64,000 nucleotides of DNA from NCBI RefSeq assembly GCF_033153115.1, contig NW_026889759.1, positions 3,100,001 to 3,164,000 on the forward strand. Reading direction: 5' to 3'. The position numbers were made by a program, and so were the translations under genes. Below the pieces are notes generated by a model that searched no databases, was not told the DNA's origin, and saw only the letters and a program-made list of their open reading frames with translations. Of this stretch, positions 1-64,000 are shown piece after piece (within the stretch, counting starts at the first letter, position 1; the number at the start of each line of letters is the position of its first letter). This stretch comes from Saccostrea echinata. Taxonomy: Eukaryota.

Positions 1-235
1 GAAATATATAGGAAAAATCTTTAAAAATCTTCTTCTCAAGAACCACTGGGCCAGATAAGCTGAAACTTACTTGGAAGCATCCTGGGGTAGTGTAGATTCC
101 AATTGTTCAAATCATGACCCCTGGGGATAGGGCGGGGCCACAATAAGTAGTATAGGGGGGGGGGGAGAAATCAGGTGAAAAACAGCAAGGCCAAAGTTAC
201 TCAGGTGAGCGCTGTGGCCCATGGGCCTGACTTGT
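1..235 (+). mobile_element. 3' end of Helentron-type non-autonomous element (HINE) with ~170-bp satellite-like unit
   Basis: Unit AAAATCTTCTTCTCAAGAACC...GAAGCATCCT..GTAGTGTAGATTC...CATGACCCC, followed by subterminal CTCAGGTGAGC and hairpin GGCCCATGGGCC. Confidence 0.75.
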
Positions 236-1331
236 TTATATTTTACTCCTGGACATAAAGTAGTCAAACCGTTGGCATGATTATCATAACTAATAAACAT
301 GATTATCATAACTAAGCAGTGACCCCTCTATGAAAATTGTTTAATTCATGGTCACTGGTTTCAGGCCCCAGGGTAGGGCTAAGTTAGTCATATAAATTGA
401 AAATGCAGCATGTATTGAAAATGCACTGGCCTTTTAAAATCCTATTTTCTTACGGATATCTGGCAGACAAACTGTTTGGATGATTATATCAACACTAAAC
501 CCTCTACCAAAATTTTGAAATTCATGGCCCCTTGGTCCAGGGATGAGGCCCCGGGGTGGTGATTAGTCAGTCATAAATTGAACATAAATTACATCTTTGA
601 TAATCTTCATTCCTCATGGATAAGCAGGAGGTAAATGGTTTGAATTACTAGAATGAGCAGCTAACCCTTTATAAAATTCAAATTGTAAAAAAAAATTGTC
701 ATATGAGAAGTCCATACCAGTTCCAAGCAGACTCAAAATGGTCATGAATAGCCTGCAGAAACTATTGAGACTCAGGTTACTGTCAATGCCTTTGAGCCTT
801 TTGTTTACATTATAGAAATGGAAGAAATATGATGTAGTGCAGAACATTTTGTTTAAATCTTAACCACAGAGGGATTTGAGTAAGGTGGGACTATTTTTAG
901 GATCAAAACAATACAGGTACAGAGCTATACATAGGGTACATAGGGATATCCTTTGCTAAGTAAGACAGGATAAAATCATTCAATAAATGATTGAAAATAT
1001 TGAATACAAGGAAATCAAGAAAATGATTTATTTCTTTTGATATTTATTGAGAATCTGACTGAACATGTAACATCACCATTAGTCAGTTTATCAAATAAGC
1101 AGTGCTGGTCAATTCTTAGGCCACTCATAAAGGATCACTGGTGTAAAAAAAAATATAATAAAGAACATTTTATATAGATTTTCTGTGCATTTCTATAAAG
1201 AGTACCAAAACTTACAAGATTCTGATGATGATGATTTTAATTCATGAACAACAATAAACAACAGGTTTTAATAACAACGAACACAGTCCTAATGGTATCT
1301 CAAGTTATCACAACTGTAAACTGTATATCTG

Positions 1332-4300
1332 TTACACGGATATCTGAGCAAATCTGTACTGCAGTGTTCGGGGATTTCTAATTAAAACAAGATTCCGCTG
1401 ATAAGGTAGAGATTGATGTAGTTTTTCTAAACCTAGCAGGGAACAGAATCCCTTCCCAGCTCCCTGCCCACTGCTTAATGAAAATCCACCATGCTTAATA
1501 TACCCAATGACTTCCCTATCACCATCATCTACACTCTCCAAGTTGTCTGCTTTAATCTCTGGTGTCTTTTTTGGTGGTAGATTTAAGATACCTTTCTTAA
1601 ATAGTTTCGCTTTTCTTCTTTTCTCTTTCTTTTCCTCTTGCTGAGGGTCTGTTTGTTGAAGTTTAATTGGTCCAACAAAAAACCCGTCAGCTTTCATTCT
1701 ATTGACATCTTCCTTTGTTGGTATGGAGATAGTTCCCATTTCTTCAGGACAGCCTTTGGAATTCATCGCTATTTTGACGTAAACCAATGATTGTTTGTGT
1801 CTACTAATGATGTCTTTGAAGGAGGCATGCGATTCCTCATCAATTCTATCTTTCAAACATTTCTTGTTTTTCCCAGAAGCAATATTAAATACTTTCCTCA
1901 AGGTTTTGAGATCATTTTTTTCTCTTAACACATAAAAATCCTTGCTATCATCTTTCTCATCAACCAGTTCATTCCATGCCCAACTGAATGGGTGAACCAC
2001 ACCTAACTTGGTGAAGTTTGGTCTTTTGGCAGGAGGTCGTCTGCTATGCTCAGCCTCTTTTTCACTCTTTATCCTGTTTTCTTCTGCTTGTCCTGCTGCT
2101 GTATCTGGGAAATCTTCTGGAAAGTGTTCACCCTGTTGTTCATTGGCCAGGCATTGTAATTCACGCAAACCTCCTGCTCTTGCCCCATGATAGATACTGG
2201 CTATCCAGAATGCCATGCTCCATCCTGCAGGAAGGACTAGATCCCATCCACTCCCATAGTGACTGTGGTTCATGTCTGTGGGATTGATTCCTTCTTTCTG
2301 AATGAGAAGAACAGGAATCCTACTTTCATCTTCCCCTAGTATTAACTCTGTCCCTAAAATAATGTACCATAAAAAATCAATATCAATTATGGTAAAAACA
2401 TGTTATGAGTCTGTGTAATCAATTACAAAAGATTTTACACAATACCCTCCTTTGAGTAACTTGTCCCTGCAGCAAATTAAGAGGCAATTCCTAAGGAAGT
2501 CCAGATAATGGCAAACATACTTGCTTAACAACAAAATAATACTGTAAACCAACTTTTATTTGCAAGTTTTATGACCTTTTCTTAGCATATATACCCCCCC
2601 CCCCCCCCACACACACACACACACAAATGTTATTTAACAGTTTATTTATGTAGAATTTTTCATCAGTTACTAAAATTAGTAGTTGCAGATGGATTTCAAA
2701 CTGATGAATCATAAATAAATGTGGTCATGAATAATAGTTGGTTTACAGTACATGTATTATTATAGTATTACCTACAGAGAGTAAGTTTTCACTGAATCAC
2801 TGCATTCTTCACAAACCTGGAACAATATGTTCTGATTTCAGCTGATTGATTTCAAAGTCTGACATTTTTGTTGAAATCACTGTCTTCCTGATTTCTTCCT
2901 CCCATAAGGGCGAAGAGGAGATGTCCTGGCTGATCTTCAGTGCATTGGCTCCTGTATCATCAGACACCATGGGCTCTGAAGTTTCTAAAATTGATGTTTG
3001 ACAAAGACCATTATTACTCTGCTAAACTGAAAATTCAAATAGCTTTCTAGAATATCTCTTCAGATTGATACATACTAAGTATACCTCTTTGAAAATTGTA
3101 TTCTTTTTCAACAAAAGAAGATAGAGGAGATAGGATATACATTCAAACTTCGTTATCTCAAACGACATGGGATCAAAAAAATCCTTGGATATCTCAGTTT
3201 TTTCTCGTTCTCAAAGTTTTTTCTTGAAGAGATATCAAAGGTAAAATGCTAAAGGAATATGTGGTTGGGACTTCCAAATCACTTTGACATATCCATGGTA
3301 TTCGAGATATTGGTGTTTGAGATACCAAAGTTCAACTGTACAATGAACTTGTCTAACCGGACACCACTGGTTCCAGAGAAATTTGCTATATTTGACAACA
3401 TTTTGGATTATACAACATTATAAACAATGGCATTTACTGAAAGGGACTAAATATCTTCATTGAAATAGGCAAGATTTTGGCATACATGATATCTGAATTA
3501 GTTTACTTTTACTTTAGTACCTTTATTTGCCAAATCATTCCATTTCTTTGCTTTGATGACTCTAGGATCTCTGACAGCCAGACCAATAACACTATGGGGG
3601 GACAACTCTGCAGCAGACTGACAATGACACACTCCTTCCCAGAATTCCCTCTGCTGGTTAAAGCCCAGAGAGTGCTTTTGGTCCTGGAAGTACTGTTTCC
3701 ACCAGTGAGATGGTTCACTTTTGTTGAACATGATATCTGCTATCTGGAGAGTTTGTTCCAGAACTTTCTGGGACTCTGGTCCAATATAGCGATGTCTCAC
3801 AAGTCTGTCTTTCAAAGAGGTCATCAAGATCTTCCCAATCTGAGATTTTCTGTTCACTACCTTTATTACTTGCTCCTCAGTTGGTTTCTGAGTCGTTTCC
3901 TTTTTACCTTTTTGTTGCTTCCCCTTACCCTTGTATTCACTAAATGTCCTACAATTATCATCTGTTTTCTTTATCTCCTCCCCATCCTTCTTTCCAGTTT
4001 GAATCTCTTGTTTTTCAGAATTATTGTTTACAGGAGATTTATCCTTAAGTTCTGATACATTTTTCCCTTTTCCCATTTCATCAACTGGACAACTGACTTC
4101 TACAGAAACATCCTGTGCTGCACAGTCTTCTGTATGGGAAAAACTAGCCTCTAATTCCTGCCACAGTTCATTATAGGAAGCAGGATGACACCAAATCCAT
4201 AGCTGACGAAGAGGGTGTGATTCAGACGTGGGTCTCCAAAAGAAAGTGACTGGGCCAATGGCACCCAAAGGATACTGACCTTGTTTGTACAATACACAGC

Positions 4301-6163
4301 TACCCTCTCTGGTTCCTTCCAAATACAGCTTGGCTCCAAAGGTTAGTCCTGAAAATTCAGTAGAAACAACGTATATTGTATTTCACAACTTTATCTGTTA
4401 ACTTCAGGTAATTTGCTTCATAATGTAATTTGTTGTAACTTTTTTTAAATGTAAGAAAACTTGGGACAAGTAATATGTATTTATTAAGAAAGATCAAGTT
4501 ATTCTTGTTCATTATTAATTCAAGGAAGAACTTTTTACCAGTTTGTGAATTACACAGACGAGAGACGCCACTGAGAATATATTCTTCATTTCCTTGAACT
4601 TCTATACAGCACATATAGGAAACATCCTGTTAAAAAAAATTTCAATATTATTGATATCATCATATCATGTAATCTTTTGTCATAGGCATATACTGAAGTT
4701 GCTTTTTGTCAAATGTTATAAAGAGTTTTTGAAAAGTACATAAATTGAAACAAGAATACTTTGTAAAGAAAATGATGATGAATTTCTTTCTAGTACATAA
4801 AATTCACCCATCTCCCCCCTCCTTCCCCTCCCCCAAAACATTACACACAGTAACACATAGAGACTTAATTAAGTAATCAGAGAGTATGTTTAAGTTTCTG
4901 GGGTTGATTAAAAATATACTGAAAGCTGATATTGAACCCATGCTTACTATCATTTGACAATGATGTTGAGTTGCCCTGTAAGATGCTCGAGAACTTTTAT
5001 CTGTTGGTTGGTAAGGAATTCTGTAACCCCATTTTTCTACCATTTTGAATCGTTTTGCATGCCAAATGTGAGTTTCAAGCCAAACTTTGGTTTTCTGGCG
5101 TCGAACATACTCCTGCAGCAAGTTTTTAGGTCGTCTTCGATGCCTTCTACTTGGTTTTTTGTGTTTATTAGCCTTTATTGTCACCATCTACAAATTAAAT
5201 CACATTTCACATTCATTTTCAGTGTATATCATGAATACTTGGGGGATGGGGGGGGGGGGTTACGAACTTCAGTACTTGCAAAAATTCCTTTTTAGACAGC
5301 AAAGCAACTGTGCTTTAATCACCTATACTATTACATTATGACAAGAATATTTTTTTACCATTAAGTAATACACAGTTAGAACTATTGCCAGTTGAGGAGA
5401 ATTGTAAAAATAAAAAAAGTCATTTATGGTTTGAATACTAACTGATTAATCCATAAGCATTAGAAGTACAGTAGTAGGCTACAACCTGTTAAAGTTGATA
5501 TCAAAATTACTCTAAAAATAACACCATATATGCATATCTATAGCAAGAGTTTTAAGTATTAAATAACCAATTTAAATATAGAATCAAGAAATTTGTCACC
5601 TCTCTCACTCTGTGAGGCAACCTTTTAATGTTGTGACTCATTGCTCTCCGCCGCATGGAAATAGACATCAGTCCATTTACAGCTTGGGAAACCTTTCTCT
5701 GTTTGGTGGCAGCATCTAGAAGCTGCAACTCTGCAGCCCTACACTTTGCATATTCAACTACATTAATGGCTAAAATAAAATAAAAAATAAATTCTATAAA
5801 ATCTTAGCTGTTGTTATATAGAAATAAATTAATTCAGCTCAAAAAAGGGACATAACTATCATAATAATGATGCTTTAACGTTTCACTTAAAAATATTAAA
5901 TTTCATTTATTATCTAAGACTTAAAATTTAAGTCTCTGGCACACATCATTCATAGCTCTAATGTATATCGTCTCTCTCGCTCTCTCTCTTTCTCTCTCAT
6001 TCCATATTTATACATGCCAGTACAACATGCACCTGACATGTACGTAGGTCTACTATAAAATTGTACCTTGAGGTGCTTCGGACAGGATTTTTTCATGGAT
6101 TCTCTGTTTCTTAGCAAAGTCCGCTTTCCCATCATATTTCCTTTTCTTACCAAACTGCTCCAT
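1332..6163 (-). CDS. POP1: Ribonucleases P/MRP protein subunit POP1 (7 coding exons, 870 aa)
   Basis: Exons 6163-6067, 5769-5600, 5187-4948, 4626-4539, 4348-3521, 2984-2817, 2353-1332. All introns are GT-AG with consistent phase, total 2613 nt. Hallmark motifs: [77 protein letters not shown], and C-terminal [15 protein letters not shown]. Confidence 0.96.
2540..2750. mobile_element. MITE with TIR TACTGTAAACCAACT
   Basis: Left tactgtaaaccaact, right agttggtttacagta; internal poly-C/(CA)n. Confidence 0.6.
3138..3340. mobile_element. Tc1/mariner(pogo)-type MITE
   Basis: TA-CATTCAAACTTCGTTATCTCAAA ... TTTGAGATACCAAAGTTCAACTG-TA. A related copy lies at 27683-27862. Confidence 0.6.
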
Positions 6164-6514
6164 GTCAGTCTTTTTTTTTAATAGCAAATTTTAAGCTCGA
6201 TCATGCAAGGTGGTTCTTCGTATGGGCGCAGACATCTTGAAAAAAAAATAAATGAGAAAAGAAACGCGTCAAAATTATTTTTTTCCGGATGATGTTTTCA
6301 TATATCTTAGCAATAAATGCCTAGAGAGGATTATAGAAAAACTCACTGTTATATGAAAAATCTTATTAACCATATATTATCTTTTTTCCCCTTTTTTCGT
6401 ACAGATATAGCCGAGGAAGCCGGTTCAGATCTTCGTTCATTTTATAACCTACTTTCATTTTCACTTTTCCTTCTTTTGGACCGTCAACACGTTGATAAGA
6501 TACGTATGCTAAAA
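6164..6514. promoter_or_regulatory. Bidirectional promoter/5'UTR region shared by POP1 and RIDA
   Basis: Only 351 bp separate the two divergent start codons. ETS-like CCGGAA core on the minus strand near 6282-6288 and a TISU/YY1-like CAAGATGTCTGC on the minus strand near 6228-6239. Confidence 0.75.
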
Positions 6515-9500
6515 ATGTCAGGCTTCGTAAGACGAATAATCCAGACAGCAAAAGCACCATCGGCTATAGGGCCATACAGGTGATTTTTTTTTTTCTGTGA
6601 CTGATTCCTGACAATTTGTGTTTCATCTGATAGGCCTAATGATATTTAACCTTTAGAACTGCTCTCTGACCTTAGCAGGTCCATCAGTATATTTACGTTT
6701 AGCTTTATTTAGCTATTCAAAAAAGTTTGATTTAGCTATTTTTATGCAGTTTAATACATGTTTCCCTTTTTTTTTTTTGAAATAAACAAAAATTTTGATA
6801 GTAACAGTAACTACTAATATTTGTACTAACTGTATAGCTGTATAAAAAAGCAACCCAGAGCAAAGATAGTCAGCTTTTGAACACTGATTAAGAACTAGTC
6901 TTATTCAGATTGATATGAAGATTCCTTAAAATAGGAATAATTTTATTAACCCATGCTTGCAGCTTTTTACGTCTCTACAAAACCCTTAAAATTAGGCCAA
7001 AATAGAAATTACCTTTGTTTCCCCTAACGCGACCGACCCACTTAAATCGTGCCGACTGAAAAGTTTTTTTTAATCAGATTATTGAAATATTTTTTTTTTA
7101 TTGTTAATCAACTTTATAAAATACAATTTCATCAAAATCCATTTTTTATCAGAACGGCAGCTTTTGTTTGGTGTCCACAACATGTGGCCACAGAGGGTTA
7201 GTTCGTGTTATAAAACAATGGTGACGTATTAATCTTATACATCTTTAACTTATTAGAATCCGAAACTCTCGAGACATCTCGTGAATTAATGTACCATGAC
7301 TAAGGAGTGTTAAGATGGTATTTACAAATGTGTCTTCTAAAATTTACGTACGTAGTACGCATAGCAAAGCCTGCCTCATGAGCAGATGAGGGGCGCTCTT
7401 TGTGAATACATATCAAAAATTTCACTGCATTTGATTCGTTTCGATCTAATAAACAGTTCATGTATGATCCCATTTTTACTATATAAGACCATAGGAGTTG
7501 TAAATATGTCTTTGTATGATTATTTCATCTTGATAAATAAAATTCAGATGTCGTTTCTTTATTCCTTTCATCTATGGGGTATTAACTCCGTGACTATAAA
7601 ATTAGATATATGAAACTTTAATCATTTAAGATATGGTTTGGTTGAATTATACATTGTTTATACATGTACACTATTTCCAAATAGTGTTGAAATCTTTAAA
7701 ATTTGCTTATGGTACGGCTTCCTGAGACGTCCAGTTTATATTTCTTTAGTTAGGCCCTTGAAAACAGGTTGTTTCTTTGCTTTAAAATACTTTTAGAAAT
7801 TGTTGAGCCGTCGGAGGGCTCCTAATTTAGACTTTTACTCGGCACTTATGGCCATTGATTATTAAGCATCAGTAAGGGATCTTTTACGTGCCATCTACAT
7901 GTATACTCCGACACTGGACCTACGTTTTTTACGGTCTTATTCGACTGACCGGTCTCCCACGTCGGGACCTGTGACTTAGAATAAGCTCCTGAATTACGTC
8001 GTGACTCCAAAACGAAACACTAGAATTACTGCGCCACACAAGGCCCTTGACATTTTGTCTATGTAAGTAGAGTAGGTTTTAAAAATGTACTCAAATGTCC
8101 GATGGTTCTGTATTTGCGTCTTGTCTTGTGTTTTTGTAAATATTTGATTTCAATAAATTTACGCTGGCCTGAGATATTTCACAAGTTCAAATGAATAATA
8201 TTTGTGAATTAATTTACCATACATGTTGCTTCATTTGTATGATATTCGGTTTAAAAATCGGTTTCTTTTGTTCTTTCTTATTTATAGATATTATTCAATT
8301 TTTCAGAATGTATTTCCAAAACTGCTGTCAGAAAAAAAGAAATAATTTACCTACCTACCGACCCAACTTGAGATTTTGGGGTCGGGTTAGGGGAAACAAA
8401 GATATTTTTAATGATGGTCTTACCAAAGTATTCACTTCTGATAATCTTTGTTGAATGAGTTACAGTATGTTATTTACAGCCAGGCAGTTCTCGTTGAGCA
8501 CACGCTTTACGTATCTGGACAGATAGGAATGAATCAGGCAGGAAACCTAGTACCAGGAGGTGTGGTCCCTGAAACAGAACAGGTCAGTACTATTGGAATG
8601 CTGAACGATTGTGGTGTAATGTTAAGTATCTAAGTCCTTGTATGACCAATGGATAACTCAAGTCCAATCATTTTTGTCCTCTCAGCTAACCAAGATTTGT
8701 GATCTGCTCCACTCTTCTTAAAAGAAAAATTAGCTGTTCATAATCCTTGGTTAGCAAATTAAGATGCATTTTTGTAGAAAAAGCCAAACCGCAGTGAAGT
8801 CCAAGAAATAAAAATAAGCTGTTTGAACGATCTTTATACCTGTATATATTGTTTCTATTGTGTACAGTTGCGGACAGTGAGCTGTTTTAAAGTTCCATGA
8901 AGTTATAATGCCTTTAATCAATTAAACTATAATTAATGCAGTATATTTTTATATCTTTTCCATTCCAAATTTGTGCAAAATGATAATGATAGAGGTTTCC
9001 CAAATAGATTTTGTATACATGTGTAACTGTATATTTTATTTTATATCAACACTGATCAAGTTTCTTTAAATCAGAAATTTTTTGCATTTTAATCATTGAC
9101 AGGCCTTAAAAAATATGCAGGCTATTCTTGAAGAGGCAGGTACCACTATGAATAACGGTAAGGATTCTTTTACATGTTGATGATAGTGTTGAATTAAATG
9201 TACATCATTTTATGGCTTCCATGTCAAAATATACTAACACACCCTTCAAATTCAATCTTTGATAATGGTTTATATAACTACTTTAATTATGCTGACTCTA
9301 GCATATTTTAGTGAATTTGAGAGGATTCTGTAATTGTATTCAGAAGAATGGTTCACATACCCTGTAGAAGGCATTTTCCAATTACATGTACCAATATATG
9401 TACTATTAAAGTAATTAGTCCTGTATTTGCAAAGAGAATTATATGCAATAAATCTCAATTTCTCAGACTGAATGCTAGTTCTTACCATTCTGTCAGATTT

Positions 9501-12500
9501 CAATTCATTCAAAAGTCTACTGTACAAAATTGATGAGGATAAAAAAAATTATTACGGTCCCACAAGATATGCATGTGTCCTGCAGTAATCACTCTTTGTT
9601 TGTTCCATCTGTTTATGTATGTGGAGAAGACACTATGAACATATTTTTTTTCCAGATCTGTGGGGGTAAAAATTAACCCTACATTTTAAAAAGTGGGTTA
9701 TTTACATCATGGCTGTGTTCAAGATTGTAGCAGATAACCTAGCAGCTAGGTGATAGATATCTAGCTCTATTGACAGCTCACCTAGCTGCTAGATGTTAGT
9801 TTCATATACAAATGTTTTAGTAATAACTAATTTTGGAACAAAGTGAGCTGAACTCTGAGATGAACTCAAGCAAAAATGTGTATGTAAATTTACATTTGAT
9901 TCACTAGGATGGAGAAAAGAACCCACTTTATTAGCTCACCTGAGCTGAAAACTCGTGAGCTTAATTATCTAGCCTCAGGGTCATAAAACTAAGAAAAGCT
10001 TACTTTTGATCTCAGTCTCACTTTTCCACTATTAATTCCTTTAGTAAAAGTGAGACTGAGATCAAAAATGAGCTTGTCTAAGATATATGGCCCGGGAGCC
10101 TGCATGATCACGTTTTGTCCAGCGTCCATCTGTCTATCCGTCCATCTAGCTGTCCGTCTCTCTGTAAACTTTTCACTTCTTTCTGACTTCTTCTTAAGAA
10201 CCACTGGGACATTTTCAACCAAACTTACCACAAAGTATTCTTGGGTGAAAGGGATTCAAGTTTGATCAAATGAGAGGCAATGCCCTCTTTCAAGGGGAGA
10301 TAATCAAGAATTCGAGAAAATTTGGTGGCATGTTTTAAAAATCTTCTTCTCAAGAACAAGTGGGCCAGAAAAGTTGAAATTTATGTGAAAACTTCATTAC
10401 ATAATGATAGTGTAAATTCAAATTTGTTCAAATTCCTGAGAGTAGGTTGGGGCCACAATTGGAGGATCAAAGTTTTACATAGGAATATATTGGAAAAAAT
10501 CTTAAAAAATCATTTTCTCAAGAACAGCAAAACTATGATTATTCATATTATTAAGAAGCATTCTCAGGTTTCAAGTTTGTTCAAATCATGACCCCTGGGG
10601 GTAGGGTGGGGCCATAATGGGGAATCAAAGTTTTAGAAAGGAATATATAGGAAAAATGCTATGCTCTTGAATGTACCTCATATGAGAAGTGAGATTTAAA
10701 AAAATCTTGACATCACAAGATGTAGAATTTTTTGACATACAAGTTACATAATATTGCAATGTCCATATTGGAACAGTATTTGCCTCATTCTTAACATTAA
10801 AAACAATATCTTTACAGTGAAAGAATAAATTACAAGAGACCTTCATACATTTACACCCCACAGTGGACATTACTATAAAAAGTAATCCAATACTGTATTT
10901 TTTTTATGCACTGTATAGCTGCAGATCTATCCACATATATCCCTTTTTTCCATCATAGCTTTTCACTGATTATCCTCTGATGTTTAGATTTGCTGTATGT
11001 TGTAAGACATATTTTTTTTGCAGAGCTATAAATTTGATTTTGCATGGTATCTGCGTTCGGAGGGGTGTGATGGGGGTTGGGGTGGTGTCTAATTTTGTAA
11101 ACAGAGTGAACTTCCAGAAATAAATTACATGTACAAATGTAGTTAAAAGTTAGATAACTCTGTTGAGTTTATTTTGTCCGAGATCCGGAGCCCAATAATT
11201 GATTATTGCACCCCTATGCACCTGTATGGTGCATAAAAACAATGAGAATAGGCTATCCATTACAAATTTTATTTACCAATGAGCAATAAACTTGCAGGCT
11301 TTAAGCATTTTGCTGACTACTGCAGCAGTCAGTTTTCCAGTACATGTAATATGTGAAAGTGCTGTATATGTAGCATAAAGCTTAGTAAAATAGGTATAAA
11401 GCATACCCAAACAGATTCATAAAAATAATTTCATGCTTGATTTGATTTTATTTTCTGTGGCAATGAAGAAAAGTTTCATGCTGTACTACTTCTTTATTTA
11501 ACAGTTGTCAAAGCCACAGTTTTATTGGATGATATCAATAACTTTGGGGCTGTAAATGAAGTTTATTCCAAATGTAAGTATTTAGGTCTCTGAAGCATTT
11601 AAACACCTAGATTGTTTGGCATCAACTTTCATTTTCCAGACATGTCTCTTTGGCTGAGTCTAACATTTGATACTCTGTCATTATGCCTTTCACAACACTT
11701 TATTATTTATTAAAATGACATTCAGCCAAAAAATGCTATCAAAAAGGCTTTATAGTGAAGATAATTTAAACTATTTTCTTTTTCCTTTTTTAAAATGAAA
11801 TACATTGTATTTATGTCATTAAGAGGATATATATAAACCATGCCATGGAAATACATCAATCTTTAACAGATTTTTTTTATTACTCAGTAAACCCACGGAA
11901 GTATTTGTCATTGATACATGCAGGACAACTCTCTTGTCATATTTTATACAAGTATGCACTGAAAGGTTTCATACTAGTACTTAATGGAAGCTTACATGTA
12001 CAAACATTTCCATTATAGATTTTTAAGTACCATCCTTATATTTATGAATTTAATTCAAATTCATTTATTAACTTTCTCCTACACACTAACATTGATTCTC
12101 AATTCTGCAGATCAGGTATTTTCCAAACTTTTGCATATTTTTATTGATTTTTGTAAAAATATTTCAATCGGAAAAGACAAAATTAGGTCTGGAAAAAAGT
12201 TTTTGAAAGCATTGTTTATATAAGGAAAATTCACACAGAAAGTTTATTCATCATGCTTTATGTTAATTCAGTGTCCATTTCATTTTCTAGTTTTCCAAAA
12301 GAGTTTTCCAGCCCGGGCAGCATATCAAGTAGCGGCATTACCAAAGGTAGGACAATTGTGTAGAAAATTTTGTTACTACTGTAAAATTACATGAGAATAC
12401 CTGCATTTTCATTAAATATTACTTGTGATCCAGTAATTAAAGGGTAGATCAAAGATCTGATTTTGCTTAGATTGGTAGAAATGTCCTACTTGCAACTGCC

Positions 12501-15338
12501 TATTGAATGAAACAACTTTAAAAGATACACATGCAGTCAAGTTATTAAAGTCTCTCAATCATGCATTTTTCCCATAAACATAAAAAAATTAACATGCTTA
12601 GATCATTTTTATGTGAGTTTGTTAGTCCCTAGCAAAAACTGTTTACAAAAAAAGCAAATCATTCATGTTTCTGATTGTGTTTACGACTGTTATATTAAGA
12701 TGTTTTCAGTGCTTTCCATCATTGCATGCATAATTATATTGCTTTACACAGTTGTTCAGAAGGATGCTTATTTGCATGACAATGCACAATGTCCCAATGC
12801 ATCTAGTAGATGCTAGTGTTATCTGTGCTTGTGATCGTAACTTCCAGAGGTCCACGTTTACTCTGCTCACAATTTATATTGTTTCATTGGACTTTTGAGC
12901 ATGATTACCATTTGTTATCTTCAAATGAATATGCAATACTTTCACTTCTTAAAACATCAGTGATGGGATCAGGTGCCATGTAGGGGTAAGTATCCCCTGT
13001 TGACAGGTCACAACTGCTGTGTGCCCTTTGTCCTGGTTGGATATTCAATAGTCAATTCAGTATGAAAATAATGGCCAAACAATTGGTATGAAAGATGACA
13101 GTCAACATTTGACTTAACAACAGATTGTGTTTGCAAACAAGGTTATATCAGCCATAGAGTTTGTGAAATGTTGAGTTTAAACAAGGTTATCATCAACTCA
13201 TTTGTTAGTAGTCTGCCTCATTTTGAAAATTGCTTGAAATAAGAACATGCTCTTGCATATCAACTTGGAGACATAAACTCCACATGCAGTGAATAATGGT
13301 ATATTCCTACCAAATATGGGAAGTTGACAATAGAAAAGTTGAAGTCATTACAAGTATTATAAAGTTTAGTTGTTAGTTTGCCATCAGTGTCACTGTCTTT
13401 CTCAAGTAAAATATCCAATTAAGAAGCAGATGTGTCAGACTCTGTGGTGTTTTCTACATTTCATTTTGTGCCATCAATGTTTTAGAGAATTTTCTGTAGA
13501 AAAAATATAACTTCTTTGGATTATATTTTGTGTTTGAAGAAGTGTTGGTAAACTTTGTTATATATATTTGAAATTTTATCAACTCTCATGAGATATGAAT
13601 TCATTGGTCTTTTTGTACCATGAAAATGACGCAAATTATACCCCCCCCCCCTTTTTTTTAAAGATATTTCACATTTGTTCAGGTGAAATTGACTTTTCTT
13701 TTAAGAAGAGATGTTTTTCCATTGAAAACCTGGCTATTTTGCAACTGTTTTGATAATTTTCACAAGTTTTAAGTAATTGGTCTACAGTGTATTTCCCCTT
13801 TGATCAACCTGGTATGAACCCACAGCCCCTTGCCAAATAGGTCTAATAAATAACTAGAGTATTCAATGGAAGGTTTGTGTCACCTGCTTAATAACAGATG
13901 CAAATAAATTTAAGAGGGCATTATACTGTAGTTCATGCATTTACCTAAGAAAAAAAATTCCATGCATAGTATGACTATGATAGAATAAGAAATATGATTC
14001 CCCACCCTGTAAGTCTAAAATGAATAATGAAATTGAAATTATTAGAAATAACTATTTATCATTTTATTACGTGTTTATATAATCCAACAATCCTCCAACA
14101 CAGATTTCAGTCTGTCTTTACTGCAATTGTCAGTCTACATGATCCATTGTAGGATCCCGATCCCAGTGTATTTTGACAGTGTTTAAATACATGTTATAAG
14201 TTTGTGTGGTATAAACTGTATATCATACAGTTTCAAAGTACAGTGTCATAAGCTCATAAAAATGTGATATAAATGATAATATTATCAAAACCCTGCCTCT
14301 AAAAATTTAAAACATGCAAGTGAAATAAAACATCCAGAGTATTTTGCAAAGAAGGTCAAAGGTCAAGGAGAGGTAATCTGTAACACTGGTATTATGGATA
14401 ATATTTTATAACAAACTTTGCACATGCTAAATAGCATAAACTTACCTCTAAAATGTCAAAAATATGCTGTATATCAGCACTATCAACTGTTTCGAAATGA
14501 AGGTCAAAGGTCAAGTTCAAAGGTCATGAGGTCAGTAATCATGGTAATTTATAAAAGCTATAGTACCAAGCAATATATGCACAAAATATCAAATCAATAC
14601 CTCTTACAGTTCTCAAAATATAAGGTGTGACAGATGGCCAGACAGACCCTGGGTAAAGTGATCCCCAAGTGTCCCTCTGCTCTGCAGGTGACACAGAAAT
14701 GAAAGGCTGTTTAAGCTTTAAAAAGTATGAAATAATATAATTAAATAAGTTGGCAAAAAAAATGAAGGCTGAAAAGACCTTGGTCTTTCTTTTAATTGTT
14801 TATAGGATTTTTTCTCTGAATATTTCATTAAAAAAAATTATAAGCACTGCGATCAATATGCTAAATAATGTACATGTTGCTATAAATACATGCAGTTTTT
14901 GATAGACTGTGAAGCAGTAAAAGCATACAATATAGCAAAAACCATGAATAATTAATCATTTGTGTAGAATATGACAGAGTTCAGCCTGAAGGCAACTACA
15001 TTTACATATCAATGAGTACATTGACACTTCCCCTACTATTTATTGAGTATTGAGAGGAATATTTCCTCAAGGGAAATAACTCTGTTAAACATATTGATAG
15101 GAATGATGGTAGTAATTTAAGCAAGTATCAAATTTTCATAGATCATATGTCTTAAAAGCAGCCTAAATGATAACCATTAAGTTAATGCATTGTATTAAGT
15201 GATTATCAGTTCATTAATATAATGATTATCGATTATCTTGTGATGGATTCATATTTATATGGCTCTTCTCTGTTACAGGGGGCTAAAGTAGAAATAGAAG
15301 CAATAGCCATAGTTGGAACACTGGTGGACTCCCAATGA
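6515..15338 (+). CDS. RIDA: 2-iminobutanoate/2-iminopropanoate deaminase RidA (HRSP12/UK114), 6 exons, 135 aa
   Basis: Exons 6515-6579, 8480-8582, 9103-9157, 11505-11573, 12291-12346, 15279-15338 (408 nt, all GT-AG). Protein: [90 protein letters not shown]. The catalytic Arg lies in the PAR motif. AATAAA at 15524-15529. Confidence 0.97.
6995..8419. mobile_element. Non-autonomous DNA transposon with TTA target duplication (PIF/Harbinger-like) in RIDA intron 1
   Basis: Imperfect ~40-bp TIRs sharing CTTTGTTTCCCCTAAC.CGACC. TTA at 6992-6994 and 8420-8422. Contains a nested SINE remnant. Confidence 0.7.
7830..8045 (-). mobile_element. Degenerate tRNA-derived SINE, same family as 24808-25105
   Basis: Reverse-complement matches to TAAGTGCCGAGTA, GGCACG.AAAAGATCCCT and GGAGACCGGTC of the full copy. 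Confidence 0.6.
9931..10657 (+). mobile_element. 3'-truncated HINE with ~170-bp units, carrying a nested ~120-bp hairpin MITE
   Basis: 5' end TTAGCTCACCTGAGCTGAA, (GTCC/GTCT)n microsatellite and satellite-like units. Nested inverted repeat at 9977-10095. Confidence 0.75.
12780..13460 (-). mobile_element. Decayed Penelope-like retroelement (RT C-terminal remnant)
   Basis: Minus-strand translation TTESDTSAS*LDILL...DGKLTTKLYNTCNDFNFSIVNFPYL resembles the PLE RT motif T.LYDKRDDFNF.IVNFP.L. It contains stops and frameshifts. Confidence 0.7.
14340..14700 (-). mobile_element. HINE-type remnant (GGTCAAAGGTCAAG family)
   Basis: Repeated AAGGTCAAAGGTCAAG, GACA microsatellite and terminal hairpin near 14650-14695. 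Confidence 0.5.
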
Positions 15339-18300
15339 CTAGAGGCAAAACTGTAGTTTTTAAAAGTACTTTTGTCATCACATTATTGGGAAAATCCAAT
15401 ATCTGACTGTTTTATACTGAATTATAGGTAGAATCATAAGTTTGAATTTTATTGTAATTTTTTTCAAAAAGCATTATTGAGTACTTTATATTCATTTTAT
15501 AAAGACAAATTTATATTTTTCATAATAAAATTGTATTATGAGCTGGAAACATATTACTAGTTATTTTGTCATGAGGAAAAATCCAGTATGTGTGTTTCTT
15601 AATGAACATAGCTGGATTGAAGTGTAAGATTTAAAAATCTAGCAATTTTATTCCAAAGTAGTACAATATAATTTGCTTATTATAATAGTTTATTTTTTCA
15701 AACAAGGTATAAATATTATAATAAGCAACCTATAATAAAAGCCAACGTAGGTCTAAAAACAGCAACTGCAGAAATGCCATTCCTGTTTGTGTTCCTAATT
15801 GTGCTAATTTTGTTTTTTGGGTTTCTTTAAATGAAAATTATAATGGGAGGAATTTACATTGAATTGTTAAGAAATGTTTTTTTTTTTTTTTTTGTGTTTC
15901 AACATTCTACAAAAATAACAGTGTTTTATATGAAACCCATATAATAATAAGCAAATTGTACTGTATTTAATATATTTTATACATATTATAAAGACGAAAT
16001 TTTATTTTTTTAAAGGGAAAATAATATTTTCATTGAAAAAACTAGAAGATTGAAATGTGTTACTCTGACAATTGTCATGTGATGGTTTGAATTCCTTTGT
16101 GGCTACTTAGTATAATGTATAGGTCACGGTGTCTTCATGCAGTTAATGAGTTTACCTGTGGATAAATATGCAGTAGATGCCACTTTTAGTAAGAGTCTAC
16201 TGCCTGTGCAGATTTAGATGATTCTACTCAGTTTTTAGTTATAGCTGACCACCTAAGCTTTGACAGAGATTCTTACAATTCAAAAGTTTACCGGGTCATG
16301 CCTGCTCAACTAATCATGCACAGACAATAAAATTTTGTGAATCAACATGAAACTTGGTATAAGTGCTGGCTTTTAAATGTTCATAATTATTTAATGGAAG
16401 ATTGAAATTATATTCACTTTAACAGAGGTAATGGGCAGATATTATCAAGGTATAATGACACCTACAAGCTATATACATGTAAAACACTATTACACAGATT
16501 GAAGCAGCTAGATCACTTTCTGAGTGCTATAATCTGTCCCAAAATCGTTTTGTGTCTCTCTGTAGGATTTATAGATAGCTAGGTCTCCACTTGACTTCTG
16601 TATTTGAAGTGTTTCAGTTAATACTGGTTTATCTTCAGATGGTATTTACAATAGCTCAAATTTAAACATAAAACTGATAAAACCTTAAAATGTAAATGTG
16701 TATTGTTCATCGTTCTCAGAGATTCACTGATATTAAGGATTCTATATTATATTAAGATGCCTTATGTTAGCATTCAGGGACAATATCTGGCCCATTTTGA
16801 CAAAGTGTTTCTCAGGTGACAAACAGAAACTGCAGTTGATATACCTGTACAATATTTATACAAAGGTGTCAGTATAGTTATGCTTTGTTTTTTTTACATG
16901 GAAGGCCTCTTTAATTTTGTCCTAAATTTTACAGATTGTGTAAATTGAAAAAAATGAGCCTTAGTCAGTTAAGATGATGGAAATGTAGACTGTTTCTACT
17001 GAAAATGACTCTATTCGTTATGAATTTAAGAGACAATAATGTAATACAGTGTACATCTCCCAATCCTAAAATCACTTGATTTGCATATGGTGTCTTTCTA
17101 CACATCAGTTAGGCAATGTAGTTGAAGATTAAATGATAATTCAAAGAACTTATCCCCCCCCCCCAAAAAAAAAGGTACATGAATTTTAATTGGGAATAAA
17201 GAATTGGTAATCATAATAAAAAGGAGTGTGAATATAACATCTCCCTGTACCATGATGAAGGATGGGGCAGCAAACAAGTTGAGTTTAATGATTGTCAGAC
17301 AGTAACCCCCCCCCCACCCCCCCAAAAAAAACATCAAGTGATTAAAGTATGCTATGTTAACCATGCACGGCTTTTTGTTTCATGTATCTGTTCATTAATC
17401 TTATTCAGTGTGTGGGCTTGAAATATGTCCAAAGTCTTCTAAAATGAGGAAAAGATTTATTTGTTTAGAGTTAATTGAATTAAACAATTCATGTAAATTG
17501 GAAAAACAAGAATTGAAAGTGTATATAATAATTTATTAACTTTTAACTATATAATAGCCAGTTGATGAAATTAACACTTTTTATTACGCTGTCAATCATA
17601 ATTCAATTTCAATACAGTTAAATAAAGACAGAATTTAATTGTGACAACACAAACATGTCTATACATTAAAGAGTCCATCATTAGTAATATTCCAATAGCA
17701 GTGTACTTCATAGTATAATACTGGTATAGATCACAGTAATACATTTATATCAAAAAAATGCACCAACATTCCATGTTCTGCATTTTAACTCACACATTCT
17801 TCCTCAACTTTCATCCATCACAGTAAAATTGGAATAAGTCAGACTTCCAATAAATTCATGTTCATCCACACCATGTTGTGAAGACAAATACATCACAGGG
17901 TAAAAAAAGTAACTAAAGAAAAAAAATAGTCCAGGACGGATAGTCTCCCTTGAGTGGGCTCTTTTGTGTGTGTGTGCTTTTTCACTGGTTTAAAAGTTCC
18001 TTGCTTTATCTTTTTGAATAGTAAGAAATGAGTTTAAGAGAAAACTGTTTTGCCAATAAAATCCATTTTACTGATCCAGTGATACATAATTGAAAATGAC
18101 CTAGCTTTAATTTTATCCCTGAAAAGAAATTAGAAAAGTAAAAATCAATTTAGTTAATTGACAACTCCATTAAACTTTAAAGTTACTAAGAATTAGAGCA
18201 TTGATACATAGAATTATTATCATTTTTAATATAAAAATATTAACTTTAAAATGATACACATGTAAAATAAAAAAAACTCTGAGATTTATTAAATTTTTTT

Positions 18301-18361
18301 TAGGGTACATTTTCATATTTCATTAATTCTGTAAGTTTCCGAACAGTATACTAACCTATCA

Positions 18362-21300
18362 CTATTCTGCTGCTTGTTCCGTCTGTTCAGACTCGGCGGC
18401 GGGGGGATCTGTGTTCTGTGCTGGCGCAGATTCTATAAAAGAGACATGTTTTTTTGTGTAAATATATTACTGGATGCACATTTTACCTTAATAATAAAAA
18501 TAGAGCATTTTCCCCAATGACGTATAAAATACAGCTTAAAATTATTGGGAGTTTCCTGCCCTTACGGTCCACCTATTTTGACATCTTAATTTTTGAAACC
18601 TATAAATCCCGACCCTCGTCCGTAAGCTTTCACCAGTCTCTGATTACTTAAGGAATTGAATTTAACAAGCAAATTCAAAGAGCTGTGGTCCCCAGCTTTT
18701 GGTGTCTTAGTGGTTATGATGCAGTTATTTATGGCATATTGTAACTGTCTTGTCTGTGTGTCCTGTCTTGTCTGTCCATCATACAAAACATATTTAAAAT
18801 TTTGAATTAAAAAAGTTACCGTCAAGATTTAAGTTACATCATTCAATCACATTTCAAGATCAAGGTCATGAGGTAAAATTCTTAATACAGTCCGAAAGGT
18901 CTTATTATATACAATTAATGCACACGTGAAAAAAAAGTCTCTTCTGCATGCATGGAGCAAAAGTTTTGGCCAAAGTAAGTAAATCAAACTTCTAGGTCAA
19001 GGTCATGATATAAAAAATGATAGTTCTTCTTGAGAGAAGTAGTCACAGGTAATGTACATATTAAATATGAAAGCTTTACCTTCTTTCAATCAAAAGTTAT
19101 GACCAATGTTTAAATTTTTGAAAAGTACTTTAGGCTTAACTTTAAGGTTAAGGTCACGAGGTCAAAAACCATAGTGCACTCTGAAAAGTTTAGTAACAGG
19201 TAATGCACATGTCAAATTTGAATGCCGTATCTTCTTTCATTCAAAACTTATCACCAATATTAAAATTGTTGAAAAGTAGGTCAAACTTCAAAGTCAAAAA
19301 TCATAGCACATTTGGTAAGGTTTTGTCACAGGTAATGCACATGTCAAAAAATATGAACGCCCTATTTTCTCTCATTCAAATTTTTATCAACAATGTTAAA
19401 ATTTTGAAAAGTAGAAAGTGACGGGTTCAAAAAAATAAATCATCGTTCATTTGGAAAGGTCTTGTCACGGGTAATTTACTTGTGAAATATGAAAGCCCTA
19501 TTTTTTCTCATTCAAAAAGTTGTGACCAAGGTTATTTTTTTTGTGACAGACTGACAAATGAGATTTAAGTCCCCTCACTGACAGACAGACGAATGAGATT
19601 TAATTCCCCTCCCTTTCACGAAAGCGAGGTACAAAAACGAAAATTATAGAGGTGCTAGTACGTATGTATTAAGAAATTATGTATCTTTATTACATACCCC
19701 CCCCCCCTCCACATCACTCCCCGTATATACACACGTGTCTTCGGATGAAAAAATGTATGTTTTCCAATAATTTTTATCTTGCTACAGATTTAAAATGAAC
19801 GACTTACATACATGTATGTATCTATCATATTATCTATCATGCAAGTGAACTGTTTACTTGTTTATTAGTTACACATTGCAAAAACAGAATCAGAAATTAT
19901 TATTTCAAAATACTATCTGTCAAAGTTCGTTTGGTTACAAAGTCCTTTAATAGAACATATACAATAAAAAAGTGCACCTTCGCGAATCGTAATCAGCTTT
20001 GGACTCCCCCCATCAACATATATATGAACCGGATCGTGTGACGTTTTAAGCTCAGCGTGCACGCATGCTAGCAAGATTAGGGGTATTGTCTGAACTGAAC
20101 TTTAGCAGCTAAGTTCATTGTAAATAATTTTCATAAATCTGCCAAGCCTTTTGCAGTGCGGTTAATTTTTATTGGTATAGACGGATTAGACTTAACCTTC
20201 CCCCTCCTTGTTTCATTGCAAGTCTCAAGGCCGTTAATAATCTGTGGCCAGGCCTGTCCCTGCTTTGCACTCATGAAATGTCTCTTGAGGGCCAGTCGGG
20301 AAGAAAAAAAAGGGGGGTGAGCGAAAAACGAGAATAATAATAATTTTACTGAATTATCCGAAACAAGAAATAAAACATGTAAGATGTTATTTCACTTCGA
20401 AGTGACTTTTAGGGCAACTAAAATGGAGGTATACATTACTGGACCATATTAATTTTGTGAATAAAATGAAAAATCCGATTAATGGGTAGGGGGACTTAGG
20501 AATTCTCTCTCTTCCTCTCGTGTAATACGGTCTTGTATCAATTTTCTTTCAAACCAGTTATCATTATTACTTATGATGTTGGCGCATTAAACAGTTTGTG
20601 TGCTAATTAATTTTCTTTGCTCAACCCCGTTCACGATCATAAATTCCTATTCAAAGGCCCTATAATTAAAGTTTTGACATACATGTTTTGCAATTCATAC
20701 AAAACAGGATAAGACACGAAAACGTTGGAAGAAAAAAAATGACTAAAACTCTAATTAGTACGAAAAACAGACAAATGAACATGCATCCCGTGTTCCATTC
20801 TCCGTTGTTACGTAAAAAAAAGTTCTAATATTATTATTAAGAGGACGTCCCTACTTTTTGCATGAAGTGAAATCCCATCACTTCTTTGATAAATAATTGA
20901 TATGTTCGTCAAAACCTCCGAAAACAATTTTTTGGTTGACTTCCCGCCACACACTAGTGCTAATTATTACGATTGCTTTTAACTTCGAGTATATACATGT
21001 ATCTTGCTCTTTGACGAGCAGAAATTAAAAAAAAAGGATGTTTAAAACCCTTTATTAAAAGTTGATCGATAAAAGTGTTCCAAGATAAAGTATACTTGTA
21101 TATCTAAGTTGTCTTTTCCTCGATTATGCCTATATGGAAAGTCATAAATTCCAGATTGGGTTTATATTTTTGTGTAGCTATGTAGCTACTATCATAAATA
21201 TTTAAAATTTGTTACCAGTATCTGTTTGTTAAACATATCCATAGACTTATTTTGGTCGATTGGTATAAGATAGCAGATAAAGAACACGAGCTTAATGCCA

Positions 21301-21828
21301 AATAGCTAAAACATTGATTTGAACTATGTTTTAATGGGGAACTGCGTAATTATAGCGATCGAACAAAAAAAATAACAGGTTTCGATCTGTGTTGGACCTG
21401 TTTCATTTATGATCTACTTCCTCGAATAGGGGTAGAATGTTATCTCCACACGCGATTAAGATGCCTTTACTAGACGGGGGACCTTCTATTATTAAAAGTT
21501 GACATCTCGGAACGACACAATGTCTAACTGTGGAGCTTTAAAGAAGATTTCAGATAACTAAATCATCAAATGACTAAGCTTCTACATACATATATCTTCC
21601 AGAATTTTCGTAATTAATATGAAACTTGTTTTACAATCTGCAAATAATATACAAAACTTGCACTTCTACTGAAATTAGTTGCCAAATCCACATTTTAAAC
21701 TCAAAAATGAAAAATCGACAAAAAAGGCATTCCTTACCCGTCTGTGTTGCGGGGGCTTGCTCCTGTTGCCCATTGCCCTCTGATGGGCCTGTGGTTGCTG
21801 TTGCGCCTTTGCTGTTGTTACAACCCAT
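18362..21828 (-). CDS. 53-aa acidic, low-complexity microprotein with N-terminal MGCxxSK myristoylation/palmitoylation motif
   Basis: Exon 21828-21738 (donor G|GTAAGG) plus exon 18432-18362 (acceptor ttttatag), phase 1. Protein: MGCNNSKGATATTGPSEGNGQQEQAPATQTESAPAQNTDPPAAESEQTEQAAE*. Both exons are GC-rich islands in AT-rich DNA. Probable non-coding exon 3 starts at 18118. Confidence 0.8.
18838..19636 (-). mobile_element. HINE-type element with internal degenerate tandem units of roughly 130-150 bp
   Basis: About 5 degenerate units (CAAGGTCA.GAGGT.AAAA...GTCACAGGTAATGCACATGT.AAAT.TGAA...TTCAAAAGTT), a (GACA)n tract and terminal CTTTCACGAAAG hairpin. Confidence 0.6.
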
Positions 21829-24182
21829 CTTGCTGCTATACGCTCAGTTCTAGGTCCTCCGTTTTTTTGCGATGTAAGATGATTACGTCTCCGCGGTCGC
21901 AACACTGACTTTTGCCCGAATGCAGAAATGCGCCAAATAGGATTTTAATGCTCTCGATCCGCTTTTCCTCCTTGTTTACAATGCTTTTGTTTTGGGTCGT
22001 TATGACTACCTTCGTGTGATGTTTTTGATTGGATTCAACATCATCCATGAATATATTTATGACCAGTCGTTGCCCGTTCCTCGCGAACCACCAGATAAGG
22101 AATTAAAAATCTTTCTTTTGTTTTAACCGGTGATTATTAAAACGCCCGTTAATTTGTTAAGGTGGGATTTTAATGTTATACAACGGTATAAAGACAATTG
22201 TGCCTCATTAAACTGGTTCATTCGCGATTATTAACGAATCAATCAACCTAATTATCCCCACGGATACTCTTCGTATCAGAGTACCGATCAGGATAAGTTG
22301 ATCACACGAATCAATAATTAATAAGAATGTTACAGGTTCTTCTCGCGAGAAAATGGACCAAAGATACAAACAAATTACGATTATTTTGCAAACAAGGGGA
22401 AGATATGCATCCCAGTATTTACAAACCAGGAAGAAAATTAAAAGGATAGAGAGAGAGGAAGAAAAAAGGAGAGAGAGAGAGAACGAGAATCTATTGTATT
22501 AATTAAGCAGAAACAGCTTTCTATTCCCATTCTTCCACAGTATTTGTGTAGTTCGAATTTATCTAGTCACAAGATTTTTAGTAATGAATAACTACTTCTG
22601 ATCATATTTTCATTGATGGTCAATGAAAGATGTCACACAGACATTAGATAAAGACACGGTGTTTGGAACCCCCCCCCCCCTTATTCGTTTCTTACTCTTG
22701 TAAATAATGAAAAACTGTACGATATTTCACAAGGCCAATTATTCGTACATGACATTTGGAAAACCTTCTCATATTTTTTTGATGGGGGGGGGGGGGAGGA
22801 GGATAAAACAACTAACTACTGGTGAAAGCTTTCAAAGTTAAGCCTTAATTCGAGTAAATTTCAATGACATCTCGAACTTTCATGATTGTCGTTGATTTTT
22901 TTTTTTTTTTTTAAACCATAAAATCAACCTTATGTGTTTTATCAACTGAAATAAGGTTAGGTGATCGAATTTTAAATAATGAATACATGAAAAATGACCG
23001 TACAGAGGGGGATGATGTTGCTTGTGACGTGTGTTTCCATCAAAACTTGGTATAAAATTACAGAATACGTTAGTTTACACGCTTATCAGACTACAACCCT
23101 CGTGTCGTTCGACATATTTCATGATTACATATCAAAAAATCATCAGGAAATTCTAGGGTTTTTTTTCATTTCCAATATGAGGAGGTCTTCCATGTCAAAA
23201 ATTAATCCAGTAACTTTTATTTTCTTTAATCTTTGACAACTTAAAAAGCTTTTTTTTTTATTTGGAAAGGAAGGGAATGGCTAATTTGGGAATGAGAGGA
23301 AAAATGATTCCTATGTACCCAAAATTAATAATTTATAAACATTGCCTTTCGTCTGAAGTATATACATAAAAGCGTTTAAAAAGCGTGAAATTACAAGATT
23401 GAATGCGGAGACATGTTTTATTCATTGTGTACAAGATTAAGAAATGTAATCTTCAATTTTATTTCTACTTAAAAATCAGCTTCTGGTGAAAGTTATTTTG
23501 AAAACAACATATTTTTAGGAGACATTTTACAGCTCTCTAGACAACAATATGCATATTTCTGTGATGCACAACACATATTCTTTGTACACGTATTTACGAG
23601 TCCCCAATGATTACAGATGGTAAAGCTAGACGCCATTCCATATGGAGCCATTGAGTACATTGACATTAAAGAAATGACGCACTTGTCGTTGGACACGCAA
23701 CAAAATTATTGGTAATTATAAATAACTCATTTCTGTAAACCGAAAATCCATTCCTGAAACATTTCAACAATGTTTCACATAGTTGTAAGAATGGGTTTGT
23801 AATTGGATTGTTACTAAGTAAAAACAGAGATTTTTACAGGGCTGCATTTTTCCTACCACTGTATAACAATGTTGGCTCAGAATCAATTCCATTTGATAAG
23901 GTTTCCCTGAGAAGTATTGATAGAAACTCAAGAAAGTCATCTGCATCACTGATAAATTATCCTTAGGAAATATCTTTGTCTGAAAACTTAATCAATATTG
24001 TATTCATTGATACACAAATAAATATTCAGTGTATTGACAATTGTATGATGTTCTCTTGTTCTTTACCCCCCCCCCCCCCACCTCTCTCTCTCTCTCTAAA
24101 GCAATGTATTTCATGCCCACCCAACACCATATCTTACCTGCATAAGAAAAAGAAAGAAGATTTACAACATTTTAGAGAGATT

Positions 24183-26335
24183 TTATTTTTTACTGAAATA
24201 ATCAGCCACCTGTGCTATTGTTAAATTTGTTATAGATTCATTATCAGAATAAATGTCTATCACTTCCAGCCCATCTTCTCTTTCAATAGCCTGTAAAATC
24301 AATCAATGCACACATTTAAAACTACAAGTTTTTTTTGCAGGTTAGAGGATATGAAATGACAATAGAAGTACATAACAACTTTGGTCCCAGCTATCAAAGA
24401 GCTAATTAATAATTAAGAAAATGAAATCTGCAATAATCCTGTGGAAATGTTTACCTTGTTGCCAATGACAACGGCATAAGGAAACCCTTGACACCTGGCA
24501 TCCACAATTCTTCTCCCGATTGTTATTGACAACCGATCATCAATAATTACCTCCCCTGCTGTTGATGGTATGTACTGTAGCTGTTCATATAGCAGTTCTG
24601 TTAACTTTCTGAATTCATCATCTGATGCTCCCTTCTGAAATTCAGCATCAATAAAAATCACATGGCGTAAAAATATATTATTATAGATTAAATTCTAGAT
24701 TAAGGTGTAATGACCCTCTGCTCAAAATTTCATTAAATTTTTTTTTTTAAAACTTCCCAACATTGGTTTTCATCTTTAATTATAGCAATAGATTCAAATG
24801 GAAAACATTGCCCACGTGGTGCAGTGGTTAGAGCGTCTGCTCTAGAGGCGCGAAGTAAGGAGTTGATCCTTACGTCGCGGGTTCAAATCCCACTGTGGGT
24901 CATGGAGACCGGTCCTTCGGATGAGACCATATAAACCGAGTTCCCATGTCGCAGTAGGTGCTGGCACGAAAAAGATCCCTCACTGCTCAATGGCTGTAAG
25001 TGCCGAGTATAGGATAAAATTTGCAGCTCTCCGGAGGCAACTGGTGGCATCTCTGTATGAGTGAAAAATTCTCGAGAGGGACATTAAACAACATACAAAC
25101 AAACATCAAATGGAAAACAGTATGAGGTATGAAGTGGTGTTTATTTTTTCAAAAAAATTTATGTATGACCATGATATGAAGAAAGTTTGAAGCAGAGAAT
25201 TGGAAGAGCAACAAATTATAATCATTTACATAAAATTTTAAAATTTGAGGTTTATATGAAAATCGTACTTAGTGTCATACATATTAAATTCATATTAGAA
25301 AACATAATAAAACAGAATATCAGATTTTAATCTGTGCTTGAAAAAAAAAATGCATCCTTCAACGAGTTATCTTTCTTTAAAATATTTTTAACAAGGAAAA
25401 AAATTGTATTAATAATGAAAATTCTTTAAATGGTACATGATGCATTACTGCAGTTTTAAACTGGAAAAAAGGATAGAACTATATAATTTGTAAGTGTTAA
25501 AAATCTGGATGCAAATGTTTTAGGTCAATTAGAATCAAAAACTATGAAAAATATAGGCAGAAGAAAATAGAACTCAATGTTTCCTCCTACATGTATGCTG
25601 GTTTTAATTGAATTGACTATTTGAAGGTCTCCACTACTTAACTCTGTTATGACAAGCTATGGGTAATTTCATGATTATTTACTTGGGGAGTTATCTCTCT
25701 TATCAGAGGGTAACCCCCTTAAATCAAATGCCTATTAAGATAGCATGCTTTCAGTTTTGCATAAAAATCACACTGCTGTAAAAATTAAATATGCATACAT
25801 TTCTATAATTGTCTGAATCACTGTATTGAATTCAAGTTAACAGAACCCCCCTGCAATCTCAAACTAACAAATTACACAAAAAAACATCCACTCTGAATGA
25901 CTCAAAATTTTCATTTTGAACTTTTTTAAAACATAAAATGCCACAACATTTAATGTTTGATATCAATTGAACTGTAAATGTGAATTTGTGCAAACTACAG
26001 GTGTTTGGTTTCAATTAAATCTGTATTCTAAATATCTTACCTAGAATTCATTAAAAAATATCCTATCATACACAAACCCTTTTCTTTTTATCATTAAATG
26101 ATTGTTATGTGAACAAGAAGTTTGTGAAAGAATTATCTCTTTCTGTAGTCAGTGTTTACCGTAGAAGGGATGAATGGCTCATGCTGCAGGCATAGCCCCA
26201 TTAGCCAGCATAACCCATTTCCACCTCCTACGACAGGGACATGGGGCTTAGACTTTAGGAGGTGAATGAATTATCAATAAAGCTATAAATATTAAACACT
26301 GCAAATGCCTCCACTCCCTCCTCAGCAATTCTTCT

Positions 26336-26366
<31 letters not shown>

Positions 26367-29300
26367 AGACAAACCTTTTGTGGTATAATCACTATCTGAT
26401 ATGGTGCAATCAATCTGGGCCATTTGATGTGTTTCCCATCACTCTGTACTTCTACGGAGGCCTGTAAAAGCCTAGACACACCCATACCATAGCATCCCAT
26501 CTCAAGCACCCTGAAAATAGTCCAGTATTTAATCCGTAGTCTATACACAGTAAAAATATCAATCTGGACACTACTTGCATGATTTGTACTTATGGTGCTA
26601 CAAGTTTAATTGACAAATTGTTAAAAAGAATTATTTAGAATGAATAAAGTCTTTTCTCACTTCATTTTCTGATCTTCTGCTCTATACATGGCCCCCAAAG
26701 GTTTTGAGTATTTTTGTCCCAAGAGGAATGCATGGCCTACCTAGATATGTTAATATATAACTTAAATTGCAAACAACTTACACCTAAAAAAATAATATGT
26801 TAACTGCAACAAATGATAAGTAATTGCAAAAATAAGGAAAAAGTCAGCTCTATTTATCCATACTACTGAGAGATACATTTTTTTAATGATGTGATAATTT
26901 TCAGTAGTACAACATCTAATATGATTTGAAGATCTGTCTTGAGCTATGGTAACTCTTAGTCAAAGTCAAGTGTAGTATTATTGTCCTAGAAATCAAACAA
27001 GTTCCAATACTGATCAAGCAAATGCCTGCATGTATTCTAGATCTGCTGTTTGAAGTTGCATATAATTATGAGAAGGTTTGAGAGATTTGTTTTTTACCTC
27101 TATGGCATTAAATGATTCCAGTCTATTGGATTTACAAGATGAACATTCGTCTTCTTTTTCTTGTTAAAAGAAAGAAGGAAAAAAGCTTGACATAGTAAAA
27201 CATGCTTATAGTGAACATTCAAATATACATGTAATGAATTTACACTTACAGTGAAATGATTTTTGTTCCTTGTGGTTTTAAAAATTTTGTGTAATATTGT
27301 GAATTTAACAGATATAACAAATTATGTTTACAATGAAGCAAAATTGTCTGTCCCTGGCCTTTGCTATAAGCGTGTTTACTGTACAAGTATCAACCTATTC
27401 ATAATATATGACACAAAAACTGAAATTTAAGGTTCATCAACACTCTGATAAGAGAGATAACTCTTACTGGTATGATTGATTGACTATTTCATGTATTCCT
27501 TTACAGAATTGTCAAAATGCAATTTCAATCTGACCAATTTTGCACTGTAAGGTATGCTGAAATAATGTGCAATTTAATTATCAATCAAATTCTTTTGGAA
27601 AATTGTGAGCATTTAAAACAAAATTTTAAAAGAGTGAATAGAAGGCTCATGAACCTTAAGAATAAGCACAGGTATTTGGTAATACAGTTGAACTTCGATA
27701 TCTAGAACATGGATATCTTGAATACCATGGATATGTCGAAGTATTTGGGAAGTCCTAACCATGTATTTCTCAAGTATTTTCCCCTCGATATCTCGAACCC
27801 TCAGATATCTCGAAGTTTTTTCTTGGTCCCATCGAGTTTGAGATAATGAGGTTTGAATGTATAAGGGGTTTCAAATGATTATCAACTTATTCACTGATGG
27901 AAAAATGGAATTACATTATACATTTAATAGCATGTCAATGGCATGCATCCAAATTTGGACATGACACTATCATGTTTACAAATAAATAAAAGCAGTTACA
28001 TGATATTCTAAACATACAGTGATAACTGAACATAAACATACCTAGAACTTCTTTATTACCACTGTACCCACAACTGAAAGAAAGCAAAGGCAAGAATTTA
28101 AAGCTGCCATTAGTATACATCATGTATGAACAAACTTTTCACAGCTAAACTTTAGAATAGTATCTCAAACTCTCCAGTATGGAGGTAAAAAAAATACCCC
28201 TGAAATATCCATCACTTTGAAATAACAAGTTAAAACTCAAACTGTAGTTGGCCAAATACCTCAGTCTGACTTGGTCCTGGTTTATGATATATTTGCATTT
28301 AATAACTCAAACTGCATTGCATTTTTTAATGTCTGATATAAGGTAAAAAGAATATGACAATAAATATTTTATCTCGACTTACTGTTTTGAGTTTTTTTCA
28401 GTCTAAGGGGGAGAACTTCAAAACAGTTTCTGATATAGAAATCTATCAATTGAAATAAATGTATTGGAAATAAAGCATATTATTGCAAGGTTTTTTTAAA
28501 CTTCAGAACTACCTGCCTGGTACAAGTGTATACTAGATCCTCCCCTACACCTGGACATTTCAGGTGAAACTCATGTGATTGAGACCCCCCAATCAAGCCA
28601 GTGGCTGCCTCAGCTGTAACAAAGGGGAAACACTAACAATGTTTATCTATAAACACTAACAATGTTAGCCTAAAAAACACTAACAATGTTCACCTAAAAA
28701 AATGTCAAAACTGAAGAAAATATAGCCACAAGGTTGTATTTGCTGTGAGTCACCATAAAAAAAATAATTAAGCATTCTGTCAATGTTTTGGAATTATGTG
28801 GGTTTTTTTTATTAAATAAATTGGTGTATTTTTGTTTTGAAACTTTCCATACTACAATTCAAATATTTTATAACATTGAATATGCCAAAATGTATTCTAA
28901 TAAGACAAACATTTGCATAAATCTCAAGCTCCAGTGACATCCCCAAATAGAAATAAATTATTTCCTCTAAAGTCTTTAGAGACCACATTGCCATGGATAC
29001 TGTAATTTACGGACTATATGACGATGCTTTCAATAAGTCGAAAGGCTATTTTTTTTTAACTTTTGGGGCCTTTTTTGTAAACTTGAGCCTTAGAAAGGTC
29101 AATTCTTTGAACAGGGCAACGCCAACAATTCTGAGGAAAAAAGTATTGACCTATCATCCGTAAATTACGGTAATCTAAAATTGGACAGATTCAAACTGAG
29201 CAAGAGAGTGTATTGATGAAAGTGAATGAAAGATACAAGACTTCTCACTCTGCAAATACCTTTAACAAACTCCAACTGAAGTCTCTGTAGAATTTTCTCA

Positions 29301-31742
29301 TAAGCCTGAATCACCTCCTCATAGGTACTTTTTGCATCCTCCTCTGAGGTATGAAAAGTATACAGATCTACAAATAAACAAAAGAAAAAAAAGGTAAAAA
29401 ATGATAGGCCTAATAAAGTAATTTTTTTAAGTGAAACTTTTGTCTTCTCCCCCCCCCCCCCCCCCCCCCCAGCACACACAAACATATACACACATAATTG
29501 GCTGTCAATTTACAAGAAAAAGGATACCTTTCATTTCAAATTCCCTACTTCTTAAAAAACCATGGTGAGGTGCTGGTTCATCTCTAAATTTCTTTGTTAT
29601 CTATAATAGATTAGGAATAATTTCAATTATATTTTGTGTCAAAGTTCTCATTATTGTTAGCAGAAAGTAGACTTTGCAAGAATGAAATTTTCTAATCAGA
29701 CTTTTTCTTCTGGCCAGAAAAAAAGAAAAGTTAGCATTTATTTTGACAGTAAGAAAAGTATTCAAAATACCCCTTTTAATAAAAATAATTAAATAAATAA
29801 TAAGTTTCAAGAGTATGTGATGATTTGACATCAAATAGGACAGTTACTGTATACTTGAAAATTCTAATCCAATTCTTATTTAAACCCCATCAACCAAAGA
29901 TGAAAGTAAATATGGACTACATGTATTTAAAAAAAAAAACCCTTTTCTACTACATGTACCGGCAGTACCTAAACAATTTTTGTTCAAGTCAAACTGTTAC
30001 GGAATCTATTTAATGCATTATGCTGTTATCCTTACTTGATATAGCTTGGTAGGGAACCTGTGCTGGAAATTCAGCTGACTGGCTAACAGCTCTGTAACAA
30101 TTTCTTCATGTGTCTTCATAAAAAAAAATGTTTAAAATCACACAAAAATCTGATTTTTTTTTTTTTTTTTAACAAAATCAAAGTTTTCTCAAACACATGC
30201 TTTACAATCATTTATTCAAATTCAATGAAATATATAAAGTTACCAGAGTTATCTCTCATTGCTTCACAATAAAAAGACAAAACACTATTATGTTTTTAGA
30301 TTCATTAAGAACTATCAATTATTGGGCTTTGATGATACACCTTCTACCATGTCTTATAATATTTTGATACGATATATCACAATATTCATGCCATAATATG
30401 ATATACATCATATTTTTAACTGGTTATAAATTTCTAATTTGTATTGAAATAAACATTCATACTAAAAGCTGTATATCTAGATCTGTTGTAAAACAAGTTA
30501 TTTAACAAAAGTATTGTTAATCAATACATATTTCATGTTTACATCTAAATTTAAAATATTTAATTTACATTTTAAACCCAAAATGTTTAGTATTAAACAA
30601 AATAATAATCCTTCCTACCAACCTAATTTTTTATTTACATATAATACAAAGTAGTAAACTAACATATATTTTTCTTGGGCCTAATACTAATCATTTATGA
30701 GGATTAAAATAAATAAAGCCCAGCTGTCATATCTGACATTCTCTCTTACAGGACCAAGGCAATATCCTTTTTTATGTCTGTCCTCTAATCTGAATAACTC
30801 TGCTCCCATTGCATCCCACCTCCCTATAGAAAAAAAATATATATATATAACAGCAATTTAACATAATACAAAAATTAAATAGCTATCTTAACTAAATACA
30901 GTGCAGGAACAAAATTTACATTTGATAATTTAGATAAAAATGACAAAGACTGAAAATTTAAAAGTAACTTTTTTTTAACAGTAAAACACATTTGAGCAAT
31001 AAGCAATATATAAACAATTTATATCTCTTGAGAAGCAGTAGCACATTCAGAACATTTAATTTTAATTAGATTATAAAAATTATCAAAATCAGTATACACA
31101 CCAGTGGTTTTCCAGAGGCGTTTTGGTACCAATGATGGCATCTGAATTTTCTCCGCTCCTATAGCTTCCATTTCTTGGTCTATAATCTTGATTAACTTTT
31201 GTAGAGCTCTCAGACCTTGAGGCATAAGAGTGAATACACCTAGCGAGCTAGGATAGTAGATTCCATTGGCCAAAAAGAGCTGAAATGTGAAGAATCTGAT
31301 TAAAATTAGTTCTTAAATTTTTGTCCCTTACACTCATTTATGAAGTAGCAAATCAGCAGTGAAGGAAGCAAATGAAAATTTTTTATTAGTCTGTAAAATA
31401 ATTTTTCTGTTGATTATGACTATCAATGCGCTACTTTGAAAGAAAATAGTGGATTTCACATTTAACACAGATAAAGAATTTCTAATACTGTATGCATATC
31501 TAAAAGAAAATAATAACGAATTATTCAACAATGCACAAATATTAGTACTGTAAACAAACGCTTACTCTGTGACTAATTGAAGTTATCTCCCCTTGCTTTG
31601 GGAGATCAGTAAATTTCTGGAACATCTTTGACAAATATTTTGGCTTGTTGTGTAGAAAACTTCTAACCAGTATTCTCCTCCTAACAGACAACAGCTTATT
31701 TAGGGTCCTCCATTGATCTATATTTGCTGTAAGTAGCTTCAT
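24183..31742 (-). CDS. PARS2: Mitochondrial prolyl-tRNA synthetase (13 coding exons, 460 aa)
   Basis: Exons 31742-31566, 31279-31102, 30823-30750, 30113-30036, 29600-29528, 29367-29260, 28613-28517, 28073-28042, 27159-27098, 26740-26661, 26510-26375, 24634-24455, 24290-24183 (1383 nt). Motifs: [96 protein letters not shown], and the anticodon-binding domain [14 protein letters not shown]. The N-terminus is basic and presequence-like. Confidence 0.95.
24808..25105 (+). mobile_element. Full-length tRNA-derived SINE with 14-bp TSD in a PARS2 intron
   Basis: A box GTGGTGCAGTGGTTAGAGCG and B box GGGTTCAAATCCC. The central CGGATGAGAC..TAAACCGAG..GGCACG.AAAAGATCCC resembles the Meta/MESC SINE core. 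(CAAA)n tail. TSD TCAAATGGAAAACA at 24794-24807 and 25106-25119. Confidence 0.9.
27190..27383. mobile_element. Tigger/pogo-like MITE
   Basis: TIRs AGTAAAACATGCTTATAG ... CTATAAGCGTGTTTACTGTA. Confidence 0.55.
27683..27862. mobile_element. Tc1/mariner(pogo)-type MITE
   Basis: TA-CAGTTGAACTTCGATATCT ... GAGATAATGAGGTTTGAATG-TA, with internal GATATCTCGAA repeats. Confidence 0.6.
28628..28697. repeat. Short tandem repeat, 3 copies of ~22 bp (AAACACTAACAATGTT core)
   Basis: Three direct copies next to the PARS2 acceptor at 28614. Confidence 0.8.
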
Positions 31743-33306
31743 CTGAAAGAAAATTGGTGAAATTTTTATTTTCATCTTCTTGTAGCATATCTTTTCAGTT
31801 TCATTGCTGTTGAACTTTGTTTTTCTGACACAGATACTGTGAAATCTCTAATGTTTGTGGAGGTTTAAATTTAATATTTGTTGTTTTCAAGGTATGAAGA
31901 GACCCATGAATTCATGTCTACCATGAACTGTAAAATTTCATAAACGTATATATATATTACTCATCAGTTCTTCATCCAAGAAATCATATCCCCATGAATC
32001 CATATTTTTTCCTCAGAACACAAAAATTTTACCCCATGAATATATGTGATTTTACAGGATATCAAATACAAGAGATATGCTGAACTGAGAAATTGCTCTT
32101 TGGATACCAAGTCATGTTTCAAGTTGTTCCTTTCAGTACCTCAAATTCAAGTTAATGGTTGAAAACTCCAATCAATTAGGCCACAGAGCCTGTTTTCACA
32201 TAGAGTCTGACACTATCTAAGTGTGATAACAGGCCAGGCATTAAATAGATTCTCCAATTTACTAATGAATGTGAATTAATTACTATGGTAAAACTTGCTT
32301 ACAGCAAAGAATTTTGTTTTTATAAACATAAATTAATATTATATCCATCAAGTTCACAATATGAGTGATTTAAGCTGTCGATGTACAGGTTTCTTGTACT
32401 TTACAATGTTCAGTGTAACACGGTACTGTCCAGGGTTCAGTTCCCGTATAATATCCAATCACTGAGTTCAAGAAGGGTAAGAGATTTTCAGTGTTTTAAT
32501 AATTACATTCTGGTAAAAAGCAAAAATAAAACAAGTAATTTGAAAAACAATTATTAAGATATAATTGAAGGAGAGTGTGATTTTCAGTAATACCCTTAAT
32601 TTTAACTCCTGCCCCTAAAATATATCTGGGAACAAACTTTATCTAGCCTGAACTGTGGAGAAGTATATATGTCGATATTATTTGTCAACGGTGAAACCCG
32701 GACAGGTACGAAGCCTGGATGCACATAACCCGTATGGTTTCTGCGCAAAGGGTGATAACTCTAAATAATAAAACATACAATACATGGAAAATACCACTAG
32801 CTAAAAATAGACAAAATACAAAAACCATCACATCAATATTAAAAGTACACATGCAGCTAATGTATGAAACAAAACCTGAGGCCTGTTCAAATGAGCGAAA
32901 GTTCACAAGTGCTTGCAAACATTTCTGTAAGAGGGATAAGGAATTTTAATGAGCGTTAGAGAACATACACAATGTTGAACAGGCCTAAGACTGAGCGCTG
33001 AAAAACATTAGATAATAATAAGCAAAGTGTCCTGTGGGTGATCAAACAGGAGGTAAATTTAACACCTTGTCTGATATCAAGATACATTTTTAATTTACCA
33101 ATTGAGATAGGCACATATACTATGAAAAGGACTGGGCTGAATATTATCATTTTGATCTTAGAATGATGCGTCTTTCACAAATATCTTAAAAAGTACAGTT
33201 CTAGTCTGGGGAAATAAAACGTAAATTCGAATTTTCTCTGCAGAGAATCTAATATGTCGTTTATACATTCAGAACAAACATAAGATGAAAGATAATACCA
33301 GTTTAC

Positions 33307-33750
33307 CGTTTAATACTGAGCATTTCATTTGACGATGAAAGGAAATAGGAAATTGGAGAAACTGAGAAACCCTATTATCAGTATCAACACTGTGTTTACA
33401 ACTTGGGAGATACTATTATTTGAAAATAATTTCCGGAATTTAAAAAGAAATGAAAATGTTTATTGATTGCTGTTTATCTCTCATAAACAGAGTTAGATTC
33501 ATATAATTAACTGCCAATAAATTATTTAGAATTAAGACAATTTTTAATAGTCATCAAAAACTTTGAATTTTTAAACACTTTACGGAAAGAACACAATGAA
33601 GTTTTTGCATTTATCGTGTCTTCGTGATTTCTCGTTTTGAGAATCTGAACTGAAGTTGACGGAGAACAGAGAGTCAGAGTGAAAAACATATTTATGTATC
33701 TGTTGAAAAGGAAAGTAGATCCTTCAAGTGTTACTTTGGGAGATTTCAAG
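33307..33750. promoter_or_regulatory. Probable bidirectional promoter and non-coding first exons of PARS2 (-) and CYB5RL (+)
   Basis: The PARS2 ATG follows a splice acceptor directly, so an upstream exon is required. Candidate minus-strand donor ACG|GTAAAC at 33307, palindromic ETS-like TTCCGGAA at 33431-33438, and candidate plus-strand donor AA|GTAATT at 33750. Confidence 0.5.
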
Positions 33751-33792
33751 TAATTAAGAAACTGACGGTCTTTGATAGGTTGCTTTGCAGAG

Positions 33793-34378
33793 CGGTCCTA
33801 CTAAACAGAGAACTCTAGAGAACCCTAGAGAACTCAAGGTTTATTTGGTCAATTCAAATAAATTTTATGCATAATTGAGTTTATTTTTACTTTATAAATC
33901 ATATTCTATCTATAAAATCAATAACATGAATTTTTTATGGATGTTTTCCCTCGAAAGAACAACATAGAGTAGTGTAATATTTTATGTCATCCCGATCCCG
34001 ACTGAATTTCAAATACGTTGTTAATTGAAATAATAATTTTACCACATAATTTTACAATTCTTTTTCACATTATTTTTTATTTAATTTTATTTTTAAAGTT
34101 ATATAGAACTCTTAGTCATTAACTCTGGCATAAAGTTATTTGAAAAAATAATTAAAAATAACACAAAGTATGATGAAGTCTTCATACATTAGTATTCCAT
34201 TGAAAATAAGCATAACACCTGGCATAATATTCTTTTTTTAAATTTAATTTTGTTTTTGTATGCTATATTGATTATTTAAAACATAAATATTTCATTTACA
34301 AACAATAAATAATTAAAAATCGTTAGGGTTCTCTAGGGTTCTTTAGAGTTCTCTAGGGTTCTCTGTTTAGTAGTACCC
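33793..34378. mobile_element. 586-bp MITE with 9-bp TSD (Mutator-like)
   Basis: TIRs GGT.CTACTAAACAGAGAAC followed by 11-bp CTAGAGAAC(C/T) subrepeats. TSD TTTGCAGAG at 33784-33792 and 34379-34387. Confidence 0.85.
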
Positions 34379-34987
34379 TTTGCAGAGATAATGTAGTATG
34401 ACTGCACCTTGTCCACTTCTCTAAAGAGAATACCTGGCAACCTGTCTTGTTGCATTCTGTTGAATATTCCTCTAGCTGATCTGACAGTTCATGTTGATTT
34501 AACATTTCCCCTTTTTTTTTAATTTAGATTTATTTTAGAGTTTTTTATGTAATTTAAAGTTATATGACAATGGATAGTTCTGTGAATTCATCTTGTAAAA
34601 GGAAACGTGATGAAGAAGATGAGACGAACAATATCAACAGAACTGAAAGTGAAGAGCAAGGAAAACTCAAACAGACTCAGTCAAACAAATGTACTGTGAG
34701 GGAGGGTCATTCCTGGTGGACCTGCTTAATGATGGACATGCCAATGAGCATGACAAAGCCCCAGAAAGTCGATCAGAATTCACCACAGAAATAACTCAAA
34801 GTCTGGAACAATTGCTGTTACTTATTTGAATTTATGTTATTATTTTTACTTTAACTGAAGATATGTATATACATGAACTGCTGTGATTTTCCCTCACAAA
34901 ATGTACTGTTTTTTATTTTGTTAGTACATTAGCATTACTTCCCAGCATGGAAAACACAAGGCTTTTAAACGTATCAGTGTCTCTATT

Positions 34988-37900
34988 ATGAATGTAGTAC
35001 ATATTAAAACCAGTGATAAAAATATTGAGCAAGTTGATGATTGCAATTCAATGAATTGTGACAACAGTCCCAGTAAAGAACCTGGAGTCTCGCTGCCTTG
35101 TCCCCCTCTAAAACCTGAGGATACAGACTGTTGTGGGTCAGGATGTGTACCTTGTGTGTTTGATATCTATGAACAGGATTTAAAAATATGGAGAAAAGAA
35201 TGCAGAAAAATAAAAGAAAACCAGAGAAATGAAGAAAATCTGGTAATTTAATATATGTAAATTCTACAATGTTGATAAAGAAGACAGTAAACCTGTGTAG
35301 CAATTGGCAAACATTTTAACAAAAAAATATTTATTTAAACCCTAAGATAAAGAGAGTTTTGTTCAGTAATGGAAATAATCAGTGTTAGGTTGATGTGTTT
35401 TTTTTTTAAATTTCAGTCTGATGATCATTTGCTGACTGATTCTGAGTATAGGAAGTTTTGTATCACAGAAATCAGACAAGAAACAAAAAATTGTTTTCGC
35501 TTTCGACTGAAATTGCCAGAATTTTCATCCTTGGGCCTCAAAGTTGGACAGCATATCATAATTAGGTAATAATAATTTTCACTTTCATCTTCGAAAAAAA
35601 AAAATATTTGGTTGATAATAGATACATATATACATGTATCTGAGTATAAGTTCATTACATGAAGGAAACAAAAACTAATTTTGTTTCATATTGAATAATA
35701 TTGATTTAATAGTGATTTGTTCATTGTTAAAAAACAATATATATAACAATACTTGTTATCATTTATTTGGACACTGATGTTTATATTCTAGGGATACAAA
35801 CAATGGTTCAGCAGTTAGTCGACAGTATACCCCTATATCTGATGTCAGTTGTTTGGGACATTTTGATCTCCTCATCAAGGTAACATTTTACAGTGCTAGT
35901 TTTACAAGATACATAGTTACCTCCCTTTCAAAAATTTTAAAATAAGGATTTGGTTTATTCTTTTACATGTATTTATTTATGTGATTGAATTTAAGACAAT
36001 GATCAGAGTGTGCGAAAAATGACTATCTCAAGAAAATTTTTATTATTGGTAAATAATTCATGCTGCATTTCATTAGCATTTTATGTAAACAAAGATTTTT
36101 TTAATATTATCAAAATACTTTGAATGACTTAATGGGACACAAACTGCACTGGCATATTTAGGGTGGGGGCTCAATATGTAGTGATGAATAAATTCTATTT
36201 TCTTGTTAGATATTGCTTTTATTTACATAAAACATAGCTAAAATAACTCAAAAATGTTTTTAAAAGACTTAAAACCTTGTAGCTTCTTGGGGCCTCAATA
36301 GACCCTCATCAAAGCTTTACCCTGGACCCACTGGGGGCCCTAAGGTGACCCTAGGCCTGCTCCTACCCTCTCCCCTTTCCCCCCATCCTTTCAAGAATCC
36401 TGGATTCACCACCAAAATAGGTGAAATAAAATAAATAAAAAACTTTTAATTTGTCTTGCATGAAATCATTTTAGATTCTATTCATTACAAAATTCATTTT
36501 TGATCTTTTCATGTTCACCTGTCATTTGGATCCTATAGAGTTGTTAATGTCCTTTTATCAGAATTTTAAATTTTATCATTATTAGGATTACCTTAATTTT
36601 GCCTAAGAGAGAAGCAAACACTTTGTGTGCCAAGGATTTTCTTTTTAAAAATATGTGTATATATACACAGCTATGGATGGTATTTAGTAAAACACATGTA
36701 TTATCAATTCAGAAATTGCAATTCTTCTGTTATTTCCTGTGTCATTATTTTATATAGAACTATAATTGATGGGTTCTGGAGATTACTGGTATCCTTTCCT
36801 AGGGACCGAAATATATAGCCTTGAGCATTGTGACGTCATATACATGTATATCATTGTTTACACTATGGTGTCATAGTTTCAACTGAAGAAACGTGCCTAA
36901 ATTTGTTGGAAATAGCTTGTTTTAGAGGTCATGTGTAAAAATATGTTGCAGAATAAAAAAATACATGATAACTGTCTTGCAATATAAGCAATATTTGTGC
37001 TCAGGTCGAAAACATGAAAGAGAGCTCAGCAAGTGCTGCCCTCTATCATGTTTTCTCACCCTCGCCCAAATATCACTTATATTTCAAGACAGTTATCATG
37101 TATTTTATATTTCTCAGTCAATGCATAAAAAAGGAACATTTAGTTGATTGTTGTTTTTGAGCTTGACTGAAGTAAAAAAAAAAAAAAAACTATCCTTCAG
37201 ATGCTGTAAGTTAATGGAAAAAATACTTCTAGTCTTTACTTGTTATTTATTCAAACTCAGATTTATGACCATGGGAAAATGAGTCACTGTGTCAGACAGT
37301 GGAGTGTTGGTATGGGTATTGAAGTCAGAGGGCCATTTGGAAATCTTCAGTATTCTCCTAACAAGGTAATAATTTTTAAGATATTTTTGGGTGTTTGCTG
37401 ACAAGGAGATAATGTAAGCCTGAGGTTTTGGTAATAGAAAGTGCAGTATGCACCAATTAAACTCTGCAAAATTTATTGTATTTTCATGTGCTAATGTTTG
37501 AATCTGTTTACATTGATATACAGTCTTACTCCATGTTTGTTTAAACTGTTCATTGTAAGATAAGTACCCACTGAAAGTCCAGGTTATCTGGGGATTTGTA
37601 ATAATTCTGCTGCTACATGAAAGACATGTTCCTTAAGGTTAATATCATCACTTTGTTTACTTGATAAAATTTTGCTTTAACACTTATGATTTGTTCAAAA
37701 GAAATTCTAATTTATAATTAAAATGGACATAATTTCAGCATACCTTGCAGGACAAAATCTGAAGAAATGCCTAACTTGATATTTTTATAAACGAATAATA
37801 GGCATTTAGCTGTGAGAGTTATCTCTCTTATCAGAGGGTCAATGAACCTTAAAGTTTATATATATAATATGAAACTAGGAGAATCAGTCTTTATTCTAAG

Positions 37901-49049: not shown

Positions 49050-52000
49050 CTATTGCTGCTCCATTTCATGTGGTTGTCCAAAACATCGTCCAAAACATCG
49101 GCGCAGTATACGACGCAAGAAATTCGGCTGAAAAAATAGGAGTATAACATTGAGTATTTAAAAATTGAAATGAAGTATAAAAAACACCACTGGCATCAAG
49201 TTAAAATGTGTGTTACCTTTTTGGGGGCTGCTTTGCGGGCTTCTGGCACATCTGCAGCGTCACAGAAAGCTATGAGCAGATCCTTATCTACGAGCTTTTT
49301 AGTCTATAAATGATAGAAATGTACAGAACAGAAAACGTTTCGTAAATATTTAAAAAAAAAAATAAAATGAATCAATTAGGATCTTTTACTTTAGGTAATG
49401 TAGTTGTACGAAAAATCGCTGTGTACAGATATCATTGAGTAATTAGCTTTTTCTCATTTTTTTTTTAAAGAAATTACGTGTTATTTTAATTTTTATTATT
49501 TAACAACGTTTATCAAAGATTTATTGTGAGCAACCTTCAATTATATACATTGAAGGAAAAAACAAACAAACAAACAACCTTCTCATCTAGATATCTCAAA
49601 CAAACAAATGTACGTGTACTGTATACATACATGTAAAACAACATGGACCAACAAACAACCAAAACAAAAAGGAAATTTTCAGAATTAACAAAATGGTCCC
49701 ACTATGATAAATAATAAAGAAAATAAACATCTTTTTAAAAAAATGCTCATTGATAATTAACTTTCTATTTTATATATTGAATACTTACTGACAATTAATC
49801 TTTAATCTTTAATGTGTTAGTCCAAAAAAAAAAGTCAAGTTTTCATACGCATCCTTGATTTCATAAAATACACATTTGTATTTTATTTCCGCCATAAAAC
49901 CAAATTATTTCTTAACAGGAATCTTACTTATTTTTATTCTTCTTAGCATCATGACATCATAATTAGCTATAATATACATGTACATGTAATTATGGGAATA
50001 TTTGCCCATTTTATCGCCTTTGAACAAATCGTCTCAGATTGCAGCGGGAAGGTTAAACTGATTATTGTAACAATTCACATAACATATAAATTTCCGTCCA
50101 CAACAGAAACATGTATATCGGAGTATAACGTTTTTAATTGATGCTTCATTTGTTGGTCCATATCTCAATACTATGATTGAAAAGGTAATTTAAAGAATTA
50201 TTAGTACTGGTGTTTAATGAAACCACGCTCTATCTGATAGATAAATATAAGGGCGGATCCAGGAATATTTCTATAGAGGAAAGGCCCATGTTATGTCAGC
50301 TAAATCTCTGCAAAGTAGAGACATATTAGTATCAAAATAAATTTGGTTAAAAAAAGAGAAATATATAACATTTTAATCTTACAGCACTGAATCTTCAAGG
50401 GGTGGGGGTCCAGACCTCTCTGAACCCCACCCCAACGTTGGATCCGCCTATGTAATGTATATGAATAAAAATGCTTACCTTCAGAATTCACATACTATAG
50501 AAATTCACTTTAAAGAACCACATGGAATGGTTACATCAAATGCATATAAAATATCTACTAAAACAAGGTAAACCGTGATCCTGCTCATTGAAAACATATA
50601 TACTAAAACATAATATAATTAAGAAACATATGCAGATAAATTATAGTATATCATAATATCAGTGAGTCTTATTTTTATATTATTTTTGGAAAATCTCAAG
50701 TAATTTTAATTTATCGAATAAAAAAACATGTAAGGGACACCATTTGTTCCAGTGATACGTACCAGGCTATTTACAGCAATCTCTGTGATGGTATCATCGA
50801 GACATAAACCGGTGAAGGTATCCTGCAAAATTGTATTTATAAGATTAATACAACTGTTTTCAAGTTTGAAATATAGTTTGATTCTCTCTCTTTCTCTCTC
50901 TCTCATCTGAAACATCATGATGATTTGACATTTTTTTGTTTAAAATGATAAAAGATATCCATACATCATGTCCGATGTATCGATGGCGAAAGTAGGACCA
51001 GTGAAGAGGCACTTCCGGTAATTCAGGTGGTGTGTAGCCCTGAGTACTGGTGGACGGTTGATCCTCGTCCTGGAAGACAACATACACACATTACCGACAT
51101 CAGTTAGTTTGATTCTACTTATCTAAATATTATGCAATTTGATGATAATTGAAGCTCTTTACAAATGACTGAAATTTTCAAAACTATTACTATTGATGTT
51201 TATTTTTTTTTATTTCGGTTGTTATATTTAGAGGTTGCATTGTTTCAAAAAGCAGTTGAGAGTAAGTACTACATTTTTACACGTAAATTTAATTTGGCAG
51301 CTGTTCAGTCAGCTTCCGATTTGAACAGGCTGACACTTGAATATACACTACCTGAGGATGCTTCTATATAAATATGACTAATAAAGTCTTTGCTGTTCTT
51401 GAGAAGAACATTTTAGATTTAAAGATTTCCCCTTTATATTAGCCGGTTTAAATATTGCTCTACGATCAGCTAAAACAGTCTAGTGATGTACGAAAGATGA
51501 TCCAGATGAAATGAGATATAATTAATACCCTAGCGTATCTCAGAGGCCCTTGACCCTTGTAACCTTTCAGTTACATGTTAGACCAGAGGATAGTCAATTT
51601 ACATCATAAATTTAGTTCAATGGTGAACTCTTAATATGTAGACTAATAAAGATCTTACCGATTCTGGTTCATCGTAAACACCCATGCTCCATGCAAATCT
51701 TGAAACAAGCTGCCTTCGTGGCGAGATGAAATACTGAAAGTATAAATAAAGTACTTGTTTGTACGTATGATTTTAAAAACATGCATAACAAATACTCTGA
51801 AAAATATTTTTAAAATATCTTCTGGTAGCCCAGAAGTACTCCTTGCTCTCGTTGTAAAAAAAAGCACTTGGCTTACTTGTTTATATGCATTACCCGGGGA
51901 AAGTGAAGACTTTCAAAGAAATAAAGCATTTTTACTATGTAATCAATAGACCCCCCCCCCACACACACACACAACAGAACACAAGACCGAGTGGTCATGA

Positions 52001-54948
52001 AATTTGCAATTTTGGACGACGAACACTTGCTAATCATTACCATGCACTTTGTTAGTTTGCTGAATACCAGGGATAGAGAAGTAGATTTTCAAAGAAATAT
52101 ATATTATTATTCATTTTCACTATTATACATGTATATTCAACAGAGCCCCACCCTAACGACCGAACCCTGGCTCGGGCCATGAAATTCATAATATTGGAAG
52201 GCATTCTTGCTCATCATAACTATGCACTTAGTTTGTTTGCTTAATATCCTGGAGCATAGAAGAAGATTTTCAAAGAAATAATCCATTAACAGTGCGACAT
52301 TTAACTCCGGACACGACATAGTCCGGACTTTTTACTACCATTTCTAATTGCGATATCAAAGAAACTTTAATATTTCTTGGTGGGATTTTTTAGCAGTATC
52401 ACATAATCTCATGCTGAATTCACAAGCTTATCTATTTTCAAAAATATAAAGTCCTAAATATCAGAATCCCATGGAAGAATGGTGGGATTTTTTGTCCCAA
52501 GTACTATCCCACCATTCTCCCATGGGAGAAAAAATCTCAGATGGGATATTTTCTCCCACAAAATTGTACAAATGGGATAAATCCCACGGATACTGATCAG
52601 TGGGATATTTTCTCCCACACACTGCCAAACATAGGATTTATCCCATATATTCTGCTGTGTGGGACATTTTCTCCCACCAGTACTTGAATGTGGGACAAAG
52701 TCTTAAATCTTCATAATGACTAACAGCAAATGTCATTAAAGTATTTATATAAAAATACCCCAGAGCATACTCTCATAACATCCACTGACAAAATAGGGCC
52801 TAGCTGTTGAACATAAAGAGAGCAGGTTGATTTTCTTGAAACCTGTTATCAGAGTAGACTAGCAATAGGAAGAACATGAATGAACTGGTTTTTAACAAAC
52901 AAACCAAAGACAAAAAATATACTAGCACCAGGAGCAAGCAGATGTAAGAGTATGAATTTGTAATTTTAATTCATGTCAAAGTCTTTTCTTTTCTGTGCTC
53001 TATTTTAGGGTCAATAATAACATACAATTGGACTAAAGGAAAATGTAACTATTTCCTCTTTGTTCCACACAGCATTGTACTTTTCAAGGTTGTCATTCTA
53101 CATCGTAATCCTAGATCTAGTATTTTTTGGCAAGTTAGAATCTTTGTGTTTGTGATCAAATCTTAATTTACCGAGCTAGTCTACATTTTTATTTTCTATA
53201 CTCCGAGTACATTTACCCCTTCATCGTAAATGCCTATGTATTTAATCAAACCACAGCTCTGTTCTTTTTTCACTTTATAATCAATAGACCCCCCCCCCGG
53301 GGGGGTTACCAAAAAACGCCTGACCCTCGGGTCATAAAATTCCAAATTTTAGAACAGACATCCTTGCTCATCATCACAATAGTGAATACACTTATTTTAT
53401 CTGCTCAAGGGGGGGGGGGGGAAGAAGATTTTAAAGAATTTATGCACTTTCACTATGTGATCAATAGAGTTCGACCCTAACTCCAGAACCCCTGACCATC
53501 AATTTCAAATTTTTTGCAAAGGACTCATCGCTTGTTATAATTAATAGTTTGACTGCTTGATGTCCGGGAGCAAAGAATTAAGTTTTAAAAGATTGCATTA
53601 ATTTTGATAGTTTTAGCCCCATCCCTCAAGCCCGAGCGGGGCGGGGACCATGAAATTCAGTATATTTTGTTGTTATAAGCCAAAATTGGCTGAAATTGGT
53701 TAAGTGGTTCCTGAGAAGAAGTTGAAAATTTTCAAAAGTTTACGACCAATACACGGCATACAACATCGGACAAAAACGGATAGCGATAGGTCCCCACATT
53801 GACTCAAGTGACCTAAAAGTATAACTTCTTCTAACATGATAGACAGACAAGACATGACAGACAAAATACACTGAATCGTTGCATCCCAACTAATAAGACT
53901 TCGAAAGTTCTCTGAATTTGCTTATTGCATATTTTGTAGTTTGAAGAATCGCTCCAAAATTTTGAATCGAATTTAGAAATCTGACACTTGTTTGCGGTCC
54001 CATCACGATCAAACTTGAAATTATATGTACTAGTCTACAATTGACCGAATTTCCCTTTTGGTTGAAAACTGTTCAGCGTACTTGGATGAAAAGAGACAAT
54101 AAATAGACGACAGGATTAAAGACAAACTTTATTGTTGAATTATAGTGTGATGTAAACAAAATAGACATTTTTTCGTGATACATTTATAACGGAGAGTCTA
54201 ATATCTGAATATTATAGCAATTCTTTTTAAAATAATAAGATCAAAAAGTGTATTTTTTACCGTTATATTTACCTATATCTATATACATGTATTTCCATAA
54301 ACATAAATCATACTCACGTGTTCGATCTCCTCTCTGGTATAATCGAATCTTGGTTCGTAAAAATTTACATCCAAGGCTGCCTATTAAGGAAAAAAATCAG
54401 ATACCGTTTAAGGAGTCTGTGACACATGAAAAAGCATCATGTAACAAGTATGGTGGGAGTACTTTCTCATATATACAAAGTGTCGGATATTGAGTTTTAT
54501 TTGAAAATATAGTCGCGTAATTTAACTCATACAAACCAGTAAACGACAGAAGTAATAAGGGTGTGCCACTGGAACAGGGCAAGTTTTTTTTCCCCCAGTT
54601 CAGAATTTATGATTCGATGAGTGAGGTTATCGATAATATGTTTACAAATGCTTACAAAGTTTTGATAAAAGCCATCAAATTTAATCCAGCTGCTGTAGTT
54701 ATTTAGATAAATGTACAACATCGAGAGGAAACTTTAATTTAAAACAAAACATAAGAGATTTAATATGAAGGCCTTCATGGAGGAAACACACACCCTAGAA
54801 AAGGGGTACACATAGGTCATATTCAGCATGATTACATCTCGGTTATATCTATGCTAATATTAACACTTTTTTAATATTTTGTACAAATACTTACTAATGG
54901 ATATCTATCCTCATTGATAGTAATACCCGGATTAACTCTCCTTGCCAT
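49050..54948 (-). CDS. Uncharacterised ~213-aa protein encoded by 11 small exons; no family recognised
   Basis: Exons 54948-54895, 54568-54533, 54380-54318, 51733-51659, 51069-50965, 50822-50763, 50494-50479, 49966-49928, 49418-49390, 49303-49217, 49127-49050. All introns are GT-AG and the phases chain into one stop-free frame from ATG to TAG. Several donors are strong (GTAAGT, GTGAGT, GTAAGA, GTAAGC). Confidence 0.72.
52440..52705. repeat. Degenerate tandem units of about 57 bp with TGGGATATTTTCTCCCAC / GGATAAATCCCA mini-palindromes, probably inside a DNA transposon
   Basis: TGGGA(T/C)ATTTTCTCCCAC near 52542, 52601 and 52660, alternating with TGGGATAAATCCCA-like motifs. Confidence 0.6.
53240..53820 (-). 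mobile_element. HINE-type remnant (related pieces at 51870-52290)
   Basis: Units with CCATGAAATT, TCTTGCTCATCAT and GAAGAAGATTTT, and end GAGAAGAAGTTGAAAA..AAAAGTTTACGAC...GACTCAAGTGACCTAAAA. Confidence 0.55.
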
Positions 54949-55029
54949 CCTTCTCTTCTTTTCAGAGAAAAAATAAGGAGGGTTTCAAGAAGTAATCAAA
55001 ATATAATCAGCTTCTCGATGATGAGATAA

Positions 55030-55120
55030 CTATTATGACGTCACTATAGCGACAGCTCACTCGGAACACCTCGGAGCCAGTAAAACGAAGAACTGGGCAT
55101 AGGGGATTTATTTTCCGGAT
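55030..55120. promoter_or_regulatory. Candidate promoter of the small-exon gene
   Basis: Perfect CRE palindrome TGACGTCA at 55036-55043 and ETS-like TTCCGG near 55113, about 90-170 bp upstream of ATG 54948. Confidence 0.4.
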
Positions 55121-56840
55121 TGTTAAAGGTAAAATAAATTAAGAAAATTTTGAATCTACTTTAAATACACTTAAATATGTGCTTCAATAAAGCTTCTGAC
55201 ATTTTCAGGCAAGAAATACAATGTTTAAAAAAAAATCGATAACAAAATTTTCAAGTTTCTGGTGTGCATGGTAAGTTAATTATGGCAGAGACATTGTTAT
55301 TTTGTTTTGTTATTCTCTGCTCATGGTGATAAAAACATTCCTTTCCCTCATGTTTTACAACTTTTCTTTGCCTGTTTAAAGTGTATATAACATGGTATTT
55401 GGCACTCATGAAACACGTGATATTTTAAAAACTAGTCTTATACGATCCGATGAACACTTGGATGCAATATAGATCTATTGAAACTTAACGTAATCTATGA
55501 AAATGGACGGCTAAGTAAAACTATACATATACCAACATAGAGCATTTTCTGGTACATGTTATAATTGTATTTGACAATTATTTTAACAATGTGATCTATT
55601 CCTTTCTAAAATATCGTATTAATGTGCTTTTTTCGAGATGAAAATGTCAAGTTTGTTCAGGGTAAATATGTTGGGAATACCGTATTCTTCCAAACTTTTC
55701 ATCTTACTTCTAAAGATTTTTTTGTCAAAAATTTTATGTTCTGTCTGTTTTGGGGTGTGTGAAAATGGTCTTTTCTGATTGGGCAGACAAATTTAATTAC
55801 ATGCATACATATGAAGCATATTTATAGCAACTTTCAGTTAACCTTCTTCAGTTGACTTCCATATATGGAAATCGTCCAGACCTGTTAAACATAGAGTTAG
55901 ATTAACACTATTTTTCTATCCTATCATTTATTTTGATTACTCAGATATATATATACCTGCTACAGTCTGCATCTCTGACTCTTTGTTGTAATGTAAGTAC
56001 AAATATTACACCAACACTAAAAATCCATAGTATTGAGGGATTTATAACTTACATTACTTTGTCACTTTGATTTACTCTGATTTTGTATACAATATGACGT
56101 AAGAAAGTCAAAGTCTCTATTCTTAGCAATATTTTGAACTCATTTTGCAATACAGAAAGATGCTTCTTTTGGCAGCTGGATCAGGTATTATTGCTCCCAT
56201 GAGTCAAATTATTCAATGCATTCTGGGAAATGAAGAGGATGATACATTGAAACAGCACTTCTTGGCCTGTAAATCATAAGAGGTAATTCATATGAAGTCT
56301 GAACTGAATGAATGGTCATCTTTCTGGAACATTTCGGTCACCTATGCATTATAAGTCAGATAGTTAGAACTTTGTCTTTTATCTAGTTTTTTGACCACAT
56401 TTTAAAACTTTCAATTATTTTGTTACAAGTGAAAGTTTAGGAGTCAAGTTCACTGTAAGATTGTTAACTTTTGACCCTGCATTAATCCAACTTGCACTGG
56501 TAGTGTTTGTAGGACTGTATATTACTTTTAATAGGGTAATGTTATCTATAATTTCTAGATATAAACATACAAAATTAGAATTCCTTAGCCAGTCACTTGT
56601 TTAAATAACTGTATGTTCTAAATGAAAAAAAAAGAGAAAAAAAAACCTTCCTTGAATTATTTATTGAAAATGCATACAGTCAGATATCATTATAATGCAA
56701 TAAGACCTTTTCTATATATTTGAAAGACAACCAGGAAATACATCCTGAGTTTGTTGCTGCATGTGACCTGTACTTTCCACATGAGAAATAATGTATTTTG
56801 TTGAGTTTTCCAATTAGAAAACATTCATTGACATAATATT

Positions 56841-57931
56841 TTTAGCTCACCTGAGCTGAAGGCTCAAGTGAGCTTTTCCGGTCGAAGGGTGTTCATGTCT
56901 GTCGTGTGTCGTCTTTCAACTGTCGTCTGTAAACTTCTACCATTTTCGACTTCTTCTCAAGAACCACCAGGCCACTTTCAACCAAAGTTGCTAGAAAACA
57001 TCCTTGGATGAAAAGCATCCTTCAAATGAAGGGCCAAGCCCTCTTCCAAGGGGTAATACTCAGTAATAAAGAATTCGTGAAAATTTAATGGCATCTTTTA
57101 AAAATCTTCTTCTCAAGAACAAATATGCCATTAAAGATTACATAGTGTAAATTCAAATTTATTCCGGGACTAGGATGGAGCTACAAGGGGCGATCAAAGT
57201 TTTACATAGGATTATTATAGGGAAAAATCTTTATAAAAATATTCTCAAGAACAGGAAGCCCATGATTAGTCATATTTATATGGAAGCATCCTCAGGTAGA
57301 TAAGTGTAGATTAAAGTTTGTTCAAATCATGTTCCCTGGGGCTAGGGTGGGGCCACGATGTGTGATCAAAGTTTTACATAGGAATATACAGGAAAAATCT
57401 TTAAAGAACAGCAAATCCATGATTAGTCATATTAATACAAAGGCATCCTCGGATAGTGTAGATTCAAATTCAAATCCTGACCCCTGGGAGTGAAGAGGGG
57501 ACACAACAGGGGATCAAAGTTATATATATAAGAATATATAGGAATAGTCTTTAAAAATCTTCTCAAGAACTGCAAAGCCATGATTAGTCATAATAATACA
57601 GAAGCGTCCTCAGGTAGTTTAGATTCAAGTTTGTTCAAATCATGACCCCCCCCCCCCCCTTTCCCAACCCGGAGGTATGGCGGGGCCACAACAGAAGATC
57701 AAACTTTTACATAAAAATAGGTAGAATTTTATTTTTTAAAAAATCTTCTAAAGCCATGATTAAACAAAGTGGAAACATCCTTCATGTGTAGATTAAAGAT
57801 TGTTCAAATCACGACCTCCTGGGAAATAGGATTGAACCACTTTATATTTAAACTTTTCAATAATGAACTGATTTCTGCTTTTCTCCAGCCAAAGTGTTCA
57901 GGTGAGCGATGTGTCCTATTGGCTTCTTGTT
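56841..57931 (+). mobile_element. Complete HINE with ~170-bp satellite-like units, same subfamily as 39564-41432
   Basis: 5' TTTAGCTCACCTGAGCTGAAGGCTCAAGTGAGC and 3' TCAGGTGAGCGATGTG..CTTCTTGTT. It shares the distinctive tail TTTATATTTAAACTTTTCAATA.TGAACTGATTTCTGCTTTT. Confidence 0.85.
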
Positions 57932-58352
57932 CAATATATTAGAAGCGTGATTAATCAGAAATTTTGACCCCTCTTACAATTTCTAATGTAATATGATAGT
58001 ACATGTACAATAAAAACTTGACACATGAAGATAAACATGCAGGAAGAATTAATAACCATGCTTTACAACACCAGGTTGCTAGTGGTATGGATTGTTTATC
58101 TAGAACTTCGACAGAGAATTTCCATTCATCCATTACTGGATACATGTATTGCACAATCTTCAAGCATATTGCTTGCATTCTCAATTCAAATCAAAGACAT
58201 GAAGATTGTTCTCTGATATAAAGGTTATATTTCTTATCAAGCATTGTATTTAATGCTGTAATATTGTAATTTAGGAGACATTAAATGGGAGGACTACCAA
58301 ACATACAAATATGGAGACAAACTCTATGAGGGAAGAATGGATTTGGCTTTAA

Positions 58353-60092
58353 GAGCCATTCTCTGTAACGACTTGAACTTTTATATAGAAGCTGTGGCAC
58401 GCATAGTCTCAGAATTTCTCCAAACTCTCTATGATAAAAGTCTTTGATACCGTAAACTCAGATCAGGCAGAAATTGGTTGCTACGTGACATGGTTACCAT
58501 GGCAACATGTCCTAAAGTTTGAAAAATGGCATTTTTCAACATCTTCAGAGTCCCACAGTTAACGTTCGCAGCAAAGCAAACAAGTGGCAATGACTGTTTC
58601 TGAAAGTTGAAGGCCTGGTGTCTTAAATGCATGATAAACATGTTTGGTAAATCATCTATAACATACGTTACTATGGAAACAAAGTATTCAAAAGTAATAA
58701 TTTTGTTCATTTAATTTTATAAAGTCATACACTTAAGAATAAAAAACAATTATAGGTTGAAATGCAAGCAATTAATAGAGAAGAGATCCTTGTAACATAT
58801 ACCTAGGACAAAATATGATATTTCTTATAGGTTGGCAATGGTTGCCATGGTTTTAATACCACGAAGGGATTTTAAATTTACTCTCTTAGTGTTTTAATCT
58901 TATCCTATCTTTTTAAAAAGCATATTTCTATATAACTGATGATCAATTTTTAAAGGCCTTGGTGTGACCCTAATTTTCACATTTCAAAAAATTCAATTTC
59001 AATTCTTTAAATAGTGCGTTGCTATGGAAATAAGGCGAAAAAACATGCATAAAAATCTGAAAAATACTCGGTTTCCTTGGATACGTACAGTTGTATGTAG
59101 ATTCCCAAAACTTTAATGATTGATATATGTGAACAACTAACCTGACTTTAAGTTTTGACTATCACCCAATCTCTAACTGGATGCAAGAAGCTGGCACATA
59201 GGGTCTAATATTGACAAAAAATTAACAAAATCGAACATTTTCTCTTCTTGGTAACCATAGCAACAGTGTTGTATTTTTCAATAAACTTTATCAATATATG
59301 ATATTCAACTTTAGTTCTACGAGATAAGTACTATTCAAGGTGATTCAAATAATATTTTTCTTGATTAAAAGGTTAGTAAATACCCAAAGCAGCAAAAAAA
59401 TATCACTTTAAACAACTAGTACGTTGTTCCCATGGTTACACTGCAAAGTAACAATTAATCTCAATTTTTCTTATGTTGTCGGTGTTGCAAGGTCCTAAGG
59501 ATGTATATGTGCCAGTCATGAATTTTATTGTATTTCCTCAAGATAGTAGCATTAACCCAATCATAGCAACAGATTTTGCATGGTGACACTGTGTTACCAT
59601 GGCAACGATGAAAGTTATTTTTAGAATAATATTGCCAATACCTAATTACATGAGGTCAAATATTTTTCATTGTTTTTCTTACGTTGTTGATTGAGTTTGA
59701 TCATGTAACATCTATCATTTGTGACTATAAAGCGTTTTTCAGCATTTTTCAGCATCTAAAATGTATTCCAAATGTACCCATGGTTACCACTTACTTAGAG
59801 ATTAATTCTAAATAGTTTCTTTATAGCATAAGTGGCAACAAGGTGTCATGTTTTTGGGAGAATGGTTTGTTTGTTTTTCTTAGTCTTTAATAAGACTTAA
59901 TAAAGATTTAAAGTAGCTGAAAATCTCAATTTTTTCAACTTTTCTGGCTGTTACCATGGCAACCAAGACACATAGCAACGAAATTTTATTTGATATATGT
60001 TTCTTGTGTCAAGTTGTAATAATGGGCAAAGTTTCATCAAAATCGGTGACCATGCGTGGCAAAGAAGTTTAAGTGGTTACAGAGAATCGCTA
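58353..60092. mobile_element. 1.74-kb non-autonomous TTAA-targeting DNA transposon (Kolobok/piggyBac-type TSD) rich in X-box palindromes
   Basis: TTAA at 58349-58352 and 60093-60096. TIRs AGC.ATTCTCTGTAAC.ACTT.AACTT. Removing it rejoins the pseudo-exon of CYB5RL. Confidence 0.88.
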
Positions 60093-61221
60093 TTAATTAC
60101 CCAAAATATGACCCACAGACAGTAACTCAGGAACTTTTTGTCGTGGTCTGTGGGAAATTTTTTTTTTTGAAAATTAATACGACTGAATACTGCAAACTTC
60201 TCAGTTTTAAAGATAAAAACAAAATGAAAGATATTACAGTTACCCACTTTGTGTTTTCTATATTGAGAGAAAGAGTTCCAGCATTAATATTTTAAGTGAA
60301 CCACCCCATGAAAATGTATTGGACACTTTTAAGAAGTAAAAAACATACACAAAAAGAAGTGGAAATTTGATGAAACCCTATGTTGACAAAAAATTGATCC
60401 ATCGGGAACAAAAACAACGCGAGGCCTTGATTTCAAAGGTTTATTTTTCAACATATATTGAACAGCTGTGCAGTTCATGAAAGTTTTTTATGACAACTTT
60501 ATACCACGATGAAGTTACAATTGATGAACACAGTGAAAAAACTTCGATAAATAAGATACAATTTCGACCTGCTCTTTCAGTTTAATGAAATTTGATCACT
60601 ATTTTTGTACCTCTGTCCTTAAGGTTGTTATAGTGAGATCGAGTTTAGCGCTTGTGTGATTCCTTTCTATGGGTGAACGATTTAAAAACAAGTACGCATA
60701 ACATATTATAAATTTTGTGCTTATTTAAACATCTGAGATTTGTGCATCCAGTTTATTGTACTTAGCCGACATGTATTTGTCCTTGGCAGTTTTTTGCACT
60801 TTTGGATTTACTTTCGCGTCTACTAACATCGGTATGTGTTCGCTTTCATGTAAATTATTACATTCAATAATTTGTAATTTGCAATGACTTTCCGATGTAC
60901 AGATTCATCTGAAATGCATAAAAATTTATATTAGGATAAAAAGATGAATGATCAATAATGTAAGCATTGGATTGAGATTTTCTTGCCCCAGTATTACCGG
61001 TATATTCTTAAACTCCGCCTTCTTTGAAGGTTTATCATTATCTAGACATCCAGGCAACAGCTCCATTTATTATAGGTAAAAATAAATTTGTGTACCTTAT
61101 TCAACCTGTTTGATTAAATATATTCATTTCTCGTAAGAAGTTTCAAATACAGACATGTATCTCAAGTAAAGTTAAAATTTGCTAAGTGAAACTTTGATAT
61201 CTCGAATACTAGAATGCTTCG

Positions 61222-61393
61222 CATAGCGTCGGAACCGGGGGGGGGGGGCTAGGGGCCCATGCTTAGCCCCCACTTTTTTTGCAAAGATTGATATAGTTAA
61301 TATAGGCATTGAAATTGGGGTTAAGCCACACAAAACATTTTTTATTGTTGGTTTACCCCTCCCCCCACTTTCAATTTGCTTCTGACCTCTATG
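61222..61393. mobile_element. Second copy of the G/C-tract MITE with 5-bp TSD
   Basis: CATAGCGTCGGAACCGGGG ... CTTCTGACCTCTATG, with TSD CTTCG at 61217-61221 and 61394-61398. Confidence 0.8.
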
Positions 61394-62204
61394 CTTCGGA
61401 GTGATTTTGCTGTCCCACCAGTCGTAACATACAATCGAGTCTCACCTTTTTGAAAGTCCCTCAATGTTCGAACTCTCTGGAAGACTAAATGTCTTAATGA
61501 TGAACTGAATTATAATATTAGATGTTCATATGATTTAAATAAACATACAGTGCAATTTCCCTGTCATGTTGATGTCATTAGCAGTGTGGAATGGTTTATA
61601 ATAAGAAGCTCGTATTTGTACCTCATAAAGTACCTTTTTTCATTCATGTCAGACCAGGTTAAGGTGGTATGAGATGTCATATTTAATCGTTTAATATAAA
61701 CTAATCTTGCATAGTTGATGGACAGTTATCTATAAAACAGTGTTCCATCAACGTGTACATATGAAAAGAATATGAATAGAAAAGATACTTTCGATCAATC
61801 CATACAAATTAACTTCAGAATTTATGCAATAGTTTTCTACATGGGATTTGAACTTCAAATTGAATGAAACTTACTAGAAAAAATAATTATCTCGAACTTT
61901 ATTTACTAAATAATAGGTTAGACATATTTAAATACATATATTATTGCATATATAGTATCTTAAATGACCCTTTGTGTGTTAACTGAAATACGAGTGTTGA
62001 TTCTTTTATCAAGCTGTGAAAACACATTAAAATTCTCATAACTCAGTGATGCGGCATGATTTTGTCCTTATAAAAAATGCCACGAAGAAACCTACATTCC
62101 AGAAAATTTAATTATTTGTAAAACTTTTATAATCTCTAATTTTGCAGTGTTTTTTTTTTTCATCCAATCACTGAAAGTCAAGCTTAACTATCATGTATAT
62201 TGCA

Positions 62205-62450
62205 AAACGTAGTTCATATGTATCGGTCACATATACTTAAATTAACAACCTCACCTGAATCGGTCATATTCAAAACGGAGCTCATCTGCATTGGTTAATA
62301 ATTAAGGGAGCTCATCTGCATTGGTCAATAATTAACGTAGCTCATCTGCATTGGTCACATCATCTGCATCGGTCAGTATATGATAAAAACGTAGCCCATC
62401 TGCATCGGTTAATAGTAAACGTATAGCTCATATGCATCGATCACATACTG
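62205..62450. repeat. 30-bp minisatellite (AGCTCATCTGCATTGGTCAATAATTAACGT); second array at 63125-63235
   Basis: About 8 degenerate units here and about 4 at 63125-63235. Confidence 0.8.
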
Positions 62451-63235
62451 CAAGCGTACATCAATTAGTGCACTAAAAAATTTAGCGCAATATTCATCTT
62501 CAACTGAGTAGCGTAATCATGAAATAGCGCGCTAGAATCTAAACAACGGTATGGGTAAGTTTTAATCGTACATTAGCGTGTACATAATAATTTTGCAGAT
62601 GACCAATCATAAGATATGAAAATTTACGAGTTCCATTTTTACTGGGAAAGCAGTTGTCTACGATGTCAAAAAAGCCTGCTCTTTAATTTTTCGTGTGGAA
62701 TAGTTGTATAAAGTGTAGATAAGTCATATGTTTAAATGTTATTAATCTTTGAAAAGTTTTTGAGATTTTGATTTTTCCTTTGCGTATTTTTAGAATCTAC
62801 ATTTGATTTGCACCACTTCTAGCTGCAGAACTGTAGCGTGTTTAGTCTTTGACTACGCTACAGATCCCGTAATGCAAATATGATGCAATTTACGGTGCAA
62901 GATTTTCTGCGCACGGTTGGGGAGAATTTGTCCACTTTCCAGCATTAGTCAATCAACTACCTTTTATTCCCAAATTCTAGACATATTCTTTAATCAACGT
63001 ATATGTTTTATCCACCTACTAACCCTGTATAGTCGTCTCTACAGACCAATAAACTCGCTTATTTTGATTTTTTTCGGATGGCAGAAAATTTTAAAATGAT
63101 AGCTTTTAGGTCGTCATTTTGAACTACAGTAACATCACCAGTAATAAACGAAGCTCATCTACAGCGGTCAGTTATAAAGGTGGCTCATCTACATCTGTCT
63201 AATAATAAACGTAGTTCATCTACATCGGTCAATAA

Positions 63236-63308
63236 GATTGATTGGTTGTTTGTTTGTTGTTTAACGTCCCTCTCGAGAATTTTTCACTCATATGGAGACG
63301 CCACCAAA
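63236..63308 (-). mobile_element. 3' terminal fragment of tRNA-derived SINE
   Basis: GTTTGTTTGTTGTTTAACGTCCCTCTCGAGAATTTTTCACTCATA is nearly the reverse complement of 25056-25104. Confidence 0.75.
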
Positions 63309-63647
63309 TATATACATATGGTTGTGCTATATCAGTGACAAACCCGTATACAATGAATGCACCAAGGTTTTAATCTCAATAACAGACATTGCAAAAATGT
63401 CGAAGTTGGAGAAAACCACAGCACAATATAAACTGACCGTACGCAGACAGGAAAAACTTACTTATTTGTATATATTTTAAGAGCCTTTTTACTTAATTTC
63501 AAATCTGCCATTATTTTCCAACAAAGAAGTTGATGGGGGATTTTCAAGGGGATATACTGTAGTATCATGGTATTTAGATGTTTGCGTGCTCTGTATTGTT
63601 CAGCCATAACTTTTTGTGTTACTTTTTCGGTACTATTTTGTGAACAG

Positions 63648-63923
63648 AGATGGAGCCGCTTTCGAAGTATAACTCAACAACTCTGATACGACACGCAAAC
63701 TCAAAACTTGATCTTCGATGTCGTTCATCCGATAGTTCGGCAGCTGAATTGCAGCTTATGCATTGTATCTCATCGCGTGATTGCAGAAACCTCACAGAAG
63801 TTGAGAGTTTGGGTTCACAGGTGAGGGTGAGATTTCAGTCCTTACAGGCCAATGACAGCGGAACCTACATTTGTTTGGATCATAACACCACAGAAGAAAC
63901 GTACATTATACTGAAAGTAGGAG
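63648..63923 (+). CDS. Immunoglobulin-like domain exon of a gene that continues beyond the window
   Basis: Phase 1-1 exon of 276 nt (aacag|AG ... GGA G|GTATAT). It encodes B-strand LDLRC, F-strand NDSGTYIC and terminal ILKV, a typical one-exon-one-Ig-domain layout. Confidence 0.75.
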
Positions 63924-64000
63924 GTATATGAATAAAAAAAAAACAATGCTTACTTAGAACTTTATTCTAATACCAGTGCATTTCATACTGACATAATGCT

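Follow-up and report, generated by a model that had tools for sequence, protein, structure and literature searches.

Conserved ancestral microsyntenic pairs (CAMPs) number nearly 600, and 54.8% of them are arranged 5'-5' (Irimia et al. 2012, PMC3514665). In vertebrates, ridA is accompanied by pop1 and nipal2 within a locus that reads matn2, (rpl30, erich5), ridA, pop1, nipal2, stk3, and this order and orientation are conserved (Digiovanni et al. 2020, PMC7311433). Co-precipitation links YTHDF2, RIDA and POP1 in human cells, where knock-down of RIDA weakens the binding of POP1 to YTHDF2 (PMC11391272); the same paper credits the YTHDF2-HRSP12-RNase P/MRP decay pathway of m6A RNAs to Park et al. 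2019. Our literature search found no text joining the genomic adjacency of POP1 and RIDA with the YTHDF2-HRSP12 decay pathway and, apart from the vertebrate synteny figure in PMC7311433, no text that describes a bidirectional or conserved pairing of POP1 with RIDA/HRSP12, supplementary tables lying outside the scope of that search. The pair has 0 occurrences in the main text of Irimia et al. (PMC3514665), whose supplementary CAMP list may contain it, and the gene names POP1 and RIDA have 0 occurrences in the available part of Davila Lopez 2010 (PMC2871058).

We analysed a stretch of 64,000 nucleotides from the oyster Saccostrea echinata (hereafter, the window) in which POP1 and RIDA lie divergently on opposite strands. 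Among the protein subunits of RNase P/MRP, the POP1 product is the largest, and RIDA belongs to the RidA family (RIDA/HRSP12/UK114) as a 2-iminobutanoate/2-iminopropanoate deaminase. The human POP1 and RIDA genes are presumably also head-to-head. In the oyster, the two start codons are 351 bp apart (6164-6514), as a sequence-only reading of this DNA had noted, and Pfam matches and RNA contigs revealed that both genes are real, spliced and expressed. We favour, with a probability of about 0.68, the reading that two genes of broad necessity have here been conserved as a head-to-head pair, i.e., an inherited layout in which overlapping or shared promoters hold the pair together. The oyster POP1/RIDA pair would be a further case of a known class, that of conserved head-to-head pairs. 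Like the 5'-5' CAMPs (e.g., HSPE1-HSPD1), it consists of unrelated divergent genes less than 1 kb apart that occur in a protostome and in vertebrates, and the cause proposed for CAMPs is likewise shared or overlapping promoter elements (PMC3514665). It differs from them in that conservation here draws on three lineages, one of which is the metagenome contig L025 described below.

POP1 occupies 1332-6163 on the minus strand, with 870 codons in seven exons, and exon and phase arithmetic revealed that its coding frame of 2613 nt closes intact. Three of the five minus-strand open reading frame (ORF) pieces tested had Pfam matches to POP1_N, POPLD or POP1_C: the piece at 1332-2273 matched POPLD (108.6 bits) and POP1_C (120.4 bits), and those at 4804-5187 and 5552-5728 matched POP1_N (76.7 and 27 bits, respectively). 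Pfam gave no match for the other two pieces (3498-4322 and 6053-6187). The domains follow the order POP1_N, POPLD, POP1_C, exons 2 and 3 carrying PF06978 and exon 7 carrying PF08170 and PF22770. Human POP1 (PDB 6ahr_B) matched the oyster protein at 154.7 bits, and per-exon identity to POP1 of Saccostrea cucullata (P0259) was 75-98% by tblastn; POP1 proteins were also found in Amphiura, Sinanodonta, Mercenaria, Mizuhopecten, Lottia, Lingula, Mya, Nematostella and Haliotis. An exon-wise search of the oyster genome, with only the best candidates scored, revealed a single POP1_N match, which is exon 3 in the window. Transcript evidence came from contigs assembled from four public runs (X1-X4) of two studies. 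Spliced contigs from all four runs backed the introns at 4626-4946, 5188-5599 and 5770-6066, and the loose end of RNA contigs at 4538 ran on into the letters of exon 5 at ~4319-4348. The minus-strand start codon occupies 6163-6161; contigs extended 5' of it to 6178 (X2 record 9) and 6217 (X3 record 15).

RIDA extends over 6515-15338 on the plus strand, with 135 codons in six exons and an intact coding frame of 405 nt. Its start codon is at 6515, a weaker in-frame ATG being present at 6506, and the intron at 6580-8479 was backed by contigs in three of the four runs (X1, X3 and X4, not X2). One of three RIDA pieces tested, that of exon 2 (8448-8633), matched Ribonuc_L-PSP (YjgF) with a score of 30.3 bits (cut-off 27.3). 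A RidA HMM applied to single exons recognized exon 2 (E = 8.9e-14) and exon 4 (E = 8.7e-4), and the remaining exons were assigned by eye as RidA-like. Exon-wise protein searches returned two genomic ORF fragments together with seven fragments or bacterial-like partial RidA proteins. Searching the oyster genome itself with PF01042 gave one match, on contig C9, and missed the RIDA exons of the window; we rejected the C9 match as a RIDA paralogue because its frame reads, by eye, like the YjgF-type domain of another gene. The catalytic residues of RidA are Tyr21, Glu122 and an arginine (Arg105 in bacteria, Arg107 in eukaryotes; PMC7311433). Exon-by-exon reading revealed that oyster RIDA keeps every residue listed as invariant in active RidA (A14, P15, Y21, S34, G35, P-A-R, V..LP and E.E), including a catalytic set made up of GPY, which closes exon 1, FPAR in exon 5 and VEIEA in exon 6.

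Table 1 Features of the POP1/RIDA locus, in window coordinates. RIDA exons 4 to 6 are modelled from sequence only.
Feature	Position	Strand	Evidence
POP1 exon 7 (last coding; stop 1334-1332; POPLD + POP1_C)	1332-2353	minus	Pfam; 84% to P0259 (tblastn); AG acceptor above 2353; 6ahr_B
POP1 exon 6	2817-2984	minus	84% to P0259 (tblastn); GT/AG splice sites
POP1 exon 5	3521-4348	minus	84% to P0259 (tblastn); splice sites
POP1 exon 4	4539-4625	minus	RNA contig piece 4538-4625; joint 4625/4947 in 4/4 runs; boundary ambiguous by 1 base
POP1 exon 3 (POP1_N)	4947-5187	minus	Pfam 76.7 bits; both joints in 4/4 runs
POP1 exon 2 (POP1_N start)	5600-5769	minus	Pfam 27 bits; joints in 4/4 runs; 98% to P0259
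POP1 exon 1 (coding 6163-6067; 5' UTR to 6217)	6067-6217	minus	joint 5769/6067 in 4/4 runs; 77% to P0259
Inter-start-codon region	6164-6514		351 bp; single copy; CpG-rich; stretch 6218-6492 without listed contig, presumed bidirectional promoter
RIDA exon 1 (5' UTR reaching upstream to at least 6493; start codon 6515; last residues GPY, phase 2)	6493-6579	plus	contig start at 6493 (X4 record 22); joint with 8480 (GT..AG) in 3/4 runs
High-copy repeat in RIDA intron 1	6990-8425 (approximate)		genome matches over query ~390-1825 of 6600-8450
RIDA exon 2	8480-8582	plus	Pfam Ribonuc_L-PSP 30.3 bits; contig pieces 8475-8583; splice sites
RIDA exon 3	9103-9157	plus	loose contig end behind 8583 reads into exon, 4/4 runs; splice sites
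RIDA exon 4	11505-11573	plus	open frame, RidA-like peptide; HMM E = 8.7e-4; splice sites and phase
RIDA exon 5 (FPARAAYQVAALPK, catalytic arginine)	12291-12346	plus	frame and splice sites; residue list in PMC7311433
RIDA exon 6 (VEIEAIA; stop 15336-15338)	15279-15338	plus	frame and splice sites

The observed transcript contigs of the two genes end 275 bp apart (6217 vs 6493), contigs being unable to fix the true start sites, and the genes thus form a bidirectional pair (i.e., opposite strands, divergent, less than 1 kb apart) by ATG and contig-end distances alike. The 351 bp of intergenic DNA had no match elsewhere in the 923 Mb genome, their CpG observed/expected ratio was 1.41 compared to 0.31 for window positions 1-16000, and depth was 0 in the bin 6312-6462 in all four runs. 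RIDA intron 1, on the other side of the first RIDA exon, carries a repeat of ~1.43 kb at 86-97% identity (40 scored copies of 2591 first-look candidates), in keeping with the earlier description of intergenic DNA with no recognisable transposon amid introns rich in transposable elements. Many RNA contigs that are 90-95% alike map onto this repeat. We propose that transcription of POP1 and RIDA starts, in opposite directions, within a short CpG-rich stretch free of repeats, which would span at most 275 bp by transcript ends and 351 bp by ATGs. The two promoters would then overlap or share elements, and a rearrangement that parted them would damage one of the genes. The pair probably persists because its promoters cannot be parted in this way, the cause proposed for many such pairs, and we infer that POP1 and RIDA share promoter elements.

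The surroundings of the oyster pair resemble the vertebrate ridA locus in some respects and depart from it in others. RIDA adjoins POP1 in the oyster as well, and a NIPA-family gene again lies on the POP1 side (C10:3076785-3079025; Pfam, family level), 22-24 kb beyond the 3' end of POP1 and on the same strand as POP1. In the PDB the family is represented by NIPA2 only. Only three NIPA-family loci were found in 923 Mb, and the presence of one of them near POP1 has, by our own arithmetic, a chance of ~2e-4 per family tested, three families having been tested. No SARAH-domain (STK3/4) or L7Ae-family (RPL30) gene was found near the oyster pair in a genome profile search. Salmon ridA has six exons, as does oyster RIDA (PMC7311433). 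In contrast to the vertebrate locus, the oyster has a thioesterase-like gene between POP1 and the NIPA-family gene, and on its RIDA side the window contains different genes, one of them an NAD_binding_1 reductase.

Metagenome loci provided a further comparison. In the contig L025, WGS accession WLWI01006296.1, which is probably from an animal, a Ribonuc_L-PSP exon scoring 29.9 bits lies on the strand opposite to POP1_N and POPLD, and here POP1 and RidA are head-to-head with start codons 244 bp apart. Scores of L025 POP1 were 167.7 bits with human POP1 and 27.3 bits with the yeast protein, and a protein search found 81 protein relatives for it. A POP1 tree of 42 hand-picked rows (16 named or near-window and 26 other relatives, the rest of P0001-P0265 being left out) placed L025 within a large clade attached to an unresolved animal polytomy. 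Atlas search scores for a 169 aa ORF of L025 were at most 0.85 and uninformative. The intergenic regions of the window and L025 have no common word of at least 10 bases, and Rfam gave no match in either the window or L025. Of nine animal-like metagenome loci with ~0.9-9 kb of sequence on the upstream side of the first POP1 exon found, most of them with flanks of ~1 kb, one had RidA beside POP1; L075 (9.3 kb flank) and L047 (5.3 kb flank), both animal-like, are real negatives with no RidA near POP1. Likewise, RidA was near POP1 in none of 17 fungus-like metagenome loci.

The adjacency of the pair is thus seen in the oyster, in L025 and in vertebrates (the last from PMC7311433), and the common ancestor that molluscs share with vertebrates most likely already had this arrangement. 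The sequence-only reading had called the layout possibly ancient, and this view gains from the vertebrate ridA-pop1 adjacency, the oyster NIPA-family gene and L025, but sits less well with the single occurrence among nine animal-like loci. It is also possible, if unlikely, that the shared neighbourhood reflects chance or convergence, the head-to-head layout having arisen independently in the oyster and in vertebrates or being a genome-wide coincidence. Our own arithmetic (~10,000 neighbour pairs x 1e-4) gives about one coincident adjacency per genome under full scrambling, about a quarter of which would be expected to match in orientation, and the pair is absent from eight of the nine animal-like metagenome loci, mostly with ~1 kb flanks. 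This explanation is opposed by the NIPA-family gene that is also close by, as in vertebrates, by the six RIDA exons that match those of salmon (PMC7311433), and by L025, a third organism with the same divergent layout and a similarly short spacer.

Another explanation is that the pair is kept because its products act together, with RIDA bridging YTHDF2 to RNase P/MRP via POP1 and a shared promoter providing co-expression of an ancient RNA-decay module; we consider this rather improbable. The human co-precipitation and the effect of RIDA knock-down (PMC11391272) argue for it, as does the head-to-head layout in both the oyster and L025. The oyster also has the same two gene products as the human YTHDF2-HRSP12-RNase P/MRP pathway together with YTH-domain genes, for which four exon-level matches were found (best 180.6 bits); POP1 and RIDA lie in the window and the YTH-domain genes elsewhere in the genome, identified at the level of the YTH domain. 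However, decay by this route has been demonstrated in human cells only. Because oyster RIDA has the full set of invariant deaminase residues, a metabolic role is enough to account for its conservation and no link to POP1 is needed. Contig depth ratios of RIDA to POP1 were ~6, 0.7 and 10 in the three runs with both joints, but contig depth is a poor measure of expression and this spread is thus only weak evidence against tight coupling. Mammalian RIDA is strongly enriched in liver and kidney, whereas POP1 expression is low and ubiquitous, and this difference also speaks against co-expression as the reason for the pairing. Furthermore, Irimia et al. ascribe conserved pairs to shared cis-regulation and not to products that work together (PMC3514665). 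Less probable still is the stronger claim that the RIDA-POP1 pair predates bilaterians and is held by a need to switch on an adaptor and an RNase P/MRP subunit together. The layout looks like an old inherited arrangement and not like proof of the two proteins working together. Finally, an assembly or annotation artefact, in which the genes are not truly adjacent or one is a pseudogene, is very improbable, as the window has zero N runs, both frames, of 2613 nt and 405 nt, close without a break, both genes are spliced in independent runs from two studies, the genome has one POP1_N locus only, and we found no point in support of such an artefact.

A conserved head-to-head pair that owes its persistence merely to overlapping housekeeping promoters would be one more ordinary case of a known phenomenon. 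If the genes prove to be head-to-head across many phyla, they would join a short list of neighbours conserved for more than 500 million years, and would do so as a pair whose products reportedly touch in human cells. Wide conservation would also offer the RNase P/MRP and m6A decay fields a cheap and specific hypothesis, namely that RIDA and POP1 are co-expressed and interact beyond mammals. Were the module explanation true, endonucleolytic decay through an m6A reader, RIDA and RNase P/MRP would be an ancient animal route, and the shared promoter its genomic signature. At 351 bp, the region between the start codons is a reporter-sized candidate for an invertebrate bidirectional promoter.

POP1 and RIDA form a divergent pair in the window, oyster DNA at C10:3100001-3164000 (C10 being the window's contig in the 923 Mb assembly of its own genome). 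POP1 exon limits were set from RNA contig joints, from tblastn to P0259 (Saccostrea cucullata POP1) and P0001 (another POP1 protein query), and from splice consensus; both gene models were searched exon by exon. The seven POP1 exons (2613 coding nt, i.e., 870 codons plus the stop), with Pfam domains matched in minus-strand ORF pieces, are 75-98% identical to P0259, and the POP1 tree placed the closest database protein to this POP1 beside Saccostrea. The six RIDA exons total 405 nt (135 codons, stop included in the arithmetic), and exon 2 passed the Pfam Ribonuc_L-PSP threshold. An in-frame ATG in weak context lies three codons 5' of the RIDA start (6506-6508), and both ATGs fall within a transcript contig beginning at 6493. 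The sole genome-wide Ribonuc_L-PSP match at E <= 0.001 lay outside the window, at C9:45249424-45249609 on a second contig (1336-1668, minus strand, of the excised stretch L001); its 110 aa frame resembles a YjgF-type domain within some other, larger gene, and it was rejected as a RIDA paralogue.

Features of the oyster POP1-RIDA neighbourhood and of the metagenome locus L025 (window coordinates unless prefixed)
Feature	Position	Strand	Match
POP1 coding exon 1	6163-6067	-	
POP1 exon 2	5769-5600	-	POP1_N
POP1 exon 3	5187-4947	-	POP1_N
POP1 exon 4	4625-4539	-	
POP1 exon 5	4348-3521	-	
POP1 exon 6	2984-2817	-	
POP1 exon 7 (last)	2353-1332	-	POPLD, POP1_C
RIDA exon 1 (coding)	6515-6579	+	
RIDA exon 2	8480-8582	+	Ribonuc_L-PSP
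RIDA exon 3	9103-9157	+	
RIDA exon 4	11505-11573	+	
RIDA exon 5	12291-12346	+	
RIDA exon 6	15279-15338	+	
NIPA-family magnesium transporter gene	C10:3076785-3079025 (L005 6785-9025)	-	
Acyl-protein-thioesterase-like exon	C10:3093784-3094035 (L006 3784-4035)	+	Abhydrolase_2, 75.8 bits
L025 Ribonuc_L-PSP exon	ATG at 342	-	29.9 bits
L025 POP1	ATG at 587	+	POP1_N 61.7 bits, POPLD 109.7 bits

Across five public runs from two studies, 24-28% of sampled words of window 1000-9000 were present, approximately the exon share. Among contigs from four of these runs placed on 4500-9000, three POP1 introns with CT..AC ends were seen in all four runs, and RIDA intron 1 with GT..AG ends in three of four (absent from run X2), indicating spliced transcripts. 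These results bear out the sequence-only reading of two divergent genes with start codons 351 bp apart, and show that both are expressed. A POP1 contig ended at 6217 and a RIDA contig began at 6493, with no listed transcript contig covering 6312-6462 in the four runs; because contigs do not give true start sites, 275 bp is an upper bound of the untranscribed gap. The 351 bp match only themselves in the genome, in keeping with the earlier claim that they hold no recognisable transposon, and their CpG observed/expected ratio (1.41 vs 0.31 over window 1-16000) would fit an unmethylated promoter. The repeats claimed for nearby introns are likewise present: RIDA intron 1 holds an element of ~1.43 kb (~6990-8425) with at least 40 copies (40 scored among 2591 first-look candidates), spread over many contigs and 86-97% identical. 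Numerous transcript contigs also align to this repeat, at 90-95% similarity.

The human pair at 8q22 is presumably head-to-head as well. In vertebrates, nipal2 adjoins pop1; PMC7311433 describes ridA, pop1 and nipal2 as neighbours whose order and orientation are conserved. We searched the oyster genome for three families flanking the vertebrate pair, namely NIPA, SARAH (STK3/4) and L7Ae (RPL30). One of only three NIPA-family loci found in 923 Mb lies 22-24 kb past the 3' end of POP1, a coincidence with a chance of ~2e-4 per family tested by our arithmetic. This gene, assigned at family level, is a candidate NIPAL2/3 orthologue; the thioesterase-like gene sits between it and POP1. The SARAH domain was located on another contig, and L7Ae had no match on C10. 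Also on this contig, a 369 aa minus-strand frame (C10:3064110-3065216; L003 4110-5216; Peptidase_M14, 37.7 bits) looks by eye like a cytosolic carboxypeptidase, and a plus-strand NAD_binding_1 exon (window 39059-39358, 47.4 bits) resembles the cytochrome-b5-reductase type. Minus-strand ORFs at 26255-26548 and 29165-29491 look like prolyl-tRNA synthetase pieces, with no Pfam match at E <= 0.01.

A POP1 alignment was used to scan metagenome contigs from JGI and elsewhere. It gave 441 pattern-matching stretches; 307 code for POP1 relatives, and 80 loci were retained. We looked for RidA in these with tblastn, using the RIDA exon peptides one by one and four partial RidA proteins as queries, and also with two motif scans plus an HMM search; the window served as positive control. 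A single locus of the 80 contained it, L025 (WLWI01006296.1, 9788 bp). There the two genes are divergent, with 244 bp between start codons. L025 POP1 scores 167.7 bits against human POP1 and 27.3 against yeast, a pattern much like that of oyster POP1 (154.7 and 37.1), and falls in a large clade without named sequences. No conserved sequence was found between the oyster and L025 spacers, which is expected at such evolutionary distance and neutral either way. L025 also carries a 169 aa minus-strand ORF (5285-5794) without a Pfam family and with weak pre-PUA/eIF2D-like Atlas leads (score 0.85).

Among the 80 loci, 22 included the N-terminus of POP1 with 600 bp or more of sequence upstream of it. 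RidA occurred in 0 of the 17 best matching the one fungal reference; the other five (L019, L025, L047, L061, L075) best match animal references. With four further animal-like loci (L050, L052, L060, L068; N-terminal exon, about 0.9-1.5 kb upstream), RidA was found in one of nine, most flanks being too short to decide; L075 and L047, with 9.3 kb and 5.3 kb of upstream sequence, are true negatives. POP1 exons of L017, L060 and L068 (contigs JAAUXV, JAAUYG) are 62-79% identical to POP1 of the brittle star Amphiura, so these assemblies, although filed as metagenomes, contain echinoderm host DNA. The earlier proposal that the pair is ancestral thus stands in part: the vertebrate gene order, the NIPA-family neighbour and L025 speak for it, and the eight animal-like loci without RidA, mostly with short flanks, against.

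The linkage had also been read as a possibly ancient, co-regulated m6A RNA-decay module. For human cells the pathway is documented: PMC11391272, which credits it to Park et al. 2019, reports co-precipitation of YTHDF2, RIDA and POP1, with weaker POP1-YTHDF2 binding after RIDA knock-down; YTH-domain genes are also present in the oyster genome. However, oyster RIDA retains all residues listed as invariant for active RidA enzymes, the catalytic arginine among them, and its conservation therefore requires no POP1 link. The RIDA/POP1 contig depth ratio, a weak measure, varies ~tenfold among three runs, and the literature searched held no invertebrate interaction data and no text linking the adjacency to decay. 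We thus regard such a module as quite improbable, and consider it unlikely that the linkage exists chiefly because of functional coupling.

Ancient inheritance of the arrangement is plausible. In the literature text searched, POP1 and RIDA/HRSP12 were not described as a pair that is bidirectional or conserved over deep time, though supplementary lists may contain it. PMC3514665 reports nearly 600 conserved ancestral microsyntenic pairs, 54.8% divergent in human vs 26.7% in controls, and explains the 5'-5' pairs by shared promoters. POP1-RIDA is likewise divergent, over a short and probably shared promoter region. The most likely mechanism is the same: with both promoters lying within a few hundred base pairs, a break between them would cost one gene regulatory DNA, and the neighbourhood would therefore persist. 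Conserved divergent pairs are a well-known phenomenon, of which POP1-RIDA would be one example.

What the first reader, a model, noticed from the sequence alone, without database searches (positions are those of the whole stretch)
49050..54948. Hidden orphan gene built from 11 small, mostly symmetric exons
Exon sizes are 54, 36, 63, 75, 105, 60, 16, 39, 29, 87 and 78 nt. Eight of ten introns are phase 0, and seven of nine internal exons are multiples of 3, so most could be skipped in frame. Protein: MARRVNPGITINEDRYPL-WHTLITSVVYWF-AALDVNFYEPRFDYTREEIEH-YFISPRRQLVSRFAWSMGVYDEPES-DEDQPSTSTQGYTPPELPEVPLHWSYFRHRYIGHD-DTFTGLCLDDTITEIAVNSL-YVNSE-ANYDVMMLRRIKI-TIFRTTTLPK-TKKLVDKDLLIAFCDAADVPEARKAAPKK-PNFLRRILRRCFGRCFGQPHEMEQQ. 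I recognise no domain. The layout recalls schistosome micro-exon genes that diversify by exon skipping, but there is no signal peptide. A further candidate phase-0 exon (53911-53870, RTFEVLLVGMQRFS) has weaker splice signals. The gene lies between CYB5RL and its partial duplicate, a rearranged interval.
Basis: partly seen in the sequence, partly recalled or inferred. Interest (0 to 1): 0.8.

Follow-up and report, generated by a model that had tools for sequence, protein, structure and literature searches.

The report
Annotated rock-oyster orphan gene, seven exons
This is a real, transcribed gene of the rock oyster Saccostrea echinata, already in RefSeq as an uncharacterised 173-residue protein found only in Saccostrea, but it has seven coding exons rather than eleven and does not fit the schistosome micro-exon genes.

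Summary
Only seven are real. Spliced RNA contigs from 4 runs in 2 studies join E1 to E3, E3 to E4, E4 to E5, E5 to E6, E6 to E10 and E10 to E11. An exon-5 peptide search returned a database protein of 173 aa that equals exactly E1+E3+E4+E5+E6+E10+E11. It is XP_061175669.1, "uncharacterized protein LOC133184600 [Saccostrea echinata]". So the gene is not hidden.

The four smallest exons (36, 16, 39 and 29 nt) and the extra candidate have no shown RNA joint and no counterpart in homologues. Such cassettes are common by chance.

The orphan reading holds. The only relatives found are three S. cucullata proteins. There is no Pfam or PDB match and no confident fold. All six coding introns are phase 0, and two S. 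cucullata paralogues differ from the full-length form exactly at exon borders.

The micro-exon-gene analogy fails: the real exons are 54-105 nt and there is no signal peptide.

My best guess at function, with low confidence, is a disordered cytosolic protein held at membranes by a conserved basic, cysteine-bearing C-terminal helix. Retention of the E6-E10 intron removes that helix.

The parts
54895..55025 (-). Exon 1: 5'UTR (RNA contigs reach at least about 55025) plus the first 54 coding nt (ATG at 54948; coding part 54948-54895)
   Evidence: X2 record 8 covers 54894-54999 and has 26 more letters beyond the laid stretch; joint 54895|54380 in all four runs; residues 1-18 of P0001.
54318..54380 (-).
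   Evidence: joints 54895|54380 and 54318|51733 in all four runs.
51659..51733 (-).
   Evidence: joints in all four runs; 19/25 residues identical to P0004.
50965..51069 (-).
   Evidence: joints in all four runs; 100% match to residues 65-99 of P0001; indels among homologues concentrate here.
50763..50822 (-).
   Evidence: joints 50763|49303 (X3), 50763|50507 (X2), 50763|50447 (X2, X3), and read-through contigs.
49217..49303 (-).
   Evidence: joints 50763|49303 (X3) and 49217|49127 (X1).
49026..49127 (-).
   Evidence: X1 record 1 covers 49026-49127; invariant K147 K148 P149 N150 R153 R154 L156 C159 F160 G161 C163.
49304..50762 (-). 1459-nt intron between E6 and E10. It is retained or alternatively processed in part of the RNA. 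Alternative acceptors at 50507 (immediate TGA) and 50447 (22-residue tail). Read-through adds 18 residues, then a stop.
   Evidence: X1 record 1 is continuous over 49217-50821; also X2 records 5-7, X5 record 20 and the joints table. Searches give the translations. The other introns have zero depth, so this is not DNA contamination.
54533..54568 (-).
   Evidence: zero depth in bin 54400-54599 in all runs, and E1 joins E3 directly; no homologue has an insertion at this border; the chance level is high.
50479..50494 (-). The acceptor seen in RNA is 13 nt upstream (50507), and contigs read through the proposed donor.
   Evidence: joint 50507|50763; X2 record 6 is continuous over 50419-50508.
49928..49966 (-).
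   Evidence: covered only by continuous contigs (49826-50448), with no joint at its borders among those shown. One search gives the G+C.
49390..49418 (-).
   Evidence: tables 3 and 4: place 49419 C>T plus a 2-nt insertion.
53870..53911 (-).
   Evidence: zero depth in bin 53800-53999 in all four runs.
55036..55043 (.). CRE-type palindrome TGACGTCA about 10-20 nt upstream of the most 5' RNA evidence; a possible promoter element (lead only)
   Evidence: 3 copies in the window against 0.41 expected.

Best explanation
The interval holds LOC133184600 of Saccostrea echinata, a single-copy gene on the minus strand that is transcribed and spliced. It has seven coding exons (54, 63, 75, 105, 60, 87 and 78 nt), six phase-0 GT-AG introns, and a 173-residue product, XP_061175669.1. 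The protein belongs to a small, fast-evolving family seen so far only in the genus Saccostrea: one copy here and three in S. cucullata. It has no known domain, no signal peptide, no membrane span and no confident predicted fold. The steps above are shown, and the confidence figure refers to them. The following steps are inferred, at about 30% for the function as a whole. The protein is a largely disordered cytosolic protein. Its acidic Ser/Thr cluster at the E4-E5 border (DEPES-DEDQPSTS) is a likely kinase target. Its most conserved feature, the C-terminal basic amphipathic helix with two invariant cysteines (KKPNF-RR-L-..-CFG-C), holds it at the inner face of membranes through charge and probably S-acylation. 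RNA forms that retain the 1.46-kb E6-E10 intron, or use acceptors inside it, stop soon after E6 and would give a protein without that tail.
For: verified the exon coordinates, phases and splice sites. In one search spliced contigs from 4 runs in 2 studies gave joints E1-E3, E3-E4, E4-E5 and E5-E6 in all four runs, E6-E10 in X3 and E10-E11 in X1. All joints are CT..AC on the + strand. The other introns have zero depth, so the material is RNA rather than DNA. In some searches the exon-5 peptide found P0001 (173 aa), which is colinear with exactly these seven exons. One search gave its RefSeq name and accession, in a cluster of one member. Searches found homologues only in S. cucullata (E 2e-48 to 1e-26 with the single sequence; 4 proteins with the profile); the family profile hits exactly the seven exons in the own 923-Mb genome and nothing else. 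Searches show a single copy; no Pfam match; no PDB match (best E 0.18); pLDDT of 38, 0.37 and 0.45; the highest 19-residue hydropathy is 0.81, so there is no span or signal core; the C-terminal 35 residues carry net charge +6; and the top amphipathic 14-mers of all four proteins lie in the tail; the invariant columns are concentrated in the tail, including C159 and C163; the read-through and alternative-acceptor forms end 0-22 codons after E6.
Against: The function is inferred from sequence features alone; nothing here shows localisation, acylation or phosphorylation. The basic tail could equally be a calmodulin-binding or nuclear-targeting segment. Orphan status rests on a word-indexed search, plus one exhaustive search made only with the least conserved exon, so distant relatives in other bivalves may have been missed. 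Contig depths cannot rank isoforms, and 11 joints were not shown, so rare forms that use the small exons are not excluded. No dN/dS could be computed because the coding DNA of the S. cucullata relatives was not available.
Confidence: 0.85

Rival explanations
1. One reading: an 11-exon gene resembling schistosome micro-exon genes, which diversifies its product by skipping small symmetric exons.
For: All 11 segments are open and flanked by AG..GT. The real exons are all symmetric, and S. cucullata paralogues lack exactly E3 (P0005) or everything before E5 (P0006), so exon-sized modules do vary within the family. Eleven joints were not shown.
Against: No shown joint uses E2, E7, E8 or E9. E2 and the extra exon have zero RNA depth. 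The E9 acceptor is destroyed in one allele. No homologue has residues at those positions. RefSeq holds one protein form only. Chance supplies 177 such cassettes. There is no signal peptide. The real exons of 54-105 nt are far above the typical 15-nt micro-exons (10.1101/2023.06.21.545858).
Confidence: 0.04
2. The family is not a true orphan. It is a diverged member of a wider bivalve or metazoan family that these searches were too insensitive to link.
For: Identity is only 53-59% even between congeners, so divergence is fast enough to hide older relatives. The homologue search depends on shared 5-residue words and a length window. The one exhaustive search used only the 35-residue exon 5, the most variable part.
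Against: The profile search scored 7318 candidates and found only Saccostrea proteins at E<=1. There are no Pfam, PDB or Atlas leads.
Confidence: 0.25
3. The conserved basic C-terminal helix is not a membrane anchor. It is instead a calmodulin-binding site (bulky hydrophobic residues at positions 1, 5, 10 and 14 of F-L-R-R-I-L-R-R-C-F-G-R-C-F) or a nuclear-targeting basic cluster.
For: The spacing of F152, I156, F161 and F165 and the net charge of +6 fit a basic amphipathic helix of the calmodulin-target type (read). The clusters RK..KK..RR..RR resemble a bipartite basic signal.
Against: The invariant cysteines (C159, C163), and the extra Cys run in S. cucullata (CFGCCC), are not explained by either alternative.
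Confidence: 0.2
4. The transcript is a non-coding or recently arisen RNA, and the 173-codon frame is not translated.
For: There is no domain, no confident fold, restricted taxonomy, and frequent intron retention with premature stops.
Against: The frame is kept across seven exons and is conserved as protein in three S. cucullata genes, with block-wise conservation and only in-frame differences (E 2e-48). No difference from the reference is listed in the coding exons in any of the four runs (two unlisted ones in X1's 49026-49127 piece, near the contig's end, are not located), while the retained intron shows several substitutions and indels.
Confidence: 0.05

Closest known systems
RefSeq model XP_061175669.1 / LOC133184600 (Saccostrea echinata), 'uncharacterized protein'
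   Same: Identical. The 173-aa product equals the seven RNA-supported exons of this interval.
   Different: Nothing differs.
Saccostrea cucullata LOC134273543 (186 aa), LOC134233771 (151 aa), LOC134281950 (114 aa)
   Same: They share the family: a conserved N-terminus, the YFISPRR..SRFA block, RYIG, NSL, DL..AF.DA..VP and the basic Cys tail.
   Different: Identity is only 53-59%. There are three copies there against one here. One copy lacks exactly the E3 module and one starts at the E5 border. The S. cucullata tails carry more cysteines.
Schistosome micro-exon genes (MEGs)
   Same: Symmetric exons separated by much longer introns, a lineage-restricted and fast-evolving product, and no known domain.
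   Different: MEGs have 10-20 exons of 6-81 bp, mostly 15 bp, a conserved N-terminal signal peptide and secreted products (10.1101/2023.06.21.545858). Here there are seven exons of 54-105 nt, no signal peptide, and no exon skipping among the joints shown.
Peripheral membrane proteins held by a polybasic stretch plus S-acylated cysteines (for example GAP-43/BASP1-type or paralemmin-type anchors; from general knowledge)
   Same: Disordered, acidic body; a short basic amphipathic segment with conserved cysteines and no membrane span.
   Different: No sequence homology was found. The motif is C-terminal and is not a CaaX box. Acylation is untested.

Membership tests
Schistosome micro-exon genes (MEG) | Most of the coding sequence is built from 10-20 very short exons (6-81 bp, mostly about 15 bp) | tested here: not met
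   The supported coding exons are 54, 63, 75, 105, 60, 87 and 78 nt. The 16-39 nt exons are unsupported.
Schistosome micro-exon genes (MEG) | Symmetric exons (lengths are multiples of 3, same intron phase on both sides) | tested here: met
   All six coding introns are phase 0, and all five internal exons are multiples of 3 (restricted to the supported exons).
Schistosome micro-exon genes (MEG) | N-terminal signal peptide and a secreted product | tested here: not met
   The N-terminus, MARRVNPGITINEDRYPL, is charged. The highest 19-residue hydropathy anywhere is 0.81.
Schistosome micro-exon genes (MEG) | Protein variants made by skipping symmetric exons | tested here: inconclusive
   No skipping of a supported exon appears among the joints shown for 4 runs (11 joints were not shown and contigs drop rare forms). 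Between paralogues of S. cucullata, one lacks exactly the E3 module.
Schistosome micro-exon genes (MEG) | Sequence relationship to, or taxonomic range of, Schistosomatidae families | tested here: not met
   Only Saccostrea proteins were found.
Taxonomically restricted ('orphan') protein-coding gene | No detectable homologue outside a narrow lineage and no known domain | tested here: met
   The sensitivity limits are stated in the report, so a deeper relationship is not excluded.
Taxonomically restricted ('orphan') protein-coding gene | Evidence that it is expressed and that the frame is maintained | tested here: met
   Spliced RNA contigs in 2 studies, and protein-level conservation in three congeneric genes. 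Translation itself cannot be tested here.
S-acylated polybasic membrane anchors | Cysteines next to a basic amphipathic segment, conserved across relatives | tested here: met
   C159 and C163 are invariant, the flanking K/R are invariant, and the tail has the highest hydrophobic moment in all four proteins.
S-acylated polybasic membrane anchors | Demonstrated acylation and membrane localisation | not testable with these tools
   This needs acyl-exchange chemistry and imaging of a tagged protein.

The most novel reading that the evidence does not exclude
A Saccostrea-specific, exon-modular disordered protein. Its phase-0 exons are gained or lost as whole cassettes between paralogues. Its conserved membrane-anchoring tail is switched on or off between samples by regulated retention of one 1.46-kb intron: sample S2 mostly shows the E6-E10 splice, while sample S1 mostly shows retention or internal acceptors.
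Probability: 0.2. Interest if true: 0.35.

Novelty: already known. Interest (0 to 1): 0.15.

Why it matters
The result corrects the finding. The gene is not hidden, because automatic annotation already has the right seven-exon model. The 'micro-exon' aspect came from threading chance AG..GT open segments through AT-rich introns, so this is a useful calibration for reading exons by eye. What remains is an ordinary case of a common class: a genus-restricted, fast-evolving, disordered protein. It has three mildly interesting traits: all introns are phase 0, paralogues differ exactly at exon borders, and a conserved basic Cys tail is dropped by intron retention. It could serve as a small case study of how young genes evolve in oysters. 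It does not open a long-standing question.

Tried and rejected
I stopped that step and checked the exons by coordinates instead.
Searches were made exon by exon. All full-length work used P0001, the database protein that the exon-5 search returned.
3. Pfam gave nothing on six single exons or on P0001. A call that included the 18-residue exon 1 was rejected for length.
4. The PDB profile search gave a best E of 0.18, which is noise.
5. AlphaFold2 on the 4-sequence alignment gave pLDDT 38 with no residue above 50. I made no fold search because matches to such a model are meaningless.
6. Two ESM Atlas look-ups gave no usable hit.
7. P0002 and P0003 are tandem-repeat proteins that match 14-15 residues of low complexity. 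I rejected them as relatives.
9. The third homologue search, on residues 1-64, returned only the query.
10. I considered that the alternative acceptor at 50447 comes from a transposable element. The own-genome DNA search found only the locus itself, and there are no terminal inverted repeats. The idea is not supported.
11. I tried to locate the C-terminal exons of the neighbouring cyb5-reductase-like gene, to see whether this gene is nested in one of its introns. A motif scan and tBLASTn with a paralogue's last exon found nothing convincing. This is unresolved.


Full report
**Observation**

They have the stated sizes and AG..GT borders, and they form one open chain of 642 nt. Eight of the ten introns of that model are phase 0.

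**RNA evidence**

One 6000-base stretch (49000-54999) was used to find runs. It was then laid against four of them, from three samples and two studies. The runs are stored as contigs and labelled 'RNA?'. They carry clean joints with CT..AC ends on the + strand, which is GT..AG on the minus strand. Most intron bins have zero depth, so this is spliced RNA and not DNA.

- All four runs join 54895|54380, 54318|51733, 51659|51069 and 50965|50822. These are E1 directly to E3, then E3-E4, E4-E5 and E5-E6.
- X1 joins 49217|49127 (E10-E11).
- X3 joins 50763|49303, which is E6 directly to E10.

Downstream of E6 the picture is mixed:

- **Canonical splice.** The E6-E10 joint, seen in X3.
- **Acceptor at 50507.** The first codon after it is TGA (read).
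- **Acceptor at 50447.** It gives a 22-residue tail before a stop.
- **Read-through.** Contigs run on unspliced from E6. One 1975-nt contig in X1 is spliced at every other intron yet continuous from 50821 to 49217. Read-through adds 18 residues and then a stop.

None of the joints shown uses the borders of E7, E8 or E9. In X1 the AG acceptor of E9 reads AA (place 49419). Two caveats apply. The tool withheld 11 lesser joints. Contigs also cannot rank isoforms or show rare ones.

**Identity**

No single exon has a Pfam match. Exons 5 and 10 each occur once in the 923-Mb genome of the window.

An exhaustive HMMER search with the 35-residue exon 5 returned P0001, a 173-aa protein identical over residues 65-99. 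Its sequence is colinear with E1+E3+E4+E5+E6+E10+E11 and contains nothing from E2 or E7-E9. It is XP_061175669.1, 'uncharacterized protein LOC133184600 [Saccostrea echinata]', and is the only member of its 90% cluster.

The window is therefore from the black-lip rock oyster. The gene is already annotated with exactly the structure the RNA supports, and no second protein isoform is on record. All later full-length searches used this database protein.

**Why the four small exons are not real**

- They have no shown joint and no RNA depth apart from read-through contigs.
- They have no counterpart in any homologue. The alignment has no insertion at the E1/E3 or E6/E10 borders.
- E7-E9 have intron-like G+C of 0.23-0.31, against 0.37-0.52 for the supported exons.
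- Chance explains them easily. The six real introns contain 177 in-frame, stop-free AG..GT segments of 12-120 nt. Nineteen of these have a pyrimidine tract and a GTR donor, and E2 is one of two such segments in its intron.
- The family profile, run over the whole genome, hits exactly the seven supported exons and nothing else.

**Relatives**

A single-sequence search and a profile search of the 5.8-billion-protein collection found only three further proteins, all from Saccostrea cucullata:

| Protein | Length | Identity to P0001, search / alignment | Source |
|---|---|---|---|
| P0004 | 186 aa | 53% / 59% | |
| P0005 | 151 aa | 44% / 55% | |
| P0006 | 114 aa | 48% / 53% | |

The search figure is the best local BLASTP alignment; the alignment figure is identity over aligned columns in A2.

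The profile search scored 7318 candidates and found nothing outside the genus at E<=1. A third search, with residues 1-64, found only the query. In S. echinata the gene is single copy.

There is no Pfam family and no PDB relative (best E 0.18). The ESM Atlas gave no lead. AlphaFold2 with the four-sequence alignment gave mean pLDDT 38 with no residue above 50, so I made no fold search.

Orphan status is therefore supported, with stated limits. The large search depends on shared 5-residue words and a length window. My one exhaustive search had to be spent on the least conserved exon.

**Architecture**

All six coding introns are phase 0, and all five internal exons are multiples of three. If about half of animal introns are phase 0 (general knowledge), six out of six has a chance near 1-2%.

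The modules show up in the family. P0005 lacks exactly residues 19-39, which is E3. P0006 begins at the E5 border.

Conservation is blockwise:

| Exon(s) | Identity to P0004 |
|---|---|
| E1, E3, E4 | 72-76% |
| E5 | 46%, and it absorbs nearly all indels |
| E6, E10, E11 | 41-56% |

The exons with lower identity (E5, E6, E10, E11) still contain the invariant motifs RYIG, NSL, DL..AF.DA..VP and KKPN..RR.L..CFG.C.

**How it probably works**

The following is shown:

- There is no signal peptide or membrane span. The highest 19-residue hydropathy is 0.81.
- The body is acidic (pI 5.4), with a DEPES-DEDQPSTS cluster.
- The last 35 residues carry net charge +6.
- The strongest amphipathic 14-mers of all four proteins lie in this tail.
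- Cys159 and Cys163 are invariant, and the S. cucullata proteins add a CCC run.

From these I infer a disordered cytosolic protein, possibly regulated by phosphorylation. I infer that it is held at membranes by a basic amphipathic helix reinforced by S-acylation. The RNA forms that retain the E6-E10 intron, or splice into it, would encode a protein without the anchor.

I put about 30% on this function. A calmodulin-binding or nuclear-targeting role for the same tail is the main alternative.

The depths hint that the canonical splice dominates in sample S2 and the truncating forms in sample S1. Contig depths are not a measure of expression, so this is only a lead.

**Surroundings**

On the + strand there is a cytochrome-b5-reductase-like gene, with FAD_binding_6 exons at 35796-35885 and 37210-37353 and a NAD_binding_1 exon at 39134-39322.

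A partial copy of the NAD-binding exon lies at 56166-56351. It is 92% identical in DNA, with a one-codon insertion and an in-frame stop. More diverged, roughly colinear pieces follow it up to 57937.

I could not find the last exons of that gene. Whether LOC133184600 is nested in one of its introns stays open.

A TGACGTCA palindrome sits at 55036-55043, just upstream of the most 5' RNA evidence.

**Comparison with known systems**

Schistosome micro-exon genes have 10-20 exons of 6-81 bp, mostly 15 bp. They have a conserved signal peptide and secreted products, and are specific to Schistosomatidae (10.1101/2023.06.21.545858). Only the symmetry of the exons is shared here. Exon size, signal peptide and taxon are not met, and exon skipping is not shown. 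The gene is best filed as a taxonomically restricted gene of rock oysters that RefSeq already lists.

Two public S. echinata RNA studies fit the years of the coded runs: PMC6201952 (2018) and PMC12564202 (2025, visceral ganglia and gonads). The link is not shown. Neither paper's main text mentions this locus.

**Verdict**

The gene is real, ordinary and already annotated. Interest is low.

Noticed in passing
window 56166-57937 (+), compared with 39134-41438: A partial duplicate of the cyb5-reductase-like gene. The NAD-binding exon is copied at 92% DNA identity, with a one-codon insertion and an in-frame TAA. Diverged copies of the downstream intron follow it. One further piece (41820-41903 against 56742-56825) is out of order, which suggests rearrangement.
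   Followed up: partly
window 39323-64000 (+): The exons for the C-terminal third of the NAD-binding domain of the cyb5-reductase-like gene were not found. It is open whether that gene ends before 49 kb or spans LOC133184600, which would then be nested in an intron.
   Followed up: partly
window 40427-41193 and 57217-57683: Tandem arrays of repeats of about 160 nt, present in both the parent and the duplicated segment at 60-80% identity.
   Followed up: no
window 46498-46686: A 21-nt minisatellite (CTGACAAGTCGACATAATTAT-like units).
   Followed up: no
window 51200-51400, 52200-52400, 53400-53800 (introns of the gene): Short stretches with summed contig depths of hundreds to tens of thousands in all RNA runs, with many loose ends and odd joints. 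These are expressed interspersed repeats sitting in introns 3 and 4, not part of the gene.
   Followed up: no
window 36831-36838, 40213-40220, 55036-55043: Three perfect CRE palindromes (TGACGTCA) against 0.41 expected. One lies just upstream of the 5' end of LOC133184600, and two lie in the cyb5-reductase-like gene.
   Followed up: no
window 49826-50448 (minus strand): In runs X2 and X5, RNA coverage inside the E6-E10 intron stops near 49826, next to a T-run and about 55 nt past an AATAAA at 49887-49882. In X1 it continues to E10. This could be an alternative 3' end or simply an assembly break.
   Followed up: no

What the first reader, a model, noticed from the sequence alone, without database searches (positions are those of the whole stretch)
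58353..60092. TTAA transposon carrying an array of RFX X-box palindromes
Seen: exact GTTACCATGGCAAC at 58493, 59593 and 59950. Variants occur at 58667 (GTTACTATGGAAAC), 58841, 59018, 59251 (GTAACCATAGCAAC), 59426 and 59774, with CATAGCAAC half-sites at 59562 and 59971. I saw no such cluster elsewhere in the window. Established: GTTNCCATGGNAAC is the RFX X-box that controls ciliary and spermatogenic genes. Inference: the element may use host RFX (for germline or ciliated-cell chromatin access) and could spread ready-made RFX enhancers in a heavily ciliated animal. The motifs are intact while their spacers are unrelated, which argues for function rather than simple tandem amplification.
Basis: partly seen in the sequence, partly recalled or inferred. 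Interest (0 to 1): 0.75.

Follow-up and report, generated by a model that had tools for sequence, protein, structure and literature searches.

The report
Jumping gene with ten X-box palindromes
A 1.75-kb non-coding jumping gene present in over a thousand copies carries ten evenly spaced copies of a 14-letter palindrome that reads like the binding site of the cilia regulator RFX, and these palindromes change far more slowly than the DNA between them, so they are almost certainly working protein-binding sites, though which protein binds them is still open.

Summary
Window 58349-60096 is one copy of a young, non-coding transposon that inserts at TTAA. Its left end occurs 1180 times in the genome against 0 for the control. 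It holds ten X-box-like 14-mers, 8 of 9 gaps being 167-181 bp.

The motifs are under constraint. In 29 copies they differ from the consensus at 0.68% of non-CpG positions against 1.73% for spacers. Three divergent copies show 1, 0 and 0 changes in 137 motif sites against 91, 80 and 82 in 1519 spacer sites. The diversity trough covers exactly the 14 bp.

The same palindrome lies about 134-156 bp from both ends of two related non-coding TTAA families. The array therefore probably grew by duplication of a subterminal module.

Best reading: these are cis-acting binding sites kept because they help the element spread. Host RFX is one candidate binder and the unidentified transposase is the other. 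No autonomous partner was found, and the superfamily (piggyBac or Kolobok) is unresolved.

A side lead: bivalve transposase-like genes with an RFX-type DNA-binding domain. No link to this element was shown.

The scan found this family before on other DNA (s1-803115, s1-803285).

The parts
58349..60096 (+). One full copy (1748 bp including both TTAA) of a non-coding TTAA-inserting transposon family
   Evidence: 40 scored genomic copies at 94-100% identity all match from query base 9/10 to 1757. The left-end pattern occurs 1180 times against 0 for the control. Contigs of four public runs stop at 58348 and 60096.
58349..58352 (.). Left TTAA target-site duplication
   Evidence: 28 of 30 copies have TTAA here; the two others read TAAA and CTAA. 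A paralogous empty site has a single TTAA.
60093..60096 (.). Right TTAA target-site duplication
   Evidence: 30 of 30 copies; empty site.
58353..58372 (+). Left terminal inverted repeat, core ATTCTCTGTAA
   Evidence: Inverted pair I1 is 32 nt and 88% complementary. The core is shared with families A and B.
60073..60092 (-). Right terminal inverted repeat, core ATTCTCTGTAA on the minus strand
58349..58526 (+). Left end module (TIR, inner conserved block, first palindrome), inverted relative to the right end module
   Evidence: Self-match of bases 10-187 to 1592-1757 at 66-69% in many copies. Alignable with the ends of families A and B.
59931..60096 (-). Right end module
58493..58506 (.). Palindrome 1, GTTACCATGGCAAC (strict X-box match), 145 bp from the left end
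   Evidence: the same position carries a palindrome in related families
58667..58680 (.). Palindrome 2, GTTACTATGGAAAC
58841..58854 (.). Palindrome 3, GTTGCCATGGTTTT (one strict half-site); no variation in 37 copies
59018..59031 (.). Palindrome 4, GTTGCTATGGAAAT; last unit in phase with the left end
59071..59084 (.).
59251..59264 (.). Palindrome 6, GTAACCATAGCAAC (strict X-box match)
59426..59439 (.). Palindrome 7, GTTCCCATGGTTAC. The surrounding unit (about 59360-59494) is still homologous to the end module.
   Evidence: nhmmer E 7.5e-5 over about 130 bp
59593..59606 (.). Palindrome 8, GTTACCATGGCAAC (strict X-box match)
59774..59787 (.). Palindrome 9, GTACCCATGGTTAC
59950..59963 (.). Palindrome 10, GTTACCATGGCAAC (strict X-box match), 147 bp from the right end
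59562..59570 (.). Extra half-site CATAGCAAC
59971..59979 (.). Extra half-site CATAGCAAC

Best explanation
The element is a non-autonomous cut-and-paste transposon that inserts at TTAA. Its ten 14-bp palindromes are cis-acting binding sites for a dimeric protein of RFX-type specificity.

Shown: the sites descend from one subterminal site that related families keep about 134-156 bp from each end. The motifs, and they alone, are held constant while spacers drift.

Inferred:
- The array arose by tandem duplication of that roughly 156-175-bp end module.
- Selection acts among element lineages: copies with intact sites are the ones that go on to transpose.
- The binder is most likely the host's RFX, recruited to keep the element accessible or to help assemble the transposition complex in cells where RFX is abundant.
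- A transposase carrying its own RFX-like domain is the next most likely binder.
- The one-site-per-175-bp spacing fits one site per nucleosome repeat.
For: Motif constraint:
- 27 differences in 3973 motif cells against 762 in 44089 spacer cells, non-CpG, 29 copies. None of 2000 random 10x14-bp sets was as low.
- Singletons: 14 in 137 motif sites against 368 in 1522 spacer sites, p 5e-4.
- Consensus of subfamily 1 against subfamily 2: 2 of 140 motif sites against 82 of 1559 spacer sites differ.
- Three divergent copies: 1, 0 and 0 changes in 137 motif sites against 91, 80 and 82 in 1519 spacer sites.
- 7 of the 12 least variable non-overlapping 14-mers are motif sites; two more are the TIRs.
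- The diversity trough spans exactly motif positions 1-14, with the flanks at or above the mean. The most variable positions inside it are 3, 4 and 9, which are degenerate in the X-box consensus.
- 0 of the 40 best-supported variant places in contigs of four runs (three coded organisms) fall in the ten motif windows.

Fit to RFX: 4 of 10 sites meet GTNRCC-NN-RGYAAC and 7 of 10 have at least one GTTRCY half-site (consensus from PMC10530576, passages). The host has RFX domain genes.

Ancestral subterminal site: the palindrome lies at 145/147 bp from the ends here, 145/147 in family A, 145/146 in L062 and 134/156 in family B.

Module origin:
- Unit 7 matches the end-module profile at E 7.5e-5.
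- In-register identity of units is 0.301 and 0.317 against 0.284 and 0.283, sd 0.006.
- A 156-bp satellite with one palindrome per unit is homologous to the family A interior (E 1.4e-23) and weakly to the end module (E 0.002).
- The two half-arrays are each in phase with their own end.
Against: - No binding, expression or chromatin data exist here. All runs found were contigs, and none is on record as RNA.
- Three sites (59071, 59426, 59774) have no strict GTTRCY half-site yet are among the least variable. That is odd if RFX affinity drives selection.
- At one site (59593) the motif was intact in 20 of 24 copies, against 18 and 19 of 24 for two neighbouring 14-mers. The effect is therefore not seen at every site.
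- The shared-variant test alone is weak (5 against 129 alleles, p 0.058), as is subfamily 1 against 2 without CpG (p 0.09).
- The sample is 37 of about 1200 copies, and 29 of them were chosen as the best matches to the window copy.
- A fixed distance from both ends is what transposase sites usually show.
- No non-autonomous DNA transposon is known to me to need a host transcription factor in cis (recalled).
Confidence: 0.45

Rival explanations
1. The palindromes are binding sites of the element's own, still unidentified transposase. On this reading they play the same role as the palindromic sites bound by the cysteine-rich-domain dimer of piggyBac transposase. Extra copies were selected because more sites raise transposition. 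The likeness to the X-box is either chance or arises because the transposase carries an RFX-type domain.
For: - The site lies at a fixed distance from both ends in three related families.
- A short derivative of about 330 bp keeps only the two end modules up to the palindromes (joint 58505 to 59957 in runs X2 and X3, and a loose end in X1).
- In T. ni piggyBac the transposase protects palindromic repeats at left-end bases 17-33, right-end bases 45-61 and an internal left site at 180-196 (PMC5861402, passages). Adding binding sites stimulates activity (PMC7351741, abstract).
- The genome and other bivalves hold transposase-like genes (PF21787) with an N-terminal RFX-type winged helix. Pfam PF02257 scores 28.1 bits, just over the cut-off, for one member and 19.9-25.8 for others. 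The family profile hits the RFX5 domain at E 8e-6 and 8e-5. The model folds as a winged helix, with RFX5 aligned at rmsd 2.3 A over 59 columns.
Against: - No autonomous partner was found. The only transposase ORF inside a relative belongs to a nested canonical piggyBac with CCCTTG ends. The family B copy has no ORF of 70 aa or more.
- The palindrome does not resemble the terminal repeat, and no TIR core occurs inside the element.
- An exact match to a 12-base host-factor consensus by chance is unlikely (my rough estimate is 1-3%).
- The RFX-domain transposase genes are few and 30-57% identical to one another.
- None lies by a listed end of this clade on contigs C1-C9.
- There is no TIR core or X-box in 1.3 kb upstream of one such gene.
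- There are no TIRs or X-box arrays around two full-length relatives in metagenome contigs.
Confidence: 0.35
2. The copies are host-level regulatory DNA. Many insertions have been co-opted as RFX-dependent enhancers of ciliary or sperm genes, and host purifying selection keeps the motifs.
For: - Singletons are depleted in motifs as well.
- The family supplies a large share of the genome's 4666 GTTRCCATGGYAAC sites, against 5 for the control.
Against: - Selection on ten sites in each of about 1200 young copies is implausible.
- Singletons in a sample of 29 need not be post-insertion changes.
- The same motif is kept in families that differ in everything else, at a fixed distance from the ends. 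That points to the element's own needs.
- Nothing was tested about neighbouring genes.
Confidence: 0.05
3. There is no function. The low variation of the motifs is a mutational or technical effect, and the regular spacing is only a relic of an old tandem repeat.
For: - The spacers are AT-rich and low in complexity.
- The array does seem to come from a tandem duplication.
Against: - The deficit holds for C, G and T separately and after removing CpG.
- The trough is 14 bp wide with sharp edges at ten different places.
- Spacers have diverged beyond alignment while the gaps stay 167-181 bp.
- The motif is conserved between families whose flanks differ.
Confidence: 0.05

Closest known systems
RFX X-box (GTNRCC N0-3 RGYAAC; monomer site GTTRCY)
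   Same: Four of the ten sites match the full consensus and seven have at least one strict half-site. The constrained footprint is 14 bp. Variation is tolerated at consensus-degenerate positions (PMC10530576, passages).
   Different: The sites sit in a mobile element, ten per copy at about 175-bp spacing, rather than singly within a few hundred bp of a ciliary gene start. Three sites lack a strict half-site. RFX binding was not tested.
piggyBac transposon ends with palindromic sites for the cysteine-rich-domain dimer (T. ni piggyBac)
   Same: - TTAA duplication.
- Palindromic subterminal sites, including one about 180 bp inside the left end.
- Extra sites stimulate activity (PMC5861402 and PMC7351741, passages).
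- An 11-bp left/right spacer difference near the tips here recalls piggyBac's 3-bp against 31-bp asymmetry.
   Different: - The termini are GAGCC/TAGCG, not CC[C/T]T.
- The half-site and its spacing differ (TGCGT-N7-ACGCA in T. ni).
- No piggyBac transposase was linked to this clade.
Kolobok non-autonomous elements of bivalves
   Same: - TTAA-specific duplication.
- Abundance in bivalves.
- Tendency to long or composite ends (PMC9587614, passages).
   Different: The Kolobok termini are 5'-RR and YY-3'. Here only the left end (GA) fits. The right end reads TA, and families A and B read CA...TG.
Coral CMITEs (TTAA MITEs whose internal region is better conserved than the TIRs and which form tandem arrays)
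   Same: - Non-coding TTAA elements.
- An internal part conserved between families and suspected to serve transposition.
- Array formation (PMC2872659, passages).
   Different: Here conservation is confined to a 14-bp palindrome repeated ten times inside one element, and that palindrome matches a known host-factor site.
Caenorhabditis MITEs CERP2/CELE2 carrying germline promoter motif pairs
   Same: High-copy MITEs that carry a defined regulatory motif (bioRxiv 10.1101/2022.01.21.477252; I saw only the search listing and the start of the abstract).
   Different: Those carry one motif pair and were shown to be co-opted as promoters. Here there are ten phased palindromes, and no expression evidence.

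Membership tests
piggyBac superfamily | 4-bp TTAA target-site duplication | tested here: met
   30 of 30 right and 28 of 30 left flanks read TTAA. The paralogous empty site has one TTAA.
piggyBac superfamily | TIRs beginning CC[C/T]T (hallmark cited in PMC2872659, passages) | tested here: not met
   The ends read GAGCC and TAGCG. Relatives read CATGC and CATCA. Resident piggyBacs in the same genome do start CCC or CTC.
piggyBac superfamily | An autonomous relative encoding a DDE_Tnp_1_7 transposase between the same ends | tested here: not met
   Of 30 transposase loci, only L032 holds the TIR core. There the ORF lies in a nested piggyBac with its own CCCTTG TIRs. Only 30 of 123 matches were fetched, so the test is incomplete.
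Kolobok superfamily | TTAA duplication with termini 5'-RR ... YY-3' (PMC9587614, passages) | tested here: inconclusive
   TTAA is met. The left terminus GA fits. The right terminus TA does not, and neither do families A and B with CA...TG.
Kolobok superfamily | An autonomous relative with a Kolobok DDD/E transposase | not tested
RFX X-box | Sequence fits GTNRCC N0-3 RGYAAC or holds a GTTRCY half-site | tested here: met
   4 of 10 sites match in full against 0.07 expected in the window. 7 of 10 have at least one strict half-site. 3 of 10 have none.
RFX X-box | Bound by an RFX dimer and confers RFX-dependent activity | not testable with these tools
   No ChIP, ATAC or RNA data were within reach. 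The runs are contigs only.
Tandem repeat / satellite inside a transposon | Head-to-tail units that are alignable with one another | tested here: not met
   TRF finds no long-period array. Unit pairs score at the shuffle level except for the two end modules. Only faint in-register identity and one unit with E 7.5e-5 remain.
Subterminal transposase-binding repeats (IR/DR-like) | The inner sites repeat the sequence of the terminal binding site | tested here: not met
   No TIR-core-like sequence occurs inside the element: 2 matches, both at the tips, against a shuffle mean of 1.2.

The most novel reading that the evidence does not exclude
The palindromes are the binding sites of a transposase that has swapped its usual DNA-binding domain for an RFX-type winged helix. 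Such proteins exist in this genome and across bivalves. If so, a transposon family has copied the specificity of the ciliogenesis regulator. It has scattered thousands of phased, genuine X-boxes through the genome, where host RFX and the transposase could compete or cooperate.
Probability: 0.2. Interest if true: 0.85.

Novelty: new variant of a known kind. Interest (0 to 1): 0.6.

Why it matters
If a host transcription factor site, or a transposase that mimics one, is what lets a non-coding transposon spread, this gives a concrete, testable case of how mobile DNA chooses the cells and chromatin state in which it moves.

It would also show how thousands of ready-made sites for a master regulator of cilia and sperm genes get seeded through a genome. 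The genome holds 4666 strong X-box sites against about 5 expected, many of them from this family.

The even 175-bp phasing also offers a natural system for asking whether a bound factor positions nucleosomes.

Tried and rejected
1. I first took the 9.5-kb relative on C22 for the autonomous partner, because it holds an intact piggyBac transposase ORF. One search showed that the ORF lies in a nested 2.67-kb piggyBac with its own CCCTTG TIRs, so I withdrew that link. Without the insert, family A is a 6.8-kb non-coding element with long inverted arms.

2. Concatenated whole end modules as the origin of the array: rejected, because there are no internal TIR cores.

3. A recent tandem repeat: rejected.

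4. Sola2 as the superfamily: its duplications are AT-rich AWWT rather than strictly TTAA (PMC3627910, passages). Not pursued further.

5. Genome-wide intact-motif counts: a pilot at one site showed no difference (20 of 24 against 18 and 19 of 24). Doing all sites would have taken more searches than allowed, so I dropped it.

6. Reads: contigs did not cover the unique flanks, so nothing can be said on whether this insertion is polymorphic.

7. Link between the RFX-domain transposase genes and this clade:
- no TIR core or X-box in 1.3 kb upstream of one gene;
- no TIRs or X-box arrays around two relatives in metagenome contigs;
- no hit of P0003 to any solved transposase or to NCBIfam.

8. Literature: six searches found no paper on X-box arrays in transposons or on a transposase with an RFX domain. 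Repbase and the supplements of PMC9587614, which hold bivalve Kolobok consensus sequences, could not be seen. The repeat family itself may therefore already be catalogued.
Full report
WHAT IS THERE

The stretch 58349-60096 is bounded by TTAA on both sides and by a 32-nt inverted pair that is 88% complementary. A search of the window's own 923-Mb assembly returned 40 scored full-length copies at 94-100% identity. All of them match from query base 9/10 to 1757, which corresponds to 58348/58349-60096. There were 2250 first-look candidates.

The left-end 24-mer with up to 2 mismatches occurs 599 + 581 = 1180 times, against 0 for the reversed control. Of the 30 copies fetched, 30 have TTAA on the right and 28 on the left; L013 reads TAAA and L027 reads CTAA. 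The flanks are unrelated, except that L028 and L030 share flanks and were counted once afterwards.

One copy (L018) lies in a repeat that has an uninterrupted paralogue in this very window. There the left and right flanks meet at a single TTAA, at 62683-62686. The 4-bp TTAA duplication is therefore shown, not just inferred.

Contigs of four public runs, labelled as three coded organisms, cover only the element. They run off into diverse sequence exactly at 58348 and 60096. The family is thus shared by at least three labelled organisms, and is more diverged in organism C, where 145 of 186 laid contigs are under 95% alike. No ORF is involved, so the element is non-coding.

THE PALINDROMES

There is a tenth at 59071.
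- Loose pattern: 11 matches in the window, 9 of them in the element, against 2.35 expected.
- Published consensus GTNRCC N0-3 RGYAAC (PMC10530576, passages): 4 sites, all in the element, against 0.07 expected.
- Strict GTTRCY half-sites: 22 in the 4.8-kb locus against 7.05 expected, 17 of them in the element.

In the family consensus the sites start at 145, 319, 492, 669, 722, 902, 1077, 1244, 1425 and 1601. Eight of the nine gaps lie in 167-181 bp (mean 175.4, sd 4.4). None of 2,000,000 random placements gave that.

The first four sites are in phase with the left end (145, 319, 492, 669). The other six are in phase with the right end (147, 323, 504, 671, 846, 1026 from that end). The two half-arrays meet 53 bp apart.

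ARE THE SPACERS UNRELATED?

Largely yes. TRF finds no long-period array. Local alignment of units gives scores at the shuffle level (null mean 18.2, max 30). The exception is the two end modules in inverted orientation, which score 55.

Traces of common origin remain:
- Ungapped in-register identity is 0.301 (same orientation) and 0.317 (inverted), against 0.284 and 0.283 with sd 0.006 for out-of-register controls.
- The unit around site 7 matches a profile of the end modules over about 130 bp at E 7.5e-5.

ARE THE MOTIFS CONSTRAINED?

Yes. In 29 copies of the window's subfamily, non-CpG positions differ from the consensus in 27 of 3973 motif cells (0.68%) against 762 of 44089 spacer cells (1.73%). 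None of 2000 random sets of ten 14-mers was as low. Nine of the ten sites are below the spacer mean; site 2 is above it.

Singleton variants number 14 in 137 motif sites against 368 in 1522 spacer sites (p 5e-4). Shared variants number 5 against 129 (p 0.058).

Eight further copies were taken in contig order, so they were not chosen for likeness. They revealed subfamilies about 7% apart.
- The consensus sequences of two subfamilies differ at 2 of 140 motif sites against 82 of 1559 spacer sites (p 0.047; without CpG 2 of 137 against 75 of 1520, p 0.09). Both motif changes switch between X-box-compatible forms.
- Three divergent single copies differ from the subfamily-1 consensus at 1, 0 and 0 of 137 motif sites, against 91, 80 and 82 of 1519 spacer sites.
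- Seven of the twelve least variable non-overlapping 14-mers are motif sites, and two more are the TIRs.

Averaged over the ten sites, diversity drops exactly over the 14 motif positions. It returns to or above the mean (0.046) one base outside. Within the motif the most variable positions are 3, 4 and 9, which are degenerate in the X-box consensus.

None of the 40 best-supported variant places reported from the four runs falls in a motif window; about 3 would be expected.

Against this: at site 8 alone the motif was intact in 20 of 24 copies, against 18 and 19 of 24 for neighbouring 14-mers. The sample is 37 of about 1200 copies.

RELATIVES

A pattern for TTAA, five free bases and the TIR core ATTCTCTGTAA, excluding this family's own first base, matches 472 times against 5 for the control. 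The matches fall into several families.
- Family A (ends CATGC/CACGC, 6-17 kb) has GTTGCCATGGAGAC at 145 and 147 bp from its ends.
- A 1.8-kb derivative of family A has the palindrome at 145 and 146 bp (L062).
- Family B (ends CATCA, 4-5 kb) has palindromes at 134 and 156 bp from its ends (L063).

In an alignment of eight end sequences, the palindrome is a conserved island in moderately conserved surroundings. An 11-bp insertion distinguishes one end from the other.

None of these relatives codes for a protein. L063 has no ORF of 70 aa or more. The one long ORF in the family A copy is a 595-620-aa piggyBac transposase (PF13843 318.8 bits, PF13842 25.4 bits). That ORF belongs to a nested 2.67-kb piggyBac with its own TTAA and CCCTTGTACTGC TIRs. 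I had first misread this as the autonomous partner.

Family A also holds 180-196-bp tandem repeats without the motif and about two units of a 156-bp repeat with it. Elsewhere that 156-bp repeat forms a young satellite with one GTTGCCATGGTTAC per unit, into which another piggyBac has inserted (L052). The unit is weakly similar to the end module (E 0.002).

A short form of this family, seen as a joint from 58505 to 59957 with 28 other letters between, keeps only the two end modules up to the palindromes.

The picture is of a subterminal module of 156-175 bp with one palindrome. That module readily duplicates in tandem. In this family the duplicated modules have since diverged everywhere except in the palindrome and in their length.

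WHICH SUPERFAMILY?

Unresolved. TTAA fits piggyBac and Kolobok.
- piggyBac ends start CC[C/T]T (PMC2872659, passages), as the resident piggyBacs here do. This clade's ends do not.
- Kolobok ends are 5'-RR and YY-3' (PMC9587614, passages). Only the left end of this family fits.
- No transposase was tied to the clade.

WHO BINDS?

Two readings survive.

(a) Host RFX.
- The match to a 12-base consensus is exact at four sites.
- The footprint is 14 bp.
- The tolerated positions are the degenerate ones.
- RFX specificity is conserved from fungi to animals (PMC10530576, passages).
- The genome has RFX domain genes (10 matches).

(b) The element's transposase.
- In T. ni piggyBac the transposase's cysteine-rich domain binds palindromic repeats near both ends and at an internal left site at 180-196 (PMC5861402, passages).
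- It binds as a dimer, and extra sites stimulate transposition (PMC7351741, abstract and passages).
- A fixed distance from both ends is typical of such sites.

The chance that an unrelated transposase site equals the X-box is small. My rough estimate is 1-3%. I therefore rate (a) slightly above (b).

In either case, selection must act through the element's own spread. A non-coding element has no other use for the sites, and host selection on about 12,000 sites is implausible.

A LEAD THAT WOULD MERGE THE TWO READINGS

Two weak RFX-domain hits in the genome turned out to be the N-termini of intron-poor genes of a transposase-like family.
- L072 ORF: PF02257 at 28.1 bits, cut-off 27.
- L073 ORF of 401 aa: 19.9 bits.
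- Homologues occur in clam, pearl oyster, scallop and mussel. They carry PF21787, the RNase H domain of P-element-like transposases, at 31-57 bits. One is annotated with PF02257.

Profiles of 5 and of 10 members hit the RFX5 DNA-binding domain at E 8e-6 and 8e-5, and RFX1 at 0.014 and 0.12. No solved transposase is hit.

A model of modest confidence (mean pLDDT 64; 70-78 over the domain) folds as a winged helix. All Foldseek E-values are weak (0.012 or worse). RFX5 is the tightest local fit, at rmsd 2.3 A over 59 columns and 24% identity.

Six loci carry the RFX-like N-terminus, and 72 places match the core.

I could not connect these genes to the X-box elements:
- they are few and 30-57% identical to one another;
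- none lies at a listed clade end on contigs C1-C9;
- 1.3 kb upstream of one gene holds neither a TIR core nor an X-box;
- two full-length relatives on metagenome contigs have no TIRs or X-box arrays nearby.

COMPARISON AND NOVELTY

The kind is known: a non-autonomous TTAA element with repeated internal binding motifs. The unusual points are:
- the identity of the motif with a host master-regulator site;
- the ten-fold, nucleosome-scale phasing in otherwise diverged DNA;
- the measurable selection on the motif.

Six literature searches found nothing equivalent. Repbase and paper supplements were not visible.

The scan had already met this family on two other pieces of the genome, with a follow-up reaching a similar reading (s1-803115, s1-803285). 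What I add to that:
- the cross-family conservation at a fixed distance from the ends;
- the 14-bp footprint;
- the module origin;
- the empty site;
- the correction about the nested piggyBac;
- the RFX-domain transposase lead.

Noticed in passing
G000 loci C33:15397933-15398424 (L072), C43:1885196-1886401 (L073), and matches at C9:41.25 Mb, C54:18.80 and 24.98 Mb, C29:20.96 Mb, C81:2.01-2.02 Mb: A low-copy, divergent family of transposase-like genes (PF21787 RNase H domain) whose N-terminus is an RFX-type winged helix. Homologues occur in clam, pearl oyster, scallop and mussel. I found no paper describing such a fusion.
   Followed up: partly
G000 C22:19094590-19104090 (L061, L032): A 9.5-kb copy of family A with long inverted arms. 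It is interrupted by a nested 2.67-kb canonical piggyBac (TTAA, CCCTTGTACTGC TIRs) with an intact 595-620-aa transposase ORF. The host element also holds 180-196-bp and 128-146-bp tandem repeats.
   Followed up: yes
L052 (G000 C30:26245132-26249211), 546-881 and 3242-3927: A 156-bp satellite with one GTTGCCATGGTTAC per unit, split by the insertion of a piggyBac that encodes a transposase. The unit is homologous to the interior of family A.
   Followed up: partly
G000 C1:14458-70478: Perfect GTTGCCATGGCAAC recurs about every 2.65 kb near the start of contig C1. This is a long tandem array with one X-box per unit; its content is unknown.
   Followed up: no
window 62582-62763: A copy of another repeat family that serves as the paralogous empty site for the insertion in L018.
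   Followed up: yes
window 57500-58210: Several direct repeat pairs spaced 169-186 bp just upstream of the element (D3, D5, D11, D15). Contigs pile up at 57900-57986 in the runs. This is probably another decayed periodic repeat.
   Followed up: no
window 58505 and 59957 (joint in runs X2 and X3; loose end in X1): A short derivative of about 330 bp that keeps only the two end modules, with 28 other letters between the two palindromes.
   Followed up: partly
L028 (C1:28113042) and L030 (C44:4622048): Two copies with identical flanks on different contigs. This is a duplicated segment, or the same locus assembled twice.
   Followed up: no
G000 C5:18438954, 18443100, 18447295: Three left ends of the family in the same orientation at about 4.17-kb steps. 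The element lies inside a larger tandem duplication.
   Followed up: no
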